A stretch of 64,000 nucleotides of DNA from an uncultured Planctomycetales bacterium (GTDB lineage Bacteria > Omnitrophota > Gorgyraeia > Zapsychrales > JAHFFX01), in contig CAZTCI010000003.1 in assembly GCA_964612665.1 (NCBI GenBank), forward strand, positions 969 to 64,968. The letters run 5' to 3'. How positions within the stretch are numbered: position 1 is the first letter of the stretch; the number at the start of each line of letters is the position of its first letter. Below are positions 1 to 64,000 of the stretch, piece after piece. A model generated the notes under the pieces. That model searched no databases. It had not been told where the DNA came from and was given only the letters and a program-made list of their open reading frames with translations. The position numbers were made by a program, and so were the translations under genes.

Positions 1-3000
1 CCCATGTCGTTCCAATTCACGCCGGCATCGCTCATCACGTCGACATCTGACCAGTTGATTCCTGTATTGGACAAATCATTCAAGCTCGACCAATTAATCC
101 CAATCATACTCATTGCGTTTAAATCAGACCAATTCACACCAATACTACTCATGATATTCAAATCAGACCAATTGACACCGGCATCGCTCATGATATCGAT
201 ATCTATCCAGTTAATGCCAGCATCCGTCAAGATATCAAGATCCGACCAATTAACACCAGAATCGGAGAGAATATCCAGATCCGACCAATTCACGCCGACA
301 TTACTCAAGATATTAATGTCCGACCAATTAATTCCCGACGTTGTCATCTCATTAATATTACTCCAGTTGACACCAATAGTTGAAAGCACAGTAATGTCAT
401 TCCAGTTGACACCAGCATCACTTAAGATATCAATATCAAGCCAATTAACACCGGCGTCGCTCATAATATCGATATCCAGCCAGTTGATACCAGCGTCAGA
501 TAAAGTATCTAGATCAGTCCAATTGACACCAGCGTTGCTTAGAATATTGATGTCACCCCAGTTAATTCCAGCGTCGCTCAAAATATCAAGATCAGCCCAA
601 TTGACACCAGTCGTACTTAAGACATTGATATCTGTCCAATTAATTCCCGACGAGGTAAGCGCGCCTAAATCTTCCCAGTTGACACCCGATTGATTTAAAA
701 CGCTTAAATCGATCCAGTTAATACCGGAGCTGGTTAGATCATTTAAGTTAGACCAATTCACGCCGTTGTTGGTTAAAACCGACAGATCATTCCAATTAAC
801 ACCAGAATCACTCAAAATATCCAGATCCGCCCAATTCACTCCGGCAGTACTTAAAACCGTAATGTCATTCCAGTTGATGCCGGCATCACTCAAAATATCT
901 AAATCCGACCAGTTGATGCCAGCGTCGGAAAGAATGTCCATATCGATCCAATTGATTCCAGCATCGCTTAGGACATCGATATCAGCCCAGTTCACACCAG
1001 CATCACTTAAAATATCCAGATCAGCCCAGTTCACACCGGTGGTACTTAAAACACCTACATCAGTCCAATTGATTCCTGTCGTCGTTAAAGCGCCAAGATC
1101 ATTCCAGTTGATGCCGGTCGCGCTTAAAACACTAACATCGTTCCAATTAATTCCGCTGGTTGTCATTTCATTTAGATTCGACCAATTAACACCGCTCGTG
1201 CTAATCACATCGAGATCGTTCCAATTGACGCCAGTGTCGCTTAAAATATCCAGATCCGCCCAATTCACGCCGGCGTCACTTAAGATGTCGATATCAAGCC
1301 AATTAATGCCAGCGTCGGACAAAACATCCAAGTCCGCCCAATTCACACCGGCGTTACTTAAAATATTAACGTCATTCCAATTAATGCCAGCGTCACTCAA
1401 AACATCAATGTCCGCCCAATTCACGCCGGCGTTAGTCAAGGTATTAATATCAGACCAGTTAATTCCGGCATCACTCATGATATCCAAATCAGCCCAGTTG
1501 ACGCCGGCCGCCGTGAAGACACTAAGATCACTCCAATTGACACCCGTTGTCGACAACGACCCTAAATCATTCCAGTTGACACCAACGTTAGTTAAAATAT
1601 TAATGTCCGACCAGTTAATCCCGGAAGTGGTCATATCATTAATGTTCGTCCAATTCACACCACTTGTTGTCAGCACCGTGATATCATTCCAATTCAATCC
1701 AGCGTCGGAAAGAATATCCAGATCCGCCCAGTTGACGCCCGCGTCGCTTAAGATATCAATATCAAGCCAGTTGATTCCTGCATCTGACAACACATCCATA
1801 TCCGCCCAGTTGACGCCGGCGTCGCTTAAGATATCGAGATCAGCCCAGTTAATTCCGGCATCACTTAAAATATCAAGGTCAGCCCAGTTCACACCGGTTG
1901 TGCTTAAAACTGTTAAATCACTCCAGTTGATGCCCGCGTCACTCAAAACATCGAGATCCGCCCAGTTGAGTCCGGCCGTCGATAAAACACCGACATCATT
2001 CCAATTGATTCCCGTCGTCGATAAAGCGGCGAAATCATTCCAATTAACACCCGCATCACTTAAGATATCAACATCCGACCAATTAATGCCGACGGTTGAA
2101 AGCTCACTGATATTGTTCCAATTAATTCCGGTGGTTGAAATGACGCCTATATCAGACCAATTCAAACCCGTATCACTCATGATATCCAAATCCGACCAGT
2201 TAATGCCGGCGTCACTCAAAATATCCAAGTCCGTCCAATTAATGCCGGCATCACTTAAAATATCAAGATCCGCCCAATTCACACCCGTCTGACTTAAAAC
2301 ATCAATATCCGACCAATTAAGACCTGCGTTTGAAAGCGAGGCTAAGTCACTCCAATTCGTTCCGATATTACTTAAGACATTCATATCCGACCAATTAATT
2401 CCTGTCGTCGTTAAAACAGTCAAATCAATCCAATTCACTCCTGCGTCGGATAAAATATCGATATCCAACCAATTGATGCCGGCACCAGACATGTCATTTA
2501 AATTCGCCCAGTTGACACCGCTATCGCTCATCACGTCGATATCGGTCCAGTTGATCCCTGCGTCTGAGAGAACGTCAATATCCAGCCAGTTGATGCCGGC
2601 ATCGCTTAAGATATCCAAATCAGCCCAATTAATTCCGGTTGTGCTGATCACACCAAAATCATTCCAGTTAATTCCCGTGTTGCTTAAAACATTAAGATCT
2701 GACCAGTTTAAGCCACCGGTTGTCATGTCACTGATACTTGTCCAGTTAACACCGGTCGTGCTTAACACCGTCAGATCATTCCAATTTAATCCGGCGTCAC
2801 TCATCGCATCCAAATCCGCCCAATTCACGCCCGCGTTACTTAAAACATTAACATCCAGCCAATTAATCCCCACATCGCTTAAAATATCCAGATCCGCCCA
2901 ATTCACACCCGCATCACTTAAAATATCAATATCCACCCAGTTGATTCCAGCGTCTGAAAGAATATCTAAATCTGACCAATTAATTCCGGCATCGCTTAGG

Positions 3001-6000
3001 ATGTCCAAGTCCGCCCAATTCACACCGGTATTTGTTAAAACAGTCAAGTCATTCCAATTAATTCCAGCGTTGCTTAAAATCGTCATGTCATACCAGTTAA
3101 TTCCCGTTGTCGTTAAAGTTCCAATATCACTCCAATTAATACCCGTGACACTTAAGGCGCTCAAATCATTCCAATTCACTCCAGCATCACTTAAGATATC
3201 AACGTCAGCCCAGTTTAGACCTGCTGTCGTCATTTCATTAATGTTGCTCCAATTGACACCGATATTTGATAAAACACCTAAATCACTCCAGTTGATTCCA
3301 GTTGTGCTAAGAGAAGACCAATCAGCCCAGTTGATTCCGGCATCGCTTAAAATATCCAGGTCACTCCAGTTGATTCCAGCGTCGGAAATAATATCCAGAT
3401 CCGTCCAATTGATCCCGGCATCACTTAAGATATCCAGATCAGCCCAATTAATTCCAGCATCGCTTAGAATGTCCAAGTCCGCCCAATTCACACCGGCGTC
3501 ACTTAAAATATCGACATCCGACCAATTAATTCCCGCCGTTGATAACGCCCCGAAATCATTCCAATTAACACCCGAAGCACTTAAAACGCCGACATCTGTC
3601 CAGTTGATTCCGGATGTGCTCATCTCATCGATGTTCGACCAATTAACGCCCGTCGCTGATAAAACCGTTAAATCATTCCAGTTGACGCCGGTCGTACTCA
3701 AAACCGTCAAATCAGACCAATTGACACCCGCATCGCTTAAAATATCAAGATCAGCCCAATTAATGCCAGCGTCAGAAAGAATATCTAAATCCGCCCAGTT
3801 GACACCCGTATTACTTAAGACATTAATATCATTCCAATTGATACCAGCGTCAGAAAGAATATCTAAATCCGCCCAGTTCACGCCCGCATCACTTAAGATA
3901 TCGATATCAACCCAGTTGATTCCCGCGTCAGACAAAATATCCAAATCAGACCAATTCACGCCAGCGCTGCTCATTACATTAATATCTGACCAATTCAGTC
4001 CAACGGTGCTAAATACCGTTAGGTCCGCCCAGTTCACACCTGAATCACTTAATATATCAACATCCGCCCAATTGATGCCGGCAACGGTCATTTCGTTGAT
4101 GTTCGTCCAGTTAACGCCGACATTGGACATGACGGTCAAATCACTCCAATTAATACTGGAACTGCTCAACACCGTCAGATCCGTCCAATTTACACCTGCA
4201 TCACTTAAAATATCCATATCCAACCAATTAATACCAGCGTCGGAAAGGATATCCAAGTCCGCCCAATTCACACCTGCATCACTCAAAATATCCAAGTCCG
4301 CCCAGTTAATGCCGGCATCGCTTAAAACATCCATGTCCGCCCAATTCACACCTGCGTCACTCAATACATCGAGATCTGACCAATTGATTCCAGAAGTTGA
4401 CAAAGCACCGATATCAGCCCAATTAACACCCGTTGCGCTAATGACATCAATATCCATCCAGTTGATTCCGGATGTTGTCAAATCATTAAGACTTGACCAA
4501 TTGACGCCCGTCGTAGTTAGCACCGATAAATCATTCCAGTTAACACCGGTGTCGCTCATCACATCAATGTCGAGCCAGTTCACGCCCGCGTCACTCAAGA
4601 TATCAATATCAGCCCAATTAATTCCCGCATCAGAAAGAATATCCAAGTCTGCCCAATTCACGCCTGCGTTACTTAAAACAGTGAAATCATTCCAATTAAT
4701 TCCGGCATCACTTAAGATATCGAGATCCACCCAGTTGACACCAGCATTGCTTAGCGTATTAATATCGGCCCAATTAACTCCGGCATCAGAAAGAATATCC
4801 AAGTCCGCCCAATTCACGCCCGCATCACTTAAAATATCCATGTCCGTCCAGTTAATGCCAGCGGTCGTTAAAGCGCCAACATCGGCCCAGTTAACGCCGC
4901 TTGTTGCGATAACATTAATGTCGGTCCAGTTAATTCCTGTCGTCGATAAAGCACCAATATCGCTCCAGTTCACACCCGCATCACTTAAAATATCTAAGTC
5001 AGCCCAATTGATTCCAGCGTCGGATAAAACATCGAGATCCGCCCAATTCACGCCTGCATTACTTAAGACATTCATGTCCGTCCAGTTAATCCCGGCATCC
5101 GAAAGGATATCTAAATCAGCCCAATTGACGCCTGCGTCACTTAAAACGTCGATATCAAGCCAATTAATTCCAGCATCGCTTAAAATATCTAAATCGCTCC
5201 AATTAATTCCAGCATCGCTTAAAATATCCAAATCACTCCAATTGACACCAGACGTTGTCAAAGCGCCGACATCATTCCAATTAATACCAGCATCGCTGAG
5301 GATATCAACGTCTGACCAATTGATGCCTGAAGCTGTCATATCATTGATATTTGTCCAGTTGACACCAATTGTTGACATCACATTCATGTCTGACCAGTTG
5401 ATCCCCGCCGTGGTTAGTGTATCCACATCCAACCAATTAACGCCTGCGTCAGTCATGATATCTAGATCCGCCCAATTGATTCCCGCCGTTCCCAACGTAT
5501 TAAAATCAGTCCAATTAATTCCCGCATCACTTAAAGTGTCCAAGTCCGTCCAGTTAATGCCATCAGTACTGAGAATGTCGACATCCGTCCAGTTGATCCC
5601 ACTTAAAGTCATCACGGCCATATCATTCCAGTTAAGTCCGGCAACCGACATAACCGTTAAGTCACCCCAGTTGACACCCGCGTTAGAAAGTGTGGCCAAA
5701 TCATCCCAATTAATAGTTGAATCCCAGTTGACACCCGCCCCACTCATATAGGCAATGTCATACCAATTAACACCAGCGGTACTTAAAAATTGCAAATTGT
5801 CCCAGTTAATGTTGGCATCGCTTAAAATATCGAGATCACTCCAGTTGACGCCTGCATCACTCAAAATATCAAGGTCTGCCCAATTGACACCCGCGTCGCT
5901 TAAGATATCAACATCGGCCCAATTAACACCGGCATCACTCATCACATCAATATCCAGCCAATTTATTCCCGACGTCGATAAACTAAAAAGATCTGTCCAG

Positions 6001-7121
6001 TTAATGCCAGCATCGCTCAAAATATCAATGTCATACCAATTAATTCCGGCCTTACTAACGGATTCGATATCATCCCAATTAACATTAGCCATACTATCCG
6101 TGACATTTTTAATACTGGACACATTGGATTTTAAAACATCAACATCTGCCCAGTTGATTGTGTCAGTCGCGGCTTTGATGTCGCTGATGTTTAACCAATT
6201 GATCGTATCGGTTGAAGATTTAATGTCAGTGACGTTGGTCCAATTAATAGTATCGGTTTTACCGCGGATTGTGGCGAGTTGAGCATCTTGAAGAGAATAC
6301 GTAACAGTTCCCGTAAAGGTAAGCGTGTTATAGGTGATCGTGACAACACCAATGTAGGATTCATTACGGCTGGAAGGAATCCAACCATTATTACTCTTAA
6401 ACCAATCAGCGGAGGCATCGACAGTGAGCGATAAGGCGCTACAGTTTCCGCCGCAACCCGTGTCTAACGTCGTCCCATTAGATTTATAAATGGCCACGGT
6501 ACAAGTTTCAGTCCCACCCAAATCAACAATGCGGCCATCCGCTTCAAGCCAAGCCACTAAATCAATTTCATCACCGCTGGCCCCATAGGTCACCTTTGAC
6601 TGAACAGTTAAAGGAACAATTCTGAAACTGTTTGAAGTCCCTGTATACGTTACTGAACTGATGGTCGTTGAAGCCTTCAGAGTGTAAAGCAATCCGGGCT
6701 TGTTAATCTTTAGTCCCTTGCCAGAAAAGTCCGCCACCCCACTCGTCATAGTCATACTAGTTGTACCACCGAGCGTACTGCTTCCACCAGAATCGTTACT
6801 AATGGAAAGCGTAACCGTGGCGCTGCTATTATTAACAGTGTTGCCGTTAATGTCTTTTAAAGTAAGGACAGGTTGGGGACTAAAAACAGTATTGGGATAA
6901 GCGTCGGGAACAGTTCCGGTAAAACTTAAATAGGAAGGATCTCCAGCCCCTGCTTGGCCGGATGAAGAACTGGCAGAGGAAGAACCATCGTATCCCCCGC
7001 CAGTGTATTGGGCATAAACTGAGGAAAAGAAAGAACCGCTCAAGAGGAGTACTAATATAAGAGTACACTCTACCCCTCTGCGGACAAAATTCGCTCTACG
7101 TTCCGTTATGTTTTCGGTCAT
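1..7121 (-). CDS. giant secreted repeat protein, partial (C-terminus beyond window start). It has a signal peptide and a ~270-aa Thr/Ser/Gly-rich N-terminal domain, then at least 160 tandem 13-aa repeats (I/V)NWxD(L/V)DILSDAG.
   Basis: Manual minus-strand translation, codon low coordinate = 0 mod 3. ATG at 7119-7121 follows an in-frame TAA at 7143-7145. N-terminus reads MTENITERRANFVRRGVECTLILVLLLSGSFFSSVYA-Q, a classic signal peptide. I translated about 1.7 kb (7121 down to ~5400) with no stop. The plus-strand frame stays in one phase across 4..6282 with only three stops, so there are no indels and the minus frame is preserved throughout. Neighbouring genes are all minus-strand. The ORF track omits it because it lacks an in-window stop. 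Confidence 0.8.
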   Translation of the reverse strand, partial: MTENITERRANFVRRGVECTLILVLLLSGSFFSSVYAQYTGGGYDGSSSASSSSGQAGAGDPSYLSFTGTVPDAYPNTVFSPQPVLTLKDINGNTVNNSSATVTLSISNDSGGSSTLGGTTSMTMTSGVADFSGKGLKINKPGLLYTLKASTTISSVTYTGTSNSFRIVPLTVQSKVTYGASGDEIDLVAWLEADGRIVDLGGTETCTVAIYKSNGTTLDTGCGGNCSALSLTVDASADWFKSNNGWIPSSRNESYIGVVTITYNTLTFTGTVTYSLQDAQLATIRGKTDTINWTNVTDIKSSTDTINWLNISDIKAATDTINWADVDVLKSNVSSIKNVTDSMANVNWDDIESVSKAGINWYDIDILSDAGINWTDLFSLSTSGINWLDIDVMSDAGVNWADVDILSDAGVNWADLDILSDAGVNWSDLDILSDANINWDNLQFLSTAGVNWYDIAYMSGAGVNWDSTINWDDLATLSNAGVNWGDLTVMSVAGLNWNDMAVMTLSGINWTDVDILSTDGINWTDLDTLSDAGINWTDFNTLGTAGINWADLDIMTDAGVNWLDVDTLTTAGINWSDMNVMSTIGVNWTNINDMTASGINWSDVDILSDAGINWNDVGALTTSGVNWSDLDILSDAGINWSDLDILSDAGINWLDIDVLSDAGVNWADLDILSDAGINWTDMNVLSNAGVNWADLDVLSDAGINWADLDILSDAGVNWSDIGALSTTGINWTDINVIATSGVNWADVGALTTAGINWTDMDILSDAGVNWADLDILSDAGVNWADINTLSNAGVNWVDLDILSDAGINWNDFTVLSNAGVNWADLDILSDAGINWADIDILSDAGVNWLDIDVMSDTGVNWNDLSVLTTTGVNWSSLNDLTTSGINWMDIDVISATGVNWADIGALSTSGINWSDLDVLSDAGVNWADMDVLSDAGINWADLDILSDAGVNWADLDILSDAGINWLDMDILSDAGVNWTDLTVLSSSSINWSDLTVMSNVGVNWTNINEMTVAGINWADVDILSDSGVNWADLTVFSTVGLNWSDINVMSSAGVNWSDLDILSDAGINWVDIDILSDAGVNWADLDILSDAGINWNDINVLSNTGVNWADLDILSDAGINWADLDILSDAGVNWSDLTVLSTTGVNWNDLTVLSATGVNWSNIDEMSTSGINWTDVGVLSASGVNWNDFGALSTAGINWSDVDILSDAGVNWADLDILSDAGINWADLDILSDAGINWTDLDIISDAGINWSDLDILSDAGINWADWSSLSTTGINWSDLGVLSNIGVNWSNINEMTTAGLNWADVDILSDAGVNWNDLSALSVTGINWSDIGTLTTTGINWYDMTILSNAGINWNDLTVLTNTGVNWADLDILSDAGINWSDLDILSDAGINWVDIDILSDAGVNWADLDILSDVGINWLDVNVLSNAGVNWADLDAMSDAGLNWNDLTVLSTTGVNWTSISDMTTGGLNWSDLNVLSNTGINWNDFGVISTTGINWADLDILSDAGINWLDIDVLSDAGINWTDIDVMSDSGVNWANLNDMSGAGINWLDIDILSDAGVNWIDLTVLTTTGINWSDMNVLSNIGTNWSDLASLSNAGLNWSDIDVLSQTGVNWADLDILSDAGINWTDLDILSDAGINWSDLDIMSDTGLNWSDIGVISTTGINWNNISELSTVGINWSDVDILSDAGVNWNDFAALSTTGINWNDVGVLSTAGLNWADLDVLSDAGINWSDLTVLSTTGVNWADLDILSDAGINWADLDILSDAGVNWADMDVLSDAGINWLDIDILSDAGVNWADLDILSDAGLNWNDITVLTTSGVNWTNINDMTTSGINWSDINILTNVGVNWNDLGSLSTTGVNWSDLSVFTAAGVNWADLDIMSDAGINWSDINTLTNAGVNWADIDVLSDAGINWNDVNILSNAGVNWADLDVLSDAGINWLDIDILSDAGVNWADLDILSDTGVNWNDLDVISTSGVNWSNLNEMTTSGINWNDVSVLSATGINWNDLGALTTTGINWTDVGVLSTTGVNWADLDILSDAGVNWADIDVLSDAGINWIDMDILSDAGINWSDLDILSDAGINWNDITVLSTAGVNWADLDILSDSGVNWNDLSVLTNNGVNWSNLNDLTSSGINWIDLSVLNQSGVNWEDLGALTSSGINWTDINVLSTTGVNWADLDILSDAGINWGDINILSNAGVNWTDLDTLSDAGINWLDIDIMSDAGVNWLDIDILSDAGVNWNDITVLSTIGVNWSNINEMTTSGINWSDINILSNVGVNWSDLDILSDSGVNWSDLDILTDAGINWIDIDIMSDAGVNWSDLNIMSSIGVNWSDLNAMSMIGINWSSLNDLSNTGINWSDVDVMSDAGVNWNDM

Positions 7122-7241
7122 TCCAGGGATCAACTGGACTGGTTATTTTTTGAAGATATTCTGACTGCCTGATGAGTGACAGATGCCACAGAATCTTCAA
7201 AAACTCAAAAATAATTTATAAAAACGCCTAAAAATCTACCG

Positions 7242-8840
7242 CTATGAACCGTCGTAAGTCCTAACACCGCGGCCGCCATAATTATTAGCTCTTGCCGTAT
7301 CCGTATTAGCGGCCTTGCTGCGATCAGAAATTCTTAAAGCTGTATTTGCAGAATCCCAGGCCCCGCCTTTTTCACCGGCGCCAGTCGCGCCCGTAACACC
7401 ATGAGACGCTGTACCATCGCCCGAGACCCAACCTGAGGTATTAGCATTACCTTCATAAGAGGCCACGACATCCACGGTTCCATCCCCATGCCCGCCGGTG
7501 TACGCAATTCCCGTCGAGTTACCAATCGTAACCACCCGTTCCCACAAATCGCCTGACATTTGCATAACTCCATAATAACTGGCCCCGGCCGCTTCCCTGG
7601 TGCTGCTGGCTGTTGCAAAAATGCCCGCGCGTAACGGTCCGAAAACATATTCACTTCCTAAAAAGTCATCGCCGCGGCTAAACGTTGTCGAATTATAATT
7701 GGCATTGGCACTGTTTGTTAAAACCGTTTCTAATCCCAACTCGGCGCTTCCTGAAATTGTTACGGCCGCCGTAAGATTAGTGCTCCCCCACGCATACTCA
7801 CCGGAGACCGCGCTCAAAGGACCACGGCAAATTTTTTCATACTCAAGTTCTGTCATAGGTCGAAGTCCGACCCAATCTAAATACGCCGATAAATCCATCC
7901 AACTGATATAACTTACCGGCCGGTCACTGCGAGATGTACTCGCGACACCAGCAGCTTGAGAAATACTATTGCGCTTGACAACGCTGTCGGAATTTTTGCC
8001 ACCGTTTGTGTTACTCGTAATATCGCGGTTCGTTTGAGCACTGCTGCCGATATTATTAATGAAGTCAACCCACTGACCTTCAGTAATCGGATATTTCATA
8101 CAATAAAAAGCGGCATAACCTTTAGGGAAAGCCGCAGGGATTGTAAATTCCGCACCCGTCGAGGATTCACCAGCATTACTTCCGGAAACATAATAATATC
8201 CATCCGAAACCAATTGATTCACATTGATAGCACCTTCACTTGATATATACCAGGGATCTGTGTCGCCGGATCCTTGTTTAAGACTTCCTGTCGAAGAAGT
8301 ATCACCCGCGTAAAATGGTGACGTGGGAATATAAACCATTTCTATGCCAATCACTTTAACCGAGATGGTGTCCGTGTCAGCAGCGCCAGCAGCTGCATAA
8401 TCAAGCTTCAGACGAACGTTATGCGTTGAGACTGTCCCCGAGCCCGTTGATTTCCGTCGAATAAAAGCCCCAACTTTGTCGGAAGGAACATAAATTTCTA
8501 AATCGTTACTGGCGCTGGTTCCAGGAGAAGTTCCAGCGGGATCAGTTCCAGCATTTTTCATGTTTCCATGGACAGGCGTGCCGCTGTTGATTGTAACTTT
8601 TAATACAACCCAAACAGCGTCATGATTGGTAGGAGTTCGCCAGGAATTATCCCAGCTCAAATCAAATTGAACAATCGCTGTATCTGCCGAAGAATCGCGA
8701 TCCTGCAAAGAGACATTCGAAATGACCAAATTATTTGCCCTCGCCGGTAAAACAACTACTGTCAAAAAAGCGTTAAACACGAAAAATAAAATGCCGAATA
8801 ATTTTTTGTTTTTTGTTTCGCGCATGCCAAACCATTTCAA
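7242..8840 (-). CDS. secreted FGE-sulfatase/SUMF1/EgtB-family domain protein (GldJ-like fold)
   Basis: N-terminal signal peptide. Motifs match the formylglycine-generating-enzyme domain: YCMKYPITEGQWVDFIN, RPVSYISWMDLSAYLDWVGLRPMTELEYEKICRG, SGDLWERV, and the C-terminal GGAW...RISDRS...GGRGVR. Confidence 0.65.
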   Translation of the reverse strand: MKWFGMRETKNKKLFGILFFVFNAFLTVVVLPARANNLVISNVSLQDRDSSADTAIVQFDLSWDNSWRTPTNHDAVWVVLKVTINSGTPVHGNMKNAGTDPAGTSPGTSASNDLEIYVPSDKVGAFIRRKSTGSGTVSTHNVRLKLDYAAAGAADTDTISVKVIGIEMVYIPTSPFYAGDTSSTGSLKQGSGDTDPWYISSEGAINVNQLVSDGYYYVSGSNAGESSTGAEFTIPAAFPKGYAAFYCMKYPITEGQWVDFINNIGSSAQTNRDITSNTNGGKNSDSVVKRNSISQAAGVASTSRSDRPVSYISWMDLSAYLDWVGLRPMTELEYEKICRGPLSAVSGEYAWGSTNLTAAVTISGSAELGLETVLTNSANANYNSTTFSRGDDFLGSEYVFGPLRAGIFATASSTREAAGASYYGVMQMSGDLWERVVTIGNSTGIAYTGGHGDGTVDVVASYEGNANTSGWVSGDGTASHGVTGATGAGEKGGAWDSANTALRISDRSKAANTDTARANNYGGRGVRTYDGS

Positions 8841-8887
8841 ACTTACGAATAATTCACGAACACGTTCAATTAATAAAAAGATCCCGA

Positions 8888-9871
8888 TTAATAATCGTAT
8901 TTCGCGTTCTTCAACTGCTCTTTATCCTCAGCCTTGTCCAAAGGAGAGTCAATGCTGGATTTTAATTCCATTCTGGCTTTGTTAATTTTATCTTTTACAA
9001 AAGCGGCATCGTCGGCACTGGGATTCAAATATAAATACTGCTGATAATGTTTGAGCGCTGTTTTTTGATCACTTAAATATTCACCGCTGACAAAAGCGAG
9101 ATTATAGTGACTGGCAGCATCGAAGGGCATAATCTCAACGGCTTGCGAATATTCCCATGCGGCCTTTTGATAATCGCCTTGCTGGAAAAAAACATTCCCC
9201 ATGTTGTAATGAACTTTCGCGGAATCTTTTTTCAGACGATCATTTTCATTATTTAACTCTGAAACTTTAGAAACAACGCCTTGAACTTCTTCAGGATTAT
9301 TGACATCGATTGTGGTGGCTGCTTCCGCCGGGGCTTTCATCGCTTCCATTTCTTTGTGCCATTTCTCTTCCAAAGTTAATTGCTCTTCCAATTTCTTATA
9401 TTTTGCCTGCCATTCAGCATCTTTTTGGTCTACGGCTGCTTGAAGTTTTTTGATTTGCGCGTCTTGATCATCTTTAGTTCTGGCGATATCTTCCAGTTTT
9501 CGACCCAAGTCTTCTTTTTCGGATAAGGCCGTTGTTAGACGGTTCGCGTCGACCGCTTTCTGACCGTTTAACTGCTTTAAGTCAGAAGCCATTTTTTGAT
9601 TTTCCTTCATCAGCTGTTCATTTTCTTCAACAGCATTCTTCAGACTTTGATTAATTCTGATGATTTGCTGTTCTTTAAAAGAGACATCCAATCCTCCCGA
9701 CATGCCTTCATCCATAACGGCCTGGTCGAGATCAACCTGGTTTTGGACCGCCCCTTGAGATGTCTCAGCGGCATGACCTAAGCCGGCGGCGAAAAACAAG
9801 CCGCAAAACCCTAACCATCCCAGAATTGGGACGATTGGCATTTTTGAATATCGTGAGGATTTTTTAAACAT
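8888..9871 (-). CDS. secreted coiled-coil / TPR-repeat protein
   Basis: Signal peptide. Central heptad-rich, Q/K/E-rich segment. C-terminal TPR-like repeats (GNVFFQQGDYQKAAWEYSQAVEI..., YNLAFV..., ALKHYQQYLYLNP). Confidence 0.6.
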   Translation of the reverse strand: MFKKSSRYSKMPIVPILGWLGFCGLFFAAGLGHAAETSQGAVQNQVDLDQAVMDEGMSGGLDVSFKEQQIIRINQSLKNAVEENEQLMKENQKMASDLKQLNGQKAVDANRLTTALSEKEDLGRKLEDIARTKDDQDAQIKKLQAAVDQKDAEWQAKYKKLEEQLTLEEKWHKEMEAMKAPAEAATTIDVNNPEEVQGVVSKVSELNNENDRLKKDSAKVHYNMGNVFFQQGDYQKAAWEYSQAVEIMPFDAASHYNLAFVSGEYLSDQKTALKHYQQYLYLNPSADDAAFVKDKINKARMELKSSIDSPLDKAEDKEQLKNAKYDY

Positions 9872-9942
9872 ACCCTTTCTCCTTTTTCTTGAATTAAGCT
9901 TCTGTGAACCTTCGGATGTAAAAGAGCACCTCAGGTTATCTA

Positions 9943-11565
9943 TTATTTTGGTTCAACACTCGCTTCTTTATAATCTTTAAAAGGTTTAACTGATCCCTTT
10001 AGTGAATTGTAATCATCTTTAGACGTGACGACATGCGGTGTTATAAAAATAACAATTTCCGTGCTGGCAATATTATCACTCACACGGCTGAAAAATTTTC
10101 CAACCCAAGGCACATCCATAAGGTAAGGCAGACCTTTTTTGGTATGAACCTTATCATCTTTCTTAAGACCACCCATAATAATAGTCATGCCGTCTTTGAC
10201 CATGACGGTTGTTTCAACTTCAGTTTTATTTGTTTGTGGAATGCCGCCGCCTTTGGATTGGATTTTATCTACGACCGTAGAGATCTCTGGTTTTAAGCGC
10301 ATAATAACCACACCATCATCATTAATAATAGGCGTAACGGCCAGCTTCAACCCAACATCAACGAAACGCACATCTTCACTAGTAATAGCATTGTCACCCG
10401 TACCTGAGGTTGTTGAGATAATATAAGGAATCGTGTCACCAATATGAATCCTTGCTTCCTCATTATTAGTGACCATGATTTGAGGATTGGAAAGAATTTT
10501 TGTATCGCTTACCTGCTTCAAAGCCCGAGCCGCCACCGAAAAGTGATCAGCATTGACTTGACCGATACCAATTTTACCAAAAGCATTACCTAAATTATCC
10601 GACGTTGATAACTTTGGATTATTCAAATAAAGATTTTGAAAACTAATTTTGCGCAGCTGCGGGTCAGGACTATCCTTAAAATCCAAATTCCAATCAATCC
10701 CTAAATCAAAAGTCGGCTTAAAAGTCACTTGTAAAATGCGGGCCTCAATCATCACTTCTTTCGTCGGAGCATCAAAACCCTTGATCATCGTTTTAATTTC
10801 TTCCAGACGACTAGGCAAAGCGCGCACAATCAACTGATTACTGCGTTCATCGGCCATAATAGAGCCAACCCCGCTCGCATCGATGCGCGAACGCAATTTT
10901 TCACCAACGACCTCAGCCTTGGCATATTCCATAGTAAATATATAGGTATTCAAAGGTGTTTCCAAAGTTTTCAAGGCATCCTGCATCTTGGCCAAAGCTT
11001 CCGGCGTATCAATTAAAACAAGCGAGCCGGTATCTTCATCAATAATAATCTTGCCAATAGAACTCTTAATATTATCCAGAGCCGCCAAAATGTTGGCTGG
11101 CTTCGCATAATTCAACTGCAAAATCCTGACTTCAGTTTTATCGCCAAAGATGCGGCCATAGGTTGCTTCGTATTCACTAGCATTCATCACCTGCACAATG
11201 TCACCGGGCAAAATTTTATAAGCTAAATGATTCGAAATGACCGCAATGTCTAAAGCATCTTTGATAGCGACACTTTTCAAAAGCAGGGTAACGCGCCCTT
11301 CCACCTTGCTGCTGGTGACCACGTTAAATTCACCTTTGGTCGCAAGAAACTTAATCACATCGACAATATTCATGTCCCTGATATCCAGTGTAATCTTGCG
11401 CTGCAGACGCTTATCCAAAGGTTCCTGCGGTTCGTTAATCTCGATATATTTGGCTTCATCGACAGGGGCTTCGGCTTTTACTCTCGTCGGGGGCGGCCCC
11501 AAAAGAATAAACAAACCAATCATGAACAAAAATACCCTGCGGGTTTTATTTTTGATCGATTTCAT
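9943..11565 (-). CDS. secretin (PilQ/GspD family outer-membrane channel)
   Basis: N-terminal signal. N0/N1-like domains. Secretin core motifs: LSNPQIMVTNNEEARIHIGDTIPY, VDVGLKLAVTPIINDDGVVIMRLKPEIS, GGLKKD...KGLPYLMDVPWVGKFF...TEIVIFITPHVV. Confidence 0.8.
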   Translation of the reverse strand: MKSIKNKTRRVFLFMIGLFILLGPPPTRVKAEAPVDEAKYIEINEPQEPLDKRLQRKITLDIRDMNIVDVIKFLATKGEFNVVTSSKVEGRVTLLLKSVAIKDALDIAVISNHLAYKILPGDIVQVMNASEYEATYGRIFGDKTEVRILQLNYAKPANILAALDNIKSSIGKIIIDEDTGSLVLIDTPEALAKMQDALKTLETPLNTYIFTMEYAKAEVVGEKLRSRIDASGVGSIMADERSNQLIVRALPSRLEEIKTMIKGFDAPTKEVMIEARILQVTFKPTFDLGIDWNLDFKDSPDPQLRKISFQNLYLNNPKLSTSDNLGNAFGKIGIGQVNADHFSVAARALKQVSDTKILSNPQIMVTNNEEARIHIGDTIPYIISTTSGTGDNAITSEDVRFVDVGLKLAVTPIINDDGVVIMRLKPEISTVVDKIQSKGGGIPQTNKTEVETTVMVKDGMTIIMGGLKKDDKVHTKKGLPYLMDVPWVGKFFSRVSDNIASTEIVIFITPHVVTSKDDYNSLKGSVKPFKDYKEASVEPK

Positions 11566-12247
11566 ATTTTATGGTGATCTCCTCATCTTGGTTCGTTAAA
11601 ACCGCTCGATCCGTATAAATAGTTTGGACGGTCCAATTTTTTATCTTTTCGCCTTGATGCGCAAAGTAAGTAATATTACTTTCTTTATCCTCAACCATGA
11701 CAGCCGCCGATTCCGGCGTACTTAACCAGGAAATGCCGACTAATTTTAAATTTTGAGCGGGATTATTAACTTTTTGCGAAACCGCTGGGACGATGCCCTG
11801 CTCATTGATCTTGCGTTCAAACGGCTGAAAAATATTGCGGGCATCAATCAAACTCAAATAATACGACAGCTGTCTCACCGGAGGAACAAGGTTTGCATTC
11901 ACTTTACCGCGTGGTCCTGATTCAATATCTAATTCGGTGCCGTGGTTGACTAAATTGAAACCATTAAAAAATTCAACCAAAAAAATGAGAACAACGGCAG
12001 CCACCGCCAAGATCAGTAATTGGTTGAGTTCTTTAAGTCCAAACTTAAATGAAGGATTAGTTGATGAGGAGACTTGCTCAGAAAAAACTGATTGCAGAAA
12101 AGAAGGCATGTTTGGCGTCACGCTTTTACCGCGGACTGCTTCCGCCATTTGACGGGCGACATCAGATTGAGAAGCATCTTTAGGGTCGCCGCTGGCTGCG
12201 GACGCGGGGAGTATTTTTTTGGAATCTTCTGCGCTCTCTGGGGCCAT
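11546..12247 (-). CDS. PilP/GspC-like secretin-associated membrane protein
   Basis: Single TM helix (LLILAVAAVVLIFLVEFF). C-terminal beta-domain resembles the PilP homology region (LKLVGISWLST..AAVMVEDKESNITYFAHQGEKIKNWTVQTIYTDRAVL). Lies immediately upstream of the secretin with overlapping ends. Confidence 0.45.
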   Translation of the reverse strand: MAPESAEDSKKILPASAASGDPKDASQSDVARQMAEAVRGKSVTPNMPSFLQSVFSEQVSSSTNPSFKFGLKELNQLLILAVAAVVLIFLVEFFNGFNLVNHGTELDIESGPRGKVNANLVPPVRQLSYYLSLIDARNIFQPFERKINEQGIVPAVSQKVNNPAQNLKLVGISWLSTPESAAVMVEDKESNITYFAHQGEKIKNWTVQTIYTDRAVLTNQDEEITIKYEIDQK

Positions 12248-12424
12248 ATTAACGTGTATGCTTCACGAACATACTTACAGGTTTATACGTTCATTACTCG
12301 AAAAGATCGACGCTGCTGCATACTTCCACAGAAGAATTATCAAAAGATGAGATTTGTTTCTACTTAAAAATCCGCTTTTATCGTCGGACAATACGCTTTT
12401 TTATTGAACAGTGTGATTATCCTA

Positions 12425-13453
12425 TCATAAAGCCTTTTGCTTGCAATGATTTATTCGTTTTTTTTTACAACTTTTTTTAGGAAACAAAAGATTTAAAATC
12501 CCCGAGGAGAAACCAGCACTTCGCGCGCATGCGCGCAAGCTCATAACTTGACTTAAATAAATAATTTCTTTAATTTCCTTTGTTATTTTTAACGCGTAAT
12601 AGAATTCAATTAGAAATAAAATAATGAGTGGTATGAGAGTCAACCCAAAAATTATTTTTGACTTTAAAATGAGCGACACCAACAGACATAAACTAAATAG
12701 TAAAGCTAAAGGAATCTCAAGAATGTCTTTCCAGAAAGTATAATCATCGCCCAAACTCATCTGCGGATGGTCCACGTACATTTTTATCCGCCAAAAACCA
12801 TGTCTCCACTGTTCTTTAAGATATTTCATGAGACGCGTTGTATGAAAATGTTCGACGCGGGACTCTTTTTCAAAATAAATCTTATGCCCGGCCTTAATAA
12901 TTTTGTAACTAAGATCATTATCCTCGCCACTGGGATAACGGTAAGTCGTATCAAACCCTCCCACTTCTTTAAAAATTTTTTTCCGCACACCGAAATTATA
13001 ACTGCCGAAAACTTTTGGATAGACTGGCATAAGTTCACGGTGGCGGAAAATAATCTCGTCGTGAATAACACGCGCTAAAATGAATTCAGGATTGGCAATG
13101 CCATAGCTTCCTGCGACAACCGCGACAGTTGGATCCTTAAAATGTGCCGCGCCTTTGGCAATCCAATCAGACTGCGGGACACAATCGGAGTCCGTAAAAA
13201 AAATAAATGCGCCAGCGGCCAAAGACGCCCCTTGATTGCGCGCCACGGCTGGGCCTTGATTGGATTGATAAAAATATTTGACTTGAGGAAACTGTTTGAG
13301 AATGGTCGCCGTTGCGTCAGTTGATCCATCATCGACGACAATAACCTCATAAGGGTGGGAATAATTTTGATTTGAAATCGCTTTTAACGTTTGGGCAATT
13401 GTTTTGGCACCGTTAAAAACGGCGACAACAACGCTGACAGACGGATTATCCAT
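12425..13453 (-). CDS. family 2 glycosyltransferase with C-terminal transmembrane domain
   Basis: VSVVVAVFNGAKTIAQTLKAISNQNYSHPYEVIVVDDGSTDAT plus a DxD-like DSD motif. Start set at the internal MDNPSVSVV codon; the ORF-track N-terminal extension looks spurious. Confidence 0.75.
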   Translation of the reverse strand: MDNPSVSVVVAVFNGAKTIAQTLKAISNQNYSHPYEVIVVDDGSTDATATILKQFPQVKYFYQSNQGPAVARNQGASLAAGAFIFFTDSDCVPQSDWIAKGAAHFKDPTVAVVAGSYGIANPEFILARVIHDEIIFRHRELMPVYPKVFGSYNFGVRKKIFKEVGGFDTTYRYPSGEDNDLSYKIIKAGHKIYFEKESRVEHFHTTRLMKYLKEQWRHGFWRIKMYVDHPQMSLGDDYTFWKDILEIPLALLFSLCLLVSLILKSKIIFGLTLIPLIILFLIEFYYALKITKEIKEIIYLSQVMSLRACARSAGFSSGILNLLFPKKSCKKKRINHCKQKAL

Positions 13454-14123
13454 GCTTTCGACAAATTGTGTAGAGCAGCATTCCAAAAGTCGAACCGACA
13501 ATTTGGTCCGGCGAAAAAGCCAAGGGCAGCGTATTAATTCCGCCCTGGGCAATCACGTCAAATCCGGCGTGCTTGTGCAAATGAATAAGATCTTTGAGAA
13601 TAAACGGCGTCTCTTCAATCCCTGGCATAAAAAAAGGCCGAATCAATTCCCAAGGCGACCACCGATTAGGAACAACAGTCACGATAACTCCATCAGATGA
13701 TAACACTCCGGATAAATTTTTTAAAATGTTTGCTTGGTCTTCAAAGGGAAAATGTTCTAAAAGTCCGTCGGTAAAAATGAGATCGAATTTTTTATTGACC
13801 GCTGACAAATTCGCCGACAATAGATCATGCTTTAGAATTTCGGTTCGCCCGGAGGTCAAACGCTTGGCGATATCAAGCGCGCCTTGGGAATAATCGAGCG
13901 AAACCGTTGTCATGCCCGCGTCACAAAAATAACGCGAAAAAAAACCGCTGCCGCATCCGGCATCAAGCGCTTTTTTTCCGGACACGGCATACGGTTTTAA
14001 AATTTTCATAATCCTTTTTTTGGACCAGCTGATTTGAGTAAACGCTTCAGTTGAATCTTTTTTCCAAAAATGATCCCAGTCCCCGGACTGAGGTGTTTGA
14101 ATTGTTTTATTTAGAACTGTCAT
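13446..14123 (-). CDS. class I SAM-dependent methyltransferase
   Basis: Motif I LDAGCGSGFFSRYF, followed by the acidic motif II LDYS. Confidence 0.75.
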   Translation of the reverse strand: MTVLNKTIQTPQSGDWDHFWKKDSTEAFTQISWSKKRIMKILKPYAVSGKKALDAGCGSGFFSRYFCDAGMTTVSLDYSQGALDIAKRLTSGRTEILKHDLLSANLSAVNKKFDLIFTDGLLEHFPFEDQANILKNLSGVLSSDGVIVTVVPNRWSPWELIRPFFMPGIEETPFILKDLIHLHKHAGFDVIAQGGINTLPLAFSPDQIVGSTFGMLLYTICRKHG

Positions 14124-14481
14124 CGTTAAAATTTTTTAGATGTTTGGTTAATCTCTGTAGTTCAAATTCCAGTCGGCCGATTTTTTGCGCCATCATGTCG
14201 TTGCGGTTATTTTGCTGGCATAAAAATATGGTCAAAAATAAACTCAAAAAAACAAAAAACGCCAACAAAACGAAAAAAATAAAATTACTCGGCACTTCAA
14301 AACCGAAGTAGCGCGACATTTTAAAAAGCACTTCATGAAAAATCACAAAAAACAATCCTGCAACACCAATAAGAAGCCAGGCAAACGCGTACTTAAAAGT
14401 CAGCTTTTCTCGACGGATTAATTCAACAACCGTCAAGAGCATGCCTAGCGTAATAATGAGCGCCAAGACTTTAATCGGCAT
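14107..14481 (-). CDS. DUF2304-like small membrane protein (GtrA-like partner of the GT2)
   Basis: ~120 aa with 3-4 TM helices and REKLTFKYAFAWLLIG. The typical GT2-adjacent arrangement. Confidence 0.6.
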   Translation of the reverse strand: MPIKVLALIITLGMLLTVVELIRREKLTFKYAFAWLLIGVAGLFFVIFHEVLFKMSRYFGFEVPSNFIFFVLLAFFVFLSLFLTIFLCQQNNRNDMMAQKIGRLEFELQRLTKHLKNFNDDSSK

Positions 14482-15319
14482 TCAGGGAAGTTCTTTCTTT
14501 TTTAATCATGTGAAGTAAAATCGCGAAGGTCACTTTGACCATGTAATAAAGTGTGCGCAGATAGCGGATAGAACTGTGCCCGTGCTGGCGCTTGCGCATT
14601 TCAACCGGCATTTCCTGAACGCGCGCGCGCAAAGACCGCGCCACCATAATTGCTTCGGGTTCTGGAAAGTCATGCGGATAATATTGCGCGAAGGCTTTAA
14701 TTATCTTTCCATTAAAAGCGCGGAAACCTGAAGTCGGATCCGTGACTTTATATCTCGTCAAGAAACTAATCAGCCAAGCAAAAAAATGAATACCAATCCG
14801 CCGCACAAACGACGATTGATAACCTAAATACGGCGGCAAAAACCGGCTGCCGATTGTCATATCCGCTTGACCACGGATGACGGGATCAATCAATTGACTC
14901 AAATAACGAATATCATGCTGACCATCGCCATCCACTTGAACGGCGAGCGTAAACCCTTTATCGACGGCAAATTGAAATCCAGTTTGAACCGCGCCCCCTA
15001 TTCCCAAATTAAAAGGCAAAGACACAACAAACGCTCCAGCGCGATAGGCTTCTTCAGCTGTTTGATCATTAGAACCATCATTAATAACCAAAATCGTAAT
15101 TGGCAGCGGTGAATTTTTTAATTCTTCAATGGTCTTTTGAATGTTGCCGCTTTCGTTGTAAGCGGGAACTATGACGAGAATTTTGTGGGTCACGGGTTTC
15201 GCAGAATTTGAAGACGGCATCACATCAGCTTGAACTACTATATTAGATTGATTGGAGTTCATCTTAACTAGCCAAGTGTCAGTGCCAGAAAATTCGTTGG
15301 TGTTGGTAACACCTAACAC
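14471..15319 (-). CDS. family 2 glycosyltransferase (polyprenyl-phosphate sugar transferase, DPM1/GtrB-like)
   Basis: ILVIVPAYNESGNIQKTIEEL...ILVINDGSNDQTAEEA...VQVDGDGQHD, then a C-terminal membrane anchor. Exact start codon is uncertain; there are 3 in-frame Met candidates. Confidence 0.75.
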   Translation of the reverse strand: MLGVTNTNEFSGTDTWLVKMNSNQSNIVVQADVMPSSNSAKPVTHKILVIVPAYNESGNIQKTIEELKNSPLPITILVINDGSNDQTAEEAYRAGAFVVSLPFNLGIGGAVQTGFQFAVDKGFTLAVQVDGDGQHDIRYLSQLIDPVIRGQADMTIGSRFLPPYLGYQSSFVRRIGIHFFAWLISFLTRYKVTDPTSGFRAFNGKIIKAFAQYYPHDFPEPEAIMVARSLRARVQEMPVEMRKRQHGHSSIRYLRTLYYMVKVTFAILLHMIKKERTSLNAD

Positions 15320-15343
15320 TTCCCACGTAACACCCTTGAATTT

Positions 15344-15715
15344 TTAATTCTTCACAAACCCACTTTCCTGTAACTTTTTAAGCAAACTAAAATCAATAAG
15401 TTTCTGATTCAACAGAATAATCATGCCACCTTTAATACGCGGTTCTCGACGGATAGTGACCTTAACGGGTTGGCCGCGTTTTTTTGCGGCGGAACGTTCA
15501 ATGCGTTCCAGCATCTTAGAAGGACACTGGTTGGCCACAACAACAACCACTTCCGGTAACTGCGGATCAAATTCTGAGGCAAACATGACTTCAAAACGGT
15601 GCACGGCGGATTCCATTAAAGAATGGTTGAGTAAAAAACCCAGAATGAAAACGATAATACCGATGACAATGATTTGAAATAGGAAAATTTGAAGGAGGGC
15701 GGTGGTTAAGGTCAT
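15344..15715 (-). CDS. hypothetical membrane protein
   Basis: N-terminal TM helix. No recognisable motifs. Stop/start-coupled to the downstream and upstream genes. Confidence 0.4.
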   Translation of the reverse strand: MTLTTALLQIFLFQIIVIGIIVFILGFLLNHSLMESAVHRFEVMFASEFDPQLPEVVVVVANQCPSKMLERIERSAAKKRGQPVKVTIRREPRIKGGMIILLNQKLIDFSLLKKLQESGFVKN

Positions 15716-17016
15716 TGGACTTGAGCTTGGGCTTTCTGTAAATTTTCTTTTTCGGAGGCAAGGTAAAGAGCGGCGGCGTTCACGAGATCAACATTTTTAT
15801 CTTCTTCTCTTCGATCCGGAATCAATCCGCCGAAACTAAAGACACTTCCATCCGGAAAATGACCGCGGGCGGTTACGAGTAAAAGCATGGATTGGTCGTC
15901 AAAATTAAACATGCTTTTTAACATCACCTGACCGGCGGTGTTCGCTCCCATCAAAATCGCCCGGCCGCGTTTTTGCAGGACGCCCGAAAAAAGTTCGGAG
16001 GCGCTCCCGCTTTCTTTATTGACGAGAATGACAAGCGGGCCATGATAACGAAAGCGTTCTGGAATAAAAGGAACATCTAACGGAGATTGGACTTCTCCTT
16101 TTCTTTGAAAATAAGCGAATTCTTCCTTCGGCGGTAAAAAGAAAGCGGAGATTTCGCGTGCCGCTAAAGGCGGGCCGCCGGGATTGCCGCGCAAATCCAA
16201 AATCAGCCCAGAATTTTCTTGTTTTTGGATCCAGACGAGATAACGCAGCATATCATCAGATGTTTTTTGATTAAAGCTGCGGATTTGCAGGCAATAAATG
16301 CCGGGAACTCTAACCGGGACCATAAAAACGGTTTGTTTAAAGTATTCTTGGCTGACGACCTCAATTTTTTTCGGATGATTGTCACCGAAAGTCAAATAAT
16401 CCAGCCTGACTTTAGAATCGACCAAAGGATTTAATAAGTCTTGAACTTGGTCTTCTTTCAAAGATTTACTGGGCCGGCCATCAATGGCTAAAATTATGTC
16501 CTTAACCCTTAAACCCTGAACATAAGCATCTGAGCGGGGTTCAATCATTGTAACAACATAACCAATCGGCAAGAGTTTGCCTTCGATGCCGAGATCGACT
16601 TTTTTACCGAGGACTTTTTTCTCAAATTTTTCGGCGAATTTAGGCGGGATGAATTCAGAAAAGATATCTTCTTTGGATTTAAGGTCCTGAATCATGTAGG
16701 CGGCGCCCCGCCATTTCACATAATTGTCAGACTGGCCTTCTTTTCTTAACTCTGTATAAAGCCGTTTTTTAAATCGCTGAATGAATTGACTGTAAATCCG
16801 CGCATCAACCGGAAGATAATAATTTTCTTCCATGGTCTTGTACACTTTGTCGAAAAACTGAAGGAAAGGTTTGTAATCTTGGTCGCGGGGAGATTTCATA
16901 GACTTGGCGGACAATTTTTCCGTCGCTGAGGCGGCGGATATACAAAACGTAAAGAGCATTATCGCAAGAAAACCCGCGGCCAATCGTGACGGCAATTTAA
17001 CTGTGACTAAATACAT
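15712..17016 (-). CDS. ctpA: C-terminal processing peptidase (S41 family, PDZ-containing)
   Basis: LILDLRGNPGGPPLAAREISAFF and PLVILVNKESGSASELFSGVLQ. Signal peptide MYLVTVKLPSRLAAGFLAIMLFTFCISAASA. Start moved to 17016 because the longer track ORF runs through a terminator hairpin. Confidence 0.75.
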   Translation of the reverse strand: MYLVTVKLPSRLAAGFLAIMLFTFCISAASATEKLSAKSMKSPRDQDYKPFLQFFDKVYKTMEENYYLPVDARIYSQFIQRFKKRLYTELRKEGQSDNYVKWRGAAYMIQDLKSKEDIFSEFIPPKFAEKFEKKVLGKKVDLGIEGKLLPIGYVVTMIEPRSDAYVQGLRVKDIILAIDGRPSKSLKEDQVQDLLNPLVDSKVRLDYLTFGDNHPKKIEVVSQEYFKQTVFMVPVRVPGIYCLQIRSFNQKTSDDMLRYLVWIQKQENSGLILDLRGNPGGPPLAAREISAFFLPPKEEFAYFQRKGEVQSPLDVPFIPERFRYHGPLVILVNKESGSASELFSGVLQKRGRAILMGANTAGQVMLKSMFNFDDQSMLLLVTARGHFPDGSVFSFGGLIPDRREEDKNVDLVNAAALYLASEKENLQKAQAQVQ

Positions 17017-17060
17017 AGTAGGGGCATTATAACACAGCAATTTTAATTGCATACAAAAGG

Positions 17061-17135
17061 ATAAAAAATGCACGCCGGGCGCTTGAGCTGTTTCGCCCGA
17101 ACTTTTACGCCCGGCGAAACAGCTCAAGCGCCCCC
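17061..17135 (-). terminator. rho-independent terminator after the 17229..17609 gene
   Basis: A ~22-bp GC-rich inverted repeat (cgggcgcttgagctgtttcgcc / ggcgaaacagctcaagcgcccg), followed on the minus strand by a TTTTTTAT run. Confidence 0.6.
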
Positions 17136-17228
17136 GTCATCCGCCAAACTTCCATCTAAAAAAATTCCCGCGAGCCACTTACGCGACTGCGGGAATTCAT
17201 TTACAGAAATTTTAAATATTCTAACCGC

Positions 17229-17609
17229 TTACCATTTACTGCTGTTTGTATTTGAACCCCACCTGGTTTCAGCGGATGAGCTTGTTGCCTTCGCTTCTTT
17301 GGTTTCTATTTTTTGGGCCGTTGTTTTAGCAGAATCGGTAACTGACGTAGAGCGCGTTGTGTTCCAAGCTGAATTAGAAGCGGTATTTGAATTTGTTGAA
17401 GTATTTGAGTTCCAGGCTGAGGTTGTTGATTGAGTTGTCGTTGACGCCTTGTGTCTAGTTTGTCTATCCGGAACAATATTAGACGTTGCCTGAACGGTTT
17501 GTTTGGTTTTATTACGTCGGTGCCAGTTAATCAGCTGTGCGGAACTCGTTTCAACAAACGCAAAAGTTAATAACATAATCCACCCCATCACAAAAATTTC
17601 TTTTTTCAT
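17229..17609 (-). CDS. small secreted S/T/N-rich low-complexity protein
   Basis: Signal peptide MKKEIFVMGWIMLLTFAFVETSSA, then a Ser/Thr/Asn-rich tract. Confidence 0.5.
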   Translation of the reverse strand: MKKEIFVMGWIMLLTFAFVETSSAQLINWHRRNKTKQTVQATSNIVPDRQTRHKASTTTQSTTSAWNSNTSTNSNTASNSAWNTTRSTSVTDSAKTTAQKIETKEAKATSSSAETRWGSNTNSSKW

Positions 17610-17661
17610 ACAACCCTCCTTACTATTTTTTAAATTTTAAATTATTGCTGCCATATAAAAC

Positions 17662-18225
17662 TTAACGGGCATACGATTCTAGCTCCGGAAGCTCATTAGC
17701 GGTAATTACACCATCATGATTGCGGTCAAATTCGTAAGTAATATCAGAATGAACCGGATAACTTCCCGACGACCTAACAACACTAGCCACGTGAGTCAAA
17801 AAAGTTTTAATTTCGCTTGAATCCAGCTTCCGGTCGCCATTCGCATCAAACCCTTCTTCTTCTTTATTATGCAGTGGCAACGCGCCGCCGGTACGCAAAG
17901 CTTTATGGACCTGACTTTCGACGGGCGCTTGAGTTGCCGCGGGCTGCGTTTTTACAGGTTCGGGAGGAGGTGCTTGAACTGAATCTTTTTTATCAGGCGC
18001 AGGCGCTTCAAGGGCCGGGGTGTTATTATCAATATTTTTCGACGGAGATTCAGATGGTTCTTGGCTTGTGGTAGCATTTGTTTCTTCAGTAGTCGTATTG
18101 GCCACAGATTCTGAAGAAGTGGAAGATGTTGAGACAACGGGTTCATTTAAATCAGCAAAACACAGATGAGCATAAATCCCGCCCATCACAGCAATGATAA
18201 AACCATTTAAAATAATTTTTTTCAT
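17662..18225 (-). CDS. secreted EF-hand calcium-binding protein
   Basis: Signal peptide. Two EF-hand loops (DANGDRKLDSSE, DRNHDGVITANE). Acidic and P/T-rich linker. Confidence 0.6.
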   Translation of the reverse strand: MKKIILNGFIIAVMGGIYAHLCFADLNEPVVSTSSTSSESVANTTTEETNATTSQEPSESPSKNIDNNTPALEAPAPDKKDSVQAPPPEPVKTQPAATQAPVESQVHKALRTGGALPLHNKEEEGFDANGDRKLDSSEIKTFLTHVASVVRSSGSYPVHSDITYEFDRNHDGVITANELPELESYAR

Positions 18226-18340
18226 AACTGTTCTCTCAATTTTATTGTTGGAGTGAGTTGGCTTTGAAATTAAGTTTTGACTGCCGTTATTATAATGTTA
18301 CCAGTTAGGCTGTCAATAAAAGACCGACATTTTTTAAACT

Positions 18341-19066
18341 TTATTTATGATCTGTGACCAGAGTCGGCTTAGTCTTTAAAAATTCTTTCAGCGTTTTCTC
18401 CTCGAGGGAACTTAGCTGTTGAAATGTTTCAGATATAATAAACTTTTCTTGAAACGTCTTTTTAAGCAAACCTGGTTTGACCGGACAATTGATCACAAAA
18501 TCTTCATGCGATCTTCCTCTCCGGTATTCAGGAACCCGCCGAGGCATTAAAAGAAATTTCTTAATGTCATCCATATTAAAATCGTAAAGAATCGTCCCGT
18601 GGTGCAAGATATAATGACGGCCGCGGTGCTGGGCATTGCCCGAAAATTTTTTATCACTGTCAATCAATGCCAAATCAGAAATCGGCCTAAAAACCGCCGC
18701 GACATCCAGAGTTTTTAACACCTCAATTACTTTCTCTAATATATAGCGGTATGATTTACCCAAGTCCAGCAAAGCAGGATCGCGGTCCTTTGCAAGGATC
18801 AAAGAAAAATTAAGACATCCGGGACCTTGCACCACTGTTCCCCCGCCGGAAAAACGACGATACACTGGAACGTTTTCTTTTTTGGCTGCCAAAAGATTAA
18901 CATCCTCTTCAAGTTTAGATATCCGTCCTAAAACAATAAATCTTCTTGATGATTCCCAAAATCTCAAAACTTCACCGCTGTGCCCAGCTTCGACCAGATG
19001 CAGTAAAACTTCATCAAAAAGAATATTTTCTTCCGGCGATGGCAGAGAAACATCTTTAAATAACAT
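18341..19066 (-). CDS. lipoate-protein ligase / octanoyltransferase family protein (LplA/LipM-like)
   Basis: BPL/LplA/LipB-fold motifs (RRFSGGGTVVQGPGCLNFSLIL). Sits next to the glycine-cleavage genes, whose H protein is lipoylated. Confidence 0.6.
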   Translation of the reverse strand: MLFKDVSLPSPEENILFDEVLLHLVEAGHSGEVLRFWESSRRFIVLGRISKLEEDVNLLAAKKENVPVYRRFSGGGTVVQGPGCLNFSLILAKDRDPALLDLGKSYRYILEKVIEVLKTLDVAAVFRPISDLALIDSDKKFSGNAQHRGRHYILHHGTILYDFNMDDIKKFLLMPRRVPEYRRGRSHEDFVINCPVKPGLLKKTFQEKFIISETFQQLSSLEEKTLKEFLKTKPTLVTDHK

Positions 19067-19089
19067 AACAAAAGCCCATTCAAGAATGA

Positions 19090-20550
19090 TTAACTTTTTT
19101 TCGGTGAGAAAAAATTCGTATCAAGATCGCGGGCCGCTTTCACTTCATCCGGCCGCGAAATCGGCATTGTTTTAGGAAAATCTTTAAATGCGTCGGGGTT
19201 TTCTGAGGAAAGTTTATCGGCAGTGATCATTAAATCAATGAATTTATCGAGGGTTTCTTTGGACTCCGTTTCCGTCGGTTCAATCATGATGGCTTCTTTG
19301 ACAACCAAAGGAAAATAAACGGTCGGCGGGTGAACGTTCTGATCGATCAAAAATTTGGCGATATCGATCGCATGGACACCGCGCTCCGCCTGTTTGGCGG
19401 CGGAAAACACGCATTCATGCATACAGCGTCTTTCAAAGGGAAGCTGATAATACGCTTTCAAACGTTCCATAATATAATTTGCATTTAAAACCGCGTGATT
19501 ACTTGTTTCAATCAACCCTTCTTTTCCTAAAAGCAGAAGATACGCATACGCCCGCAACAAAAGCGCGAAATTTCCGTACAACGACGCGATATAACCGATT
19601 GATTCCGGATAATTGTAATCCAACGCAAAAGTTCCGTCGTGGCGTTTAATGACACGGGAAATGGGTAAATATTTGGCGAGCTTTTCTTTAACACCGACAG
19701 GGCCAGCTCCCGGGCCACCGCCGCCGTGAGGTGTGGTTAAAGTCTTGTGCGTATTGATATGCATGACATCAAAACCAATATCACCCGGCCGGCACCGGCC
19801 TAAAATCGCGTTTAAGTTAGCGCCGTCATAATACATAAGCCCGTCGATATCATGGACCATCTTTGTGATCTTATCGATATCAGAGTTAAAAATGCCTAGC
19901 GTGTCCGGACAGGTCAGCATCACACCCGCGACGTCAGGCGTTAATTTATTTTTCAAAACATTTAAATCCCAGACGCCGTTTTTATTTGTTGGAATTGAAA
20001 TAATGTCGTATCCGGCAATCGCCGCTGTTGCTGGATTCGTTCCATGCGCAGAATCCGGAACAATAATAAATTTTTTCTTATTCCCTTTGGCTTTATGATA
20101 GGCGGCGATAATCATAACGCCTGTCAATTCGCCGTGCGCGCCGGCTAAAGGTTGCATCGTGAAATGATCCATGCCGGTAATTTCAGAAAGCCAGCGGTCC
20201 ATTTCATAAAGAACTTGTAGCGCTCCTTGCGTTAAAATACCGCCGGAACGCAACTGCGGCAAAAGCGGATGCAAATTCGCAAACCCAGCCAGCCGCGCAA
20301 TCGCTTCGGTAAACTTCGGATTATATTTCATGGTGCAAGAACCCAGCGGATAAAAATGGGTATCGACGGAAAAATTCAACTGCGAAAGCCGTGTGTAATG
20401 ACGCACGACATCTAATTCACTCACCTCTGGAAGTTCGGAATTTTTCAAGCGCTGATATTCTTTAGGAATGGTTCCTTTGACAGGAACGTCGGATTCCGGA
20501 AAATGCATCCCGCGCCGGCCGCTTACACTTTTCTCAAAAATTAATTCCAT
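19090..20550 (-). CDS. gcvPB: glycine dehydrogenase (decarboxylating) subunit 2
   Basis: PLP-dependent P-protein C-terminal half (MHINTHKTLTTPHGGGGPGAGP). Confidence 0.9.
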   Translation of the reverse strand: MELIFEKSVSGRRGMHFPESDVPVKGTIPKEYQRLKNSELPEVSELDVVRHYTRLSQLNFSVDTHFYPLGSCTMKYNPKFTEAIARLAGFANLHPLLPQLRSGGILTQGALQVLYEMDRWLSEITGMDHFTMQPLAGAHGELTGVMIIAAYHKAKGNKKKFIIVPDSAHGTNPATAAIAGYDIISIPTNKNGVWDLNVLKNKLTPDVAGVMLTCPDTLGIFNSDIDKITKMVHDIDGLMYYDGANLNAILGRCRPGDIGFDVMHINTHKTLTTPHGGGGPGAGPVGVKEKLAKYLPISRVIKRHDGTFALDYNYPESIGYIASLYGNFALLLRAYAYLLLLGKEGLIETSNHAVLNANYIMERLKAYYQLPFERRCMHECVFSAAKQAERGVHAIDIAKFLIDQNVHPPTVYFPLVVKEAIMIEPTETESKETLDKFIDLMITADKLSSENPDAFKDFPKTMPISRPDEVKAARDLDTNFFSPKKS

Positions 20551-21881
20551 AAGACCGTCTCTAAACTTTGGGCGAATTTCACAATTTCTTCTTTGGTTCT
20601 TTTTTCGGTGACCGCGATGATCAGATAATTTTCCATGCCTTTAAAATACCGTCCCGCCGGAAATCCAGCGGCAAATCCTTTTTCAATCATCCCGCCGACA
20701 ACTTCAGCCGCGTCCTTCGGTAAACAAACGGTGAATTCATTAAAGGTCGGCGCACTGCGTTTGACTTCAACACCTTTAATATTCGAAAGTGTCTGACGGG
20801 CGAATTCGGCTTTGTCCAAATTCAGCTGCGCCAATTCTGTTAAACCCTGCCGGCCCAAAAGCGCCATGTAGACCGTTGCTTGCAGCGCGCATAAAGAAAC
20901 ATTGGTGCAAATGTTAGACGTGGCTTTTTCTCGACGGATATGCTGTTCACGGGCTTGGAGTGTATTAACAAACGCGCGCCGGCCTTGGGCGTCGACTGTT
21001 TGACCTACGATACGCCCGGGCATTTTGCGGATAAATTCTTTACGCGTTGCCATAAATCCCAAATACGGCCCGCCGAAATTTAAAGGTAGTCCAAGACTTT
21101 GTCCTTCGCCCGTCACAATATCAACACCCATCTCTCCTGGCGTTTTTAAAATGCCCAGAGAAATCGGATAAACACTTTCAATGATCAATGCGCCTCGGCG
21201 GTGGGCTTCTTCAACCAGATCGCTGTGATCATCAATCGCGCCGAAAAAATTTGGATTTTGAAGAATGATCGCTGCGGTTTTATCATCTAAAAGTTTTTTG
21301 ATTTGCTGACGGTCGGATTGGCCATGCGCGACGGGCGTTTCGGCAAATTCAATATCTAAATTACTCGTATACGTTTTAATAATTGTCCGGTAAATCGGAC
21401 TCACGCTGCCATCCATAATAATTTTCTTACGGTCGGTCAGGCGAATGGCCATCATTAACGCTTCAAAAAGCGCTGTTCCTCCGTCGTATAAAGAAGCGTT
21501 GGCCACGTCCATCCCCGTTAAGGTGCAGACACTGCTTTGAAATTCATAAAGAGCTTGCAGTGTTCCTTGAGAACATTCGGGCTGGTAAGGTGTGTAGGCG
21601 GTATAAAATTCGCCGCGGGAGATAAGGCTGTTAACGGCGGCGGGAATATAATGATCGTAGTAACCTCCGCCGACGAATAAGGTGAGATGATGGGCATTTT
21701 TGCCCGCGAGGCGGGTTAAATGTTCTGTAACTTCTAATTCGGATTTACCTTTGGGGAGATTAAAAGATTGCGGCCGGTGATGTGGTTTGATATCACTGAA
21801 AAGATCGTCAAGCGACTTAATGCCAATTGTCTGAAGCATCACCTGGACTTCATCCGGTGTGTTCGCGATATAAGGGTTCAA
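20541..21881 (-). CDS. gcvPA: glycine dehydrogenase (decarboxylating) subunit 1
   Basis: P-protein N-terminal half. 10-nt overlap with gcvPB. Confidence 0.9.
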   Translation of the reverse strand: MNPYIANTPDEVQVMLQTIGIKSLDDLFSDIKPHHRPQSFNLPKGKSELEVTEHLTRLAGKNAHHLTLFVGGGYYDHYIPAAVNSLISRGEFYTAYTPYQPECSQGTLQALYEFQSSVCTLTGMDVANASLYDGGTALFEALMMAIRLTDRKKIIMDGSVSPIYRTIIKTYTSNLDIEFAETPVAHGQSDRQQIKKLLDDKTAAIILQNPNFFGAIDDHSDLVEEAHRRGALIIESVYPISLGILKTPGEMGVDIVTGEGQSLGLPLNFGGPYLGFMATRKEFIRKMPGRIVGQTVDAQGRRAFVNTLQAREQHIRREKATSNICTNVSLCALQATVYMALLGRQGLTELAQLNLDKAEFARQTLSNIKGVEVKRSAPTFNEFTVCLPKDAAEVVGGMIEKGFAAGFPAGRYFKGMENYLIIAVTEKRTKEEIVKFAQSLETVLWN

Positions 21882-22267
21882 CCGTCGAGTCCTTCCAAAA
21901 ACTTGTTGTATTCCTCAGCTGTCATAAGATTGCCACGCTCATCCAAATCGCTTAACTCGATTTTGGCGATCCAGCCTTTTTGATAACAAGATCGGTTGAC
22001 CAGTCCAGGATCTTCTTCGAGGTCTTCATTAACTTCGACGACGCGGCCCGACATCGGGGCAAAGATATCACTGGCAGCTTTGACTGATTCAACGGAAGCG
22101 AACTGTTCGAACTGTTCGACTTCGCCATCCACTTCGGGCAGTTCGACGAACGTGATATCGCCTAACGCGGATTGAGCATATTCGGTGATACCGATTGTTG
22201 CTGTTTTGTCGTCGATATTGATCCATTCATGTTCCTTCGTGTAAAAATAATGCTCAATGACCTCCAT
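21878..22267 (-). CDS. gcvH: glycine cleavage system H protein
   Basis: Lipoyl-attachment motif ESVKAASD, ~129 aa. Confidence 0.9.
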   Translation of the reverse strand: MEVIEHYFYTKEHEWINIDDKTATIGITEYAQSALGDITFVELPEVDGEVEQFEQFASVESVKAASDIFAPMSGRVVEVNEDLEEDPGLVNRSCYQKGWIAKIELSDLDERGNLMTAEEYNKFLEGLDG

Positions 22268-22276
22268 TTCCGCTCC

Positions 22277-23377
22277 TTAATTTTTGAGTGATCCGGTTTT
22301 ATAGAAAGGTTTTTGTGTGATCTGTGCTTCAATTTTAATTTTGTCATCGCCGACAATAATCTTCTCACCTTTTTGCCCGTAAGGTCCGGCAATAAAACCC
22401 AAACCTATGCCGCGGGTAACGCTCGGTGAAAAACTGCCGCTGGTGACGACACCGATTTCTTCAAGCGACGGCGTGTAAATACGGTGATGACTGCGGGCGG
22501 TCCGTCGGCTTTCGGCCATAAAAGCAACGAGCCGACGGACCGCCCCTCGTTTTTTCTGCTCAACAATCGCTTCTTTTCCAATAAACTCTTTATCCAAATC
22601 CACAAATTTACTTAACCCCGCTTCCAGCGGCGAAATCGTTTCCTCCAATTCATGCCCGTACAAACTGTATCCCATTTCCAACCGCAAAACATCACGCGCG
22701 CCTAATCCCGCGGGTTTTATTTTAGGATGGTTTAAAATTTTTTGCCAGAGTTGCAACATTTTGTTCCAAGGAAAATAAATTTCAAACCCAAGCTCACCGG
22801 TATAACCAGTCCGGCTCACAATCACCCGCTCACCGAGCACTTGAAAGTAATCAAAGTTGTAATAAGTTAATTTTTCTAAATTAGGAATGATCGGTTTCAA
22901 TAATTCTAAAGAAAGCGGGCCTTGGATATCAAGCTTGCCGGTTTTATCTGAAATATTTTCAAATAAAGCGGACTTATTTAAATGCGTGCGGAAATGTTCA
23001 GCATCTTTTTCCATCGTCCCGGCGTTAACAACGATCATCCATTCCTCTTGAGCGATCCGATAAACGATGAGATCATCAATGACCCCGCCTTTAGGATTCA
23101 AAGCCATGCCATAGCGGCAGCTTTTAATCGGCATATCACTGATCGCGGATGAAACGATCGCATCTAAACCGCTTGTCTTGCAATCGCCTTTAATCAAAAA
23201 TTCACCCATGTGTGACGTATCAAAAACAGTAACAGCCCGACGGGTCGCGTCATGTTCGGCGAGAATTCCTTCATACTGCAACGGCATTAACCAACCGCCG
23301 AAAGGAACCATCTTGGCATTAAGACGGAGGTGTTCTTGGTGGAGAGGGGTTTGTTTCAAAGTGTCTTGGAGGATCAT
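22277..23377 (-). CDS. gcvT: aminomethyltransferase (glycine cleavage T protein)
   Basis: GcvT family, 366 aa, upstream of gcvH. Confidence 0.9.
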
Positions 23378-23591
23378 TATCTATATTTAAACTTCAATTG
23401 CTGTCGCAATAAATTTAAAAAAACTTTTAAGATGTTCCAATAATATAGAAATGAATTAATTCTGTAAAGAAGATTTAGTTGAAAATTTTTGCTTCGAAGA
23501 AATCGTTATGGCAAAAGCTAACTCTAAGTGTAGTATAACCTGAACCTGTTTCTGCGAAGCTCCAACATGAAAATATTGGAGCGAAGCAGAA

Positions 23592-23665
23592 CGCGCCAGG
23601 AGGGACTTGAACCCCCAACACCTAGCTCCGAAGGCTAGTGCTCTATCCAATTGAGCTACTGGCGC
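23592..23665 (-). tRNA. tRNA-Arg (anticodon TCG)
   Basis: Minus-strand sequence GCGCCAGTAGCTCAATTGGATAGAGCACTAGCCTTCGGAGCTAGGTGTTGGGGGTTCAAGTCCCTCCTGGCGCG folds as a cloverleaf. Anticodon loop is CTTCGGA. CCA is not encoded. Confidence 0.8.
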
Positions 23666-23792
23666 AAATTACTCCAAAATTTTCATTCAAAAAAAATCCG
23701 CGGCTATTATAACAACCGAACTTAAAATAGCAAGGAAGCTCTTGCGTATTCTACAAAATGCCATACAATGTTCAGCCAAAGGAGGATTGCAT

Positions 23793-24143
23793 ATGGGAAT
23801 GAATGATTTCATGGCTAAGGTTCGCTACTGGGACAACATCGCGGCTAAATGGATGATGCGGCATTTTTATATTTTTTTCTTTGAAGTCATTTTGGTTGTC
23901 ATTTTCTTTGGACTCTTTATTAATATTTTGAAAGTTATTGATATTAACCACGATATCAATCCTTCCTCAACCATTGAACGCCTTCTTTTAAACCAATCCT
24001 ACAGCATTTTAATCATTGTCTTTTTGATGCTTTTAAATTCATTTTGGATGCTGTTTATGTTCAATAGCATCATGCGATTCCGTACATTGCTTAAAGAAAT
24101 CAATTTCAATTTAAGCAAACGCAAAAACCATCCTTCTTCATAA
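23793..24143 (+). CDS. hypothetical small membrane protein (2-3 TM); one of only two plus-strand genes in the window
   Basis: Strong SD AAAGGAGG lies 7 nt upstream of ATG 23793 (MGMNDFMAKV...). Hydrophobic helices. The track start at 23742 lacks an RBS. Confidence 0.55.
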   Translation: MGMNDFMAKVRYWDNIAAKWMMRHFYIFFFEVILVVIFFGLFINILKVIDINHDINPSSTIERLLLNQSYSILIIVFLMLLNSFWMLFMFNSIMRFRTLLKEINFNLSKRKNHPSS

Positions 24144-24250
24144 GCTCAAAATCCCAATCAGCTCGACTATAAAAGAACGCTTAACGATTCGAGCTACGCA
24201 ATCATTCCAAAAACCGCAATTTTAAACTTTTCTTAACACTAAGTCGAATT

Positions 24251-25486
24251 TTAAAAATATTCTTGATAGATTTCTTTAAGTTTGTTCGAAACATCGGCAA
24301 GCCAATGCGTGGTGGGTTGAGTTGGAACAGAATAAGGGATAATTTTGGTTAGTCCTAATTGGGCGAGACCAATTGAACCAGAAAATAACGCCGCGTTATT
24401 TAACCGTGTAGTTACGAGCTGATTTTTGCCCATAATAACCGTCAGTGAAACACTTTTTTCAATACGTTCCAAAAGACCTGGCAAAAGCGAACCACCGCCG
24501 ACAATTGTAACACCGCCGGTCAGTTGAGTATAAAATGGTCCTTTGATAGCGTTTTCAATTCTAGCGACGAGTTTACTGATCTCAGGTTCGATCGCTTCAT
24601 AAATAACTTCTCGCTTGATAGGCAGATAACCAGAATCTTTTTTAACTAAAATTTCTTCGTCTTTCTCTCCTTCGACATCGATCGCCGCACCATAAGAACG
24701 CTTAATATCCTCGGCCAAATCAAAAGGTAAATTAAGATGCTGCGCAATGCTGCGCGTGATGTGATGCCCGCCTAAAGGAATTTTCTCATGAAAACGCAAA
24801 AGCGCGTCTTTAAAAATCAAAATATGCGTCACGTCACAGCCAATGTCGATGAGTGCGCATCCGTCGATTTTCATAGCATCGGTCAATGTGGCGGTGGCAG
24901 CGGCAAAAGTTGAAAACAAAGTTTGCGAGACCTCAAAGCCTGCCTGATTAACCGCTTTAATAATTGGGTTAAGGACCATCGTGTTGGCGAGCAGTAAAAG
25001 CAGATCAGCCTCCAATTTTCGGCCATAGGTGCCTGTAGGATTTAAAGTGATATTGGCTTCATCGACTTTGTAATGCTGCGGAATGTCGTGCAGGATTTCT
25101 TCGTCGGGTTTAATCCCTAAAGAAGCGGCTTGTTGATTGACGGCTTTTAGATCATGCGGTGTAATCACCTTATTGCCGCGCTCCAACAACGGAATAATAG
25201 CGTTAGTGCGGCGGCTTTCAATAAGATCTCCGCCAATCCCTAACTGGACTTCCTTAATTTTAAAACCTGTGTTCTGCACCAGTCCATTGATCGCAACCGC
25301 AACGGATTCGGCGACATCCCCGGCGTCATTGACACTTGTATTTTTAAAACCTTTAAGCGGCGTTTCAAAAACGCCCAAGAGTTCAAGCTCATCATTTTTT
25401 TTAACCCGAAGCAAACTTGTTTTAATTTTCTGCGACCCAAAGTCCAGCCCGCAAAAAATCTTCTCCCCTATCATCCTCCTCAACAT
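24251..25486 (-). CDS. ftsA: cell division protein FtsA
   Basis: Actin-like ATPase (GLDFGS... phosphate loops), 411 aa. The true start may be MIGEK at 25474. Confidence 0.85.
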   Translation of the reverse strand: MLRRMIGEKIFCGLDFGSQKIKTSLLRVKKNDELELLGVFETPLKGFKNTSVNDAGDVAESVAVAINGLVQNTGFKIKEVQLGIGGDLIESRRTNAIIPLLERGNKVITPHDLKAVNQQAASLGIKPDEEILHDIPQHYKVDEANITLNPTGTYGRKLEADLLLLLANTMVLNPIIKAVNQAGFEVSQTLFSTFAAATATLTDAMKIDGCALIDIGCDVTHILIFKDALLRFHEKIPLGGHHITRSIAQHLNLPFDLAEDIKRSYGAAIDVEGEKDEEILVKKDSGYLPIKREVIYEAIEPEISKLVARIENAIKGPFYTQLTGGVTIVGGGSLLPGLLERIEKSVSLTVIMGKNQLVTTRLNNAALFSGSIGLAQLGLTKIIPYSVPTQPTTHWLADVSNKLKEIYQEYF

Positions 25487-25513
25487 ACCTTACGCCCCAT
25501 CTATTGCAATGCC

Positions 25514-26278
25514 TTAGCTATTTTGTTTTTTACTAATGATTGGTTCTTTAAATCGAAGATCCAGATAACTCACTTCATCCATTTTCAATTTCGCCTGCGC
25601 CAGCATAAAACTAAGCATGCGCATCTGTTCATCGATATTACTTTGATCCACAATCACACGGAAACTATCAGTCATATAAAATTCAATCTGAGAAAGATTC
25701 GTAATATCCATTTTAATAATACGGTAAGGCGCCAGATATTTATTGGCTTCAAAATTTTTAATGATCTTTAATGCAATTTGGACATCCTGGCTCTTAACCG
25801 ACGAGCCCAAAGCGAACGGCAAATTGTCCGCCAATCCGCCAACGATAGGCAGTGGCTCTTTAACGTTAATGGGTGTAAATGAAATCGCAACCCCATCGCT
25901 GTCGACAACAACATCTTTGCTTTTGGTTCTTAATTCCGCCAAAGGCTGGCGCCGGCGGGCCAGGACAAAAATCTGGTCTGGAAAGCGCCGCACGAGACGG
26001 ATTTGAGAAATCTCTGGATATTGTTCTTGCAGATATTGCTCAAAGGCCTTGAGATTGACGGTAAAAATACTTTTACCCTTAAGCATATTCAAACGCGATG
26101 AACGCATAAAACTGATCGCTGGGTCGTATGAAATTTCTTTGATTTTAAAGCGGGGCGAATTTCGAATGCCTTGCGCAATTCCCAAACATATCAGCCAGAC
26201 TAAACAAAAAACCAAACAGCCGACTAAAATATCCCGCGCGATTGAAAAGACCGCTGAATTTTTATTCTTTTTGCCCAT
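25514..26278 (-). CDS. ftsQ: cell division protein FtsQ/DivIB
   Basis: N-terminal TM, POTRA and beta domains. Sits between ddl and ftsA. Confidence 0.8.
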   Translation of the reverse strand: MGKKNKNSAVFSIARDILVGCLVFCLVWLICLGIAQGIRNSPRFKIKEISYDPAISFMRSSRLNMLKGKSIFTVNLKAFEQYLQEQYPEISQIRLVRRFPDQIFVLARRRQPLAELRTKSKDVVVDSDGVAISFTPINVKEPLPIVGGLADNLPFALGSSVKSQDVQIALKIIKNFEANKYLAPYRIIKMDITNLSQIEFYMTDSFRVIVDQSNIDEQMRMLSFMLAQAKLKMDEVSYLDLRFKEPIISKKQNS

Positions 26279-27263
26279 AAGCTAACCGGATCATTTGTAA
26301 ACATAATTGCGTAAAATCAATGCCGACGGCCTGAGCGGCTTTCGGCAAAAGACTGGTTGCAGTAAAACCTGGAATGGTGTTTACTTCAAGAACATATGGT
26401 TTGGTTTCATCTTCAAGCATCATATCAATCCGCGAAAAATGCCGGCATCCCAGCGCTTGGTGGGCTTGAAGACCAATTGTCTGCATGTTTTGGGCGACCG
26501 CCGCCGCGATTTGCGCCGGCACAATATATTTGGTCATGCCCAACGTGTATTTAGCACTAAAATCAAAAACTTGGTTCTTGGGAACAACTTCAACGATCGG
26601 CAAGGCCTTTCCATCAAAAATCCCGACCGTAAACTCTCTTCCCTTAATATACCGCTCAATCAAAACTTCTTTACCATAACGAAAAGCATTCTGCAGAGCA
26701 AGCGCTAAATTCTCTTTTTCAAACACAACCGTGACGCCGATACTCGATCCTTCGCAAGCCGGCTTAACAACCACAGGCAATTTAAGTTTTTCTAAAATCT
26801 GATTAGGGCCAATCTCATCAGTATTGCGCAGAATAAGATTCTCGGCGATAGGAATTCCCTTTTGTTTTAAAATCGCCTGGGTTGTAATTTTATTAATCGC
26901 AAGCTGGCTCGCTTTAACGCCTGAACCGGAATAAGGGATCGACAGATTTTCTAAAATAGTTTGGATTGTCCCGTCCTCGCCTAAACATCCATGCAATGCG
27001 ATAAAAGCGACATCGATCTTTGCTTCTTTGATTAAATTAGCAATCTCATTTTCTCGTCGGCACGTAATATCAATGGGATGAACATCACAGCCGGCTTCTT
27101 TCAAAGCTTTGATAATCGCGTTGCCTGACTTAAGTGAAATTTCTCTTTCGGAAGAATATCCACCCATCAAAACGCCGATGCGGCCGAGCTGAGCGGCTGA
27201 GATTTTCTTCTTTCCGACGGAGATTGTTGTTACCTTCTCTTCTAATTTCGATGTCTGGGGCAT
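26262..27263 (-). CDS. ddl: D-alanine--D-alanine ligase
   Basis: ATP-grasp Ddl motifs (GEDGTIQ, EVNTIPG). Confidence 0.9.
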   Translation of the reverse strand: MPQTSKLEEKVTTISVGKKKISAAQLGRIGVLMGGYSSEREISLKSGNAIIKALKEAGCDVHPIDITCRRENEIANLIKEAKIDVAFIALHGCLGEDGTIQTILENLSIPYSGSGVKASQLAINKITTQAILKQKGIPIAENLILRNTDEIGPNQILEKLKLPVVVKPACEGSSIGVTVVFEKENLALALQNAFRYGKEVLIERYIKGREFTVGIFDGKALPIVEVVPKNQVFDFSAKYTLGMTKYIVPAQIAAAVAQNMQTIGLQAHQALGCRHFSRIDMMLEDETKPYVLEVNTIPGFTATSLLPKAAQAVGIDFTQLCLQMIRLAYGQKE

Positions 27264-27270
27264 GGTTGTT

Positions 27271-27418
27271 TAGAATTTATCTAGAAGTCATCTCATAAAT
27301 GGTATTGAGCGGGCAACGGGTGGCACGGCGAGCCGATTGGGGGAGGATCCACGCCGGGCGGAGGGGCCACAAGCGGTTTGCCGTGACAGGACCCGCTGCT
27401 TCGACTATTTATAAGATA
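27271..27418 (+). repeat. GC-rich structured MITE-like element, copy 1 (~148 nt)
   Basis: ~90% identical to 58217..58364. Short terminal inverted repeats (CTAGAA..TTCTAG; ATAAAT..ATTTAT). Internal long-range pairing GCGGG..GCACGGC / GCCGTG..CCCGC. ~65% GC against a ~43% GC background. Confidence 0.7.
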
Positions 27419-27434
27419 TATTCTACCTTTCCGT

Positions 27435-28862
27435 TTATGGCTGATGCGCGATTAATGTTTTTGTCATAACCGAATCTGTTAAATGCTGTGCAAATTTTTG
27501 GCCGATTGTAGTAATGTCACCGGCGCCTAAAAAGACAACCATGTCGCCGGGCCGCGCCATTTTTGTTAAATGCTTTAAAATTTCTTCCTTTTTTAAATAA
27601 ACAACCGGCCTGGTTGTTATTTTCTTCAGCTGATCATAAAGGACTTCACTGTTCACTCCTTTAATCGGCCGTTCACTCGCCGCGTAAATATCGGTCAGAA
27701 TTAAATAATCACTTAAACTTAGACTTTGTACAAATTCATCCATTAAAAGTTTCGTCCGCGAATAACGGTGCGGCTGAAAAACCGTGACGAGCCGGCTTTT
27801 TTTAAACAACCTCGCCGCTTTTAACGTGGCGGTAATCTCCGTCGGGTGATGACCGTAATCATCAATCACCGTAATGCCGTTGGCCTCGGCCTTCAGCTGG
27901 AACCGCCGTTCGACACCGTTAAATTTAAGCAGACTCTCAGCGATGACGCCAAAATCAATCTTAAAATTTAATCCCACGGCTATGCACGCTAAGGCGTTTA
28001 ACATGTTGTGTTCACCGGGCACATTAAGTTCAATTGTCCCTAACGTCTTGCCGTTGACCACACACTCAAAAGCCGAACGGTATCCGTTAAAGACCGGGTT
28101 CTTCGCGTAGATATCAAACTTCTCATCGCGGCCGTACGTCATGAAATTAATTTTTGTTTCCTGAAGTAATTTCGCCAGCCGCTCATCTTCACCAAAAGCA
28201 ATCACGCATCCGTCGGGCTGTGTCTGGCGGATAAACCTGCCGTAGGCTTCCATAATATTGTGCCAGGTATGATAATAATCGACGTGTTCAAAATCAATAT
28301 TAGTAATGACGGAATAATACGGTTTAAAAAATAAAAATGAGCCGTCGCTTTCATCAACTTCCGTTACAAAAAATTTGCCGGAACCTAGATTGGCGTGATA
28401 ATTATCATTCCTAATGATTCCGCCGACCATGATCGTCGGATCAAATCCGGCTTTAAGCAGGCAATGGCCGATCATCGAGGTCGTCGTAGTTTTGCCGTGG
28501 GCGCCGGCGATTGTGACGCTGATTTGTTCATTGACTAATTCAGCTAAAAGTTCGGCGCGTTTTTTGACGGGAATTTTCTGGGCCTTGGCCGCACGCTTTT
28601 CCGGATTGTCTTTTTTGACCGCCGAGGAATAGATAACAAAATCCGGATTGTCGATATGGGCGGCGTCGTGACCGATATGAATGTCCGCGCCTTTTTCACG
28701 CAGCTGGCGGCAAAAGGCACTTTCTTTAAGGTCTGAACCGCTCACCTTATGTCCCTTGGCCAGCATGATCATAGCGAGCGTGCCCATACCCACGCCGCCG
28801 ACACCAATGAAATGATAATGATGCTGTTGTTGATTCATTGTGATGACAGGTAATTGACCCAC
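27435..28862 (-). CDS. murC: UDP-N-acetylmuramate--L-alanine ligase
   Basis: Mur ligase domains (GVGGVGM, GTNGKTTT-like). The start may be the internal MNQQQ at 28838. Confidence 0.9.
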   Translation of the reverse strand: MGQLPVITMNQQQHHYHFIGVGGVGMGTLAMIMLAKGHKVSGSDLKESAFCRQLREKGADIHIGHDAAHIDNPDFVIYSSAVKKDNPEKRAAKAQKIPVKKRAELLAELVNEQISVTIAGAHGKTTTTSMIGHCLLKAGFDPTIMVGGIIRNDNYHANLGSGKFFVTEVDESDGSFLFFKPYYSVITNIDFEHVDYYHTWHNIMEAYGRFIRQTQPDGCVIAFGEDERLAKLLQETKINFMTYGRDEKFDIYAKNPVFNGYRSAFECVVNGKTLGTIELNVPGEHNMLNALACIAVGLNFKIDFGVIAESLLKFNGVERRFQLKAEANGITVIDDYGHHPTEITATLKAARLFKKSRLVTVFQPHRYSRTKLLMDEFVQSLSLSDYLILTDIYAASERPIKGVNSEVLYDQLKKITTRPVVYLKKEEILKHLTKMARPGDMVVFLGAGDITTIGQKFAQHLTDSVMTKTLIAHQP

Positions 28863-29635
28863 GCTTGATTTAAATCATTTAGGTCTCTAAAATTTGCGTA
28901 CGCCCGGTGAAGGGCTTCATCGAATCCATTGCCTTCCTGCATTTGACGGCAAAAATTCACAAATCGAAATTCTCCCAATTCGGTAATCATATAATAAACA
29001 ATGCTCGCCGACTCGGCATAAAATAAGTCGATAATTTTTTTGTCGGTGGTTTCGTTTAAAACGGCATGACTCAATTCTTTTAAAGGAATAAATTGATTAT
29101 CCTCCATGGCCTTTTTAACGATTTTATTGACCCCAAACCGCTTGGCCTTTTCTTGATACATTGCAACCCCTTCATCCATCCAAGCTGGAACGCGCGCGCT
29201 GTAACCAATAAATTCCCGGAAAATAATGTGCCCGAGTTCATGCGGCAGGGTTGAATCAAAAAATCCGTATGCCGTCGGAAAAGTTCGAATAATCTTTTCT
29301 TGAGTATAGGCGACACCGTGAGACCAGGAAATATTCTGTTTGTTCACGTAATGTGTTTGGTCATCATAAATATAAATCTTAGCGCGGCGGTCAAAGCTCC
29401 AGCCCACATACCGCGTGTACCCCAAATTATTCGCGATATCCTCGTAATCACGTTCGGCCTCTTTCAAAACTTCCTGAACGAAATCGTAAGGTGCATTTTG
29501 ATAAAAAATCTGAAAGTGGGCGGAACGCAGCTCCTGCCACTTCTCATCTTTCTCGCTGGCGAAGGCAGACAACGTCGGAAAATTCGATGCCAAAGATATA
29601 ACTAAAAATATCAGCCTTATGTTTTGCCTGAACAT
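28835..29635 (-). CDS. secreted HExxH zinc-metallopeptidase-like protein (peptidase MA-like) in the usual murB position
   Basis: Signal peptide and HELGHIIFRE...MDEG. No MurB (FAD-binding) motifs. Confidence 0.5.
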   Translation of the reverse strand: MFRQNIRLIFLVISLASNFPTLSAFASEKDEKWQELRSAHFQIFYQNAPYDFVQEVLKEAERDYEDIANNLGYTRYVGWSFDRRAKIYIYDDQTHYVNKQNISWSHGVAYTQEKIIRTFPTAYGFFDSTLPHELGHIIFREFIGYSARVPAWMDEGVAMYQEKAKRFGVNKIVKKAMEDNQFIPLKELSHAVLNETTDKKIIDLFYAESASIVYYMITELGEFRFVNFCRQMQEGNGFDEALHRAYANFRDLNDLNQAWVNYLSSQ

Positions 29636-30699
29636 GCAAGAATTTCCTGAGCAATACGTTGATCGGCATCTATCTTAAAAATTTTTCGGCTGCGTCGTTC
29701 CATCTCTTCTTGACTCAAACGCTGCGTGATTTGCTCGACGATCTTTTCTTTAAGGATCTTAGCGCTTAAATCTTTTTCTTCAATCATCTGCGCCAATCCG
29801 GCGCGCGTTAAAACCATGGCGTTGTCTTTTTGATGTCCGCCGGCATAAGGATATGGAATCAGAACAGCCGGAATTTTAAATTGCGCAATTTCCATAATAC
29901 TTAATGCGCCAGCGCGGCAGACAACGACGTCTGAGGCCTGATAAGCGCTTCCCATATCTTCTAAAAATTCAACCAGCCGCACGCTGATTCGGTTGGTCTC
30001 GTATTGTTCTTTTAAATACATGTAATCATTCTTACCTGACGCATGAATCACTTGAAAATCGAGATGGCCTTTAAGAAGGTCGGCGGCTTTTATGAATTCT
30101 TGGTTTATCCGTCGACTGCCTTGACTGCCGCCGAAGATCAGAATCGTTAATTTATTTTCATCCAATCCAAAATTTTTTAAAATTTGCGTTCGGGATAAAG
30201 AATTGGACTTCGCGTGACAAGGACAGCCCGTTAAAACACTTTGTCCCGATCTGAAACAAGAAGCACTGGCTTCAAACGTTATGGCAATTTTCTTAACAAA
30301 CTTGGCCAAAAGCTTGTTTGCTTTTCCGGGAACCACATTTTGTTCATGAATCATGACCGGACAACGTGACATCATGGCCGCTGTGACAACCGGAAACGAA
30401 CCATAGCCGCCGAATCCACAAACAACATTGGCTTTAAATTCACGCAAGGTCTTTAACGAATCACCCACCGCTTTTATCATTAAAAAAATTGATTCCAAAA
30501 AAGTCAACGGTGCATTTCGTGAAAATCCTCGGACTGATAAAACGACATAGGCAAAACCGTTTTGTTTTAAAATCCCTTCGGCCTTAGACAAAGCGCCCAC
30601 AATTAAAATGGAATGTCCCTTCTCTTTTAAAAAGTACGCGACTTTAAGCGCCGGGAAAATATGCCCGCCCGTTCCGCCCGTAGCTAAGACAATGTTCAT
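29617..30699 (-). CDS. murG: UDP-GlcNAc:lipid I N-acetylglucosaminyltransferase
   Basis: GT28 N- and C-terminal domains (GGTGGHIFPAL). Confidence 0.9.
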   Translation of the reverse strand: MNIVLATGGTGGHIFPALKVAYFLKEKGHSILIVGALSKAEGILKQNGFAYVVLSVRGFSRNAPLTFLESIFLMIKAVGDSLKTLREFKANVVCGFGGYGSFPVVTAAMMSRCPVMIHEQNVVPGKANKLLAKFVKKIAITFEASASCFRSGQSVLTGCPCHAKSNSLSRTQILKNFGLDENKLTILIFGGSQGSRRINQEFIKAADLLKGHLDFQVIHASGKNDYMYLKEQYETNRISVRLVEFLEDMGSAYQASDVVVCRAGALSIMEIAQFKIPAVLIPYPYAGGHQKDNAMVLTRAGLAQMIEEKDLSAKILKEKIVEQITQRLSQEEMERRSRKIFKIDADQRIAQEILACSGKT

Positions 30700-31946
30700 G
30701 TGTCCTCTCGGCGGGAAATATTAAACAAAAGGCCGATGGCAATCATCGTAAAGATCAGCGCCGAACCGCCGTAACTCACAAACGGCAACGGCAGACCTTT
30801 GGTAGGTAGCGCCCCAATACTGACGCCAATATTAACAACGGCCTGCAGTCCGAGCATCGCAACAATGCCGGTACTTAAAAAATAACCAAACGGATCCGTC
30901 GTGCGCCGCGCTACTCGTGCCCCTTGAACAATCAAAAATATAAAAAGCCCAATGACGGTCAATGTTCCTAATAATCCCAATTCTTCGCCGATAATCGAAA
31001 GAATAAAATCCGTATGCGCCGCCGGCAGATAATAAAGTTTTTGAACGCTTTTTCCCAAACCAACTCCAAATATTCCGCCCGATCCCAATGCAATCTGTGA
31101 TTGAGTCAATTGAAAACCAATTCCCAAACTATCTTCCCATGGATCCAAAAACGCCATGATACGCGCCAACCGGTATGGAAATTTAACAATTAAAATGTAC
31201 AAAAGAGGAACCGCCATCAAAGCGATCAATCCCAGATGCCCCAGCCGCGCTCCGGCGACAAACATCAAGATAAAAACGATAACGGCAATAGAAACGGAAT
31301 TTCCCAAATCCGGCTGCTTCACAATTAAAAGGCACACAACACCCATGACCATCATGAGCGGCAAGAACCCTTCTTTAAAATCTTTGATCTTCCCCTGCTT
31401 TCTCGCGAGAAAATCAGAAACATAAATCAACATAACAATCTTGGCGAATTCCGACGGCTGGAAATTAATTGGACCCAGCATAAACCACCGGCGGGCGCCG
31501 TTACTTTCTTTGCCGATCACCAAAACCAAAACCAACAAAACAACCGCGACCGCGAGCATGGGCTTCGCCCACTTGCGCAGTTCGCGGTAATCGTATTTCA
31601 TTGTTGCTAAAAGCGCCAATAATCCCAAAAACAAAAAAAGCCAGTGGCGCTTTAAAAAATAGGCGCTCTGGCCCATTTGAACCACTTGCCAGGAAATGTA
31701 ACTAAAGAAAAACAACAGCCACACAAACCAACGTACATCTTTGAATTTGAAAAACACATAAAACCCGCCGACTAAAAGAATCCCAGCCAAGCCAAGCAAA
31801 TAATAATTAATCACGTCCATCTTAGAACCGAGCGATTGTAAAGCAAAAACACCGCTGGAAGAATAAATCATAATCAAGCCGATCGAGATCAAGACAATAG
31901 CGATCATGGCGATTGAGGTGCGGAGTTGTTTCATGGTGGTGTTCAT
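30696..31946 (-). CDS. ftsW: peptidoglycan glycosyltransferase / lipid II flippase FtsW
   Basis: SEDS family, 10 TM helices. 4-nt overlap with murG. Confidence 0.85.
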   Translation of the reverse strand: MNTTMKQLRTSIAMIAIVLISIGLIMIYSSSGVFALQSLGSKMDVINYYLLGLAGILLVGGFYVFFKFKDVRWFVWLLFFFSYISWQVVQMGQSAYFLKRHWLFLFLGLLALLATMKYDYRELRKWAKPMLAVAVVLLVLVLVIGKESNGARRWFMLGPINFQPSEFAKIVMLIYVSDFLARKQGKIKDFKEGFLPLMMVMGVVCLLIVKQPDLGNSVSIAVIVFILMFVAGARLGHLGLIALMAVPLLYILIVKFPYRLARIMAFLDPWEDSLGIGFQLTQSQIALGSGGIFGVGLGKSVQKLYYLPAAHTDFILSIIGEELGLLGTLTVIGLFIFLIVQGARVARRTTDPFGYFLSTGIVAMLGLQAVVNIGVSIGALPTKGLPLPFVSYGGSALIFTMIAIGLLFNISRREDT

Positions 31947-31981
31947 ATCTTAAATTTTAGAATTAAGAGTGTTATTAAAAT

Positions 31982-32087
31982 CTTATTAAACGCGAATTTT
32001 CACGAATTACACACGAATCTCGCGAATACTCCTAAGTTGATTCGCGGCCATTCGTGTGTAATTCGCGTTAATTCGCGTTTAATAAGG
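31982..32087. repeat. REP-like palindromic element, 'acacacgaat' family, copy A
   Basis: Nested inverted repeats (ttattaaacgcgaatt...aattcgcgtttaataag; cacgaattacacacgaat / attcgtgtgtaattcg) in the ftsW-murD intergenic region. Confidence 0.7.
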
Positions 32088-32112
32088 TTTTCAAACTCTT
32101 TTCAAATCCTTT

Positions 32113-33372
32113 TTATAATTTATTCACAATTTCCTTAAAGACCCGACCACGTTCTTCAAAATTAGCAAACATATCAAAACTCGTGCACATGGGACTTAAC
32201 ACAACGCTTTCTCCCGTCGATGCGCATTGCTGGGCGGTTTTAATGGCTTCTTCAAGCGTTTGGCATTCTTTGAAAGCAACAACATCGGCAAAGGCCTTTC
32301 TTAATTTCATGCGCGCTTCACCAATCGCAATCATCGTTTTGACTTTGGTGCCGACTAAATCTCGCAAGACCGCAAAGTCGATATTTTTGTCCCGCCCGCC
32401 GCAGATCATCACAATCGGTCTGGAAAAATTTTGTAACGCCCAGCGCGCCGCCTCCGCGGTTGTGGCTTTGGAATCGTTGACGAAGTCAATGCCGTTAATC
32501 GAGCGCACCAATTCCAGACGATGTTCAACGCCTTTAAATTCTGCAAAAACCCGGCGGCAGGTTTCTTCAGAAACACCCAGGAATTGACCGACGGCAAGCG
32601 CCGCGAGATGATTTGGATTAGCAGCCAAATTTTTTGATAGCACTTCAGGAGAATTAAAATAAACAACTTGGGCTTTAAGCTTAGGCGCTAAATTCCGGAT
32701 AAAATCATTTTGGAAATTTAAAACCGCGTAATCGCTTGGCTTTTGATTCATAAAGATCCGCGCTTTGGCGTCGAAATATTCCTGCAGGTCTTTATGACGG
32801 TCCAAATGATTTTGACTGAAGTTAAGCAAAACAGCGATGTGCGGACGGAAAGTTTCGATTGATTCAAGTTGGAAGGAACTGATTTCAAGGACAACAAAAT
32901 CTTTATCATGAAGATTCAAAACATCTTCTGAAAAAGGCGTGCCAACGTTACCGCATAAACAAACTTTTTTACCGGCCTTTTGAAGAATCTGGGTGATTAA
33001 ATTAACAACGGTTGTTTTGCCGTTGCTGCCGGTCACTGCGACGACGGGTTTAGGGCAAAACCGCCAGGCCAGTTCCACTTCACCTAAGACTGGAATTTTT
33101 TTGAGCCTGGCCCATTGCACGGGCGCGGCGTTAATGGGAACGCCGGGACTTAGGACAACGCAATCAGAATCTTCGATAAAACTTTGGGTGTGCCCGTTCC
33201 ATTCTGTCTGAATGTTCGGTGAATTTAATTTTTGTAAGTCATTTTGACTGGCTTCGCGCGGATTACTGTCTGAAATTTTGGGAATGCCTTTTAACTGCGT
33301 GACGAGGTTGGCAACGGCAACACCACTGCGCCGCGCGCCGATAATCGTTACTTTTTTGTTAGCTAAATCCAT
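32113..33372 (-). CDS. murD: UDP-N-acetylmuramoylalanine--D-glutamate ligase
   Basis: Mur ligase with GSNGKTT. Confidence 0.9.
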   Translation of the reverse strand: MDLANKKVTIIGARRSGVAVANLVTQLKGIPKISDSNPREASQNDLQKLNSPNIQTEWNGHTQSFIEDSDCVVLSPGVPINAAPVQWARLKKIPVLGEVELAWRFCPKPVVAVTGSNGKTTVVNLITQILQKAGKKVCLCGNVGTPFSEDVLNLHDKDFVVLEISSFQLESIETFRPHIAVLLNFSQNHLDRHKDLQEYFDAKARIFMNQKPSDYAVLNFQNDFIRNLAPKLKAQVVYFNSPEVLSKNLAANPNHLAALAVGQFLGVSEETCRRVFAEFKGVEHRLELVRSINGIDFVNDSKATTAEAARWALQNFSRPIVMICGGRDKNIDFAVLRDLVGTKVKTMIAIGEARMKLRKAFADVVAFKECQTLEEAIKTAQQCASTGESVVLSPMCTSFDMFANFEERGRVFKEIVNKL

Positions 33373-34457
33373 TATCTTATCTTAAGTGTCGTTAAAGTTA
33401 ACAGGGCAAGAATAATTCCTACAATCCAAAAACGAATGATAATTTTCGACTCACTCCACCCTGACATCTGCAAATGATGATGAAACGGCGACATTTTAAA
33501 AATGCGTTTTCCCGTTGTTTTAAATGAAGCGACTTGCAAGATAACCGATAGTGCTTCCCAAACAAAAACGCCGCCTAAAAGGATTAACAACAATTCTTTC
33601 TTAATTAAAACCGCAATAACACCGAGCGTTCCGCCGAGAGAAAGCGATCCCACGTCTCCCATAAAAACATTCGCCGGATAAGCGTTAAACCACAAAAATC
33701 CCAATGACGCGCCGATTAACGCTGAACAAAAAATCGTTAATTCTCCGGCGGCCGGCACATGCGGAATAAAAAGGTATTCGCTAAAGAAAAGATGTCCCGT
33801 GATGTAACTTAAAACCGCCAAGGCCAGTGTCACAATGAGAGTACAGCCAATCGCCAAGCCATCCAACCCATCGGTCAAATTAACTGCATTGGAAGTTCCA
33901 ACGATGATTAACGCAACAAATGGCACATAATACGCACCGATATCAAGAATAATGTTTTTAAAGAACGGGACATCCAATTGTGTTGAGGTACCAGGATAAA
34001 GGTAAATCAAAGTACCAATTAAAAGTCCCAAAATTATTTCCCAATAAAGTTTGGTACGGGCCTTAAGACCTCTGTGCCCTTTTTTAGTCAACTTAATGTA
34101 ATCATCAACCCCGCCTAAAATAGCCAGGCAAATACAAGTCAACAACGTGACCAGAATAAAAGGATTGGTTAAATCCGCCCATAAAAGGACTGAGAGCACA
34201 ATACTTCCGACGATAAAAAGTCCGCCCATCGTGGGCGTCCCTTGTTTCGAATTGGCAAAACGGTCTAAATCCGGACAATCGTCGCGCTTGGTGATTTCTT
34301 TAATCTTGCGTTCGCGCAGTTTATGAATAAAAATCGGTCCAAAAATAATGCACAACAAAAAAGTCGTGACCGCTGCCATACCGGAACGGAAAGTGATGTA
34401 ACGAAAAATATTGAACCCAAAAAATACATCGCTAAACTGGCTTAAGAAATAAAACAT
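33372..34457 (-). CDS. mraY: phospho-N-acetylmuramoyl-pentapeptide transferase
   Basis: MraY family polytopic membrane protein. Confidence 0.9.
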   Translation of the reverse strand: MFYFLSQFSDVFFGFNIFRYITFRSGMAAVTTFLLCIIFGPIFIHKLRERKIKEITKRDDCPDLDRFANSKQGTPTMGGLFIVGSIVLSVLLWADLTNPFILVTLLTCICLAILGGVDDYIKLTKKGHRGLKARTKLYWEIILGLLIGTLIYLYPGTSTQLDVPFFKNIILDIGAYYVPFVALIIVGTSNAVNLTDGLDGLAIGCTLIVTLALAVLSYITGHLFFSEYLFIPHVPAAGELTIFCSALIGASLGFLWFNAYPANVFMGDVGSLSLGGTLGVIAVLIKKELLLILLGGVFVWEALSVILQVASFKTTGKRIFKMSPFHHHLQMSGWSESKIIIRFWIVGIILALLTLTTLKIR

Positions 34458-34520
34458 GTCTTCCTCGTTTAGAAAATTCTACAATTCATTTCAAATGCTA
34501 TTCGGCGAAAGCGGGTGACG

Positions 34521-34561
34521 CGGGCGCCCCCTCGGCGATGATTTTTACTCAGGGGCGCCCG
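34521..34561 (-). other. GC-rich stem-loop inside the dcw operon (murF-mraY spacer)
   Basis: cgggcgcccc / ggggcgcccg 10-bp stem. No downstream U-tract on the coding strand. Confidence 0.5.
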
Positions 34562-34569
34562 GCGTTATT

Positions 34570-35967
34570 TTAATCCGCCCTCTTCGCAAATTCTTCCCGC
34601 AAAAAATCAACCGCCCGCTCCATCTTCATCCCCCGTGAGCCCTTGACCAAAATCAAATCACCCGCCCGGCAATATTCTTTAAGCCGTTTGGTCACGTCCT
34701 CAATTGACCTGCCGTGATAAGTCACCAAATTTTTCTTAAGTTTTTGCGCTGCTTGGCCCATCAAATTTGAAAAAGCGCCTAGTGTAAAAAGCGCATCGAG
34801 ATCTGACTGGGCTGCGTAACGACCGACCGCCGCATGCAATGCTCTCGCCTGTGTTCCCAATTCAAGCATATCGCCGCAAACCATAATTTTTCGTCCGCTA
34901 ATCTCCAGCCGGCCTAAAGTATTTAAGGCGCTTTTGACTGAAATCGGATTGGCATTATAAGTATCATCAATAATCCAATACTTATTAATCCGGTTAATGA
35001 TCTGGCGTCCTTTGGGGAAATGAAAATCCCGGATCTTATCGCGCATTTCCTTTAATGGAATCTTAAGCAACTTTCCGACGGAAATCGCCGCCAGCGCGCT
35101 GTAAACGCCGTGAAAAACCGGAGCATCCAATTCAAACAATTGACTCTGACGTTCATGATCAAACAATTTAAACATGACGCGCTCGTTATTAAAAATCTGA
35201 ACGTTCTGCGCCTGGTAATCAGTTTTGTTTTCAACACCAAAGGTCACCAGTTGATTATTTTTTAATTGTTTGATAATTTTGGTGAGATAGCGATCATCGC
35301 CGTTCAGAATAACCGCGCCCCCGGGCTGCATATATTTAATGATGTCATATTTTTCTTTGAAAACTCCAGCAGGATTTTTAAGGCCTTGCAGGTGAGATTC
35401 ACCAATATTAGTGATCAAACTTACCGTCGGCGAAACAATTTGAGTTAACCACCGGATATCCCCGAACTGATTCGTCCCTAATTCCAAGACTGCAACGTCA
35501 TGTTTATTATCCAATTTAAAAAGCGTCATCGGCACGCCGATATGATTGTTTTCGGTCCCAATATTTTTTAAAACGTTATACCGGCTGGATAAAACAGCGG
35601 CGATCATTTCTTTCGTCGTCGTTTTACCAGCGCTTCCCGTTAAAGCCACAACCGGAATCGAAAACCGCTGACGATACAAATGCGCCAGCTGCCCCAGCGC
35701 TTTAACAGTGTCAGCAACCCAAATAATCGAAGCTGATGTTTTAACACTAACTTTTTTCTGAGAAACGATACACGCGGATGCGCCTTTTTCGAAAGCCTGT
35801 CCAACGAAATGATGGCCGTCAAAATTTTCACCTTTAATGGCAATGAACAGATTGTTCGACTGAACTGTCCGCGTGTCCGTCGAGACACCAGAAATTTGAT
35901 GGAGGTTTTGGGACCCGTTTATTAAACGGCCCTCGGTGGCGCGCAGGATTTCTTCAAGAGTGAACAT
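34570..35967 (-). CDS. murF: UDP-MurNAc-tripeptide--D-Ala-D-Ala ligase
   Basis: Mur ligase (GSAGKTTT). Confidence 0.9.
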   Translation of the reverse strand: MFTLEEILRATEGRLINGSQNLHQISGVSTDTRTVQSNNLFIAIKGENFDGHHFVGQAFEKGASACIVSQKKVSVKTSASIIWVADTVKALGQLAHLYRQRFSIPVVALTGSAGKTTTKEMIAAVLSSRYNVLKNIGTENNHIGVPMTLFKLDNKHDVAVLELGTNQFGDIRWLTQIVSPTVSLITNIGESHLQGLKNPAGVFKEKYDIIKYMQPGGAVILNGDDRYLTKIIKQLKNNQLVTFGVENKTDYQAQNVQIFNNERVMFKLFDHERQSQLFELDAPVFHGVYSALAAISVGKLLKIPLKEMRDKIRDFHFPKGRQIINRINKYWIIDDTYNANPISVKSALNTLGRLEISGRKIMVCGDMLELGTQARALHAAVGRYAAQSDLDALFTLGAFSNLMGQAAQKLKKNLVTYHGRSIEDVTKRLKEYCRAGDLILVKGSRGMKMERAVDFLREEFAKRAD

Positions 35968-35969
35968 AA

Positions 35970-37445
35970 TTAATGACTTAAAACTTTTGACGCGAAATAA
36001 TTTTTGACGACTTCCCGGTCATCAAAGTGAATGGTTTCGTTTTTAAAAATCTGATAAGCCTCATGCCCTTTGCCGGCAATTAAAACAACCTCATTACGCC
36101 CGGCTAAAGATAACGCTTTATGAATTGCTGTTTCTCGGTCTAAAACAACTTCATAATTTCCTTTAGTAAATCCCTCAACAATTTCATTAACGATTAAGGA
36201 CGGATCTTCATTGCGCGGATTATCCGACGTGACAATCGTCCAATCCGCCAGACGATCAGCGACCGTTCCCATTTTCGGGCGTTTGGTTTTGTCACGGTTG
36301 CCGCCGCAACCAAAGACAACAATAATTTTAGCCCGACTCACTTTTTTTAAACTCTGCAAAACATTTTCTAAAGCATCGTGCGTGTGTGCGTAATCGACAA
36401 AAACGGAGAAGTCCTGACCGCACGTCACTTGTTCCAAACGACCGGGAACTGCTTTTAACAACTCAACTCCCTTTTTTATCGTCGATAAACTAATGTCTTG
36501 AGTTAAACAGCTAGCCGCAGCCGCCAGGATATTATAAATATTGTGTTGGCCGATTAGAGTTGTTTCTATTTTTCTTTTTCCCGCAGGTGCATTCAGAACA
36601 AAAGAAGTTCGGTGCAATTGAAGATTGATATCGGTTGCGTAAACATCGGCTTTTGAGGTCAAACCATAGCTCACGACCTTCGCCTTCGTCATTGTGGTCA
36701 GCCGTCGGCCGTAAGCGTCATCAACATTAATCACGGCAAAAGCGTTTTGATGAAGTCCTTTAAAAAGAATCGACTTCGCCAAAAAATAATTGTCCATGGT
36801 TTTATGATAATCAAGATGATCGCCTGTCAGATTAGTAAAAATCCCCGTCGTAAAATCAATTAAATCCACGCGTCCCTGTTCCAGCCCGTGAGACGAAACT
36901 TCCATAACACAGTACGGAATCTTTTCTTGCGCGAGCATCGATAGATAAATTTGATTTTCAACAATCCCCGGCGTTGTATTCTTTGAATCGAGAATTCTGT
37001 TGCCGATACGGTGGTTAATTGTGCCGATCACACCGGATGATTTTCCATCCGCCCTTAAAATATTTTCCAAAAGATAAGTAATCGTTGTCTTGCCGTTGGT
37101 GCCCGTGACACCCATGACTTTAACCTGCGCCGTTAAATCGCCATAAAAACGTTTAAGAATTTTTTTAAGAAAACTTTGCGGGTCTTTCACTTTGAGAAGA
37201 AATACTTGAGAAGACAAATCAGAGGAATCATTAAAATCGTCCGCCGCAACGATGACCGCGGCCCCGCGGCCAATCGCATCAGCGGCGAATTTGTCACCGT
37301 TTTGATCATGACCTTTTAAAGCCACAAAAATATTCTGCGGTTTAACGGTCCGCGAATCGCAGGAAATGCCGGTGATATCAGCCTTCGCCCATTTAAGGGG
37401 AATCGCCGTCGGAGCAACATCTTTTAAAAGGTCTTTAAGCTGCAT
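35970..37445 (-). CDS. murE: UDP-MurNAc-L-Ala-D-Glu--2,6-diaminopimelate ligase
   Basis: Mur ligase (GTNGKTT), 491 aa. Confidence 0.9.
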   Translation of the reverse strand: MQLKDLLKDVAPTAIPLKWAKADITGISCDSRTVKPQNIFVALKGHDQNGDKFAADAIGRGAAVIVAADDFNDSSDLSSQVFLLKVKDPQSFLKKILKRFYGDLTAQVKVMGVTGTNGKTTITYLLENILRADGKSSGVIGTINHRIGNRILDSKNTTPGIVENQIYLSMLAQEKIPYCVMEVSSHGLEQGRVDLIDFTTGIFTNLTGDHLDYHKTMDNYFLAKSILFKGLHQNAFAVINVDDAYGRRLTTMTKAKVVSYGLTSKADVYATDINLQLHRTSFVLNAPAGKRKIETTLIGQHNIYNILAAAASCLTQDISLSTIKKGVELLKAVPGRLEQVTCGQDFSVFVDYAHTHDALENVLQSLKKVSRAKIIVVFGCGGNRDKTKRPKMGTVADRLADWTIVTSDNPRNEDPSLIVNEIVEGFTKGNYEVVLDRETAIHKALSLAGRNEVVLIAGKGHEAYQIFKNETIHFDDREVVKNYFASKVLSH

Positions 37446-37447
37446 TT

Positions 37448-39121
37448 TTATTTAGCGGCAAAATATTTTAATGAATTTTCCATGACTTCCTGAAATATAG
37501 GCGCCGCGACTGTCCCGCCGTAATAATCAGGATGCGGTTCATCATAAGTAACGATAATCGCGAGCTTCGGATCATCGGCCGGAGCGAAGCCATAAAAAGT
37601 CGCGACGAATTTGTTATGAGAATAGGTGCCGTTAGTGACTTTTTGCGCTGTTCCAGTTTTGCCGGCGACTTTGATTCCTTCAATCTTCGCTCGTTTGCCG
37701 GTTCCGTTTTCAACGACACCAATTAAAACATCCGTGACGCGTTTAGCAATGTCCGGCGGGATCACGGTGCTTAAAGCTTTCGGTTCAAAATCTTTAATCA
37801 CCTGGTCCTGATCGTCACGGATGGATTTTACCACAAAAGGCTGCATATAAACGCCGCCGTTTGCAATCGACGACATGGCCCCAATAAGCTGCATGGCGGT
37901 CACGGTGACTTCCTGTCCCATGGGAACAGCGCCGATTGAAGTCTTGGACCATTGCGAAGGCGGCTTAATATTGCCAGGTGCTTCGCCAGGCATATGAATT
38001 CCCGTCGGAATACCAAAACGATAACGTTTAATATATTCATAAATCTTTTGCGGCCCCAAAAGCTGGGCAATTTTGCAAACACCGATGTTGCTCGATTCTT
38101 CAAAAACACCTTTAAACGTTAACATGCCGTGCGGTGTATGATCGCGCAAGATATGGTTACCGACTTTATATTTTCCGTTCTCGCAAAAAAACTTATCGTC
38201 TTCTTTGGCGACATTTTCTTCCAAAGCCGCCGAGGCAGTCACAATTTTAAAAACCGATCCAGGCTCGTACGTGTAAACAATCGCACGATTGACGCGTTGT
38301 TCCGGAAGACTGCCGGCCGGATGGCTCAGATCATATGTCGGCCGGTTTGCATACGCTAAAATTTCGCCGGTGTGCGGATCCATGACAATAACGCTTGCCC
38401 CGACGGAATTATTCTTTTCAAAACCTCTTTGCAACGCCCGCTCGGCAATATATTGAATCGTTTCATCGATCGTTAAAACAACATTAAACCCATCACGCGG
38501 CGGCACAAATTTCTTTTCAATTAAAAGCTCGCGTTGTTTCGCATCACGAAGAATTTGAGACCAACCATATTCGCCTTTTAAATATTTGTCAAAAACCAAT
38601 TCAAGTCCGTCTAAGCCGCTATTATCAATCCCCGCAAACCCGATTAAATGCGCCGCTAAAAACTTATTGGGATAATACCGTTTGCTTTCCTTGATAAAAT
38701 CCAGTCCATTGATTTTGAGCGCTTTGATTTTATCAACAATATCCGTCGGAAGCTTGCGCGCGAGCCAGACGAAATATTTCGGCCGGCTCAATTTTTCCTG
38801 GATAACATCCGGGCTGACATTTAATAATTCCGGCAAATATTTTACCGCCGCTTCCTTGCTGCGCTCGGTCATCGCTTTGGATTTAGCATATAGAGAATAG
38901 ACCGCAACGTTTACGGCCAAAGGATGCATATTCCGATCATAGATGGTACCGCGCTTGGGTTCAAGTGCGATATAAAAATTATGTTGTTTCTGGGCAATGT
39001 TATTGAGGTAGGAAGAACGGAAGACTTGAATCAAAATGAGCCGGACCGCAAAAATGCCCAGGCAGATGATTAAGAAAATGAAAACCGTATTGAATCGGGA
39101 GGTGTTTTTGTGGATTTGCAA
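37448..39121 (-). CDS. ftsI: peptidoglycan D,D-transpeptidase (PBP3-like)
   Basis: Transpeptidase motifs STFK, SSN, KTG. Confidence 0.9.
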   Translation of the reverse strand: MQIHKNTSRFNTVFIFLIICLGIFAVRLILIQVFRSSYLNNIAQKQHNFYIALEPKRGTIYDRNMHPLAVNVAVYSLYAKSKAMTERSKEAAVKYLPELLNVSPDVIQEKLSRPKYFVWLARKLPTDIVDKIKALKINGLDFIKESKRYYPNKFLAAHLIGFAGIDNSGLDGLELVFDKYLKGEYGWSQILRDAKQRELLIEKKFVPPRDGFNVVLTIDETIQYIAERALQRGFEKNNSVGASVIVMDPHTGEILAYANRPTYDLSHPAGSLPEQRVNRAIVYTYEPGSVFKIVTASAALEENVAKEDDKFFCENGKYKVGNHILRDHTPHGMLTFKGVFEESSNIGVCKIAQLLGPQKIYEYIKRYRFGIPTGIHMPGEAPGNIKPPSQWSKTSIGAVPMGQEVTVTAMQLIGAMSSIANGGVYMQPFVVKSIRDDQDQVIKDFEPKALSTVIPPDIAKRVTDVLIGVVENGTGKRAKIEGIKVAGKTGTAQKVTNGTYSHNKFVATFYGFAPADDPKLAIIVTYDEPHPDYYGGTVAAPIFQEVMENSLKYFAAK

Positions 39122-39268
39122 TTTTCGATTCTTCTTTGCTGTAAATTCAAGCGAAGTTCAGTCAAAAACCCAGAGGAATATTTGCTGAAAAAGACAACCC
39201 CAAAATAAATTTAAGCTTTATTAAGGATTCAAAAGAATTAGAAATTCAATAAAACTTATCTATTAAAA

Positions 39269-39649
39269 TTAATCTGCGGGTTTGGCTTCGGCTTGAGATT
39301 TTAGTGAAAAAAGACTAATGAGAACGTTTTGTTTTTTCTCGGCCTTTTTAGGCGCCAAATTTTTACGTTGGGCCCTTAAAGGCCTGGTCTGCAATTTGAT
39401 AATGTCATTGCTGTCGACAAACTGCATTTCTGAATTCTCGGACAGAAGTTTATCACCGAGATTATTAGCGGACTTAAGCGTCAAAATTCCATACATAATA
39501 TTACCATTCTCATCAAGCAAACGGCGGACTTCTTTATCTTTTTTCTTTCCCTGGTAAGCCAAATCAAAAATCTGCATTTGCAAATTGATATAAATCAAAG
39601 CCAGCACCGTCAAAACCATCGTCGTTTTCATAAATCGCATTAAAGTCAT
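39269..39649 (-). CDS. ftsL: cell division protein FtsL-like
   Basis: Small bitopic protein between rsmH and ftsI. Confidence 0.55.
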   Translation of the reverse strand: MTLMRFMKTTMVLTVLALIYINLQMQIFDLAYQGKKKDKEVRRLLDENGNIMYGILTLKSANNLGDKLLSENSEMQFVDSNDIIKLQTRPLRAQRKNLAPKKAEKKQNVLISLFSLKSQAEAKPAD

Positions 39650-40581
39650 GAGGTCCTTTCCGCGACCCGCAGACGTGCGCTTCTGGCGCGCGGGTTATTC
39701 AACGTTTCTTGTTCACTGGGACGTAAAGGTTTTTTGACAATCAATTTGACTTTGCCGTCTTTGTTCCAAATGCGAAATTTCTCTTTGACGATTCGGTCTT
39801 CTAAGGAATGAAATGAAATCACGCAAATGCGTCCGCCGGTTTTTAAAAAATTGACACTTTTACTAAGAAGGATGTCGAGCGCTTCCAATTCGCGATTGAC
39901 CGCGATGCGGATGGCTTGAAATGTACGGGTCGCCGGATGAATACGGTTGTCTTGATAACGGTAAGGAATGGCTTTCAAAATAGCTTCGGAAAGATCACGG
40001 GTCGATTCAATAGGGGCTTTTGAGCGTTGAAGAATAAGATTGTGAGCAATCCGGTGGTGCCATCTTTCCTGGCCAAAATTCTTTAAGATGGAAGAAATTT
40101 CTTTCTCTGAAAGAGAATTCACCAGATCATAGGCGGAGATAAAAGTTTTTTGATCCATGCGCATATCCAGCGGTCCGTCGAGCTTAATGCTAAAACCCCT
40201 TTCAGCATTATCGAGCTGATAACTTGAAATGCCCAGGTCAAAAAGCATAGCGTCGACTTCATGAATATTAAGCCGCTGTAGAATTCGATCGACATTACGA
40301 AAATCGTCATGAACTAATTGATAGCTACGGCCGAAGGATTGAAGCTTCTGTTCGGCAATCCCCAAGGAAGCTTCATCGCGGTCAATGCCAATTAAGCGTC
40401 CCTGCTCGCCTATTTTTTCAATGATCTTAACGGAATGCCCGCCGAGACCAACGGTGCCATCAACAACGACAGCGCCGGGCTTCAAATTTAAATACTCTAA
40501 AACTTCTTGGGACATAACTGGAATGTGGGAGGATGAATTATGCATGGTTTCTAAAACCTCTTGTAAAGATAGATCTTTCAT
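39646..40581 (-). CDS. rsmH: 16S rRNA (cytosine1402-N4)-methyltransferase
   Basis: MraW family (GGHS, DxGxSS). Confidence 0.9.
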   Translation of the reverse strand: MKDLSLQEVLETMHNSSSHIPVMSQEVLEYLNLKPGAVVVDGTVGLGGHSVKIIEKIGEQGRLIGIDRDEASLGIAEQKLQSFGRSYQLVHDDFRNVDRILQRLNIHEVDAMLFDLGISSYQLDNAERGFSIKLDGPLDMRMDQKTFISAYDLVNSLSEKEISSILKNFGQERWHHRIAHNLILQRSKAPIESTRDLSEAILKAIPYRYQDNRIHPATRTFQAIRIAVNRELEALDILLSKSVNFLKTGGRICVISFHSLEDRIVKEKFRIWNKDGKVKLIVKKPLRPSEQETLNNPRARSARLRVAERTS

Positions 40582-40599
40582 CGTTCTGTTCCTTATGCT

Positions 40600-41037
40600 T
40601 CAAATGTTTAAAACGTTTTCTGCGGTTTTTTCAAAGGCGCCGCTGGAAGTTTCATAAAACTGTTTCCACATTTGCATGTCCCAGATTTCGATTCGATTGG
40701 AAACGCCGATGACAACCGTATCTCTTTTAATGTTGGCAAAATCTTTTAAATACTGCGGGATTAAAAAACGTCCTTGGCGGTCTGGAATCACTTCAACCGC
40801 GCCCGAGAAAAACAACCGGTTAAAATTGCGTGCTTCTTGTTTGGTGAAGGACATATTCTTAAATTTTTGTTCCTGCGTGCGCCATTCTTCTTCGGTAAAC
40901 ATAAAAATGCATTTATCGAGTCCACGCGTCACAAAAAACTTTTCAATTGTATTTTCCTTCGCCACTTCTCGAAACCGCGACGGCAGAATAAGTCGTCCTT
41001 TGCGATCGATGCTGTGGTTATATTCACCGTAAAACAT
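40600..41037 (-). CDS. mraZ: transcriptional regulator MraZ
   Basis: Tandem MraZ domains (DRKGRLILP... DRQGRFLIP). Confidence 0.9.
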   Translation of the reverse strand: MFYGEYNHSIDRKGRLILPSRFREVAKENTIEKFFVTRGLDKCIFMFTEEEWRTQEQKFKNMSFTKQEARNFNRLFFSGAVEVIPDRQGRFLIPQYLKDFANIKRDTVVIGVSNRIEIWDMQMWKQFYETSSGAFEKTAENVLNI

Positions 41038-41126
41038 ATATTTTCCTTCGAAAATTTACGTAAAACACAGGTAGGATTGTTTAAATTAGCAAACCACTTT
41101 ACTCCATTTCTCTCCACTTGGTGGTG

Positions 41127-41155
41127 AGTATAGAAAACCACACAGGGTTTGTCAA
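41127..41155 (-). promoter_or_regulatory. sigma70-type promoter of the mraZ/dcw operon
   Basis: Minus strand reads TTGACA, 17 nt, TATACT. Immediately downstream are three (G/A)TGG(A/T) direct repeats at 10-bp spacing, which look like MraZ boxes. Confidence 0.6.
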
Positions 41156-41323
41156 CATTTAAATCGGTTAATTTGAGGATAAAGACTCAAAACACAATGA
41201 ATTGGGCAAATGAACAGATTAGGAACTAAATATGGTAGGAATTTTCAGAGCAAAAAAACGCGCGGCACGATCACTATTAAATAAAAATTTAATATGAAAA
41301 TAAATTCACTGTGAAAAAGGCTT

Positions 41324-42265
41324 TTAAATGGTGGAGTGATTTTGAAAATAGCGACGAGTTTGCTTCTCATCGCTTTTCAATTGAGAGATTAATTGCGGTG
41401 GTGAGGAAAATTTTTTTTCGTTACGTATTTTTTTAAAAAATTCAACAGCAACATATTCGTTATAGATATTTTGTTTGAAATCTAAAATATAAACTTCTAA
41501 AGTCGGCGGACCGCCAGGCGAATTAAACGACGGACGCCAGCCGATATTGGCCATCGCCGGCCAGTGTTTATCTTTCCAAAACACACTAACAATATAAACG
41601 CCCGCCGGAGGCAACACACCGCTTTCTAATTTAATATTTGCCGTCGGAAATCCTAACAACTTACCTCTTTTCTCTCCATGCACAACGCATCCACTAACGG
41701 CCACATGCCGGCCTAATAAACACATGGCATGATAAAGTTGTCCGCCAGAAATTAATCGGCGGATACGCGTGCTGCTAATAATACGCTTGTCACCCTTAAC
41801 CGCCGATATTGGGTGAACTTTAAAACCATAACGTTCGGCCTCTTCCTGAAAAAGATGCACATTCCCCTGGCGGTCCTGTCCAAAACGAAAATCCCCGCCG
41901 ACAAAAACTTCCTTAGGCTTAATTTTATTAACCAAATACTTTTTGATAAATGCTTCGGGTACCAATTGAGAAAATTTTTTTGTAAAACGAATAAGGATAC
42001 AAACATCGACGCCCAATGCTTCAATACATTTTAATCGCGATTCAATCGATGTTAACAAAGGGCATTCGATCTCAGGATGAAGAACCTGCACGGGATGCGG
42101 ATGAAAAGTCATCACAACACTAGTCCCTTTAACCTTCCTGGCTTTCTCGACAACGTTTTTAATTAAAACCTGATGGCCGCGGTGCACACCATCAAAAACA
42201 CCGATTGCCAAAAAAACTTTTTTAAAATTAAATGCCGTCTTGCCAAGATCGTATATGATTTTCAT
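41324..42265 (-). CDS. ribF: bifunctional riboflavin kinase / FMN adenylyltransferase
   Basis: FAD synthetase N-domain (GVFDGVHRGH) and riboflavin kinase C-domain. Confidence 0.9.
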   Translation of the reverse strand: MKIIYDLGKTAFNFKKVFLAIGVFDGVHRGHQVLIKNVVEKARKVKGTSVVMTFHPHPVQVLHPEIECPLLTSIESRLKCIEALGVDVCILIRFTKKFSQLVPEAFIKKYLVNKIKPKEVFVGGDFRFGQDRQGNVHLFQEEAERYGFKVHPISAVKGDKRIISSTRIRRLISGGQLYHAMCLLGRHVAVSGCVVHGEKRGKLLGFPTANIKLESGVLPPAGVYIVSVFWKDKHWPAMANIGWRPSFNSPGGPPTLEVYILDFKQNIYNEYVAVEFFKKIRNEKKFSSPPQLISQLKSDEKQTRRYFQNHSTI

Positions 42266-42899
42266 TAAATGCCTCTAATGTCACAGCCCCTTCAATCCGA
42301 AAAGGGCCCACTTTTATACGTTCAATCTGCGAAATACACGCCCCGCATCCTAAAACTTCGCCGACGTCTTGAGCGAGTTGGCGAATATACGTACCTTTGG
42401 AACATTCCACATAAAACTCAGCATAAGGTGAAGAAAATTGAAGCAATTTAAAAACATCTATACGAATTGACCGCGCCGGTCTTTCCACTTCAATTCCCCG
42501 ACGGGCTAACTGATAAAGTTTTTGCCCTTTCACCTTAATCGCGGAAACCATCGGTGGAATTTGTTGAATATCTCCGACAAAATTTCCAAAAATTTCTTCC
42601 AATTGATTTGAGGTGATCTTCTCAAACGGCGCTTCACGAATTGTTTTGCCTTGGATATCCGCTGTTGTCGTCGTCAACCCTAATTGCAACGTCGCGCGGT
42701 ATGCTTTGTCAAAGCCAACGAAACGCTGGAATAATTTTGTAGTTCTCCCCAATAAAATAATCAAAACACCCGTCGCCATCGGATCGAGTGTTCCGGCATG
42801 TCCTACGCGGCGCATATTAAGTTTGCGGCGAATAAAACTGACAACATCATGCGATGTCATTCCCGCTTGTTTGTTAATAACAATAATTCCGTCGGTCAT
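42228..42899 (-). CDS. truB: tRNA pseudouridine(55) synthase (short form, no PUA domain)
   Basis: TruB catalytic motif GHAGTLD, 223 aa. Confidence 0.85.
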   Translation of the reverse strand: MTDGIIVINKQAGMTSHDVVSFIRRKLNMRRVGHAGTLDPMATGVLIILLGRTTKLFQRFVGFDKAYRATLQLGLTTTTADIQGKTIREAPFEKITSNQLEEIFGNFVGDIQQIPPMVSAIKVKGQKLYQLARRGIEVERPARSIRIDVFKLLQFSSPYAEFYVECSKGTYIRQLAQDVGEVLGCGACISQIERIKVGPFRIEGAVTLEAFNENHIRSWQDGI

Positions 42900-43858
42900 A
42901 ATATCTTTTCTAATTGGGTTAATATTTTTTGCTTGGCCCCGGTGAGGCCGGCTTCAATGATACAGCCGCTCGCTTTGCGGTGGCCGCCGCCTTTAAAGTG
43001 GGCCGCCAGCTCAGCGACATTGACGCGATTGCCCTGCGCCCGAAAATTCGCCCGCGTCAAATTCGGCTCGCATTCAGTCAAAATGATAATGGCCTCGACG
43101 CCTTTAATCGCTCTTAAGAATGAAAAAATTTTGTCGCGCACATCAAATTCCGGAGAAAATTGATCCAACTTTTTTTTGGTCATGGTTACACACAGCACCC
43201 GGGCGTTATGGAAAGCTTCAAAATCAGGAAGGATCTTAACCAGCATTTCAACATCACGCAGCGGAACCTGCTCATAAAGCTGACGGTAAAAACTGCTCAC
43301 TGAAAAATCAAACCGCATAAGCTCGGCGACAATTGCATGCGAATGGCGCGTCGTGCTGTCGTATCGAAAAGAACCAGTGTCCGTCATAATGCCTAAATAA
43401 AGCAGCATCGCCATGTCTTTCGTTAAAGAAACTTTAGCCTGTTTCAAAAAATCATACAGCACTTCCGCCGTTGACGACGCTTTCGCATCAACATAATTAA
43501 TATGTCCAAAATGATCATTCGTTAAATGATGATCGATGTTGATGATTAAATTCTTGTCATAAACCAATTCTTTAACCTTATCAATTCTCCCCAAATCAGC
43601 GCAGTCAACAACAATCATGACCTCGTAATCCAGTTTCATTTTCCTGGAGACAGGTTTGATCCATGCGCTTTTCGGCATAAACTTAAAACGCGGCGGCAAC
43701 GCCTCAGCATTAATGACGTGAACTTTTTTCCCCAGCTTTTTTAAGAAAATCGCCATTGCCAGCTGGGAAGAAATCGCATCTGCATCAGGACTGATGTGGG
43801 TTGTAACGACAAATTTCTTGTGGACCTTAATTGTTTTTAGTATTTTTGCGAAGTTCAT
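42896..43858 (-). CDS. nrnA: DHH-family phosphoesterase (NrnA-like nanoRNase / pAp phosphatase)
   Basis: DHH motifs (HISPDADA, IINIDHH) and DHHA1 (GGGH). Start set at MNFAKIL; the track N-terminus overlaps rbfA. Confidence 0.75.
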   Translation of the reverse strand: MNFAKILKTIKVHKKFVVTTHISPDADAISSQLAMAIFLKKLGKKVHVINAEALPPRFKFMPKSAWIKPVSRKMKLDYEVMIVVDCADLGRIDKVKELVYDKNLIINIDHHLTNDHFGHINYVDAKASSTAEVLYDFLKQAKVSLTKDMAMLLYLGIMTDTGSFRYDSTTRHSHAIVAELMRFDFSVSSFYRQLYEQVPLRDVEMLVKILPDFEAFHNARVLCVTMTKKKLDQFSPEFDVRDKIFSFLRAIKGVEAIIILTECEPNLTRANFRAQGNRVNVAELAAHFKGGGHRKASGCIIEAGLTGAKQKILTQLEKIL

Positions 43859-44195
43859 TGTTAATTTCCTCCAGCGTTGTTTCGATACGCGCGCCATACT
43901 CAATCGATTTATCAAAAATAAACTGAAACTCCGGCGTGTAGCGCATGCGGATGCGTTCACCGATTAATTTCCGGATAAACCCGCGGGCGTTGTCCAACGC
44001 TTCCTGAGCTTTTTTGACCTGGACGTTTGTTCCAAGAACACTGAAATAAACTTTCGAATGCTGCAAATCTTTCGACACTTCCACGTGCGTGATTGTCACA
44101 AATTCTAGACGGGGATCTTTCATTTCCATCAAAACAATATTGCCGATTTCCCGTTTTATACTTTGATTTACCTTTTCAATTCTTCCCATGACCAA
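43827..44195 (-). CDS. rbfA: ribosome-binding factor A
   Basis: RbfA family, 122 aa. Confidence 0.85.
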   Translation of the reverse strand: MVMGRIEKVNQSIKREIGNIVLMEMKDPRLEFVTITHVEVSKDLQHSKVYFSVLGTNVQVKKAQEALDNARGFIRKLIGERIRMRYTPEFQFIFDKSIEYGARIETTLEEINNELRKNTKNN

Positions 44196-45615
44196 CCTCT
44201 TTTCTTTTTATGACCTGCCATTGTTGAGAAGCGGCTTTCAATTCATCTTGTTTTCCATGAAGGAGCCCGTCTAATTTTTGATAAAGAACTTGTTTTAAAA
44301 TTTCGCCTGTATATTTTCCGGATTCAATGCCGATTAGTTTTAGATCATGTCCGTTAATTTCTAATGCGGCCGATTGATAACGTTCAAAATAATCTTTGAT
44401 ATATTTTTTTGTTGTTGCGCTTACAGTAGTCGCGGCAAAAAAAACAATCGCCTCGGTGCTTAATGGATGTAGCTCAGCGTAAACTTCATACGGCCGCCTC
44501 TTTTTTTTGTTTAGAAATTCATGGATTGACGGCAAAACAGCGACGGTTAGGACTTTTGCAGAATCCGTCGTCCGAGAATGAAAACTCTTCAGCAAACGAG
44601 TCAAATCCGACAACGGTATTTTCTCAGCAAGCGCCATGAAATAAACGAGCCAACGGTTTATGCTCTCGGGACTATTTATTGATTTCTGAAAAAGAACTTC
44701 TATCTTTTCCATCTGTTTAACAGCTAAAAGTGCTTTGGAGGAAGGAATATTCCAAAAAAAATTAAACGCCTTTAAATTGTTTAAACGCTTAATCGACTTA
44801 CTTGGTTTTGGCTCATCAAAGATTTTACGAAACTCTTCAAAATAACGCGGCGGCTTTAAATGCAAAATCACTTTTTTCTTAAGCGCACGCCTGAATAGGC
44901 CCAAAGTCTTGGGTTCAATTTTAAAATCCAAACGCTGTTCGAAACGAACAGCGCGCAGGATTCTCGTCGGATCATCAATAAAACTCTTTTCATGCAGAAC
45001 GCGAACTTTTTTTTCCTTAAGATCTTGAAAACCATTATACAAATCAACCAGCTCGCCAAACGTCTTTCTATTAATTTTAATCGCCATCGCGTTAATTGTA
45101 AAATCCCGACGGAATAAATCATTCTTGATGGAACCAAACGCCACAACCGGCAATGCCCCGCTGTGCGGATACGTTTCCTTGCGGGCCGTCGCAAAGTCGA
45201 TGCGCCGCCCGCTTTTCAATATCACCGTTGCCGTCTTAAATTGAGGATAACGCGTCATTATCACTTGTTTTCTTTGCGCAAAATCTTCCGCAAAACCCAA
45301 CGCATCTTCTTCAACGACAATATCCACATCCAGATTCTTTTGCAAACTTTTATCAGGAACATTACGAACCAGCGGGTTCTGCCGCGGTGATCCGTTCGTG
45401 GGCCCATCCGCCTGGTGTGGATCCTCCCACTCTCTCCTCACCGCGTCACCCGCTGTCGACGAATTTATATTTATGTGCTGAGTTTTATTTAACAAAAGAT
45501 CGCGCACAAACCCGCCGACGACATAAGCCGCCGTTGAGCGCTTATCAGCCAGCCAGCCGATTTCTCTTAAGATCTTCTCTAAATCTTTATCTAACGACGC
45601 TAATAAATTTTTCAT
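44176..45615 (-). CDS. cca: CCA-adding / poly(A) polymerase-family tRNA nucleotidyltransferase, with an in-frame repeat-element insertion
   Basis: Pol-beta-type head (GGFVRDLLL...DVDIVVE). A ~45-aa GC-rich insertion falls between these two motifs and corresponds to copy 3 of the MITE-like element. Confidence 0.75.
   Translation of the reverse strand: MKNLLASLDKDLEKILREIGWLADKRSTAAYVVGGFVRDLLLNKTQHININSSTAGDAVRREWEDPHQADGPTNGSPRQNPLVRNVPDKSLQKNLDVDIVVEEDALGFAEDFAQRKQVIMTRYPQFKTATVILKSGRRIDFATARKETYPHSGALPVVAFGSIKNDLFRRDFTINAMAIKINRKTFGELVDLYNGFQDLKEKKVRVLHEKSFIDDPTRILRAVRFEQRLDFKIEPKTLGLFRRALKKKVILHLKPPRYFEEFRKIFDEPKPSKSIKRLNNLKAFNFFWNIPSSKALLAVKQMEKIEVLFQKSINSPESINRWLVYFMALAEKIPLSDLTRLLKSFHSRTTDSAKVLTVAVLPSIHEFLNKKKRRPYEVYAELHPLSTEAIVFFAATTVSATTKKYIKDYFERYQSAALEINGHDLKLIGIESGKYTGEILKQVLYQKLDGLLHGKQDELKAASQQWQVIKRKEVGHGKN
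45365..45476 (-). repeat. MITE-like element copy 3, diverged, in-frame inside the cca-family CDS
   Basis: The reverse complement aligns with the copy 1/2 core (gtgggaggatccacaccaggcggatgggcccacgaacgg versus gtgggaggatccacactgggcggaggggcccacaagcgg, plus flanks). The host ORF stays open. Confidence 0.65.
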
Positions 45616-45626
45616 AAGTCAGCGAT

Positions 45627-46510
45627 TTATGGCCGCGGATGAAACTCTTTGTGAATGGTCCGCAACCGTTCTCTGTCGACGTGCGTATAAATTTGCGTTG
45701 TTGAAATATCCGAATGCCCAAGCATCTCCTGGACAGAACGTAAATCCGCGCCGTGTTCCAAAAGATGCGTGGCGAACGAATGCCGGATCGTATGCGGCTT
45801 GATCCGTTTTTTAATCTGGGCTTTCGCGCCGTAGCGTTTAATAATTTTCCAAATACTCTGCCGGCTTATCCGTTTGCCTAGACGACTTAAAAATAAATTG
45901 GGCGGCAGTTCCGCTTTTTTAATTTTGCGCCGGATTTTTTCAATATAAGCCTTAATAGCTTCCCGCGATTTTTTTCCAATGGGAATCAGCCGCTCTTTAC
46001 TTCCCTTTCCGATACAGCGGATATAGCCGCTCTCCAGATTCACATTTTCCATTTTCAAATCAACAAGTTCAGAAACCCGCATCCCGCTCGCATACAAAAG
46101 CTCGACGATCGCTTGATCACGCAATGCCTCACGCGAATGACCAGCAGTTGCTTTAATCATAGATTCAATTTCACCAGACGACAAAACATCCGGAATGCGC
46201 TTCCACATTTTAGGCGTTTCAACCAAAGTTGTTGGATCCTCTTTGGCCAGGCGTTCTTTGACGAGAAAACGGTGGAACATTTTGATCGCCGCCAGATTAC
46301 GGCAAATGGAATTGGTGGACAAATTTTTATTTTTTTGGTCATACATGTACTCGGTGACATGGTGGCGGTTGACCTGATCGACGACGCCGATTTTCTTACT
46401 GTCCAAAAAATCAGTATATTTCGTTAAGTCATGCCGGTAAGCGACGAGCGTGTTCCGCGCTAAGCCACGCTCAACTGACAAATGATTAATAAATTCTTCA
46501 ATAAATTCTT

Positions 46511-46514
<4 letters not shown>
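45627..46514 (-). CDS. xerD: tyrosine site-specific recombinase XerD/XerC
   Basis: Catalytic residues R..K..HxxR..Y (HTLRHSFATHLL, HSDISTTQIYTHV). Confidence 0.8.
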
Positions 46515-49070
<2,556 letters not shown>

Positions 49071-49074
49071 TCAG

Positions 49075-49145
49075 AACGCGAATTTTCGCAAATTGCACAC
49101 GAATATTCGCGAAAATTCGTGTGCAATTCGCGAAAATTCGCGTTA
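49075..49145. repeat. REP-like palindromic element, 'acacacgaat' family, copy B
   Basis: Near-perfect palindrome ttgcacacgaatattcgcgaaaattcgtgtgcaa between ligA and acyP. Confidence 0.7.
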
Positions 49146-49147
49146 AC

Positions 49148-49426
49148 CTAAGTTACAATCTCAAAATCCCGAAAAACCCCCAGCGAAGGCACCCAGTCAA
49201 TTTTCTCATCCCGAATATAACCTTCATAACGTTTTTTTAAATTGACCTGCAGAGATTGAATGTCCTCTTTGGCCCCTTCCACTTCAATCTCAACCTGGCC
49301 GTCGGCTAAATTCCTAACCCATCCGACGAGTTTCAACTCCCGCGCGTAGCGCTGTGTTGTATACCGAAACCCGACGCCTTGAACAGCGCCGGAGTAGAAT
49401 ATGTGGGCGTGGGTGATAGGAGACAT
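49148..49426 (-). CDS. acyP: acylphosphatase
   Basis: VQGVGFR and GWVRN motifs, 92 aa. Confidence 0.85.
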
Positions 49427-49456
49427 CGGAAATTATATGTTATGTGGATGCAATTA

Positions 49457-49717
49457 TTAAGTGTTGGAGGAAAAATAATCTTTCAACATCATTCTCAAAG
49501 CGACTTTGCCTTTAGTTGTCTTGAAATACTGCTCTCTTCTAATTGCGTCGCTTTTGAGTAAATAAGCTTCATAAAAAATCAGCTTTAATGGTCTTCTAAA
49601 TTTCGTAGATGGAACTTCGCCATCATTATGCCGTTTCATTCTTTGATCAATGTCTTCTGTGAAGCCTGTGTATAGTAATAGATCTTTTTGGCTGGGGAGG
49701 ATGTAGACGTAATACAT
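49457..49717 (-). CDS. GIY-YIG nuclease-family small protein (UPF0213-like)
   Basis: YYVYIL...LYTGFTEDIDQRMKRHN. Start set at the internal Met because the upstream ORF extension overlaps tRNA-downstream hairpins. Confidence 0.6.
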   Translation of the reverse strand: MYYVYILPSQKDLLLYTGFTEDIDQRMKRHNDGEVPSTKFRRPLKLIFYEAYLLKSDAIRREQYFKTTKGKVALRMMLKDYFSSNT

Positions 49718-49863
49718 AGCTGAAAGCAACTCTATCCTGTACCAGTCGCTTCGCTCCGGTACAGGACTCATAAACCCTAGTGTCGTTTACTTCGGGCCTG
49801 CCATAAACCTGAGCGAGTCATTCTTCATCGCTTTCCTTCGTTGCATGACTCGCGAATGGTTTA

Positions 49864-49940
49864 TGGTCGGGGAGGAGGGATTTGAACCCTCGACCTCAAC
49901 GTCCCGAACGTTGCGCGCTAGCCAACTGCGCTACTCCCCG
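49864..49940 (-). tRNA. tRNA-Pro (anticodon CGG), CCA encoded
   Basis: Minus-strand sequence CGGGGAGTAGCGCAGTTGGCTAGCGCGCAACGTTCGGGACGTTGAGGTCGAGGGTTCAAATCCCTCCTCCCCGACCA. Anticodon loop TTCGGGA. Confidence 0.8.
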
Positions 49941-50069
49941 AATGTCGTGTTAATAATTTTTTAAAATGGAAAGTTAACAATAAATGAAGGGTTAGTTTAT
50001 CATTCTGATTTTCGTTCGTCAACCATGGATTCTATTTCTGTAAGGCTAACGTGTCGGCGGCGGGAAAAT

Positions 50070-50507
50070 TTATTCTGTTTCTTTAATACTAAATCCAATA
50101 TCAGCTTCAGCCACGAGTTTATCGGCAACGAGCGTTTTGATTCTTAAAAATCCGGCCTTAGGCAGCATCTTGATTGAAGTGACTTCAATTCTTAATTGAT
50201 CGCCCGGGACAACCGGCGCGTGGAATTTGGCTTCGACTCGGGCCAAATAGTAGGTCAAAGTTTTGCCGTGCATATTTTTACTGTAGTAAAAAAAGACGCA
50301 GCCTGCCTGGGCCATGGCTTCAATAATCAAAACGCCCGGCATGATCTTCTCTCCGGGAAAATGCCCAACGAAAAACTGCTCATTGATCGAAACGTTTTTA
50401 ATCGCAACCAGTTTTTCCCGCGGCACGATCTCAAGCACTTTGTCGATCAGCAAAAACGGGAAACGGTGAGGAATAATTTTTTTAATTTCACGAATGTCAA
50501 GTTCCAT
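50070..50507 (-). CDS. fabZ: 3-hydroxyacyl-ACP dehydratase
   Basis: Hotdog fold with the catalytic motif (FFVGHFPGEKIMPGVLIIEAMAQ). Confidence 0.9.
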   Translation of the reverse strand: MELDIREIKKIIPHRFPFLLIDKVLEIVPREKLVAIKNVSINEQFFVGHFPGEKIMPGVLIIEAMAQAGCVFFYYSKNMHGKTLTYYLARVEAKFHAPVVPGDQLRIEVTSIKMLPKAGFLRIKTLVADKLVAEADIGFSIKETE

Positions 50508-50520
50508 AAAGTTCCTTTCA

Positions 50521-50603
50521 GCGTATAGCGGGTAGCGGGTAGTGAAATTTTATAAATACTAAACACCTATCCGCTATGTACTTTCCGCTACCTAACTGAT
50601 CCA
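50521..50603. repeat. palindromic element 'tagcggtcagcgg / ccgctatccgctgcc' family, copy a
   Basis: gcgggtagcgggtag ... ctatccgctatg..ccgctacc inverted repeats. Related to copies at 51967-52029, 53625-53850 and 55085-55275. Confidence 0.6.
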
Positions 50604-51779
50604 CTTAAGAATAGGCGTTTCGAAAAATTGCTTTAACGGCATTTCGGATGTTCCCACAACCAGCGTCTTGGATTTAGGATATTCTTTGAAAAAAAGAGAT
50701 AAACCGGATAAAGCTTTACGTTTTCCACTTTTGACTTCAATGGCAACGATCTTGTTTCCTTTACGCATAATAAAATCGATCTCATCATTGCCTTCACGCC
50801 AATAATAGACTTCTACTCCGGCCGCTAAGCCGTTGTTCACCAAATGCGCTCCCACCGCTACCTCTACTAAACGTCCCCACGATTCGAAATCATTTCTCCA
50901 TTCACTGAAACTGCGATTGGCCAGTGCCGTCATCAAACCCGTATTTAACGGCAGCCATTTGGGAATCGATGCGCGCTGCCGGACTTTATTGCCTGACCAT
51001 TTAGAAATTCCGCAAATCAAAAATGCAGATTCGAGAAGTCTCTGATAATGGGCGAGGGTTGTTGTGTTCCCGGCATCATGCAGCTGTCCTAGGATTTTTT
51101 GATAAGAAAGGATCTGCCCTCCATACGTACAGGCAAGAACAAACAACTGCCGCAATAAAGCTGGTTTCTCAACGCTGGTCAAAAGCAAGATATCTTTTGA
51201 AATCGCTGTCTCGATAAGAGAATCTCGGATGTATTGCCCCCAGCGTTCTTCCTCATCGATTAAAGAAGCGGCGCCGGGATATCCACCAAAATAAATATAC
51301 TGATCGATTGACCAATGAAAGGCATCCCGGCATTCTTCCCAAGACCAATGGGGAAAACGAATGACCTCAAAACGCCCGGCTAAACTTTCCTCTAAACCTT
51401 TTTTGATCAGCAAAGACGATGATCCGAGAAGAACGACCAGAAGCGGCCGGGACAAACGCGTGTCTTCATCCCATAGCCGCTTGACTTCCGTTGACCAATG
51501 GGATATTTTCTGAATCTCATCGAGGATCAAAATGACCGGCGTCTTGTTTTCAAGCTTTAATCTGGCTGCTTCCCATTGTCGGGAAATCCACCCCGTGTCC
51601 GGAGGTGCGGGTAAATCGGCAGCGGCATAATGATACGGGATATTTAATTCTCCGACAACCTGCTGAATCGCCGTCGTCTTTCCCACCTGCCGAGGACCGA
51701 TAATCGCTTGAATGAAACGTCTTTTTTCTTTCAGCCGTTGTTTGATAGCCTCAGCGATGGGACGTTTATATCTTTTCAT
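50592..51779 (-). CDS. AAA+ ATPase, COG1373 / DUF4143 family
   Basis: Walker A GPRQVGKTT and Walker B ILILDEIQ. C-terminal DUF4143-like region. Confidence 0.8.
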   Translation of the reverse strand: MKRYKRPIAEAIKQRLKEKRRFIQAIIGPRQVGKTTAIQQVVGELNIPYHYAAADLPAPPDTGWISRQWEAARLKLENKTPVILILDEIQKISHWSTEVKRLWDEDTRLSRPLLVVLLGSSSLLIKKGLEESLAGRFEVIRFPHWSWEECRDAFHWSIDQYIYFGGYPGAASLIDEEERWGQYIRDSLIETAISKDILLLTSVEKPALLRQLFVLACTYGGQILSYQKILGQLHDAGNTTTLAHYQRLLESAFLICGISKWSGNKVRQRASIPKWLPLNTGLMTALANRSFSEWRNDFESWGRLVEVAVGAHLVNNGLAAGVEVYYWREGNDEIDFIMRKGNKIVAIEVKSGKRKALSGLSLFFKEYPKSKTLVVGTSEMPLKQFFETPILKWIS

Positions 51780-51966
51780 AGAATTCTCCCATAATTATCT
51801 CAGCGCGTTGAGTAATTTTACTCAATATTATGAGTAAAATCAAAAGATATTTCAGGCCTTCGCTCTTAAATAAAATTCTTAATCGGTTCCCTGGCTCGTC
51901 ACAACGATGATCAGCGACACAGAAAAGTTAACGAATGTTTTAGATTTTTTCCATCTATCATGTCTA

Positions 51967-52029
51967 GTGGATAGCGGTCAGCGGTTAATGGAATTTATAA
52001 AACACTATCCGCTATGCGCTATCCGCTGC
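51967..52029. repeat. palindromic element, 'ccgctatcc' family, copy b
   Basis: tggatagcggtcagcggttaatgg ... ctatccgctatgcgctatccgctgcc. Confidence 0.6.
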
Positions 52030-52034
52030 CTTTA

Positions 52035-53585
52035 TTAATTAAGCACTGATCCCCCTCGAATAAGGCTGCCTCCTTGGATCAAATGATTATGCGTACCACT
52101 TGTATAGTTAATATAAAAACTAACATTCCAGGTTTTCGCAGCATCTTCCGTCCAGGAATTAGGAAGAGAACCAGTTGCCTCATGAGCAGATGTGTCATAA
52201 GCGGCATTGGAATCGTATTCATTTTTCCAACCGACACAATCAATAGGTGATTGACCATCAGTGCAGGAATCGGCCAGCCAGTAGGTGGTTCCATTTGTCA
52301 TGGAGTATGATCCGGAGACATTAATTGTAAAGGTCGTTACGGTGGTTGTTAAACTCAAAGAAGCGCTGACTTCATCACGTTTTGTCACCGGCACTCCGGA
52401 TCCGTTACTGTATAAACCAAGATAAACGGTCGCTGTACGAGCTCCATTTCCATTTCTTCCCCGCCAGCTTCCACTGGAGATCGTTGAGCCTGTCGTCCCG
52501 CCAAACGAACCCGCATTATACGCTAATTCCCAATCATCAGTATTATCTTCAGATGATCCATTCGTTGTATATCCATACGTCGGATCAATGCGGACTGGGT
52601 AATCGGCGTTGTCTAGAAAATCCTGCGGAACGTCCACGCTCAAAATCCCTTTGGCATACGCCAGTGTCGCCCAGGTTTCGCGGCCGTTTCGGTCAATCGC
52701 TTTGGGTCGGTAAATATGAAACAATTTTCCCGTCGCGTAATTGGTCTTTCCGATCTCATGGTCTCTTTTTTTCTTGTGATAAACGGCATAAGAGCCGACC
52801 ACATTTTCGGGACGGGTATTCATGACGCGTCCTTTTTTGTCAAAACATTGCGTCTCTGTGCAATGGTCGGTGCCTAGTTTAAGTGAGGACGGAATCTCTT
52901 TATTTAAGGCGGGCTGGTAAAGAAAATTTAAATGCCGGGCGCCTTTGATTACAAAATCAAATTTGTTTATCCGCGGTTTTTCTTTCAAAATGATTTCCAT
53001 CTCAATCCCACCGTCTTCCATTTGAGCATCCGCTTTGAGCGGATAAGCGCGAACATCTTCTTTGTCTCCCTTCCACTCGACGATCTCTGAGTCTCCAACC
53101 CTTTGGCCTCGGCCATGAACCTTTGGATAAATAACGCTGAAACCTGATGCGCCGCTCCATCTAGAAAGCGTCACTTGCGGCCTGGACTTTTTGAATTCCG
53201 CTTTTGAAATGCCTCCCTCGGGAACGGAATTGCCCATCTTGATTTGAAATCGGTTGAATCGTTCTTCTAAATGGCCGATCGTTATGACAGGCGATTGCGG
53301 TGTCTGTGCCTTGGGCAGGTTCTCCAATTTCACATTGGTTTCCCCTTGGGCCGGATATGGAAGTGCTTTCTGATTTAACCAGGGAAATGGAAAACTTTGA
53401 TCATTATAAAATCGCAGACCATTTCCTTTCGATAAGATTAATTCCTCAGGCCAATACATCCATTGAGTCAACAAAGAATCAATCGCCAGCGCTGCGCGAG
53501 ATTCTTTGTTGGATAGAATCAAAACGCTACCGATCAACAGCAGAGTAAGCAGAAAAGTTGGGGGAAATCTTGGTATTTTTATCAT
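52035..53585 (-). CDS. secreted hypothetical protein (516 aa), Gly/Ser/Thr-rich C-terminal half
   Basis: Signal peptide MIKIPRFPPTFLLTLLLIGSVLIL. No recognisable catalytic motifs. Confidence 0.5.
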   Translation of the reverse strand: MIKIPRFPPTFLLTLLLIGSVLILSNKESRAALAIDSLLTQWMYWPEELILSKGNGLRFYNDQSFPFPWLNQKALPYPAQGETNVKLENLPKAQTPQSPVITIGHLEERFNRFQIKMGNSVPEGGISKAEFKKSRPQVTLSRWSGASGFSVIYPKVHGRGQRVGDSEIVEWKGDKEDVRAYPLKADAQMEDGGIEMEIILKEKPRINKFDFVIKGARHLNFLYQPALNKEIPSSLKLGTDHCTETQCFDKKGRVMNTRPENVVGSYAVYHKKKRDHEIGKTNYATGKLFHIYRPKAIDRNGRETWATLAYAKGILSVDVPQDFLDNADYPVRIDPTYGYTTNGSSEDNTDDWELAYNAGSFGGTTGSTISSGSWRGRNGNGARTATVYLGLYSNGSGVPVTKRDEVSASLSLTTTVTTFTINVSGSYSMTNGTTYWLADSCTDGQSPIDCVGWKNEYDSNAAYDTSAHEATGSLPNSWTEDAAKTWNVSFYINYTSGTHNHLIQGGSLIRGGSVLN

Positions 53586-53624
53586 CTATTAAAATTAGAT
53601 TCTTTGAGATCGTTCTCTAAACTC

Positions 53625-53850
53625 AAAAAACGGAGAACAGATGTCAGAATTTCAGCAGATAGCTGGCGATTAGCAGTCAGCGGTTAGTGAAGACTGTTAA
53701 AAATTGATAATTAACGCGAATTCTCACGAATTACACACGAATATTTGTGTGCAATTTGCGTTTATTCGGTTCAAATGTTGTTATTCAACAGTTCTCATTA
53801 GTTAAAAATACTAAACACTATCTGCTCTACGCTAGCCGTTACCTTTAGAC
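53625..53850. repeat. composite repeat: 'ccgctatcc'-family arms with a nested 'acacacgaat' REP (copy c and REP C)
   Basis: Left arm cagcagatagctggcgattagcagtcagcggttagtg. Central cgcgaattctcacgaattacacacgaatatttgtgtgcaatttgcg. Right arm actaaacactatctgctctacgctagccgttacc. ~85% identical to 55085-55275. Confidence 0.65.
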
Positions 53851-53895
53851 AATTTACTTGACAAGCATAAAATATCCGGATAAATTTATACCACA

Positions 53896-55047
53896 ATGAA
53901 AATTATCCAAAGACGACAATTCAACCTGAACCTTCCCAAAGGGAAATCTGCTTTCCTTTGGGGACCACGGAAAACAGGCAAAAGCTATTGGATCAAACAT
54001 CATCTTCCAGCTGCTCCTCTCATTGATCTTCTTAAAACTGATGTTTTTGCGGAATATTCCTCCCGGCCTTCTCTTTTAAGGGAACGATATCAAGATCAAA
54101 AGGGACTTATCGTCATCGATGAAATCCAAAAAGTTCCGGCACTTCTCGATGAAGTTCATTGGCTCATTGAAAACGGAGCGCTTTCTTTTCTTTTAACCGG
54201 ATCGAGCGCCCGCAAACTCCGCCACGGACATTCCAACCTCTTGGGCGGACGAGCCTGGAAAAGAACAATGTGCCCTCTCTCTTGGAGTGAAGTTTCCGGT
54301 TTCGATTTGGAACAGGTCATGACATCCGGTCTTTTGCCGCCTCACTTTCTTTCTTCAGCGCCCTTGGAAGATCTACGCGCCTACGTTGGGGATTATTTAA
54401 AAGAAGAAATCGCCGCCGAAGCGCTGACTCAAAATATTCCAGCTTTCAGTGAATTTCTACGCATTGCCGCCATCACCTCAAGTGAACTCATCAATTATGT
54501 CAACATCGCCCGAGAAGCTGGCATTTCCCATAACGTTGTCCGCAATTACATCAGTATCTTGGAAGACACTTATCTTGGACGCCGGCTGTCTTCCTGGAAA
54601 AAGTCATCGAATCGACGGATGATTCTCACCGAAAAATTTTATCTTTTTGATGTCGGTGTCGCCAATTATTTAGCCCATCGACAACCCAAGATTGGCAGTC
54701 CGGAATTCGGTAAATCCTTCGAACATTTTATTTTTATGGAACTGTGCGCCTATCAAGCTTACCGTGCTTTTGATCTACCGCTAAGTTACTGGCGTTCCAG
54801 TACCGGTTATGAAGTTGATTTTATCGTCGGAGATAAAGAACTTGCCATTGAAGCTAAGGCCTCTTCTCGGGTCCATGAAGGGGATTTACGTCCTATGCGA
54901 GCGCTTCTAGAAGACGGCCCCATCAAACATCCTTGCATCGTCTCACTTGAGAAAGAACCACGTCGCACCTCTCACGGAATCAAAATCCTGCCTTGGAATA
55001 TTTTTCTCAAAGAACTTTGGGACGGAAACTTGATTAAAAGCTCATAA
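53896..55047 (+). CDS. AAA+ ATPase, COG1373 / DUF4143 family (second copy, opposite strand)
   Basis: Walker A GPRKTGKS and Walker B LIVIDEIQ. Same architecture as 50592..51779. Confidence 0.8.
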   Translation: MKIIQRRQFNLNLPKGKSAFLWGPRKTGKSYWIKHHLPAAPLIDLLKTDVFAEYSSRPSLLRERYQDQKGLIVIDEIQKVPALLDEVHWLIENGALSFLLTGSSARKLRHGHSNLLGGRAWKRTMCPLSWSEVSGFDLEQVMTSGLLPPHFLSSAPLEDLRAYVGDYLKEEIAAEALTQNIPAFSEFLRIAAITSSELINYVNIAREAGISHNVVRNYISILEDTYLGRRLSSWKKSSNRRMILTEKFYLFDVGVANYLAHRQPKIGSPEFGKSFEHFIFMELCAYQAYRAFDLPLSYWRSSTGYEVDFIVGDKELAIEAKASSRVHEGDLRPMRALLEDGPIKHPCIVSLEKEPRRTSHGIKILPWNIFLKELWDGNLIKSS

Positions 55048-55084
55048 TCCTTTGATTTCTGACATCCGTCCTCTGAACTAAGAA

Positions 55085-55275
55085 AACGGAAAACAGAGGT
55101 CAGATGTTAGAATTTCAGCAGATAGCGATTAGCGGTCAGTTAAGACTGTTTAAAATTGCTTAACGCGAATTCTCACGAATTACACACGAATATTCGCGAA
55201 TATTTGTGTGCAATTCGCGTTTATTTGCGTTCAAATTATTATTAACAGCGCTCTACACACTATCCGCTGCTTTCA
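55085..55275. repeat. composite repeat (copy d and REP D), direct repeat of 53625-53850
   Basis: aaaacggaaaacagaggtcagatgttagaatttcagcagatagcgattagcggtcag ... cgcgaattctcacgaattacacacgaatattcgcgaatatttgtgtgcaattcgcg ... ctctacacactatccgctgc. Confidence 0.65.
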
Positions 55276-55312
55276 ATTAATCATCAATCCTTTCTCGAAG
55301 TTTATTGTCTTC

Positions 55313-55759
55313 CTAAAACTCCATTAGGCGAAACATTTTGACACTCTGATTAAACGTCACTTCCTTAAAGAGATCAAAAAAGCCATCTCTGCCTAAGAAT
55401 CCAATACCTTTGCTGTTTAACTTGGTAGAGAATCCAGCCCGACATTCAAAAATCCAAGGTTCATCTTTAATGATGATTTCCACTTTCACCTGATGAAAAT
55501 ATAATGTTTCTTTACCGCCTATCCCGAAGGTGGACAGATTTTTCCCTTCTTGAATATTTAGTCCAATAGCCTTTCCCGTATTAACTGGAAATACGCAAAA
55601 ATCGGCCCCGGAATCAACAAGGGAATCGATATAGAATAATCGTTCCTTATTTTTATAAAACAGTGTGGTTTTCAAAACAGGAACGTAAATAGTTTTGGAA
55701 GGAATATCACCTTGCGCAGGTATTTGAATTCTTTGATATGGAACAGTGCTGTAGCTCAA
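55313..55759 (-). CDS. retropepsin-like (clan AA) aspartic protease
   Basis: DSGAD active-site motif (YIDSLVDSGADFCVFP) followed by a glycine-rich flap-like GIGG. 148 aa. Confidence 0.6.
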   Translation of the reverse strand: MSYSTVPYQRIQIPAQGDIPSKTIYVPVLKTTLFYKNKERLFYIDSLVDSGADFCVFPVNTGKAIGLNIQEGKNLSTFGIGGKETLYFHQVKVEIIIKDEPWIFECRAGFSTKLNSKGIGFLGRDGFFDLFKEVTFNQSVKMFRLMEF

Positions 55760-55962
55760 AAGATAATGGCAGCTGTTGAAGCGTCGGGAGATTTAACTAT
55801 ATGTGGACAGGACTCGCCTTTTCTGTGTGCATCATTTAACACCGCCTGAAAACTTTTGCGTACACTGACAACATGGGTGTCGTCAGCGGATAGAGCAACC
55901 CACCGCCCAGGAAATGGTTTAATTAATTCGTTGATTGATGTTTCTTTAACGCGTTTAATCAT
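55756..55962 (-). CDS. small DUF5678-like protein coupled to the retropepsin-like protease
   Basis: ~69 aa (MIKRVKETSINELIKPFPGRWVALSADDTHVVSV...). 4-nt stop/start overlap with the protease gene. Confidence 0.45.
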   Translation of the reverse strand: MIKRVKETSINELIKPFPGRWVALSADDTHVVSVRKSFQAVLNDAHRKGESCPHIVKSPDASTAAIIF

Positions 55963-56012
55963 GGTTTCATTATGATCTTCAAATATTTTGAAACAAGAAA
56001 AATTTAAAAAAT

Positions 56013-56786
56013 TTAACGCATTGTCATCCCGCCATCTACACAAATAATCTGGCCGGTGATATATTGAGCTGAATCGCTCAGCAAAAATTTAACGCAGTTG
56101 GCCACATCTTCGACGGAACCGATGCGGCCCAGCGGAATGGTTTCGGCGATTTTCTTTTTTTGTTCGTCTTTAAATCCGGAAAGGATATCGGTTTCAATAA
56201 AACCAGGGGCGACCGCGTTGACGCGGATATTGAAGGCCGCGACTTCTTTGGCCAGCGCTTTTGTAAACGCGTTAATGCCGCCTTTTGTCGCTGAGTAATT
56301 TGTCTGACGGGCGAGGCCGATGACGCCGCTGACCGAGGAGATATTAACAATCGCGCCGCTTTTTTGTTTCATCAAAGTGACGATAACTGCGCGCGAGGCG
56401 TTATAAAATCCCGTTAAATTGGTATCAACAACTGTCTGCCAATCTTCGGGCGTCATCATCATTAAGGCCTTGTCGATAATAATGCCGGCGTTGTTGATGA
56501 GAATATCGAGCCGGCCGAAATGTTCGCGCGTTTGCTCGACCCAGGCTTTGACTTGGTTGAAATCTTTCATGTCAACCTGCGCGGCTTTGACGTCGCCGCC
56601 GAGCTTTTTGACTTCCTCTTCTAATGCCTGCGCAGCGTTCTGATTTTTTTGATAACTAAACGCGACCCGAGCGCCGGATTTCGCGAGCATAAGTACAATC
56701 GCGCGTCCGATACCGCGGCTACCGCCGGTGACAAGCGCGACTCTATCTTTTAAAAATTTTTCAGTCTCGTTGAAAGATTCGCTCAT
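56013..56786 (-). CDS. fabG: 3-oxoacyl-ACP reductase (SDR)
   Basis: TGGSRGIGRAI, NAG, YSATK motifs. Confidence 0.85.
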   Translation of the reverse strand: MSESFNETEKFLKDRVALVTGGSRGIGRAIVLMLAKSGARVAFSYQKNQNAAQALEEEVKKLGGDVKAAQVDMKDFNQVKAWVEQTREHFGRLDILINNAGIIIDKALMMMTPEDWQTVVDTNLTGFYNASRAVIVTLMKQKSGAIVNISSVSGVIGLARQTNYSATKGGINAFTKALAKEVAAFNIRVNAVAPGFIETDILSGFKDEQKKKIAETIPLGRIGSVEDVANCVKFLLSDSAQYITGQIICVDGGMTMR

Positions 56787-58024
56787 GGTTCATATTTCCT
56801 TAAAACCATGCAGGTGTTTTGGCCGCTGGGCGCCATGGTTACGACCAAAACATTTTTGACTTTGGCGGGGCGCGATTGGTTAGGCACGTAATCCAAATCG
56901 CAATCCGGATCAGGTTCTTTGTAATTCACCGTTGGAGGAAGGAAATCCCAGTTGATTGCGCCCAGGGCGGCGAGCGTTTCGAACGCGCCGGAGACGCTGT
57001 AACACTCGCCGGTCATCGATTTAACGGCGCTGACTGGAATTTTGTGGGCATGTTCACCAAACACTTCTTTAATCGCGAGCGTCTCAACGCGGTCGGCGGT
57101 AATTGTTGAATTCGCGTTGGCCGCAATATAGTCGATGTCTTTAGGCTCAAGCCCCGCATCTTCTAACGCAAAACGCATCGCTTGTTTGATGCCGGTTGCG
57201 CGTGGATTATATTTATGGATGCGGAAAGGATCAAAGCAAGTGCCGAAGCCCACAACCTCGGCGAGAATCCGCGCGCCGCGGGCTTTAGCCTGGTCATAAT
57301 CTTCCATTGCAACAAGCGCCGCGCCTTCGCCAAAGGTCACGCCGTTACGTCTTTTATCAAAAGGACAATTGATAAATGTTTCGCCGGGCTTTGATCCGGA
57401 CATAAACTGCAGATTATAAAATCCAAAAAATGTTTGGATGCACAACTCTTCAACCCCGCCGGCGAGGATAAATTTATACCGGCCGTCTTTGATGAAATCA
57501 TAAGCATAACTCATCGCATCCAGACTTGCGGTGAAGCCGGTCGATATCGTTGTGTTAAAACCTTTGATGTAATGCCAGATGGAAATCTGGCTGGCAGGGG
57601 AATTGATGACCGTGTTGGGGAAAAGTGCGGGATTGACGTAGCGCGGGCCTTCGCGCAGCGTGATTTCGTCAAACTCAACAATGCTGCGCAAACTGCCGAG
57701 CGTGCAGCCGACGGAGACACCGCATTCTTCGGTATTTGTGTCGTCAATTTTGAATCCGGTATCATCGATACAGAGTTTGGCGGCGGAAACGATGAGTTTG
57801 ATACTCCGGTCTAAAAGCCTCAGCCGTTTTTCGCCCATGTAAACGCGGGCGTCGAAGTCGCTGATTTCACCGGCGATTTTTGTCGCGAATTGTTCAGGAT
57901 CGAAGGTCACAATCGGTTTGTAACCGACTTTACCATCTTTTAAAGCCTGCCAAAATTCTTCGCGGCCTTTACCGTTGCTCGCTAAAATGCCAGCGCCTGT
58001 GATGACGACACGTGGATCTTCCAT
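56783..58024 (-). CDS. fabF: beta-ketoacyl-ACP synthase II-like
   Basis: KAS thiolase fold with active-site Cys (GCTLGS... region) and the C-terminal His pair. Confidence 0.8.
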   Translation of the reverse strand: MEDPRVVITGAGILASNGKGREEFWQALKDGKVGYKPIVTFDPEQFATKIAGEISDFDARVYMGEKRLRLLDRSIKLIVSAAKLCIDDTGFKIDDTNTEECGVSVGCTLGSLRSIVEFDEITLREGPRYVNPALFPNTVINSPASQISIWHYIKGFNTTISTGFTASLDAMSYAYDFIKDGRYKFILAGGVEELCIQTFFGFYNLQFMSGSKPGETFINCPFDKRRNGVTFGEGAALVAMEDYDQAKARGARILAEVVGFGTCFDPFRIHKYNPRATGIKQAMRFALEDAGLEPKDIDYIAANANSTITADRVETLAIKEVFGEHAHKIPVSAVKSMTGECYSVSGAFETLAALGAINWDFLPPTVNYKEPDPDCDLDYVPNQSRPAKVKNVLVVTMAPSGQNTCMVLRKYEP

Positions 58025-58216
58025 AAAGAAATTTTATTTAGATGATTAAATACTGTCGGTTAAAGTTAAGATGCCGGTATCGTTTAGCGTTTGAAGGTAA
58101 CGTTGAGACCAAAAACCTAACCCATCAACGAAACGGGCATCGTTACCTTTACTATTTTTGAGTGCGGCTATATCGTATACAAGGTTGTGGAAAAAAGCAA
58201 TAATGAGTTCTTATTA

Positions 58217-58364
58217 CTAGAAGTCATCTCCTAAATGGCATTGAGCGGGCAGCGGGTGGCACGGCGAGCCGATTGTGGGAGGATCCACACTGGGCGGAGG
58301 GGCCCACAAGCGGTTTGCCGTGACAGGACCCGCTGTCTTCGGCTATTTATGCGATACGTTCTAG
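58217..58364 (+). repeat. GC-rich structured MITE-like element, copy 2
   Basis: ~90% identical to 27271..27418, with the same TIRs and internal pairing. Confidence 0.7.
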
Positions 58365-58367
58365 AAT

Positions 58368-58430
58368 GAAAACAAAAAGCGCCGGGCCCAGGCCTGGCAA
58401 CCACGCAGCGCCGACAGGCCTGGGCCCGCG
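58368..58430 (-). terminator. rho-independent terminator downstream of ribE
   Basis: 14-bp GC stem gggcccaggcctg / caggcctgggccc, followed on the minus strand by CTTTTTGTTTT. Confidence 0.6.
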
Positions 58431-58445
58431 GTCATTTATCGTCGG

Positions 58446-58490
58446 TTAATTCGCGAATATCCGCGTGCAATCCGCGACCATTCGCGTTCA
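58446..58490. repeat. REP-like element, 'acacacgaat' family, degenerate copy E
   Basis: aattcgcgaatatccgcgtgcaatccgcgaccattcgcg. Confidence 0.4.
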
Positions 58491-58498
58491 TAGAAGTT

Positions 58499-59092
58499 TT
58501 AACGCCGCCCCAAAACATACTTCGCCAAAATATCCGTCTCAATATTCACCGCGTCATTAATTTTCTTTAAACCGAGCGTTGTGACTTTAAGCGTAAACGG
58601 AATTAAATAAACTGAAAACCAGGACGCCGTCACAGTGCCGACCGTTAGGCTGACACCATCTAAAGTTATTGAACCTTTGGGCACTAAAAAACGCTTCAAC
58701 TGTTTATCGCAATTTATCCGAAATTCAACAAAATTCGGCCGCTTAAAAATATTCTTTATGACACCAACACCATCCACATGCCCGGAGACAAAATGACCGC
58801 CGAACCGGCTGTTTGCTTTCAACGCGCGCTCAAAATTCACCATCGAGCCTTTAGCTAAATCTTTTAGCGTCGTTTTCAAAATCGTTTCCTGCATCGCTTC
58901 AAAAATAAATCGATCCGGCCGTACTAACTGCGTTGCCGTCAAACAAATACCGTTGACCGCAATGCTATCTCCTTTTTTTGTTCCCTTGAAAATAGCGCCG
59001 CAGCGAACGGTCAATTGCAAAAGATTCGCCAATTGTTTTACGCTTTGGACTTTTCCCTGCGCTTCAATGATCCCGGTGAACATAGCCTTCAA
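58499..59092 (-). CDS. ribE: riboflavin synthase alpha subunit
   Basis: Two lumazine-binding repeats (MFTGII... / SGHVDGVG). Confidence 0.85.
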   Translation of the reverse strand: MKAMFTGIIEAQGKVQSVKQLANLLQLTVRCGAIFKGTKKGDSIAVNGICLTATQLVRPDRFIFEAMQETILKTTLKDLAKGSMVNFERALKANSRFGGHFVSGHVDGVGVIKNIFKRPNFVEFRINCDKQLKRFLVPKGSITLDGVSLTVGTVTASWFSVYLIPFTLKVTTLGLKKINDAVNIETDILAKYVLGRR

Positions 59093-60164
59093 TCAAAATA
59101 TCTTCGTTAATCTTTTGGACCGTTAAGTTGTCTAATTTAACCGTTTCATCTATGTGATTGATTTTAAACCCTGAAATAGCGTCGATCGCGTTTTCATCCC
59201 CCATGATTTTTGGCGCGACGAAAATCAAAAGTTTATCAACACATCCGGCCTTTAAAGCCCGTCCAGTCGTCTGTCCTCCACCTTCAATAAGGAGGCTCGC
59301 GATTTCCTGCTTGGTCAATTCTTCTAAAAGCCACGGCCAATCCAAATTATTCTTAATCATCGGAGCTTCTAAGACGCGGGCGCCTTTTCTTTCAAGCGCT
59401 TTTATTTTAGGTTTGGATGCTTTTCGGCCAGTTACAACGATAACATCACCATCAGCGGTTTCCTTAAATACATTAGCATTCACTGGCGTTTTTAATTTCG
59501 CATCAAGAATGATTTTTTTAATCGGCCGGCGCCGCCCAACGGCGTTTAAAAACGGATTATCCTTAAGGACGGTGTTAATTCCGACGACAATCCCATCAAA
59601 ATCCCGCCGCAAAAGATGGGCCAAATCGCGTGAGCTTTGAGACGTGATCCATTGTGACTGTCCGTTTTGCGCGGCGATTTTTCCATCCAGTGTCTGCGCG
59701 CATTTTGCGACGACAAACGGCACGCGTTTGGTTATGTATTTCATAAAGGCTTCATTCATCCTTAAAAGCTCATCTTCTAGAAATCCAACTTTAACTTTGA
59801 TCCGCGCGTCTTTTAATTTCTGAAAGGTTTGACCGCTGTTAAGCGGGTTTGGATCTTTCATGCCGATGATGACTTCGGTGATACCGCTTTCAATAATTTT
59901 ATCAACGCACGGCGGCGTGCGGCCGAAATGCGCGCAGGGTTCGAGCGTCACATAAAGTTTGGCGCCTTTCGCTTTGGGGCCAGCTTTTTTAATCGCCATG
60001 ATTTCGGCGTGGTCACCGCCAAGGTAAGCGTGCCAGCCTTCGGCGATAATTTTTGCACCTTTAACCAAAAGCGCGCCGACGATTGGATTGGGTGAGGTTT
60101 GTCCACGGCCGCGCTGTGCTAAATCCCGGGCGAGCTTCATATAATCTAAATCAGATAAGCTCAT
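59064..60164 (-). CDS. ribD: bifunctional diaminohydroxyphosphoribosylaminopyrimidine deaminase / 5-amino-6-(5-phosphoribosylamino)uracil reductase
   Basis: CMP/dCMP deaminase zinc motif (HAEIMAI...PCAHFGRTPPC) plus the reductase domain. Confidence 0.9.
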   Translation of the reverse strand: MSLSDLDYMKLARDLAQRGRGQTSPNPIVGALLVKGAKIIAEGWHAYLGGDHAEIMAIKKAGPKAKGAKLYVTLEPCAHFGRTPPCVDKIIESGITEVIIGMKDPNPLNSGQTFQKLKDARIKVKVGFLEDELLRMNEAFMKYITKRVPFVVAKCAQTLDGKIAAQNGQSQWITSQSSRDLAHLLRRDFDGIVVGINTVLKDNPFLNAVGRRRPIKKIILDAKLKTPVNANVFKETADGDVIVVTGRKASKPKIKALERKGARVLEAPMIKNNLDWPWLLEELTKQEIASLLIEGGGQTTGRALKAGCVDKLLIFVAPKIMGDENAIDAISGFKINHIDETVKLDNLTVQKINEDILIEGYVHRDH

Positions 60165-60991
60165 AGCGCATTCCCCGCCAATTTCCGCATCTGCTCGACG
60201 GTCTCATAAGGGATCTTAACTTTACCGATAAAAGTATTGTCTTTGGTGTCTCCATGCGCATCCGAACCGCCGGTTCGAATCAAATTATGTTTGTGGGCGA
60301 TACCTTCATAATAACTGACGATGTTAGAACTGATGTTCGGGTAATATGTTTCAAGTCCCTGTAGTCCTTCTTGGACTAAACTCGGAATCATTTCATCGCG
60401 GTTGTTAAGCATCGGATGCGCGAGGACGGCGACACCGCCGGCTTTACGGATAAGTGCGATCACTTCGTGAGGTGTTTGGATATATTTTTCGACGTAGGCC
60501 GGCGCGTTTTCACCGAGATAACGGTCGAAGGCTTCGCGTAACGAACCGACCCATCCTTTTTTAACCAGCGTCATGGCCAGATGCGGCCGCCCGACGGATT
60601 TTGACTGCGTCAACGCGCAGACTTCATCCAAAGAAATATTGGTAATGCCGAATTCTTTTAACTTTCCGATCATCCGTTCGATACGGACAACTCGTGCTTC
60701 CTGCATAAAATGGAGCGCTTTCACAAAAGCTTCATTGTGACAATCAACAAAATAACCAAGGACATGGATATCTTTACCACCTGATTCCGAAGATAATTCA
60801 ATGCCGGTAATGACCTCAAGGCCGGAGGCTTCGGCGGCTTTTTGGGTTGGAATAACGCCGTCTACAGTATCATGGTCGGTAATACTGATACACGACAAGC
60901 CGGCTTTAAGAGATTTTTCAACAACTTGTTCAGGCGTAAAAGTCCCATCGGAAAAATGCGTATGAATATGCAAATCAGCCGAACGGTTCAC
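60161..60991 (-). CDS. PHP-domain metal-dependent phosphoesterase
   Basis: [12 protein letters not shown] ... ISITDHD. Confidence 0.75.
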
Positions 60992-61416
60992 AACTTTTTA
61001 CCTTCAGGCAAAGGCTCGTTTTTATGAATGGTGTCTAAAATGCCGTTAACGAATTTGCTTGATTCCAAATCGCCGTATTTCTTGGCGAGTTCAACGGCTT
61101 CGTTAATGGTGACTTTGGGTGGAATGTCGAGGGTAAATTTTAATTCATAAACGCCTAGACGCAAAATATTGCGGTCAATAATCGCCATGCGTTTGAGCTG
61201 CCAGTTGGTGGCGTATTGAGAAATTTTTTCATCAATGGCGGGAAGATGCTGATGAACACCGCTGACTAGACGTTTGCAGAATTCAAAGACTTCTTCATCT
61301 TTGGTTTCTTCGTTTTCCCAAAAATTTTCGATACTGCGGTCAATGGGACGCGAGGAAACGTCGATTTGATATAAAATTTTTAAAGCCCAATCGCGGGCGG
61401 TGCTGCGTTTTCGCAT
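60988..61416 (-). CDS. nusB: transcription antitermination factor NusB
   Basis: NusB family, 142 aa. Confidence 0.85.
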
Positions 61417-61446
61417 ATTTTATTTAGTCAGACTGTAACTATTGTT

Positions 61447-61492
61447 AACGCGGATCATCGCGGATTACACACAGATGATCGTGAATATTCCG
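61447..61492. repeat. REP-like element, 'acacacgaat' family, degenerate copy F
   Basis: aacgcggatcatcgcggattacacacagatgatcgtgaat. Confidence 0.4.
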
Positions 61493-61580
61493 TTGGAATC
61501 TACTTTCCGCTTAATCTGGAGTTACGCCGGGCTTGGCCCCGGCGATTTAAATAGCGTGGGCCAAGCCCGCGCTTACGGAC

Positions 61581-62045
61581 CTAAATCCGCCTCAACACAT
61601 TCACCATCGCCACCGCGCACCGCGCTGCGCTTACGCCTTTGTTCGGCCCTTTGCGTCCGGCGCGCTGATAAGCTTTTTCAACGGTGTCAGTCGCCAAAAT
61701 TTCAAAAATAATAGGTTTTCCCGTCATGACCGACACCTGCATAATCCCCTGCGCTGCCCCGTGAGCGACCAGATCATAATGCAAGGTTTCTCCCTGAATC
61801 ACAGCCCCCAAACAAATGACCGCATCGACACTCTTTTTTTTAGCCAGCTTCAGCGCCACCGACGGGATTTCAAAAGAACCAGGAACCCAAATGACCGTGA
61901 TTTGATTATCTTTGACACCAAGCTTCCGTAACTCAATTAAACAACCGTCTAACAATCTCTTGGTTATAAAATCATTAAATTCTGAAACAACAACCGCGAA
62001 TTTTTGTCCGGAAGATTTAAGTTCTCCTTTAATGACTTTAACCAT
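61581..62045 (-). CDS. ribH: 6,7-dimethyl-8-ribityllumazine synthase
   Basis: Lumazine synthase fold (VVSEFNDFITKRLLDG). Confidence 0.9.
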   Translation of the reverse strand: MVKVIKGELKSSGQKFAVVVSEFNDFITKRLLDGCLIELRKLGVKDNQITVIWVPGSFEIPSVALKLAKKKSVDAVICLGAVIQGETLHYDLVAHGAAQGIMQVSVMTGKPIIFEILATDTVEKAYQRAGRKGPNKGVSAARCAVAMVNVLRRI

Positions 62046-62098
62046 TTTTCCTTTAACGTAGGATGTGGGACGTCCCGCGTCCTACGTAACTTAACAAC

Positions 62099-63298
62099 TT
62101 ACAAAAGATGTCCCAACTTATCTTTCTTAGTTTTCAAATAATTCTGATTCGTCGCATTGTGCGGAATCTTAAGCGCGACGCGTTCAACAACGGTTAACCC
62201 ATAGCCTTCGAGCCCGACGATCTTGCGCGGATTATTGGTTAAAAGGCGGATTTGCCGGACACCTAAATCAACCAGGATCTGCGCGCCAATGCCGTAATCA
62301 CGTAAATCGGCGGAAAACCCCAACGCTTCATTCGCCTGGACCGTGTCCATACCTTTATCCTGTAAAGAATACGCCTTAAATTTATTAAGCAATCCAATCC
62401 CACGGCCTTCCTGACGCATATACAGTAGAATCCCGGAACGGTTTTCCTGAATCGTTTTAAAAGCCGCGTGCAGTTGCGCGTTACAATCACAGCGTTTGGA
62501 ACCAAATACATCGCCGGTCAAACATTCGGATTGTACGCGCACGAGTTCTGGAACTGTTCCGTCGACTTTTCCTAATACCAAAGCGACGTGACATACGCCA
62601 TCGACTTTGGATTCATAGCCTAATAATTTAAAAGTGCCGTACTCCGTCGGTAAAACAGTTTCAACACAGCGCTCAACGAGCTTTTCGTAAGTGCGGCGGT
62701 ATTCAATCAGGCTGTCGATTGTACAAATTTTAAGTTTATATTTTTTAGAGAATTGAATGAGATCATCAGTGCGGGCCATGGTGCCGTCTTCGTTCATGAT
62801 TTCACAAATGACGGCGGCAGGATAAAGGCCGGCGATTTTCATTAAATCAACCGACGCTTCGGTGTGTCCGGCGCGCACCAAAACACCGCCTCGGCGGGCG
62901 CGTAACGGAAAGAGATGCCCTGGAGTGACTAAATCATGAGGTTTGGCTTTGGGGTCGATTAAGACTTCAACGGTGCGGGCCCGGTCGTAGGCAGAAATGC
63001 CGGTCGTGACTCCTTTGGCGGCATCGACGGAAATCGCCCAGCCGGTGTTACATTTTTGATGTTTCTGGTTTAATTCATCTTTCATGGGATGAAGATCCAG
63101 CTGATTAAGCCGTTCTTCTTCCATCGGGACACAAATCAGTCCACGCGCCTCGCGGGCCATAAAGTTTATATCTTCAGGACGGACAAACTGAGCCGCAACG
63201 AGAATATCGCCTTCATTTTCCCGGCCTTCATCGTCCATCACAATAACCATTTTACCGGCTTTAAGATCTTCTAAAACTTCCGGAATCGTGTTAAACAT
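62099..63298 (-). CDS. ribBA: bifunctional 3,4-dihydroxy-2-butanone-4-phosphate synthase / GTP cyclohydrolase II
   Basis: RibB (EDLKAGKMVIVMDDEGRENEGD) and RibA (CxxC...C zinc motif) domains. Start set at MFNTIP, which has SD GAAGGAGGG 8 nt upstream. The longer track ORF reads through a terminator hairpin. Confidence 0.85.
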   Translation of the reverse strand: MFNTIPEVLEDLKAGKMVIVMDDEGRENEGDILVAAQFVRPEDINFMAREARGLICVPMEEERLNQLDLHPMKDELNQKHQKCNTGWAISVDAAKGVTTGISAYDRARTVEVLIDPKAKPHDLVTPGHLFPLRARRGGVLVRAGHTEASVDLMKIAGLYPAAVICEIMNEDGTMARTDDLIQFSKKYKLKICTIDSLIEYRRTYEKLVERCVETVLPTEYGTFKLLGYESKVDGVCHVALVLGKVDGTVPELVRVQSECLTGDVFGSKRCDCNAQLHAAFKTIQENRSGILLYMRQEGRGIGLLNKFKAYSLQDKGMDTVQANEALGFSADLRDYGIGAQILVDLGVRQIRLLTNNPRKIVGLEGYGLTVVERVALKIPHNATNQNYLKTKKDKLGHLL

Positions 63299-63407
63299 AT
63301 GCGACTTCCCCTCCTTCAAAGGCATAATGTTATTCTTCTTTAAAAAATTCTGCTCAAAAAAATTGCTGCGTAGCCATACCATCGACCCATTTCCAATGGC
63401 GAAGCAG

Positions 63408-63440
63408 AAAAAAAAATCCCGAAGATCTCTCTCGGGATTA
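63408..63440 (-). terminator. intrinsic terminator / attenuator hairpin in the ribBA leader
   Basis: aatcccga / tcgggatt stem with a 9-nt U-tract on the minus strand, ~110 nt upstream of the ribBA start. Confidence 0.55.
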
Positions 63441-64000
63441 AAATTTTGGGAGTGCATGTATTTCAAACTTAAAAATAACCTAAGATCGAAATAGAATGCA
63501 AAAGATAGTCTTCGGGCCGGATATTAAATATAAATCAGCTTCAGACTTCTTCTATAACGGTTGCTTTCTCCCATCTAGGCTGTCTCTTCTATTACGAATA
63601 ATTTCAGAACTCAGAATCTGATCTCTGTTCTCTGACTTCCGATAATAGAAGTCTCCGTCAGCGACGGAACTATTGGCTCAAGATTTTCACTTGATCTGCA
63701 ACGTAGTCACGATGAGGCTAACCACGCGTCCGGTCAAAGACTGCCTTCAGAGCATTTAACTCTGAAGCGCTCGTAGGCTTATCGCAAGTTGCGCTTGCGA
63801 ATTACTACCAGCTGGGAATTACACCCACCCTCCAACCTTGTTAAAGGTCAAGGGCTTGCCCTGAACAAAATGGTTCAAGGCATCCCGAAAGCTGTGTCAA
63901 TATTACGGAAAAGCTTAGATATTGTCAAGTACGATTCCTCAATTCCCCGTCTGGAACAAATCACCTTACTGGCCTTTTCTATCCCAAAGATAAGGTTGTT

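Follow-up and report, generated by a model that had tools for sequence, protein, structure and literature searches.

Positions 1..7121 of the window, the 64,000-nucleotide stretch of DNA analysed here, are on the minus strand the 5' part of one real gene for a very large protein. Judged by sequence comparison, this protein, referred to as the NW giant, belongs to an unannotated Omnitrophota family in which both the architecture and the position in the chromosome are fixed. The source organism itself can with near certainty be placed in Candidatus Omnitrophota. Along its visible part, a Sec-type signal peptide is followed by two Ig-like domains, three 15-residue TDTINW units and about 156 in-register 13-residue units. 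This layout had been proposed in an initial annotation made from the letters (a signal peptide, a beta-rich region of ~270 residues, three TDTINW units and a 13-mer array), and it agrees with the family alignment and with the AlphaFold model of the homologue P0008.

Reading frame and coding strand

Direct translation of the minus strand from 7145 to 1 yielded 2,373 codons and zero stops between the ATG at 7119-7121 and base 1, with an in-frame stop at 7143-7145 upstream of this Met. The start, the preceding stop and the uninterrupted frame that had been read before were all reproduced, and the absence of stops from 7121 to 1 includes the stretch 1..5400. The frame is missing from the ORF track because the underlying listing leaves out ORFs that run off the window end. 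The gene, its parts and the ORFs opposite to it are as follows.

1..7121, minus strand: CDS of the NW-repeat giant protein; 5' end complete, 3' end beyond the window edge, 2,373 codons visible
7011..7121, minus strand: signal peptide, aa 1-37, MTENITERRANFVRRGVECTLILVLLLSGSFFSSVYA, with Q as the next residue; read from the sequence, junction conserved in the alignment
6915..7010, minus strand: QYTGG motif and Ser/Gly-rich linker, aa 38-69 (alignment A3)
6270..6914, minus strand: two tandem Ig-like beta-sandwich domains, ~aa 70-170 and 171-284, by homology to P0008
6087..6269, minus strand: transition region, aa 285-345, with three 15-residue TDTINW units and a 25-residue link; conserved in homologues
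3..6086, minus strand: array of ~156 tandem 13-residue NW repeats, aa 346-2373 (NW spacing, TRF)
5706..5753, minus strand: irregular element AYMSGAGVNWDSTINW, conserved in the family; nowhere else is the 13-residue register broken
4-693, 766-2292, 2473-5751 and 5755-6282, plus strand: four antisense shadow ORFs, not genes; one shared phase, no family match

The four plus-strand ORFs are present in the ORF listing at these positions and in a single phase, and they translate into low-complexity sequence of the pattern QLxPASLKISKSAQ. A comparison of their products with protein families gave no match. Four long ORFs in one phase with merely three interruptions would fit real plus-strand genes, or non-coding satellite DNA in which the repeat itself happens to keep the minus frame open. 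The probability of this is considered next to nil. Over 146 units in the minus frame, the entropy at the three codon positions is 0.96, 0.55 and 1.45 bits, the third positions being the most variable, and 13 units that all encode GVNWADLDILSDA do so in 13 different nucleotide versions with a mean identity of 79%. Variation concentrated at minus-frame third positions, together with diverged DNA encoding identical peptides, indicates selection on the minus-frame protein. Further points against plus-strand genes or satellite DNA are the signal peptide and the non-repetitive Ig-like domains with homologues, all of which lie in the minus frame, and a protein family of more than 100 members whose non-repeat ends are conserved. 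The earlier reading of the plus-strand ORFs as antisense artifacts is thus borne out by the codon-position entropy and the lack of family matches, and that of one giant minus-strand gene by the direct translation, the codon-position variation, the synonymous divergence of the units and the homologous proteins.

Domain architecture and the 13-residue repeat

The signal peptide was judged by eye with a rule-based reading, and consists of a basic n-region, a 17-residue hydrophobic core and a V-Y-A cleavage motif. The junction SSVYA↓QYTGG at aa 33-42 carries the family pattern Q-(Y/F)-(T/S)-G-G, and the form A-x-A↓Q-Y-(T/S)-G-G is kept in 19 family N-termini (alignment A3), so that the signal peptide seen in the initial annotation is supported by both the rules and the conserved junction. 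No hydrophobic segment follows it in the visible 2,373 residues. In the AlphaFold model of P0008, the equivalent of the linker is disordered with a pLDDT below 50 and the Ig-like pair reaches a pLDDT of 86-98. The N-terminus of the window protein matches P0008 with 34% identity over 350 columns (BLASTP, E = 7e-41), and homology to this confidently modelled relative assigns the two predicted domains as Ig-like. A Foldseek search with the Ig pair returned Ig tandems, including titin, filamin and Sap S-layer domains, and there were sequence matches to Big/invasin-type Ig arrays. Traits of an extracytoplasmic protein are the signal peptide, a GCGGNC loop in the second Ig-like domain, and the Ig-like, LamG and Rha78A-like Ig modules found in relatives. 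Based on the rule-based signal-peptide reading and these extracytoplasmic-type domains, the NW giant is predicted to be secreted.

The visible protein contains 160 NW motifs, and their spacing is exactly 13 residues in 155 of 159 cases. Off-period spacings occur at the three TDTINW units of 15 residues each (aa 289-335), at a transition of 25 residues and at a half-unit of 6 residues (aa 462-468). The count of more than 160 13-mers given earlier therefore has to be lowered to ~156 canonical 13-mers. The absence of indels noted for the array was seen from aa 468 to the window edge, a stretch of 146 units. The irregular element, in the general form AYM(S/T)GxGVNWxxxINW, is common to P0005, P0006, P0008, P0009, P0061, P0123 and P0124.

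The unit consensus is G(I/V)NWxD(L/I)D(I/V)LSDA, or G(I/V)NWxD(L/I)x(I/V)LSxx in a looser form. By position, the conservation is G (152 of 159), I/V, N (159), W (159), x, D (142), L/I, D/N, I/V, L/M, S/T, D/T and A, and position 8 is rich in D/N/G/S/T. At the DNA level, TRF reports a 39-nt period plus 78-, 117- and 156-nt multiples. A higher order is visible as well: the alternation of I and V at unit position 2 gives a 26-residue super-period, and a NINEMT-type marker unit returns every 10-13 units. The array contains 15.2% Asp, one Lys and no Arg, His, Cys or Pro, which results in a net charge of -315. Basic residues are nearly absent from this array, and most relatives carry K/R at unit positions 12-13. 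Since the array charge is not conserved in the family, the value of -315 may be lineage-specific and lie outside the mechanism.

Repeats of this extent raise the question of assembly. An array length that is an artefact of a collapsed, expanded or chimeric repeat would be in line with the contig ends that fall inside the array in 39 of the 44 family loci fetched by the C-terminal motif, with the label 'partial' carried by many family members in the databases, and with the Logan short-read contig of the source organism, which breaks off before the NW gene. We nevertheless regard such an artefact as very improbable. No exact DNA repeat in the array is longer than 35 nt, and the best pairs of 5-unit (195-nt) windows have at most 81% identity, so that ordinary reads can place the units uniquely; the array is consequently old and can be assembled. 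In addition, the frame is kept through 146 units without an indel, and the neighbouring proteins of the window are found on a 401-kb NCBI contig. A 60-mer of window positions 1-60 was not found in the genome and metagenome contig collections in which it was looked up.

The NW repeat has no significant family match in Pfam, NCBIfam or PDB sequences, in agreement with the earlier statement that no family could be named with confidence. The loose likeness to DUF285/BspA-type proteins suggested at that time did not hold, since no DUF285 or LRR Pfam match was obtained at E-values up to 1 and the period is 13 instead of ~23-25 residues; what the two have in common is the surface-protein context and a short Asn/Trp-containing motif. 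The ALTTAQ repeat (PF20080) was also rejected, with 20.7 bits against a Pfam gathering cut-off of 26.4 and no single stretch passing.

Structure prediction gave a pLDDT of 57 for 24 window units and of 45-60 for the repeats of P0008. In two independent AlphaFold runs, a 9-residue helix and a 4-residue turn were predicted for nearly every unit at low confidence, and this low-confidence model had no structural analogue among PDB structures. Helix-capping motifs would be compatible with the G, I/V, N, W, D and L that are invariant in the unit. However, a position 8 rich in D/N/G/S/T would be unfavourable in mid-helix, and the hydrophobic periodicity peaks at 2.6 residues, which is that of neither an alpha-helix nor a beta-strand.

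Repeats of ~12-14 residues, or of 24-26 residues per pair, are known to build elongated solenoids. The leucine-rich repeat variant consists of 24-residue alpha/3-10 helix pairs, beetle antifreeze beta-solenoids have 12-13-residue repeats and the YadA-head beta-roll has 14-residue repeats. The NW unit is similar to these in size, with its I/V alternation amounting to the 26-residue super-period, but it lacks a Pfam or PDB sequence match to any of them, and its array has no Cys, in contrast to 12-mer solenoids of the disulfide-braced type. If the NW repeat turned out to be a new solenoid fold, it would rank with the shortest stalk-building structural repeats known.

The family and its chromosomal place

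Omnitrophota form a widespread group of ultra-small, uncultivated bacteria that presumably live on other cells, and of their largest coding capacity, much carries the annotation 'hypothetical' or is lost where assemblies break inside repeats. The family described here has more than 100 proteins, and its named homologues are nearly all 'hypothetical protein, partial' entries from Candidatus Omnitrophota MAGs. P0008 is the MAG 'hypothetical protein HY209_05345', P0061 is annotated as 'LamG domain-containing protein', and HQO58463.1 is labelled 'carboxypeptidase-like regulatory domain-containing protein, partial'. The common architecture comprises the signal peptide, the Ig-like pair, the NW array and a helical C-terminal domain (alignment A3). 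The window protein has in common with its relatives the QY(T/S)GG junction, the tandem Ig-like domains, the TDTINW units, the irregular element and the upstream secretin/TPR genes.

Because the window cuts the gene, its C-terminus, as well as the partner gene and the ATPase treated below, are taken from homologues and synteny only. Going by these homologues, the protein would end in a helical, coiled-coil-like domain of ~200-250 residues with the motif DVVVK(T/S)W(F/Y)ES.E, which is present at their C-termini. The C-terminal helices of the P0008 model have a pLDDT of ~80, and a profile search with the domain returned coiled-coil regions only, e.g. the DC-SIGNR neck.

Family members differ widely in length. 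Complete ones are P0005 (900 aa), P0008 (868 aa), P0061 (1,292 aa, with LamG) and P0123 (2,809 aa). Unit numbers rise from ~23-50 in short complete members to ~156 or more in the window gene, 244 or more in six loci and ~1,250 in L004. In 43 of the 44 loci retrieved with the C-terminal motif, no stop closes the ORF before the available DNA ends on the 5' side; only L014, a 1,464-bp contig, differs, as it lacks repeats and is interrupted by an in-frame stop 145 codons upstream. Array lengths of 3,409 aa or more, with 244 or more units, occur in these loci. Two ORFs of L004, of 582 and 16,204 aa, are connected through a 1-nt frameshift within a run of GGGG, and the initial 3,334 residues of the second are entirely NW units. 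With the gene on JGI contig Ga0163146_10000109, the family extends to ~16.8 kaa. Relatives carry extra N-terminal modules, namely LamG, a Rha78A-like Ig domain or large unannotated extensions. The NW repeat also occurs under other heads, in the Glug/M26_N-type proteins P0027, P0028 and P0036, and this reuse would fit a role as stalk or spacer.

The signal-peptide junction, the Ig-like pair, the 13-residue NW unit and the DVVVKxWxE tail provide a recognisable definition for a family that no domain library covers. They can serve as a practical marker for finding and correctly annotating genes that now show up as fragments, as antisense ORFs or as 'partial' proteins with wrong labels.

The window covers the secretin side of the locus, and the downstream half was read in other loci. 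All neighbouring ORFs of at least 120 aa with family matches lie on the minus strand, as had been stated for the neighbours in general. Those next to the NW gene are listed below.

7242..8729, minus strand: exported protein with a partial FGE-sulfatase-like domain (PF03781, E = 1.2e-14, profile positions 35-147 of 255)
8888..9871, minus strand: TPR protein, weakly PilW/Tgl-like (secretin-assembly lipoprotein type); beside the secretin in L002, L003 and L004
9943..11565, minus strand: PilQ/GspD-family secretin (Pfam Secretin, E = 1.5e-48)
11546..12247, minus strand: GspC/PilP-like protein, weak match (PF11356, E = 8e-4; NCBIfam GspC_delta, E = 1.4e-3)

For the FGE-like gene, the predicted start at 8729 follows the gene call on the Logan contig, and the longest ORF reaches 8840. 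Its product has a visible signal peptide and weak PDB matches to EgtB and FGE, and FGE-like genes are found at the same position in L002 and beside P0005. With NCBIfam models, the secretin scores 261 bits for PilQ against a cut-off of 284, and 237 bits for GspD. The gene in L003 that is syntenic with the GspC/PilP-like gene matches T2SSC, and GspC-like, secretin and TPR genes lie upstream of the NW gene in the window, L002, L003 and L004.

Across the family, the order is GspC-like gene, PilQ-like secretin, TPR gene, sometimes an FGE-like gene, NW giant, membrane-anchored partner, F-type ATPase and PilB/PilC. The partner gene lies directly downstream of the giant gene in 44 of 45 loci, overlapping or abutting it, and the F-type ATPase comes next in all 42 of 42 loci. 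The partner has a signal peptide, ~380 residues and a C-terminal membrane helix (alignment A8). By analogy with these loci, the window gene would be followed by a translationally coupled partner and then by the F-type ATPase operon and PilB/PilC. The ATPase genes have an atypical order: alpha, epsilon, c, an unknown gene, a b/delta-like gene, gamma and beta. Compared with NCBIfam models, the ATPase of L002 scores 506 bits for atpA (cut-off 484) and 527 bits for atpD (cut-off 463). Assignment to the Mycoplasma-type gliding ATPase (MMOB1660/1670) was rejected, with 396 bits for one subunit against a cut-off of 600 and 412 bits for the other against 850.

In its text, Seymour et al. 2023 (Nat Microbiol, PMC10066038) presents the ATPase/type-4a-pilus locus as a phylum-wide 'symbiosis' locus of Omnitrophota and places its F-type ATPase near the Mycoplasma type-2/3 clade. 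Wherever both sides are readable, the NW gene lies inside this locus, between secretin/TPR and ATPase-PilB-PilC. The ATPase and pilus genes are described there, the giant ORFs are handled separately and the word 'repeat' is absent from the main text; as far as this text shows, the NW repeat protein and its partner are not described as fixed locus members. In the loci compared, the NW gene is a constant member of this phylum-wide symbiosis-signature locus, nearly always (44 of 45 loci) followed by a coupled membrane partner.

Possible functions

We favour, with moderate confidence, the reading that the NW protein is a Sec-exported fibrous surface/envelope or adhesin-like protein in which the repeat array is a length-variable stalk. 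The chain would be exported by Sec and held at the envelope by the conserved C-terminal domain, probably via the partner protein and/or oligomerisation. The array would be a thin, elongated stalk, its length depending on the number of units, from ~23 to ~1,250 in the family, and the variable N-terminal head at its far end would contact other cells or surfaces. Here, this head would be formed by the Ig-like domains alone, with LamG, a Rha78A-like Ig domain or large extensions added in relatives. The adjacent PilQ-like secretin module would be the most likely outer-membrane route or assembly site, and passage of the NW protein through the secretin is a guess from gene adjacency. Several points weigh against this reading: the repeat models are of low confidence, position 8 and the hydrophobic periodicity speak against a simple helix, the recognised part of the head in this protein consists of Ig-like domains only, and the charge of the proposed stalk is not conserved, being polyanionic here and Lys/Arg-rich at unit positions 12-13 in relatives.

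The extreme acidity of the array (15.2% Asp, charge -315) could also point to a structural protein of the envelope. The same family may then form a matrix, coat, S-layer-like or periplasm-spanning structure, here a polyanionic cation-binding layer near the secretin at or under the outer membrane. We consider this rather doubtful. It would be in keeping with an N-terminus that consists of generic Ig-like domains only, with the Foldseek matches of the Ig pair to S-layer Sap domains, with a partner that is anchored in the membrane by a C-terminal helix, and with the fact that a Sec signal alone guarantees the periplasm and no further. However, the acidity is not conserved given the K/R at unit positions 12-13 in relatives, some of which have lectin-type LamG heads or other N-terminal modules typical of outward-facing proteins, and a stalk accommodates a ~50-fold variation in unit number more readily than a lattice or a fixed-width periplasm does.

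The invariant order of secretin, TPR, NW giant, partner, F-type ATPase and PilB/PilC in 42-45 loci, the overlap or contact between the partner and giant genes and the atypical ATPase gene order could suggest a motor. By analogy with Mycoplasma mobile, the NW protein might be the leg or tether of an apparatus for motor-driven attachment or gliding. It would run through the PilQ-like secretin, with the partner as its hold in the inner membrane, and would be coupled mechanically to the F-type ATPase and/or the PilB machinery. This appears quite improbable: the large ATPase subunits score above the ordinary atpA/atpD cut-offs and far below the gliding-ATPase cut-offs, the presence of a c subunit implies that the ATPase may simply be the ATP synthase of the cell, and gene order kept in small genomes can be historical. 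In Mycoplasma mobile, gliding relies on the giant surface proteins Gli349 and Gli521 with an F1-like ATPase. A giant surface protein, putative here, encoded beside an F-type ATPase is shared with this system, whereas the NW host has a diderm envelope with a secretin and an ATPase that passes atpA/atpD and fails the gliding models.

A further reading, which we consider unlikely, is that the NW 13-mer is a new fold building a new kind of appendage. This would be a single-polypeptide fibre of hundreds of nm to ~1 micrometre, with the partner as its inner-membrane anchor, a dedicated PilQ-like secretin as its passage and a lectin or Ig-like head, and it might be the missing contact element of the ATPase/type-4a-pilus 'symbiosis' locus for host capture or movement.

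Other giant proteins of Omnitrophota include the 'Archaeovorins', with many transmembrane helices, SecA-DEAD and HEAT, and others with dockerin/TSP3 (West-Roberts et al. 2023 preprint). With these and with the long-protein catalogue (10.64898/2026.06.07.730766), the NW family shares the phylum, very long genes, nearby secretion/pilus genes and a proposed role in cell-cell contact. An Archaeovorin or dockerin type was rejected, as the visible 2,373 residues contain no SecA-DEAD, HEAT, dockerin, TSP3 or many transmembrane helices. In the terms of the catalogue, the NW family would belong to the 'signal peptide only' class and to the 'Pfam dark matter' fraction, which is left uncharacterised there (10.64898/2026.06.07.730766).

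A giant adhesin of the RTX/type 1 secretion kind was rejected as well: the protein has no RTX-type Pfam match, it has an N-terminal signal peptide, and its neighbours are secretin, TPR and FGE-like genes. RTX adhesins have GGxGxDxUx nonapeptides, no N-terminal signal peptide and a type 1 secretion ABC transporter/MFP operon nearby. The family resembles fibrillar adhesins in having a variable N-terminal head, putatively of binding type, a long repeat array with unit numbers that differ from lineage to lineage, and a conserved end as possible anchor. Known stalks of this type are built from folded domains of ~70-110 residues (Ig-like, Big etc.) or from beta-rolls, whereas the unit of the proposed NW stalk has 13 residues. 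Known adhesin anchors are LPXTG, the type 1 secretion retention module and autotransporter barrels; the NW homologues have a helical domain, the DVVVKxWxE tail and a separate membrane partner instead.

Coding strand and domain anatomy of the giant gene

Translation of the minus strand from window position 7145 to 1 yields a stop codon at 7143-7145, a methionine codon at 7119-7121 and then 2,373 codons without a stop up to the window edge, which is the open frame that the initial annotation had proposed. That annotation had also treated the four long plus-strand ORFs in this region (4-693, 766-2292, 2473-5751 and 5755-6282) as antisense artifacts. All four are present in the ORF list in a single phase, but their products are low-complexity strings for which a domain-library search found no family match, in agreement with this view. 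No minus-strand ORF over 1-7121 is listed because the ORF caller omits ORFs running off the source end.

Three independent lines of evidence identify the minus frame as the coding frame. Over the 146 units of 39 nt that are in register, entropy averages 0.96, 0.55 and 1.45 bits at codon positions 1, 2 and 3 of the minus frame, a signature of purifying selection on this frame. The 13 units encoding the identical peptide GVNWADLDILSDA occur in 13 distinct nucleotide versions with a mean identity of 79%. The non-repetitive N-terminal part has homologues, among them P0008, a complete relative of 868 aa (MAG protein HY209_05345), with 34% identity over 350 columns (E = 7e-41). Coding by the plus strand, where the list places its four ORFs, is rejected since all three lines favour the minus frame. 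There is hardly any doubt that the giant gene is real and of the exported type.

Judging by its DNA, the array is old. Its longest exact repeat spans 35 nt and the best pair of five-unit windows is 81% identical; an assembly artefact behind the visible part of so repetitive an array is therefore unlikely. Phase variation through repeat slippage was rejected, as long identical DNA repeats are absent.

Domain anatomy of the window protein (minus strand)
aa 1-37: Sec-type signal peptide, read by eye (basic n-region; hydrophobic core of 17 residues; cleavage site preceded by V-Y-A)
aa 70-284: two beta-sandwich domains, by homology to the pair in P0008, where the AlphaFold pLDDT is 86-98
aa 285-345: three TDTINW units
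aa 346 onward: NW array

The signal peptide, the beta-rich N-terminal region and the three TDTINW-type units ahead of the array had all been anticipated and were found, the beta-rich region as an Ig-like pair. The mature N-terminus begins with QYTGG, and this junction is kept in the 19 family N-termini of the alignment. Foldseek with the P0008 pair matched Ig tandems (titin, filamin, Sap S-layer domains), and sequence searches with the N-terminal region also retrieve Big/invasin-type Ig arrays. The second Ig-like domain (aa 171-278, window 6288-6611, minus strand) bears a GCGGNC loop. GCSGSC and GCGGTC loops occur in the homologues P0061 and P0123, and P0008 has no such loop; some lineages may have acquired a small disulfide loop by insertion here.

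A total of 160 NW motifs were counted; of the 159 distances between them, 155 measure exactly 13 residues. Deviations come from the three TDTINW units, each 15 residues long, a link of 25 residues and a half-unit of 6. The number of canonical 13-mers is thus about 156, a little below the more than 160 repeats claimed before. From aa 468 to the window edge, 146 units follow each other without an indel. The unit consensus is G-(I/V)-N-W-x-D-(L/I)-(D/N)-(I/V)-(L/M)-(S/T)-(D/T)-A, with G, N and W nearly or fully invariant. Isoleucine and valine alternate at position 2 (87 alternations versus 39 repeats, p = 1.6e-5), which indicates a 26-residue super-period. In addition, a NINEMT-type marker unit recurs every 10-13 units, with autocorrelation maxima at lags of 10, 12 and 22 units. 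Asp makes up 15.2% of the array, Lys occurs once, Arg, His, Cys and Pro are absent, and the net charge is -315.

Identity, fold and family of the 13-residue repeat

Searches of Pfam and NCBIfam with the N-terminus and the repeat block gave sub-threshold or spurious matches only. The match of ALTTAQ_rpt to the NW repeat reached 20.7 bits against a cut-off of 26.4, and LipP1, Dmc1 and other library matches were far below their respective cut-offs. A PDB sequence search with the repeats returned no match. The earlier statement that the repeat is not assignable to a named family thus holds for Pfam, NCBIfam and PDB sequences. The suggested likeness to DUF285/BspA does not: membership in the RTX, dockerin/Archaeovorin and DUF285/BspA groups was rejected as their defining features are absent, and neither library matched DUF285, LRR, RTX, dockerin or TSP3 in the window protein. 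Matches of Ntox33 and Lysostaphin_N in homologues were dismissed as artefacts arising from composition or from the 13-residue periodicity. Lysostaphin_N appears below threshold on the arrays of several homologues, including P0007, P0011 and P0123; a proposed explanation is that this model is itself built of 13-residue tandem repeats, so that its matches most likely reflect common periodicity rather than homology.

The fold of the unit was modelled with low confidence. AlphaFold predictions of 24 window units with the family alignment (pLDDT 57, pTM 0.26) and of full-length P0008 (pLDDT 45-60 in the repeats) both give almost every unit a helix of 9 residues and a turn of 4. Foldseek with the repeat model gave no match at E < 0.1 and no PDB analogue. 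The invariant residues fit known helix-capping motifs: (I/V)-N-W-x-D-L at the helix start a hydrophobic staple with a capping box, and L-S-x-x-G-(I/V) a Schellman-type Gly stop. A hydrophobic stripe with i+3 spacing runs through positions 4, 7, 10 and 13 (W, L, L, A). Two features speak against a helix: position 8 is mostly D/N/G/S/T, and Thr/Val-rich units are numerous. Fourier analysis places the hydrophobic periodicity peak of most family arrays at 2.6 residues, between the alpha and beta values. A helical unit fold has about even chances; alternatively, the array may form a beta-solenoid in which each coil spans 26 residues and Asn residues line up as a ladder beside stacked aromatics.

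The repeat-block search found 56 proteins and the family-profile search 78. When 1.84 billion cluster representatives were searched exhaustively with a profile, 395 were returned at E <= 1e-3, including 143 at <= 1e-10, which shows that the NW repeat is rare. Nearly all named members are 'hypothetical protein, partial' entries from Candidatus Omnitrophota MAGs, and a few carry the generic bin labels 'uncultured Planctomycetales' or 'Elusimicrobia'; the family is thus stored in databases as unnamed fragments. The window protein very likely belongs to this family and originates from Omnitrophota.

Complete members start with a signal peptide with a QY(T/S)GG junction, followed by the Ig-like pair, TDTINW units and the NW array. 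After the array come repeated (T/S)(L/V/I)FG motifs, a helical domain and a terminal DVVVK(T/S)W(F/Y)ES.E. An irregular array element, AYM(S/T)GxGVNWxxxINW, is conserved in the family, with the window copy at aa 457-472. AlphaFold modelled the C-terminal helices of P0008 with a pLDDT of ~80 and the final 12 residues as disordered; the profile of this domain matches coiled-coil regions only, such as the DC-SIGNR neck. The heads differ among members: LamG is added in P0061, and P0123 and P0124 have more than 1,000 extra residues, including a Rha78A-like Ig domain. The NW repeat also lies beneath Glug/M26_N-type N-terminal modules (P0027, P0028, P0036), and its occurrence under such unlike modules is as expected of a stalk or spacer. 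Judging from these sequences, the repeat looks like a mobile module used in several protein architectures.

Two sets of such other architectures were observed. P0027, P0028, P0032 and P0036 combine 13-14-residue NW/INW repeats and a Glug/M26_N-type N-terminus with differing C-terminal domains. P0026, P0038, P0040, P0043-P0045, P0048, P0049 and P0053 are 350-700 aa long, have NW/INW repeats of 13-14 residues and end in ...GG(V/L)IYAE or similar.

Giant proteins of Omnitrophota and stalk-type adhesins are already known as general kinds. New are a giant fibrous exported protein with an undescribed 13-residue unit and its undescribed tail-plus-partner arrangement. Literature searches for a bacterial surface repeat of 13 residues brought up no relevant description, and the NW repeat is unmentioned in the Omnitrophota giant-protein preprints (West-Roberts et al. 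2023; the 2026 catalogue, 10.64898/2026.06.07.730766) and in Seymour et al. 2023. The described Omnitrophota giants have many membrane helices together with SecA-DEAD/HEAT, or dockerin/TSP3, whereas the NW family has none of these. The 2026 catalogue lists 137 of 916 long Omnitrophota proteins as 'Pfam dark matter', left uncharacterised, and separately counts 79 'signal peptide only' proteins.

Array length and conserved gene neighbourhood

Homologous loci were fetched by the C-terminal motif with a 6-sequence alignment of the C-terminal domain, as a 15-sequence version was too divergent. This gave 44 loci, of which metagenomes and GTDB species genomes contributed 22 each. The motif-ending ORF is open to the 5' limit of the available DNA in 43 of them, and in 39 loci this is where the contig breaks off within the array. 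The exception is L014, a 1,464-bp contig with an in-frame stop 145 codons upstream and no repeats.

Short complete members have about 23-50 units, and the six loci with a full 10-kb flank have ORFs of at least 3,392-3,412 residues with 227-244 units. The longest member seen is in the locus L004 (JGI 3300020219, contig Ga0163146_10000109, 10001-21749), where a 582-aa N-terminal ORF overlaps by 4 nt with a 16,204-aa ORF whose first 3,334 residues are entirely NW units. A single-base change in a GGGG run at the junction restores the perfect repeat ...ALAVGGVNWQDMMVLSKSG..., which indicates one gene of about 16.8 kaa; the frameshift may be either a sequencing error or real. This array has a 6-unit (78-residue) higher-order repeat. 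Unit number varies ~50-fold over the family, and the window gene with its at least 2,373 residues is mid-range.

Upstream neighbours of the giant gene, in order
7242-8840, minus strand: exported protein with a partial FGE-sulfatase-like domain
second neighbour: TPR protein with weak PilW/Tgl-type matches
third neighbour: secretin of the PilQ/GspD family
fourth neighbour: GspC-like protein, weak match

This order is common to the window and the loci L002, L003 and L004. In these three loci, the slot of the FGE-like gene is filled by two such genes or by three small unknown genes, so that the FGE-like gene is a variable accessory of the locus. The window copy matches profile positions 35-147 of 255 only; it carries a signal peptide of its own as well as a beta-rich region in its N-terminal part. 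Formylglycine-generating catalysis on the repeats was rejected, given the array without Cys and the partial domain match; a structural rather than catalytic role is possible. In the search to extend the giant gene, the 60-mer of window 1-60 was absent from genome and metagenome contig collections. The exact TPR and secretin proteins were recovered only on a 6.4-kb Logan contig that ends inside the FGE-like gene, and a look-up by sequence found no database record of the exact FGE-like protein. The TPR and GcvP proteins of the window are also encoded on an NCBI contig of 401,062 bp.

Downstream, outside the window, 44 of 45 loci have a partner gene with a product of ~440 aa that directly adjoins the giant gene or overlaps with it. 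According to its alignment, the partner starts with a signal peptide and continues with ~380 residues that are first beta-rich and then helical; a membrane helix and a short charged tail form its C-terminus. It had no match in Pfam or NCBIfam. The two genes are tightly linked and probably translationally coupled.

Partner gene in four loci
L002: 12610-13917
L003: 13888-15255
L006: 10231-11610
L018: 10173-11507

An F-type ATPase gene comes next, at a distance of at most 2.5 kb, in 42 of 42 loci, followed by a second large subunit and a PilB-like ATPase; PilC-like and pilin-like genes are found further downstream in L002. Since the loci were chosen by the C-terminal motif of the giant alone, the way of selecting them does not account for this association. 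Seymour et al. 2023 (PMC10066038) described a divergent F-type ATPase beside type-4a pilus genes in every Omnitrophota class as a 'symbiotic' locus and likened the ATPase to Mycoplasma gliding ATPases; a repeat protein within it is unmentioned in their text. The NW giant gene is fixed in a locus already flagged as important to the lifestyle of these bacteria.

The ATPase operon (L002 13933-19336, equivalents in 42 loci) has the order alpha, epsilon, c, small unknown, b/delta-like, gamma, beta, and no a subunit was recognisable among its called genes.

Proposed role at the cell surface and genomic setting

The architecture is fixed, with a variable head and a conserved tail, a membrane-anchored partner adjoins the gene, and the adjacency to the secretin module is constant. 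On this basis, a surface fibre or adhesin stalk is a somewhat favoured reading of the giant protein. The C-terminal helical domain would be the cell-proximal end, kept in place by the partner and/or through oligomerisation, the array would be a stalk of variable length, and the Ig-like or lectin head would make contact at the distal end. The secretin module would provide a route across the outer membrane or a site of assembly there. At ~0.5-1 nm per unit for stacked short helices, 156 units would form, to an order of magnitude, a fibre of ~100 nm, roughly comparable to the size of ultra-small Omnitrophota cells.

A less likely rival explanation is that the protein forms an envelope coat or matrix in place of a reaching fibre. 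Another, suggested by the likeness to gliding ATPases, is a motor-coupled leg or tether. However, the large ATPase subunits of L002 score above the ordinary atpA and atpD cut-offs and below those of the Mycoplasma gliding-ATPase models; the gene order is atypical, and the operon includes a c subunit. As this ATPase may be the ordinary ATP synthase of the cell, the motor analogy was given little weight.

The window itself carries genes for glycine cleavage, lipoate ligase, LigA and two tRNAs; almost all of its genes lie on the minus strand. A complete-looking cell-division and cell-wall cluster (24251-39121, minus strand) comprises FtsA, MurC-like, FtsW, MurD, MurF-like and penicillin-binding transpeptidase genes, which marks the window as core chromosome of a peptidoglycan-making bacterium. 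A 187-aa ORF with a short EF-hand-type match near its C-terminus (17662-18225, minus strand) sits between an S41 peptidase/PDZ gene and the lipoate ligase gene.

Follow-up and report, generated by a model that had tools for sequence, protein, structure and literature searches.

Does a secretin gene that lies directly upstream of a giant repeat-protein gene belong to a dedicated export system for that protein, or are the two genes simply neighbours? Secretins are the outer-membrane gates of type II and type III secretion systems (T2SS, T3SS), type IV pili and filamentous phages, each of which has a dedicated motor. We examined a 64 kb stretch of DNA from an Omnitrophota bacterium (the window) that carries such a gene pair. 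Secretion or pilus loci with a secretin directly upstream of giant genes have already been published for Omnitrophota and read as export or adhesion machinery (10.1101/2023.11.21.568195; 10.64898/2026.06.07.730766). The function and export of the giant proteins are open questions (10.1101/2023.11.21.568195; 10.64898/2026.06.07.730766; PMC10066038). We consider it an even bet that the present genes form a conserved Omnitrophota cluster in which a minimal secretin module, directly upstream of a giant protein of 13-residue repeats, is dedicated to that protein's export.

The giant repeat protein and the layout of the locus

The genes run co-directionally on the minus strand in the order, 5' to 3', PpgS-like GT2, DUF2304, methyltransferase, GT2 with transmembrane (TM) helices, GspC-like, secretin, TPR, FGE-fold and giant open reading frame (ORF). 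Every upstream element that a sequence-only reading of this DNA had listed was recovered at its position and in this orientation. Between 17127 and 7121 the genes on this strand overlap or are closely spaced, with no terminator-like site between them.

The 5' part of the giant gene (1-7121, minus strand) was delimited from its open frame, its translation and repeat statistics. The frame extends without a stop from 7142 to 1, its start probably at 7121; it encodes at least 2,373 aa and continues past the window edge. A signal peptide (aa 1-37), ending in VYA before a mature QYTGG, is followed by a repeat-free N-terminal region to about aa 290 and then by 160 units of 13 aa, G-[IV]-N-W-x-D-[LIV]-[DN]-[IV]-L-S-[DT]-A, of whose spacings 155/159 are exactly 13. 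Ser, Thr and Asn are abundant in the protein, the repeats are acidic and rich in Asp/Asn, and no Pfam family was matched. A Lysostaphin_N match in P0121 (22 bits, cutoff 60) falls within the repeat region and was taken as a chance match to the periodicity. The 39/78-nt repeats in the DNA match at only 61-85%, indicating that the repeats are old and not an artefact. They were aligned as nine non-overlapping fragments, overlapping ones having given staggered MAFFT rows. The protein had also been called beta-solenoid-like. A beta-solenoid fold is only weakly supported: the AF2 model of the repeats is all-beta at low confidence (pLDDT 57) and retrieved no Foldseek match below E 0.5, so we make no fold claim for them.

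In relatives, every giant orthologue begins with a signal peptide that ends in Ala and is followed by Q[YF][ST]GG, and some carry an N-terminal LamG (lectin) domain. A homology search with the giant N-terminus returned 12 matches, most of them truncated, and full lengths were therefore taken from gene tables. The homologous repeat ORF downstream of the module reaches 6,919 aa in one locus (L005) and is split into 582 and 16,204 aa in another (L073). A third homologue (L020), from the one locus in which sequence downstream of the giant gene is visible, is short yet complete at 1,324 aa, short enough for a tractable heterologous construct.

The secretin, its partners and the search for a larger machine

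The secretin gene (9943-11565, minus strand) encodes 540 aa comprising a signal peptide, N0 and N1-type domains and the secretin domain, with neither an AMIN nor an S domain. Matches to PF00263 (E 1.5e-48, 165 bits, cutoff 27.5) and to two copies of PF03958 Secretin_N (82 bits) place it in the secretin superfamily. An exact look-up found it on a single 6.4 kb Logan contig. Its affiliation within the superfamily is less clear-cut. The highest-scoring NCBIfam model is PilQ (TIGR02515), at 261.3 bits against a cutoff of 284.35 (260.9 bits for the L073 orthologue); GspD follows at 237.4 bits against 351.35, MshL and HofQ also score, and every family model is under its cutoff. Among PDB entries, XcpQ (3.6e-40), to whose N0-N1 and core regions the protein aligns, and PilQ (2e-34) were matched. 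Placement by the N-domains, as the sequence-only reading had suggested, was carried out and returned no single subfamily, since these domains match PilQ and GspD equally well.

Overlapping the secretin gene by 20 bp is a gene (11546-12247, minus strand) for a bitopic inner-membrane protein of 233 aa. The earlier description of a PilP/GspC-like partner was right about the overlapping partner; its similarity to GspC is below threshold (Pfam T2SSC E 8e-4, 19.7 bits, cutoff 27; GspC_delta E 1.4e-3, and 3.8e-5 for the L073 orthologue). Against the PDB, the family profile gave as its sole match the GspC HR domain (7oio), weakly, at E 0.26. The protein thus combines a TM segment with a weak HR-like C-terminal match, and it has no PDZ domain. 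Downstream of the secretin lies a gene (8888-9871, minus strand) for a secreted protein of 327 aa with a signal peptide, a coiled coil and TPR repeats (TPR_11, E 7.6e-12). With 24-26 bits against the Tgl and PilW models (cutoffs 154-225), it does not qualify as a pilotin of the PilF/PilW/Tgl type. A lipobox-like motif is present in 4/81 of its orthologues and missing from the other 77/81.

These three proteins, together with the ExeA/MshM-like ATPase of relatives (see below), might form the outer-membrane portion of a type IVa pilus (T4aP) machine, or of one resembling T2SS or MSHA, whose inner-membrane and pilin genes would lie elsewhere in the genome. On that view the giant protein could be a neighbour, an adhesin associated with the pilus or one of the machine's ordinary substrates. 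The PilQ score close to its cutoff, the additional MshL and HofQ scores and the ambivalent N-domains are consistent with such a machine, as is the apparent likeness of the four-gene set to MshK-L-M-N of the MSHA operon. Solo paralogues exist as well: two loci (L050, L054) carry the same secretin subfamily alone in unrelated contexts. T4aP clusters are reported for nearly all Omnitrophota, and Tad machines often (PMC10066038); the supplements of that paper contain no pilQ or secretin entries. Several observations argue against this assignment. In the annotated portion of the 64 kb window we detected no pilMNO, pilBTC, gspEFG or pilin genes, which bears out the earlier statement that pilMNO, pilus ATPase and pilin genes are missing nearby. 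GspE, GspF and GspG-K are likewise absent from the window and from the related-locus gene tables looked up, and neither a type IV pilus nor a T2SS gene set is present in the window or the related loci viewed. A search for GspE/PilB-type Walker-A motifs in the window and within 10 kb in 99 loci yielded none, one ABC transporter aside. The TPR protein lacks the lipobox of pilotins, no family model reaches its cutoff, and the module keeps its place beside the giant gene even where the surroundings have been rearranged (see below), which would be unexpected for a housekeeping PilQ. We judge it unlikely that the module serves a larger pilus or T2SS-like machine.

Conservation of the module and of its neighbours

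A secretin-anchored scan of 185,579 species genomes yielded 67 Omnitrophota loci, and related loci were viewed as the anchor plus and minus 10 kb. The GspC-like gene accompanies the secretin in 59/62 loci and the TPR gene in 49/51, and a giant repeat ORF lies downstream of the secretin in 31/33 informative species loci. Conversely, when the giant N-terminus was the anchor, the secretin module was immediately upstream in 18/19 non-redundant metagenome loci. These counts answer the earlier call for a synteny check: secretin, GspC-like and TPR genes are co-conserved with the giant gene.

Such linkage could in principle reflect nothing but gene order inherited in a streamlined genome that rearranges slowly, the secretin and the giant gene being functionally independent. 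In the close clade gcvP and lplA are indeed as syntenic as the module, and one lineage (L074/L080) has the giant gene and an FGE-like gene with no secretin within 10 kb upstream. Against this, the order of the module is kept in unrelated genomic neighbourhoods while the flanks differ wholly between lineages. In L073, SmpB, DnaJ and LOG genes precede an AAA_22-GspC-like-secretin-TPR series and then the giant gene, and five further loci (L079, L088, L089, L091, L098) have other housekeeping genes upstream of an intact module. The overlapping or closely spaced genes on one strand also speak against independence, which we regard as very improbable. Adjacency alone is no proof of substrate identity.

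The L073 arrangement also draws attention to an intergenic gap of 177 bp (12248-12424) upstream of the GspC-like gene in the window. At this position L004, L005 and L073 have an AAA_22 gene for an ExeA/GspA-like protein of about 296-300 aa (PF13401, E 1e-23), whose best NCBIfam match, the XrtA-associated ATPase model TIGR03015, scores 184 bits, under its cutoff of 324. PEP-CTERM sorting of the giant protein was considered because of this match and was rejected, the complete L020 protein ending without a PEP-CTERM motif. The AAA_22 gene is present in 24/57 close loci (~40%) and in 16/17 more divergent ones, and tblastn found no match to it in the window. The ExeA-like ATPase is an ancestral member of the core unit that has been lost in the window. 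Together, the data support a core unit composed of the ExeA-like ATPase (lost here), the GspC-like protein, the secretin, the TPR protein, zero to two FGE-like proteins and the giant repeat protein.

The FGE-fold gene (7242-8825, minus strand) lies between the TPR and giant genes and encodes a secreted protein of 527 aa, an exact match to P0001. Exact-sequence look-up with both start choices (the 532-aa ORF and P0001) returned no contig. The protein matches PF03781 (FGE-sulfatase; E 1e-14, 55 bits, cutoff 23.3), and its AF2 model (pLDDT 92.4) has a beta-sandwich at the N-terminus and an FGE/C-type-lectin-like domain at the C-terminus; Foldseek matched FGE/EgtB at E 5e-8 to 1e-6 (TM ~0.58 to FGE structures, normalised to target). 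A copper-binding catalytic cysteine pair is the hallmark of formylglycine-generating enzyme. An alignment of 63 family members contains no invariant or 90%-conserved Cys, and a catalytic FGE or EgtB role was rejected for lack of both a conserved Cys pair and a DinB domain. The family instead shares a C-terminal motif, GGSWxDxxxxLRISDR. Relatives have 0, 1 or 2 copies, most of them two. The co-occurrence of FGE-like and 13-mer-repeat proteins that had been flagged for checking was borne out by 4/5 FGE-fold homologues looked up, which sit in the giant-gene locus. FGE-fold genes are a frequent but dispensable partner of the giant gene.

Upstream of the gap lie four minus-strand genes. Two of them, assigned from Pfam/NCBIfam, encode a GT2 that ends in two TM helices (12425-13552, with an uncertain start) and a SAM methyltransferase (13446-14123); the others encode a DUF2304 protein (14107-14481; Pfam E 5e-18, 65.7 bits, cutoff 25.5) and a PpgS/DPM1-like GT2 (14471-15319, its start likewise uncertain). 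The last two genes overlap by 11 bp. Against NCBIfam this GT2 scores best with PpgS (110.7 bits; equivalog cutoff 370), and its position beside a DUF2304 membrane protein makes the two a PpgS/Rv3632-type pair (a DPM1-like GT2 beside a DUF2304 membrane protein) at the level of domains and architecture only. Farther upstream, Pfam and synteny identified two conserved neighbours of the subclade, likewise on the minus strand: 15344-15715 encodes a small TM protein whose domain resembles OSCP/ATP-synthase delta, and 15712-17127 a C-terminal-processing peptidase of the S41 family that carries a PDZ domain.

In its full form, the sequence-only reading would have the cluster glycosylate the giant protein as well, and perhaps methylate it. 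The sugar would come as polyprenyl-phosphate-sugar from the PpgS-like GT2 and its DUF2304 partner, with the TM-bearing GT2 and the methyltransferase also taking part. The block does lie directly upstream and co-directionally, both in the window and in some 50 species loci of relatives (TM-bearing GT2 in 51/54, DUF2304 in 48/51, DPM1-like GT2 in 47/49); Ser, Thr and Asn are plentiful in the giant protein; and in one locus (L074) further genes for sugar and sulfo transfer lie close to the giant gene. However, gcvPB (28/29), lplA (42/43) and S41 (43/45) are equally conserved in the same close loci, so the linkage of the glycan block amounts to subclade synteny. The block is joined to the module only in the subclade in which gcvP, lplA and S41 are adjacent, and it is missing beside the module in 7/10 divergent loci with further upstream sequence visible. 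Loci that lack it beside the module are L073, L079, L082, L088, L089, L091 and L098. The methyltransferase is present in 18/51 secretin-anchored loci only, and the annotated window ORFs include no GT-C or oligosaccharyltransferase for periplasmic sugar transfer. Glycosylation of the giant protein by the neighbouring genes is thus unsupported, and the full scheme is in our view quite improbable. We place the GT2/methyltransferase/DUF2304/GT2 block outside the core unit, as a neighbouring envelope-glycan module. The self-contained system originally proposed is thus borne out in part: module and giant gene are co-conserved, and export through the secretin is plausible.

A possible export route and its relation to known systems

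On dedicated export, Sec would carry the giant protein, which has a signal peptide and a conserved mature N-terminus, Q-[YF]-[ST]-G-G, across the inner membrane. The protein would then plausibly cross the outer membrane through its dedicated secretin, with the GspC-like adaptor docking to the N0 domain and the TPR protein, plus the ExeA-like ATPase where present, helping secretin assembly. Once outside the cell, the Asp/Asn-rich repeats may adopt an all-beta fold and form a long fibre or adhesin. The non-catalytic FGE-fold proteins, one or two in number, could be optional partners that are secreted too and perhaps act as periplasmic chaperones or bind the fibre. Because the unit includes no energy source or pseudopilus, the transport mechanism would be without precedent among secretin systems.

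More tentatively, and as a scheme that we would not expect to hold in full, a module of three to four genes without pseudopilus, pilus or GspE-type ATPase might be the dedicated conduit for a Sec-exported giant of 1,300 to ~16,800 aa with up to ~1,250 repeats. Extracellular folding might pull the protein out into a fibre hundreds of nanometres long, with which ultra-small Omnitrophota cells could reach or hold a host or prey, the FGE-fold proteins being periplasmic or fibre-associated accessories. If true, a minimal secretin module serving a single giant repeat protein would be a further, simpler use of secretins, and would suggest, in concrete and testable form, how uncultured, host-dependent Omnitrophota bring very long proteins to their surface. 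The comparison across lineages also tells true cluster members apart from merely syntenic neighbours such as the glycosylation genes.

Among known systems, the outer-membrane subcomplex of the T2SS (GspD-GspC, GspA/ExeA-GspB) shares with the module an N0/N1 secretin, an overlapping bitopic, weakly GspC-like partner and, in relatives, an ExeA/GspA-like AAA_22 protein. The module differs in having no GspE, GspF or GspG-K nearby, a GspD score of 237 against a cutoff of 351 and a partner without PDZ domain, and the relatives' ATPase, unlike ExeA, is short and without TM and peptidoglycan-binding parts. T4aP and MSHA sets (PilQ-PilP-PilF/Tgl; MshK-L-M-N) share the best-scoring PilQ model and a TPR partner, and the relatives' ExeA-like ATPase recalls MshM of the MSHA operon. 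In contrast to these sets, the secretin lacks an AMIN domain, the TPR partner is not a lipoprotein, pilMNO/B/C/T and pilins are missing nearby and the models stay below cutoff.

GldJ/GldK/PorK of T9SS and gliding likewise have a non-catalytic FGE fold, and their genes accompany secretion machinery that exports large surface adhesins. The FGE-fold proteins here are not lipoproteins (lipobox in 2/101), no GldJ or GldK NCBIfam match was found at E 0.01 or better, the annotated window ORFs include no gldLMN or sprA genes, and the channel is a secretin. A T9SS reading was rejected on the missing model matches and lipobox.

Some giant repetitive surface adhesins, among them the Marinomonas ice-binding adhesin and other RTX adhesins, are exported by type I secretion systems (T1SS). 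These resemble the giant protein in their thousands of residues, short acidic tandem repeats and predicted all-beta structure, and in the lectin-type end domain of some relatives. The giant protein, by contrast, has an N-terminal Sec signal and not a C-terminal T1SS signal, contains no RTX nonapeptides and neighbours a secretin, not ABC/MFP/TolC components.

The published T2SS-like/Tad-like Omnitrophota loci comprise more than 10 subunits, including gspD, gspE, gspF, rcpC and a PPIase, and their giants, encoded by genes of >25 kb, are multi-TM proteins with a SecA domain (West-Roberts et al. 2023). FGE-fold partners are not mentioned in either of the two papers on secretin-adjacent giant genes (10.1101/2023.11.21.568195; 10.64898/2026.06.07.730766). 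Compared with the published loci, the module described here has three to four genes and dispenses with a GspE-family ATPase, platform protein and pilins, and its presumed cargo is a signal-peptide-bearing protein of 13-aa repeats outside any Pfam family.

The window and its giant repeat protein

Every relevant gene in the window lies on the minus strand. The giant repeat frame is open from 7142 to 1, encodes at least 2,373 aa from its Met at 7121 and continues past the window edge. Domain searches of the genes upstream of it identified an FGE-sulfatase-domain protein (7242-8825), a protein with a signal peptide, coiled coil and TPR (8888-9871), a secretin (9943-11565), and a bitopic protein with sub-threshold similarity to GspC (11546-12247) whose gene overlaps that of the secretin by 20 bp. 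A 177-bp gap (between 12247 and 12425) separates the latter from a GT2 with C-terminal TM helices (GT2tm, 12425-13552), a SAM methyltransferase (13446-14123), a DUF2304 protein (14107-14481) and a PpgS/DPM1-like GT2 (GT2dpm, 14471-15319), together the GT block. A small OSCP-like TM protein (15344-15715) and an S41 peptidase (15712-17127) follow, and elsewhere in the window lie lplA, gcv genes, the dcw cluster and further housekeeping genes. Annotation thus bears out the gene set that the sequence-only reading had placed beside the giant gene. Neither annotation nor a motif check found pilus or T2SS inner-membrane genes in the window.

Between 17127 and 7121, no terminator-like site interrupts the intergenic stretches. 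Promoter-like sequences were recognized by consensus match alone; one with a perfect sigma-70 consensus (TTGACA, 16 nt, TATAAT) at 18316-18289 (-), upstream of an EF-hand gene, is a possible start for a long transcript running through S41 and the GT block to the secretin module and the giant gene. Another site, matching sigma-70 at 11/12 positions, lies at 7721-7692, within the FGE-like gene and upstream of the giant gene. The C-terminal domain of the 15344-15715 (-) TM protein resembles ATP-synthase delta/OSCP; its gene stands alone between the S41 peptidase and GT2 genes and is kept in many relatives. Non-respiratory F-type ATPase genes adjoin T4aP clusters in Omnitrophota (Seymour et al., PMC10066038). 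Elsewhere in the window, divergent AAA_14/DUF4143 ATPase paralogues at 50592-51779 (-) and 53896-55047 (+) enclose a secreted 516-aa protein without a Pfam family (52035-53585).

A signal peptide (...SSVYA|QYTGG) opens the giant protein and is followed by ~250 aa without repeats. The unit G-[IV]-N-W-x-D-[LIV]-[DN]-[IV]-L-S-[DT]-A then occurs 160 times within the window, spaced exactly 13 residues apart in 155 of 159 intervals. Asp (15%) and Asn (12%) are abundant, and Lys, Arg, Glu, Pro, Cys and His are nearly absent. The corresponding DNA repeats, with periods of 39 and 78 nt, match at only 61-85%, indicating that the repeats are old, selected at the protein level and no assembly artifact. 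The domain search matched no Pfam family to the giant protein. An AF2 model of 16 repeats is all-beta with two short strands per unit, but its pLDDT is only 57 and Foldseek returned nothing below E 0.5; the proposed beta-solenoid stays a hypothesis.

All giant orthologues share the mature N-terminus A|Q-[YF]-[ST]-G-G after the signal peptide (window 7011-7121 (-) and the ORF starts of homologous loci L005-L065), often continuing x-Y-D-G-S-S; this sequence may serve in recognition or anchoring. The giant of locus L020 is a complete short version of 1,324 aa, comprising a signal peptide, Laminin_G_3, ~42 repeats and a helical Ser/Thr-rich C-terminus; this lectin domain is also N-terminal in the giant of L028. 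The 13-aa repeat family is rare, with 494 members, mostly fragments, among 1.84 billion representative proteins at E 1e-3 or better. Contigs often stop inside the giant gene (L006-L072), and in 37 of 39 secretin-anchored loci its ORF reaches the locus or contig end. This truncation explains why the family is mostly fragmentary in public gene catalogues, where both length and frequency are underestimated.

The secretin, its partners and the FGE-like protein

The PF00263 match (E 1.5e-48) identifies the 9943-11565 protein as a true secretin; it has N0 and N1-type domains and scores below all subfamily cutoffs (bits/cutoff: PilQ 261/284, GspD 237/351, MshL 182/250). Comparison of its N-domains with solved structures matched PilQ and GspD equally well. 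In its partner (11546-12247), a cytoplasmic N-terminal segment and a single TM helix precede a C-terminal domain. Searched against the PDB, the partner family profile (34 sequences) matched the GspC HR domain alone (E 0.26), and the orthologue in locus L073 matches GspC_delta at E 3.8e-5; these similarities are weakly consistent with a GspC-like protein. The TPR protein is not a lipoprotein, since a lipobox-like motif occurs in only 4 of 81 orthologues. Many relatives encode an additional AAA_22 protein, absent from the whole window, whose best model is the ExeA-related TIGR03015 (184 bits, under cutoff).

The AF2 model of the FGE-like protein (pLDDT 92.4, pTM 0.91) shows an N-terminal beta-sandwich and an FGE domain, and its Foldseek matches are EgtB, FGE and OvsA (E 5e-8 to 1e-6). 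The 63-sequence family alignment contains no conserved cysteine and the protein has no DinB domain, which together rule out an FGE- or EgtB-type enzyme. The suggested likeness to GldJ/GldK holds for the FGE fold; neither the GldJ nor the GldK model matches this family, which lacks a lipobox. The source databases assign its homologues to Candidatus Omnitrophota. Of five whose contexts were looked up, four lie in the giant-gene locus. The fifth, a full-length paralogue (L002, 10001-11599, 52% identical), is inside a NiFe-hydrogenase/hyp operon, flanked by a NuoF-like and a NuoG-like gene, on a 1.17 Mb JGI contig (Ga0265297_10000002) that also carries a full secretin/giant locus (L078).

Co-conservation with the giant gene

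We scored ORFs with the window proteins in 67 secretin-anchored loci, one genome per species, all from Omnitrophota MAGs. The GspC-like gene was present in 59/62, TPR in 49/51 and the giant 13-mer ORF in 31/33. GT2tm (51/54), DUF2304 (48/51), GT2dpm (47/49) and S41 (43/45) were similarly frequent, as were the housekeeping genes lplA (42/43) and gcvPB (28/29); because these are equally syntenic, this close clade does not by itself distinguish a functional link from shared descent. The methyltransferase (18/51) and the ExeA-like AAA_22 gene (24/57) were less regular, and FGE-like copies numbered two in 26 loci and none in 5, compared with one in the window. Both exceptions lacking a giant are solo secretin paralogues, 54-55% identical and in unrelated contexts: L050 (10004-11629), which shares a MAG with full locus L033, and L054 (5537-7138), with a PMT_2 (GT-C) gene two genes downstream.

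A metagenome scan queried with the giant N-terminal alignment gave 32 loci. The secretin module lies directly upstream of the giant in 18 of the 19 non-redundant loci in which 6 kb or more upstream is available. AAA_22 is present in 16/17, and FGE copies number zero (8 loci), one (9) or two (5). GT2tm adjoins the module in 3 loci and is absent from 7 with at least 2.4 kb visible further upstream, where unrelated housekeeping genes take its place. In L073, whose giant N-terminus is 29% identical to that of the window, the order is SmpB-DnaJ-LOG, AAA_22, GspC-like, secretin, TPR, small ORF and a repeat protein of 582 + 16,204 aa, with a spacing of 13 in 254/254 and neither GT block nor FGE gene. 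L074/L080 pair an FGE-like gene with a giant gene, have genes for sugar and sulfo transfer plus an ABC exporter upstream, and show no secretin within 10 kb upstream of the giant gene. Other genes fill the TPR-giant interval of FGE-less loci: three unknown ORFs of ~190 aa each in L020 (13007-14830), and apparent Fic-like and IS200/RAYT-like transposase genes in L092 (2880-7452).

Since the module stays with the giant in differing neighborhoods and GT2tm does not, the co-travelling unit is (AAA_22)-GspC-like-secretin-TPR-(FGE x0-2)-giant gene. Long contigs with the secretin module are JBFWOS010000001.1 (1.23 Mb), CAZNDZ010000001.1 (1.34 Mb), JACKFL010000005.1 (2.0 Mb) and CAVYLG010000003.1 (1.29 Mb); the NCBI contig of the window measures 401 kb. 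Only in one subclade do the GT block, S41, lplA and gcv adjoin the unit. Given this restriction and the lack of a periplasmic transferase in the window, the idea that the GT block glycosylates the giant is unsupported.

Proposed export and comparison with known secretion loci

The best-supported reading, to us about as likely as not, is that a dedicated minimal secretin module serves the giant repeat protein. Gene content, folds and co-conservation are observed, whereas the transport steps are our inference: the giant would be exported by Sec, leave through the secretin, to which the GspC-like adaptor docks, and fold outside the cell into a long fiber or adhesin. The TPR protein and ExeA-like ATPase would act as assembly factors, and the FGE-fold proteins as optional accessories. 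We regard as rather improbable the main rival, in which the module would supply the outer-membrane half of a pilus machine whose other genes lie elsewhere in the genome. T4aP clusters are reported for almost all Omnitrophota, and Tad clusters for many of them (Seymour et al., PMC10066038); within the window and related loci, no GspE/PilB-type Walker-A motif was found except in the ABC transporter of L080.

The association of secretin module and giant is real and conserved. T2SS/T4P/Tad-like loci have been reported to adjoin Omnitrophota giant genes; these comprise over 10 subunits, among them gspD/E/F and rcpC, and precede multi-TM giants with a SecA domain (10.1101/2023.11.21.568195; 10.64898/2026.06.07.730766). 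Neither preprint mentions a secretin-FGE arrangement, and the secretin-module/giant arrangement has no description in its present form within the literature searched. The locus falls within the published Omnitrophota theme of secretion loci beside giant genes.

Follow-up and report, generated by a model that had tools for sequence, protein, structure and literature searches.

The window (the whole 64,000-nt stretch of DNA analysed here) contains two closely related hairpin-forming elements, each lying in the spacer between two housekeeping genes. Copy A (27281-27426, +; 146 nt) sits between murC and ddl, where it takes up 146 of the 171 nt that separate the murC stop from the ddl start, and copy B (58217-58364, +; 148 nt) sits between the putative ribE terminator (58384-58427) and the region upstream of fabF. 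BLASTN aligns the two over 147 nt, with 91.2% identity and in the same orientation, which bears out the two roughly 90%-identical copies described in an earlier, sequence-only reading of this DNA, and an 18-mer of the element occurs exactly twice in the window versus 0.04 times by chance. That reading gave the exact limits of copy B but set those of copy A at 27271-27418, an interval that includes 10 nt of left flank and drops the last 8 nt of the element. Copy A starts with C[TA]GAAGTCATCTC and finishes with ATATTC[TA]C; copy B is bordered by CTAG on both sides (CTAG at 58217-58220, GTTCTAG at 58358-58364). Because ddl, murC, fabF and ribE, all confirmed by Pfam, are on the minus strand, both copies are antisense to their neighbours, as had been stated, and the murC-ddl mRNA, if these genes are co-transcribed, carries the reverse complement of the copy A hairpin.

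Each element is predicted to fold into a single long, imperfect hairpin, of which the termini, the ATAAAT/ATTTAT pairing and the long-range helices recognized in the sequence-only reading are all parts. The predicted free energy is -60.4 kcal/mol (z = -4.2) for the plus strand of copy A and -53.5 kcal/mol for its minus strand; for copy B the corresponding values are -80.2 kcal/mol (z = -7.5) and -60.4 kcal/mol. Within each hairpin lies an 88-nt structured module, found by covariance model R1 at 27313-27399 (+) in copy A (75.7 bits, E about 7e-14) and at 58249-58336 (+) in copy B (93.4 bits on the plus strand versus 25.8 bits on the reverse strand). Specifically, the module of copy A consists of a P1 helix (GCGGG/CCCGC), a 3-nt AGG bulge with a purine-purine (R.R) pair, a variable helix, a purine mismatch and a tip (pair counts, alignment A4). 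The core of this tip matches a single pattern in both copies, as GGGAGGATCCACGCCGGGCGGAGGGG at 27341-27366 (+) in copy A, where it occupies invariant columns of alignments A3 and A4, and as GGGAGGATCCACACTGGGCGGAGGGG at 58277-58302 (+) in copy B. The module has a GC content of 69-72% versus about 39-44% in the flanks (the window as a whole is at roughly 43%), in keeping with the GC-richness first noted.

Promoter and terminator signals at copies A and B do not rise above shuffle expectation, and no T-run is associated with either; the idea that these copies are terminators or carry their own promoter thus finds no support. Nor do these results, or the random orientation of the wider family described below, support the earlier suggestion of a stabilizer or terminator. 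A weak sigma-70-like match (TATACA-17-AATAAT; 58176-58204, +) lies on the core strand and stops 13 nt before copy B; it is no better than shuffle expectation and has no counterpart at copy A. On the other side of copy B, at a distance of 20 nt, a perfect 13-bp GC-rich inverted repeat (GGGCCCAGGCCTG ... CAGGCCTGGGCCC) followed by TTTTTGTTTT on the minus strand occupies 58384-58427; it occurs once in the window and most probably serves ribE (58499-59092, -) as its intrinsic terminator. A 56-codon ORF (27299-27469, +) runs through copy A on the core strand and is probably spurious, since its frame is unlike the one translated in copy C. The window also contains two tRNA genes (23592-23665, -, and 49867-49940, -), which are its sole Rfam hits.

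A third, diverged copy, missed by the sequence-only reading, lies inside a gene. Copy C was found with a profile built from A and B (45364-45489, -; nhmmer E = 4e-19), and a filter-free covariance-model search of the 64-kb window returned exactly three copies (93.4, 84.6 and 75.7 bits). The full element spans about 45343-45487 (-), its 88-nt structured module 45369-45456 (-; R1, 84.6 bits; alignments A2 and A4) and its tip core, GGGAGGATCCACACCAGGCGGATGGG, 45403-45428 (-; pattern match); relative to A and B, the stem of copy C shows compensatory changes (alignments A2 and A4). The host gene (ORF 44176-45615, -) encodes an enzyme of the CCA-adding/poly(A) polymerase family (Pfam), and the element forms a 144-nt (48-codon) in-frame insert placed between GGFVRDLLLNK and KNLDVDIVV, two catalytic motifs of the head domain. 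None of the 15 homologues aligned has these 48 residues, and in the alignment with the Thermotoga enzyme 3h37 (PDB) query residues 43-92 match only two residues. AlphaFold2 models the enzyme with a mean pLDDT of 86.8 and a pTM of 0.80, residues 46-93 alone being unstructured (pLDDT below 50). On the basis of the gap relative to 3h37, the 15 homologues without the insert and the low-pLDDT loop, copy C is an in-frame insertion, apparently tolerated as a loop. The nearest homologues, with about 44% identity and lengths of 415-435 aa, are mostly named Omnitrophota in the protein database, which contains no close relative of the window organism; these names, together with the distribution of the element, are the basis of the Omnitrophota assignment. 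One homologue (P0049) is enlarged by about 50 residues close to the N-terminus, but by another insertion, not obviously related to the tip peptide.

The three copies belong to a much larger family. Scanning public genomes, one per species, with the exact 26-base tip pattern GGGAGGATCCACNCNNGGCGGANGGG returned at least 132 copies in at least 115 stretches from about 30 metagenome-assembled genomes (MAGs). Among the matches listed, nearly all MAGs are labelled Candidatus Omnitrophota or, by automated binning, Planctomycetia only, and a few are labelled Bdellovibrionota or Deltaproteobacteria. Neither of the two outcomes named at the outset as counting against the element was observed: the copies are far more numerous than two and fold in a consistent way, and no Rfam family matches them. 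The family is not a known RNA: Rfam 15 at its gathering score matches no element in the window nor in 14 further loci holding about 20 copies, and at E <= 10 the search with copy A gives only a chance snoRNA match outside the element; the sequence-only reading had likewise seen no match to familiar riboswitch or housekeeping RNA consensus sequences. Likewise, there are no matches among the 2.9 million viral contigs of IMG/VR, and a phage origin of the hairpin family is rejected on this basis. A full-text literature search found no description of Omnitrophota repeat content or of this hairpin family. With no Rfam entry and nothing relevant from the full-text search, the family appears to be undescribed, the Rickettsia palindromic elements (RPEs), Correia elements and REPINs having been compared by description.

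Every copy forms a single hairpin; among the matches listed, hairpin lengths run from about 60 to 200 nt around a median of 91 nt. The 29-base tip, GGGAGGATCCACACCGGGCGGAGGGGCCC, is almost invariant between copies, while the stems on which it sits are wholly different in sequence and yet complementary. The tip is laid out as GGG-AGGAUCCACACCGGGCGGAGGGG-CCC, with a predicted structure of GGG/CCC closing pairs, a 4x4 purine loop (AGGA/GGGG), a UCC/GGA mini-helix and a pentaloop, and the few positions that vary lie in the predicted terminal pentaloop. The loci were fetched by the core pattern, so this invariance is in part a matter of ascertainment; that it is nonetheless real is indicated by the three copies in the window and by the extra, unselected copies that the fetched loci contain. 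The exact tip pattern is missing from only 5 of 137 profile hits. The sole recurrent variant changes GGAU to GCCU (in DNA, GGAT to GCCT) and is carried by three copies in one MAG, each with the tip GGGAGCCTCCAC (locus L016, 5704-5790 and 7250-7337; locus L007, 3459-3538). In this variant the predicted inner UCC/GGA helix grows to CCUCC/GGAGG and the GGATCC palindrome is lost. By eye, the tip resembles an extended Shine-Dalgarno sequence, the 16S 3' tail and the UCC/GGA helix of SRP RNA domain IV, resemblances from which we claim nothing.

Below the tip, the hairpins differ in type. Type I, to which the window copies belong, is the 88-nt module with P1 (GCGGG/CCCGC), the 3-nt AGG bulge, an invariant G-C pair and the variable helix; its purine-purine pair switches between G.A and A.G (9 versus 11 of 22 copies), and a tandem G.A/A.G usually precedes the tip. 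Type II has a symmetric GUA/GUA loop below the tip in place of these features, and in the MAGs labelled as something other than Omnitrophota the tip sits on a plain stem. The outer parts of the elements vary by sub-family. The window sub-family has an outer AT-rich stem and terminal inverted repeats of the form GAAGTCATC.../...GATAYRTTC, and CTAGAAGTCATC termini are confined to this sub-family. A second sub-family, from the JBDRFA MAG, is roughly 215 nt long with a different 28-nt terminal repeat that begins TA|ATAC. The JBFZAV MAG, by comparison, holds at least eight near-identical bare 88-nt hairpins with unrelated flanks, in which the arms themselves are the only inverted repeat; these two sets show that young sub-families exist inside single MAGs. 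Of the features singled out in the sequence-only reading, therefore, it is the central core that coincides with the conserved part of the family, and the termini are specific to a sub-family.

Covariation supports the pairing in these stems. In 22 type I copies aligned to a hand-specified structure, 88.9% of positions expected to pair do so, the covariation score is 0.50 (0.18 for shuffled controls and 0.05-0.11 for slid registers) and 18 of 26 pairs have changed on both sides. A covariance-model alignment of 117 copies gives 92.4% paired and a score of 0.80 (0.17 shuffled, about 0.1 in slid registers), with double changes in 23 of 26 pairs and all four Watson-Crick types in use at most positions; being fitted to the model, this alignment leans toward structure. 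RNAalifold did not recover the stems from a plain MAFFT alignment of all types, because that alignment is not structure-consistent. The pairing is also asymmetric between strands. Counted over 107 distinct stems, the core strand has 159 G.U-type mismatches and the complement 75, an excess of only 2:1, and A.C mismatches are not rare; the core strand gives the better fold in 86 of 122 copies. We therefore regard the strand asymmetry of pairing as moderate. These observations are what a structured RNA with a function for the host would lead one to expect, whether as an sRNA family, a protein- or ribosome-binding site, or an mRNA stabilizer or processing site, and we consider such a multi-copy RNA the main rival to the reading we prefer. 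Beyond the very strong covariation, the conserved non-Watson-Crick features and the strand-asymmetric excess of wobble pairs, it is favoured by the strong strand preference of the covariance model and by the retention of the tip sequence across deep lineages. That MAGs labelled as other phyla keep the exact 26-mer is not what one would usually expect of purely selfish DNA, and it hints at a function. The two GGAGG-like motifs in the tip would suit a ribosome-binding variant of this idea, but the use of Shine-Dalgarno sequences here looks modest (12 of 46 ORFs) and lends it little support. It is also worth considering that near-perfect stems could be kept by gene conversion between the arms or by selection on the host, rather than by selection for transposition.

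The genomic behaviour of the copies points elsewhere. Similarity from copy to copy stops within about 90 nt of the core, and hence no ORF is carried. No larger autonomous element was found around the copies among the loci compared, and 606 clustered neighbouring ORFs contain no recurrent partner such as a transposase, RAYT or reverse transcriptase (RT), the small recurrent clusters of neighbours being housekeeping genes. With respect to the ORFs beside them the copies are oriented at random: crude ORF calls give 25 as co-directional, 30 as antisense, 16 as divergent and 9 as convergent. About 17% of copies among the matches listed lie within long open frames, and at least 9 of the at least 132 copies, the CCA case in the window included, are in frame within conserved genes, in both orientations. 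The eight cases beyond the window have Pfam domains on either side of the hairpin, in CCA/HD, CcsA, MiaB-like, HypF, YfhO, CobQ, GT2 and aldolase II genes. We reject the idea that the element is itself coding, in that copies A and C differ in frame and the copies within genes use several frames on both strands. We also reject insertion of the tip into pre-existing hairpins or terminators: what has entered the genes is the whole hairpin, 144 nt long in the case of the CCA enzyme and about 93 nt long in that of HypF. Finally, we reject a conserved syntenic position, since cases with orthologous neighbours are at about chance level and differ in hairpin type, orientation or stems. Against a structured RNA serving the host, then, stand the random orientation relative to flanking genes, the in-frame copies in unrelated conserved genes in both orientations, the absence of conserved upstream or downstream context and of promoter or terminator signals at A or B, the lack of any recurrent gene neighbour and the lack of a matching Rfam family; in light of these we judge it improbable.

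Two placements deserve mention in their own right. Hairpins of the same stem sub-family lie just upstream of an orthologous gene (71% amino-acid identity between two MAGs) in loci L059 (1867-1945) and L105 (about 4311-4403) in opposite orientations; either the two hairpins inserted independently, or recombination between the arms turned the loop around in place. A hairpin at 4894-4971 of locus L042, whose MAG carries the label Deltaproteobacteria, overlaps the stop codon of the ORF upstream, whose end resembles by eye the C-terminus of the DNA ligase LigA, and faces a convergent gene; a hairpin so placed could act as a bidirectional terminator.

Elements that are gene-less, dispersed and indifferent to orientation, and that recur as insertions in unrelated conserved genes, lead to a reading as non-autonomous mobile DNA. 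We think it probable that the window copies are mobile hairpin elements of the class to which MITEs, REPINs and Rickettsia palindromic elements belong, with the tip as a cis-acting site. In this proposal, whole hairpins would insert into the spacers between genes and also, where their length and reading frame permit, into coding sequence, where they would be read through as an extra surface loop. The tip and the helix beneath it would be the site for an enzyme encoded elsewhere, which would recognize the folded G-rich strand as single-stranded DNA or RNA, so that movement would pass through a single-stranded intermediate and may well be continuing. Furthermore, we propose that the covariation arises because only copies with an intact tip and intact pairing would propagate. 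Two features of such an element are unusual, namely that conservation lies in the tip rather than at the termini and that pairing has been kept through wholesale turnover of sequence.

The ends of the elements are informative as to what kind of mobile DNA this might be. In the window sub-family, TA lies at both ends of A, of B and of a relative in locus L026, and the three share inverted termini of the GAAGTYATC...GATRACTTC type. In copy C, a 142-nt element plus a duplicated TA makes up exactly the 144 nt that are absent from homologues, with the left TA lying within an inferred pre-insertion AAT AAA and the right-hand dinucleotide now GC. The 28-nt terminal repeat of JBDRFA also starts with TA|ATAC. 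These are features expected of a classical MITE mobilized through its terminal inverted repeats by a DDE transposase, that is, an IS630/Tc1-mariner-like or Correia-like deletion derivative that duplicates TA and for which the tip is a passenger. Such a history fits the window sub-family but not the family as a whole: terminal repeats vary by sub-family and are missing from the bare hairpins, while the tip is invariant, the reverse of what is predicted if a transposase binds the termini. Likewise, among the matches listed there is no excess of direct repeats at the hairpin ends, and TA is not commoner there than AT (11 versus 12), which gives no support to a family-wide target-site duplication or TA target; the right-hand TA of copy C has become GC. 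Nor does any longer element with the window termini occur in 815 kb of loci or in the window, where termini of this type are seen only on core-bearing elements. In addition, the elements are GC-rich, unlike typical MITEs (PMC10969869). A conventional transposase-driven MITE thus seems to us an unlikely account of the family. The suggestion of a MITE made from the sequence alone was sound insofar as the elements are short, gene-less, dispersed in either orientation and found within genes, and the proposed search for target-site duplications does find TA at both ends of A, B and the L026 copy; terminal repeats and duplications are nonetheless not what defines the family.

Copies are sometimes tightly clustered or in tandem. 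Three lie within about 650 nt in locus L008 (5429-6151), pairs are spaced by 107 nt in L037 (2781-2956) and by 129 nt in L108 (about 1310-1531), and further cases occur in L056 (3397-3526) and L105 (4311-4445); this suggests local duplication or insertion beside existing copies. Clustering also bears on the idea that the hairpin serves the host chromosome as DNA, with a tip that would be displayed on a cruciform or single-stranded hairpin as a site for a nucleoid protein, methyltransferase, primosome or recombinase, and that would have spread by recombination rather than by transposition. The short palindromes in the tip (GGATCC, CCGG and GGGCCC) are compatible with this, as is a slight tendency of the core strand to coincide with the C>G strand at its locus (69 versus 42, p = 0.013, from non-independent points and confounded by gene orientation). 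The GGAT-to-GCCT variant, however, destroys GGATCC and persists in three copies, the predominance of G.T over A.C favours one folded strand over recognition of a duplex, and insertion into coding sequence is hard to square with a positioned chromosomal function. We consider this explanation very unlikely.

The hairpin need not be the decaying relic of a transposon, and we raise, as a tentative and somewhat doubtful possibility, that the hairpin represents a new class of structured nucleic acid in which the tip, the AGG bulge and the G.A/A.G pair form a recognition module. Its partner would be conserved and might be a single-strand transposase or a reverse transcriptase that recognizes the loop, or else a factor of the host, for example the ribosome or a global RNA-binding protein. 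If the former is true, this would be a new way for bacterial repeats to move; if the latter, the copies would be functional RNA or DNA modules across the Omnitrophota and in some MAGs with other labels. An invariant tip on stems that are free in sequence but paired points to recognition based on structure, and the architecture of the tip could lead to a new mobilizing enzyme or RNA-binding factor. The Omnitrophota are an abundant, uncultured and poorly understood phylum, for which the hairpin family offers a ready-made marker of genome dynamics as well as a second clear case, this one outside Rickettsia, of palindromic DNA colonizing essential genes in frame. There is a practical consequence for annotation, in that the hairpins add low-complexity loops of roughly 30-50 residues to predicted proteins and can break assemblies.

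It is informative to compare the mobile hairpins proposed here with known systems, beginning with the definition of MITEs and the features of RPEs and Correia elements as set out in a single source (PMC10969869). The hairpins share with MITEs their small size (146-148 nt for the window copies) and the absence of a transposase or other ORF, and they have terminal inverted repeats in the window and JBDRFA sub-families, or by their arms alone in the bare hairpins. They depart from MITEs in that the module, at 69-72% GC, is far from AT-rich, and no autonomous IS with matching termini that might mobilize them was found in the 815 kb of loci, in the window or among the neighbours.

The RPEs are dispersed hairpins of about 100-150 bp with no transposase, found time and again in frame inside unrelated housekeeping genes, where the additional peptide segment is tolerated (PMC10969869). 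The family described here resembles them as a palindromic repeat lying in frame in nine genes with Pfam domains on both sides. It differs in belonging to another host phylum and in that most of its copies are intergenic, the RPEs being compared by description only; moreover, that description makes no mention of an invariant tip on variable stems such as is seen here (PMC10969869).

A recognition mechanism acting on a folded single strand, as in the REP/REPIN systems, would explain the strand-asymmetric wobble pairs of these hairpins. Elements of the REP/REPIN type (RAYT, HUH Y1) and those derived from IS200/IS605 form hairpins, are gene-less, reach high copy number and produce no target-site duplication. 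REPs and REPINs have conserved arms (20-40 nt, with a GTAG motif) and a free loop, and the RAYT gene is itself flanked by repeats. Here, in contrast, the loop is conserved and the arms are free, and no Y1 transposase gene occurs among the neighbours of the copies.

The Correia/NEMIS elements of Neisseria and IS630-type MITEs such as Nezha have a TA target. The former are about 100-200 bp long, have terminal inverted repeats, fold into a hairpin over the whole element and lie near or between genes (PMC10969869). In size, terminal inverted repeats, TA at both ends and hairpin formation, the window sub-family is like the Correia and Nezha elements. It is unlike them in that the conserved part is central, the TA flanks are not family-wide, the composition is GC-rich and no parent IS was found.

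A further parallel is the attC site of integrons, an imperfect palindrome whose structure is conserved and which acts as a folded single strand of one polarity. The hairpins described here are likewise imperfect palindromes in which structure, rather than the sequence of the stem, is conserved, although no cassette or integrase context is present among the neighbours of the copies. An attC hairpin has its conserved boxes (R''/L'' and L'/R') at the base and a tip that varies; in the present family, the base has no conserved box, all four types of pair occur there, and it is the tip that is conserved.

Follow-up and report, generated by a model that had tools for sequence, protein, structure and literature searches.

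Does the cca-family gene of this Omnitrophota bacterium carry a palindromic repeat within its open reading frame, and, if so, does the repeat behave like the Rickettsia palindromic elements (RPEs)? The question arose from a 64,000-nt stretch of DNA (the window). The original prediction was that the reverse complement of 45365-45476 is a third, diverged copy of the GC-rich element at 27271/58217, alike over about 110 nt at roughly 75% identity. This copy was said to encode an extra loop of about 45 residues, rich in Gly, Pro and Arg, between the GGxVRD and DxD motifs, and to be RPE-like in behaviour, suggesting an active or formerly active MITE able to create peptide insertions in essential genes. 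The observation is confirmed, with corrections of detail. The RPE-like interpretation is supported and applies beyond this window, with two qualifications concerning the relationship of the three copies and the term MITE. The features discussed below are as follows.

45340-45483, minus strand: in-frame 144-nt (48-codon) insertion in cca, encoding TQHININSSTAGDAVRREWEDPHQADGPTNGSPRQNPLVRNVPDKSLQ.
45370-45455, minus strand: core hairpin of copy C (86 nt), comprising P1 CAGCGGGTG / ACCCGCTG, a variable stem, a tandem-GA internal loop and a closing stem GTGGG/CCCAC.
45400-45428, minus strand: apex of copy C, GGGAGGATCCACACCAGGCGGATGGGCCC, which differs from the family consensus at two positions, giving H-Q-A-D-G-P instead of H-R-A-E-G-P.
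44176-45615, minus strand: host gene, a class II CCA-adding tRNA nucleotidyltransferase of 479 aa, with GGFVRD at residues 34-39 and DVD at 96-98.
27281-27428, plus strand: copy A, a full 148-nt palindromic element with termini CTAGAAGTCATCTCATAAATGG...CTATTTATAAGATATATTCTAC and apex at about 27341-27368, intergenic between murC-like and ddl-like genes, both on the minus strand.
58217-58365, plus strand: copy B, a full 149-nt palindromic element with apex 58277-58305, intergenic between co-directional minus-strand genes, about 190 nt upstream of a fabF-like gene on the minus strand.

We first examined the nucleotide similarity, since its collapse on rigorous alignment had been named in advance as grounds for rejection. 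A repeat search returned the inverted matches 45370-45487 with 58218-58335 (118 nt, 73%) and 45401-45492 with 27277-27368 (92 nt, 71%), while copies A and B match each other at 93–97% over their core. MAFFT aligned all three copies with the core in register. A covariance model built from 62 non-redundant family members scored the cca copy at 64.2 bits (E = 7.8e-17, 45380-45448, minus strand), copy A at 59 bits and copy B at 73 bits. An exhaustive, filter-free search of the window with this model found only these three copies, the next best hit scoring 18 bits and being a generic hairpin. Thus, the similarity is real and far beyond chance. Over the full element, however, C is 65% identical to A and to B (which are 89% identical to each other) and reaches 73% only over the core, which contains the family-wide conserved apex. 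The coordinates 45365-45476 cover only this core, and the full insert is 45340-45483.

Next, we investigated the host gene. Pfam identifies the PolyA_pol head domain (PF01743), split into two stretches with profile position 11 resuming at residue 89, and the RNA-binding domain (PF12627). The closest proteins among 5.8 billion are Omnitrophota CCA tRNA nucleotidyltransferases of about 420–430 aa, at most 44% identical. The gene order ligA-orf-xerC/D-cca-rbfA-DHH is the same as around cca in two other Omnitrophota, and this is therefore the orthologous housekeeping gene. The prediction had proposed alignment with orthologs as a test of lineage specificity. In an alignment with 22 Omnitrophota homologs, a block of exactly 48 residues (TQHININ...DKSLQ), lying between LLNK, just after GGFVRD, and KNLDVD, has no counterpart in any of them. 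Every column that is invariant in this alignment is retained, including G34, G35, V37, R38, D39, D96 and D98. Against the solved Thermotoga maritima enzyme 3H37 (phmmer, 3.7e-64), query residues 4-42 align to chain residues 11-49 and query 93-459 to chain 52-417, such that 50 query residues stand where the solved structure has two. The insert ends three residues before the first catalytic Asp. Its GC content is 0.54 versus 0.40 for the rest of the gene, and the peptide is polar and rich in Asn, Pro, Gln, Ser, Asp and Arg, with only 3 Gly. No closely related genome lacks the insertion, the nearest Cca homolog being 44% identical, and the insertion is therefore undated and without a demonstrated empty site. 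The surface-loop placement, also to be checked with AlphaFold, came out in favour. The AlphaFold2 model has a mean pLDDT of 83, with residues 45-94 below 50 and without secondary structure, whereas helix 35-41 and the DxD strand 96-101 are above 90. The best structural matches of the model are CCA-adding enzymes (Foldseek to 3h38, 2e-25).

Copies A and B have termini CTAGAAGTCATCTC.TAAATGG and its inverted partner, and fold as one long hairpin on either strand, with z-scores from -4.2 (A) to -6.5 (B, -77.9 kcal/mol). Copy C folds at -50.9 kcal/mol (z = -3.8). A and B carry stop codons in all six frames, while C has none in the cca frame. We then asked whether C derives from A or B. With the shared apex excluded, the arms of C are 65–69% identical to A/B and 69–73% identical to copies in unrelated genomes. 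Thus, C is no closer to A/B than to copies in other genomes, and is better described as an old or independently acquired member of the same family than as a diverged copy of the 27271/58217 element, which is not demonstrable.

To explore the wider family, we scanned 185,579 species-representative genomes for the 18-base apex pattern GGGAGGATCCACNNNNGGCGGA, which returned at least 115 loci. About 13 of these, in high-GC Actinobacteria and similar genomes, lack the rest of the motif, close to the roughly 17 matches expected by chance for 18 specified bases in 596 Gb. The other loci, about 100 in about 34 assemblies, all continue with GGGGCCC and sit at the tip of a long hairpin. By record title they come from 21 assemblies labelled Omnitrophota, 7 labelled Planctomycetia or Planctomycetales, 3 labelled Deltaproteobacteria, 1 Bdellovibrionota chromosome and 2 unclassified bacteria, the non-Omnitrophota labels not having been verified. 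Many genomes hold several copies, with lineage-specific bursts of near-identical copies, and very few decayed copies were found in the loci searched. A scan of viral contigs for the apex gave 0 hits. A protein search with apex-encoded peptides returned only four short hypothetical proteins, which are ORFs mis-called over intergenic copies.

The 29-nt apex, GGGAGGATCCACACCGGGCGGAGGGGCCC, is almost invariant, with 22 invariant and 6 nearly invariant alignment columns spanning it and the closing base pairs. The flanking arms are only 37% identical to one another, yet 89% of in-register positions are Watson-Crick pairs. On a MAFFT alignment not fitted to any structure, 85.9% of cells are paired, versus 53% in shuffles and 38–49% when the partner is slid. 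The covariation score is 0.767 versus 0.19, reached by 0 of 500 shuffles, and both sides change in 17 of 20 pairs. G.U pairs outnumber A.C mismatches 37 to 18 on the strand we call sense (p = 0.014), which hints at an RNA or single-strand constraint that is not yet understood, although related copies are not independent and this is only weak evidence that the fold of one strand matters more. Two architectures recur. Type 1 has a G-U-A/G-U-A internal loop below a 5-bp closing stem, while type 2, which includes the window copies, has a tandem G.A loop and a conserved basal helix GCGGGTG...CAGGNCCCGC. Variants at two sampled loci (L030, L090) carry an extra nested hairpin at one fixed site in the apex. 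The outer termini differ by lineage, with elements of about 195 nt and ATACGGCTTTAAC... ends in JBDRFA01, the bare hairpin of about 90 nt in PPR_0476, and CTAGAAG... ends in the window and in the genome OFTM38 (TAGAAGTTATCCC).

Relative to co-directional neighbouring genes, the orientation of the element is the same in 18 cases and opposite in 19. All-versus-all BLASTP of 560 ORFs from 98 loci, covering about 8 kb around each copy and so not excluding a distant partner, found only generic families recurring, with no transposase or other recurrent neighbouring gene. A search of the window against Rfam 15 at the gathering threshold found only two tRNAs, and E-value searches around copy B and of six loci gave only noise, with no ribozyme or intron family matching. 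These features fit a dispersed, non-autonomous DNA element better than a strand-specific cis-regulatory RNA. Full-text searches for the apex sequence and for Omnitrophota repeats or MITEs found nothing relevant in the literature searched, which does not exclude a description elsewhere, and the family is apparently undescribed.

A search for further in-frame copies had likewise been suggested beforehand. Of about 114 sampled copies, nine (about 8%) lie inside long open frames that Pfam confirms as genuine proteins with domains on both sides of the insert. Besides cca these are, in other genomes, CobQ (in the linker between the CbiA and GATase_3 domains), a RimO/MiaB-like enzyme (in the linker between the UPF0004 and radical SAM domains), HypF (inside the second Kae1-like subdomain), a second CCA-type enzyme (inside its HD domain), a CcsA-type cytochrome c assembly protein, YfhO, a double GT2 glycosyltransferase and a class II aldolase-SCP2 fusion. 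By Pfam coordinates these inserts lie in interdomain linkers or inside domains, and only the cca case was modelled. Two copies are in the sense orientation and seven are antisense, and the apex is read as EDPH(R/Q)A(E/D)GP, GPLRP(V/A)WILP, APPPGVDPP or GPSARCGSS. In two genomes, OFTM38 and NC_groundwater_963, three of the four sampled copies are in frame in genes. None of the 55 type-1 copies is in a gene, against 9 of 49 others (Fisher p = 7e-4), although genome sampling is uneven and this needs confirmation. Elements have on average 1.95 of 6 frames open, and stop codons are only mildly depleted (7.0 against 8.2 in arm-preserving shuffles). Roughly one intragenic hit in nine would stay open by chance, so occasional in-frame survival needs no special adaptation. 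A different palindrome, with a 22-bp stem and no shared apex, forms a private in-frame insert elsewhere in the cca of another Omnitrophota.

We propose, with a probability of roughly 0.78, that 45340-45483 is a copy of a non-autonomous, hairpin-forming repeat element that inserted into the housekeeping cca gene, and that it survived because it is a multiple of three bases long and has no stop codon in the frame of the gene. In this view it is most likely translated as a 48-residue disordered loop between the GGxVRD helix and the DxD catalytic strand of an enzyme that is otherwise intact and under purifying selection. Each unit of the family is a hairpin of about 90–195 nt with a near-invariant 29-nt apex, a small G.A-type internal loop and a long stem that is free to change as long as it stays paired. 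Our analysis directly demonstrates the insertion and its exact extent, the preservation of the ORF and of the invariant host residues, the predicted disorder of the insert, the existence of the family with its conserved apex and covarying stems, the recurrence of in-frame copies and the lack of orientation bias. By contrast, we infer from the open frame, without having observed it, that the insert is translated, and we infer that the element is or was mobile, that it spreads or is maintained through a folded single strand (DNA or RNA), and that a trans-acting protein recognises the apex. Insertion would be roughly random, with copies in genes persisting only where the frame stays open and the site tolerates a loop, such as linkers and surface loops. 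The enzyme, the intermediate and any target preference were not identified.

The strongest alternative, which we consider unlikely as a replacement for this view but which does not exclude it, is that the element is mainly a functional structured nucleic acid, a new non-coding RNA or single-stranded DNA motif whose invariant apex binds a conserved cellular factor, its spread being secondary. The frozen apex on strongly covarying stems, the conserved internal loops, the nested-hairpin variants, the excess of G.U pairs and the scarcity of decayed copies agree with it, and the extreme conservation of the apex across genomes is more than a selfish element strictly needs and could point to a host-level function. 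Against it stand the even orientation, the copies inside ORFs in both orientations and four reading frames, the lack of an Rfam match and the many copies per genome with lineage-specific bursts of near-identical copies. A related and more far-reaching possibility, tentative at best, is that the hairpin is a new kind of mobile or functional module recognised at the loop, not at the ends, by a conserved protein, and acting as folded single-stranded DNA or RNA. This would explain why stems and termini vary across phyla while the tip is frozen, and would make Omnitrophota a second, independent and much broader arena for protein remodelling by palindromic DNA of the RPE type.

Excision of the insert from the mRNA, or its bypass by the ribosome, is very unlikely. 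The stable hairpin in the mRNA is compatible with it, and bypassing of GC-rich hairpin inserts occurs in phage T4 gene 60 and with the yeast mitochondrial 'byp' elements, though this was not tested here. However, all nine intragenic copies keep the frame open and are stop-free, which removal would not require, although the detection method could only find open copies and this test is weak. A split-gene test found no convincing case of a gene interrupted by a frame-breaking copy, the only candidate being coaC|coaB at locus L043. Equally improbable is a cca gene inactivated by the insertion, with another enzyme supplying CCA. The insert does lie only three residues before the catalytic DxD, but the ORF is fully open over 479 aa, the invariant columns are retained, the flanks fold confidently, synteny with rbfA and xerC/D is preserved, and the diverged state of the copy implies long persistence without ORF decay. 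We also dropped an integron attC site (there are no R''/R' core sites at the stem base), a k-turn (there is no 3-nt bulge) and stems copied from the host target (in cca both arms lie inside the 48 extra codons). Resemblances of the apex to the CsrA-binding consensus, a DnaA box and a Shine-Dalgarno-like sequence were noted by eye only and are not relied on.

In-frame colonisation of essential genes by palindromic selfish DNA has been treated largely as a Rickettsia curiosity, and a 2024 MITE review only speculates that it may happen elsewhere (PMC10969869). Here it is seen in an uncultivated phylum, in at least nine proteins, including one site three residues from an active centre, which, together with the unrelated palindrome in another Omnitrophota cca, suggests a general route by which small genomes acquire new surface loops and linkers. 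The frozen apex also gives a sharply defined target for finding the protein that recognises it, and a specific sequence tag for tracking these elements in metagenomes.

The closest known system is the RPEs (Ogata et al. 2000, 2002, as summarised in PMC10969869), palindromic repeats of about 100–150 bp dispersed in many copies, a sizeable fraction of which is inserted in frame in unrelated housekeeping genes with the ORF kept open and inserts compatible with the protein fold. The elements described here share the size (144–149 nt in the window), the dispersal (three copies in the window and more than 100 in other genomes), the in-frame insertion into unrelated genes and, for cca, the placement in a predicted loop. 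No RPE consensus sequences were compared and no sequence relationship was shown, and since the host is a free-living or epibiotic member of the Omnitrophota rather than an obligate intracellular alphaproteobacterium, the family is an analogue, not a member. Its conserved part is an apex on sequence-variable stems, not a family-wide consensus that encodes a conserved peptide, its inserts are read in at least four different frames and orientations, and the in-ORF fraction is lower overall.

Bacterial MITEs with intragenic copies (ERIC, QMITE1 of Coxiella, Correia/NEMIS; PMC10969869, PMC5896051) are similarly small, non-autonomous and hairpin-forming, mostly intergenic with occasional translational fusions, and have terminal inverted repeats, as here within a lineage (CTAGAAG...CTTCTAG in the window and in OFTM38), although the whole element is one long palindrome and these repeats are not separable from the stem. 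MITE is nevertheless only a loose fit. The flanks show no consistent direct repeat, and because the terminal CTAG is itself a palindrome and the TA or ATT/AAT flanks may be extensions of the stem, the matter of a target-site duplication is left undecided. No cognate IS was found among the loci examined, the termini differ between lineages while the centre is invariant, the reverse of a classic MITE, and stem covariation indicates selection on folding rather than on transposase-binding ends. REP/REPIN elements mobilised by RAYT (TnpA-REP) transposases (PMC3733652) are likewise extragenic palindromes thought to act as folded single-stranded DNA recognised by a trans-acting enzyme encoded elsewhere in the genome, but no RAYT-like gene was seen next to any sampled copy. 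REPs are 20–40 nt long, with a conserved GTAG or CGTC head and conserved stems, whereas the hairpins here are 90–195 nt with a conserved loop.

We also noticed other repeats within the window. A very long array of 39-nt (13-codon) tandem repeats, comprising more than 100 units at 60-80% identity, occupies window positions 1-~6000 and probably lies within a giant repeat protein that runs off the window start. The repeat search further identified a second, AT-rich palindromic repeat family (AACGCGAATT..CACACGAAT..ATTCGCG) with at least five copies, one of which lies about 85 nt downstream of copy B of the GC-rich element, and a repeat of about 50 nt (..AAACACTATCCGCTATGCGCTATCCGCTGCC..) that recurs every 1.4-1.8 kb and may be a shared upstream signal of a gene series. 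Two GC-rich, near-perfect hairpins do not belong to the element family; the first of these lies directly downstream of copy B and is probably a terminator-like structure. The window positions of these repeats are:

31977-32104, 49061-49155, 53688-53792, 55151-55251 and 58449-58508, AT-rich palindromic family
50547-50596, 51985-52034, 53798-53847 and 55226-55275, repeat of about 50 nt
58381-58430 and 17077-17133, GC-rich hairpins outside the element family

Next, we noted variant copies and arrangements of the element among the sampled loci from other genomes (L numbers). Copies at L030 (2967-3068) and L090 (3887-3951) carry an extra nested hairpin (CCCCGCC...GGCGGGG), inserted at a fixed point in the apex between GGCGGA and GGGCCC. 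A truncated copy at L103 (1187-1229) lacks its left arm and supplies the last residues (..REDPHRAEGPW) and the stop codon of the upstream ORF. At L043 (~3870-4080), the element lies between ORFs that encode the CoaC-like and CoaB-like halves of what is usually one fused coaBC gene, and may have split the gene. Clusters of two or three copies within a few hundred bases, some with shared flanking repeats, were observed at L011 (5388-6199), L045 (2737-3015) and L066 (3382-3521).

We compared the element types across all loci for their occurrence within genes. None of 55 type-1 copies is inside a gene, against 9 of 49 type-2 or other copies (Fisher p = 7e-4), although genome sampling is uneven. 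Type 1 carries a TAG just after the apex in one frame.

Finally, we noted inserts in homologous proteins. The cca gene of another Omnitrophota (L117, 1501-2838; protein P0057) carries a different in-frame palindromic insert, which has a 22-bp stem and a GC content of 0.53 versus 0.42 for the gene. This insert shares no apex with the element and sits at another position in the protein. Other homologs in the protein alignment (P0022, P0027, P0049 and P0085) also have private inserts.
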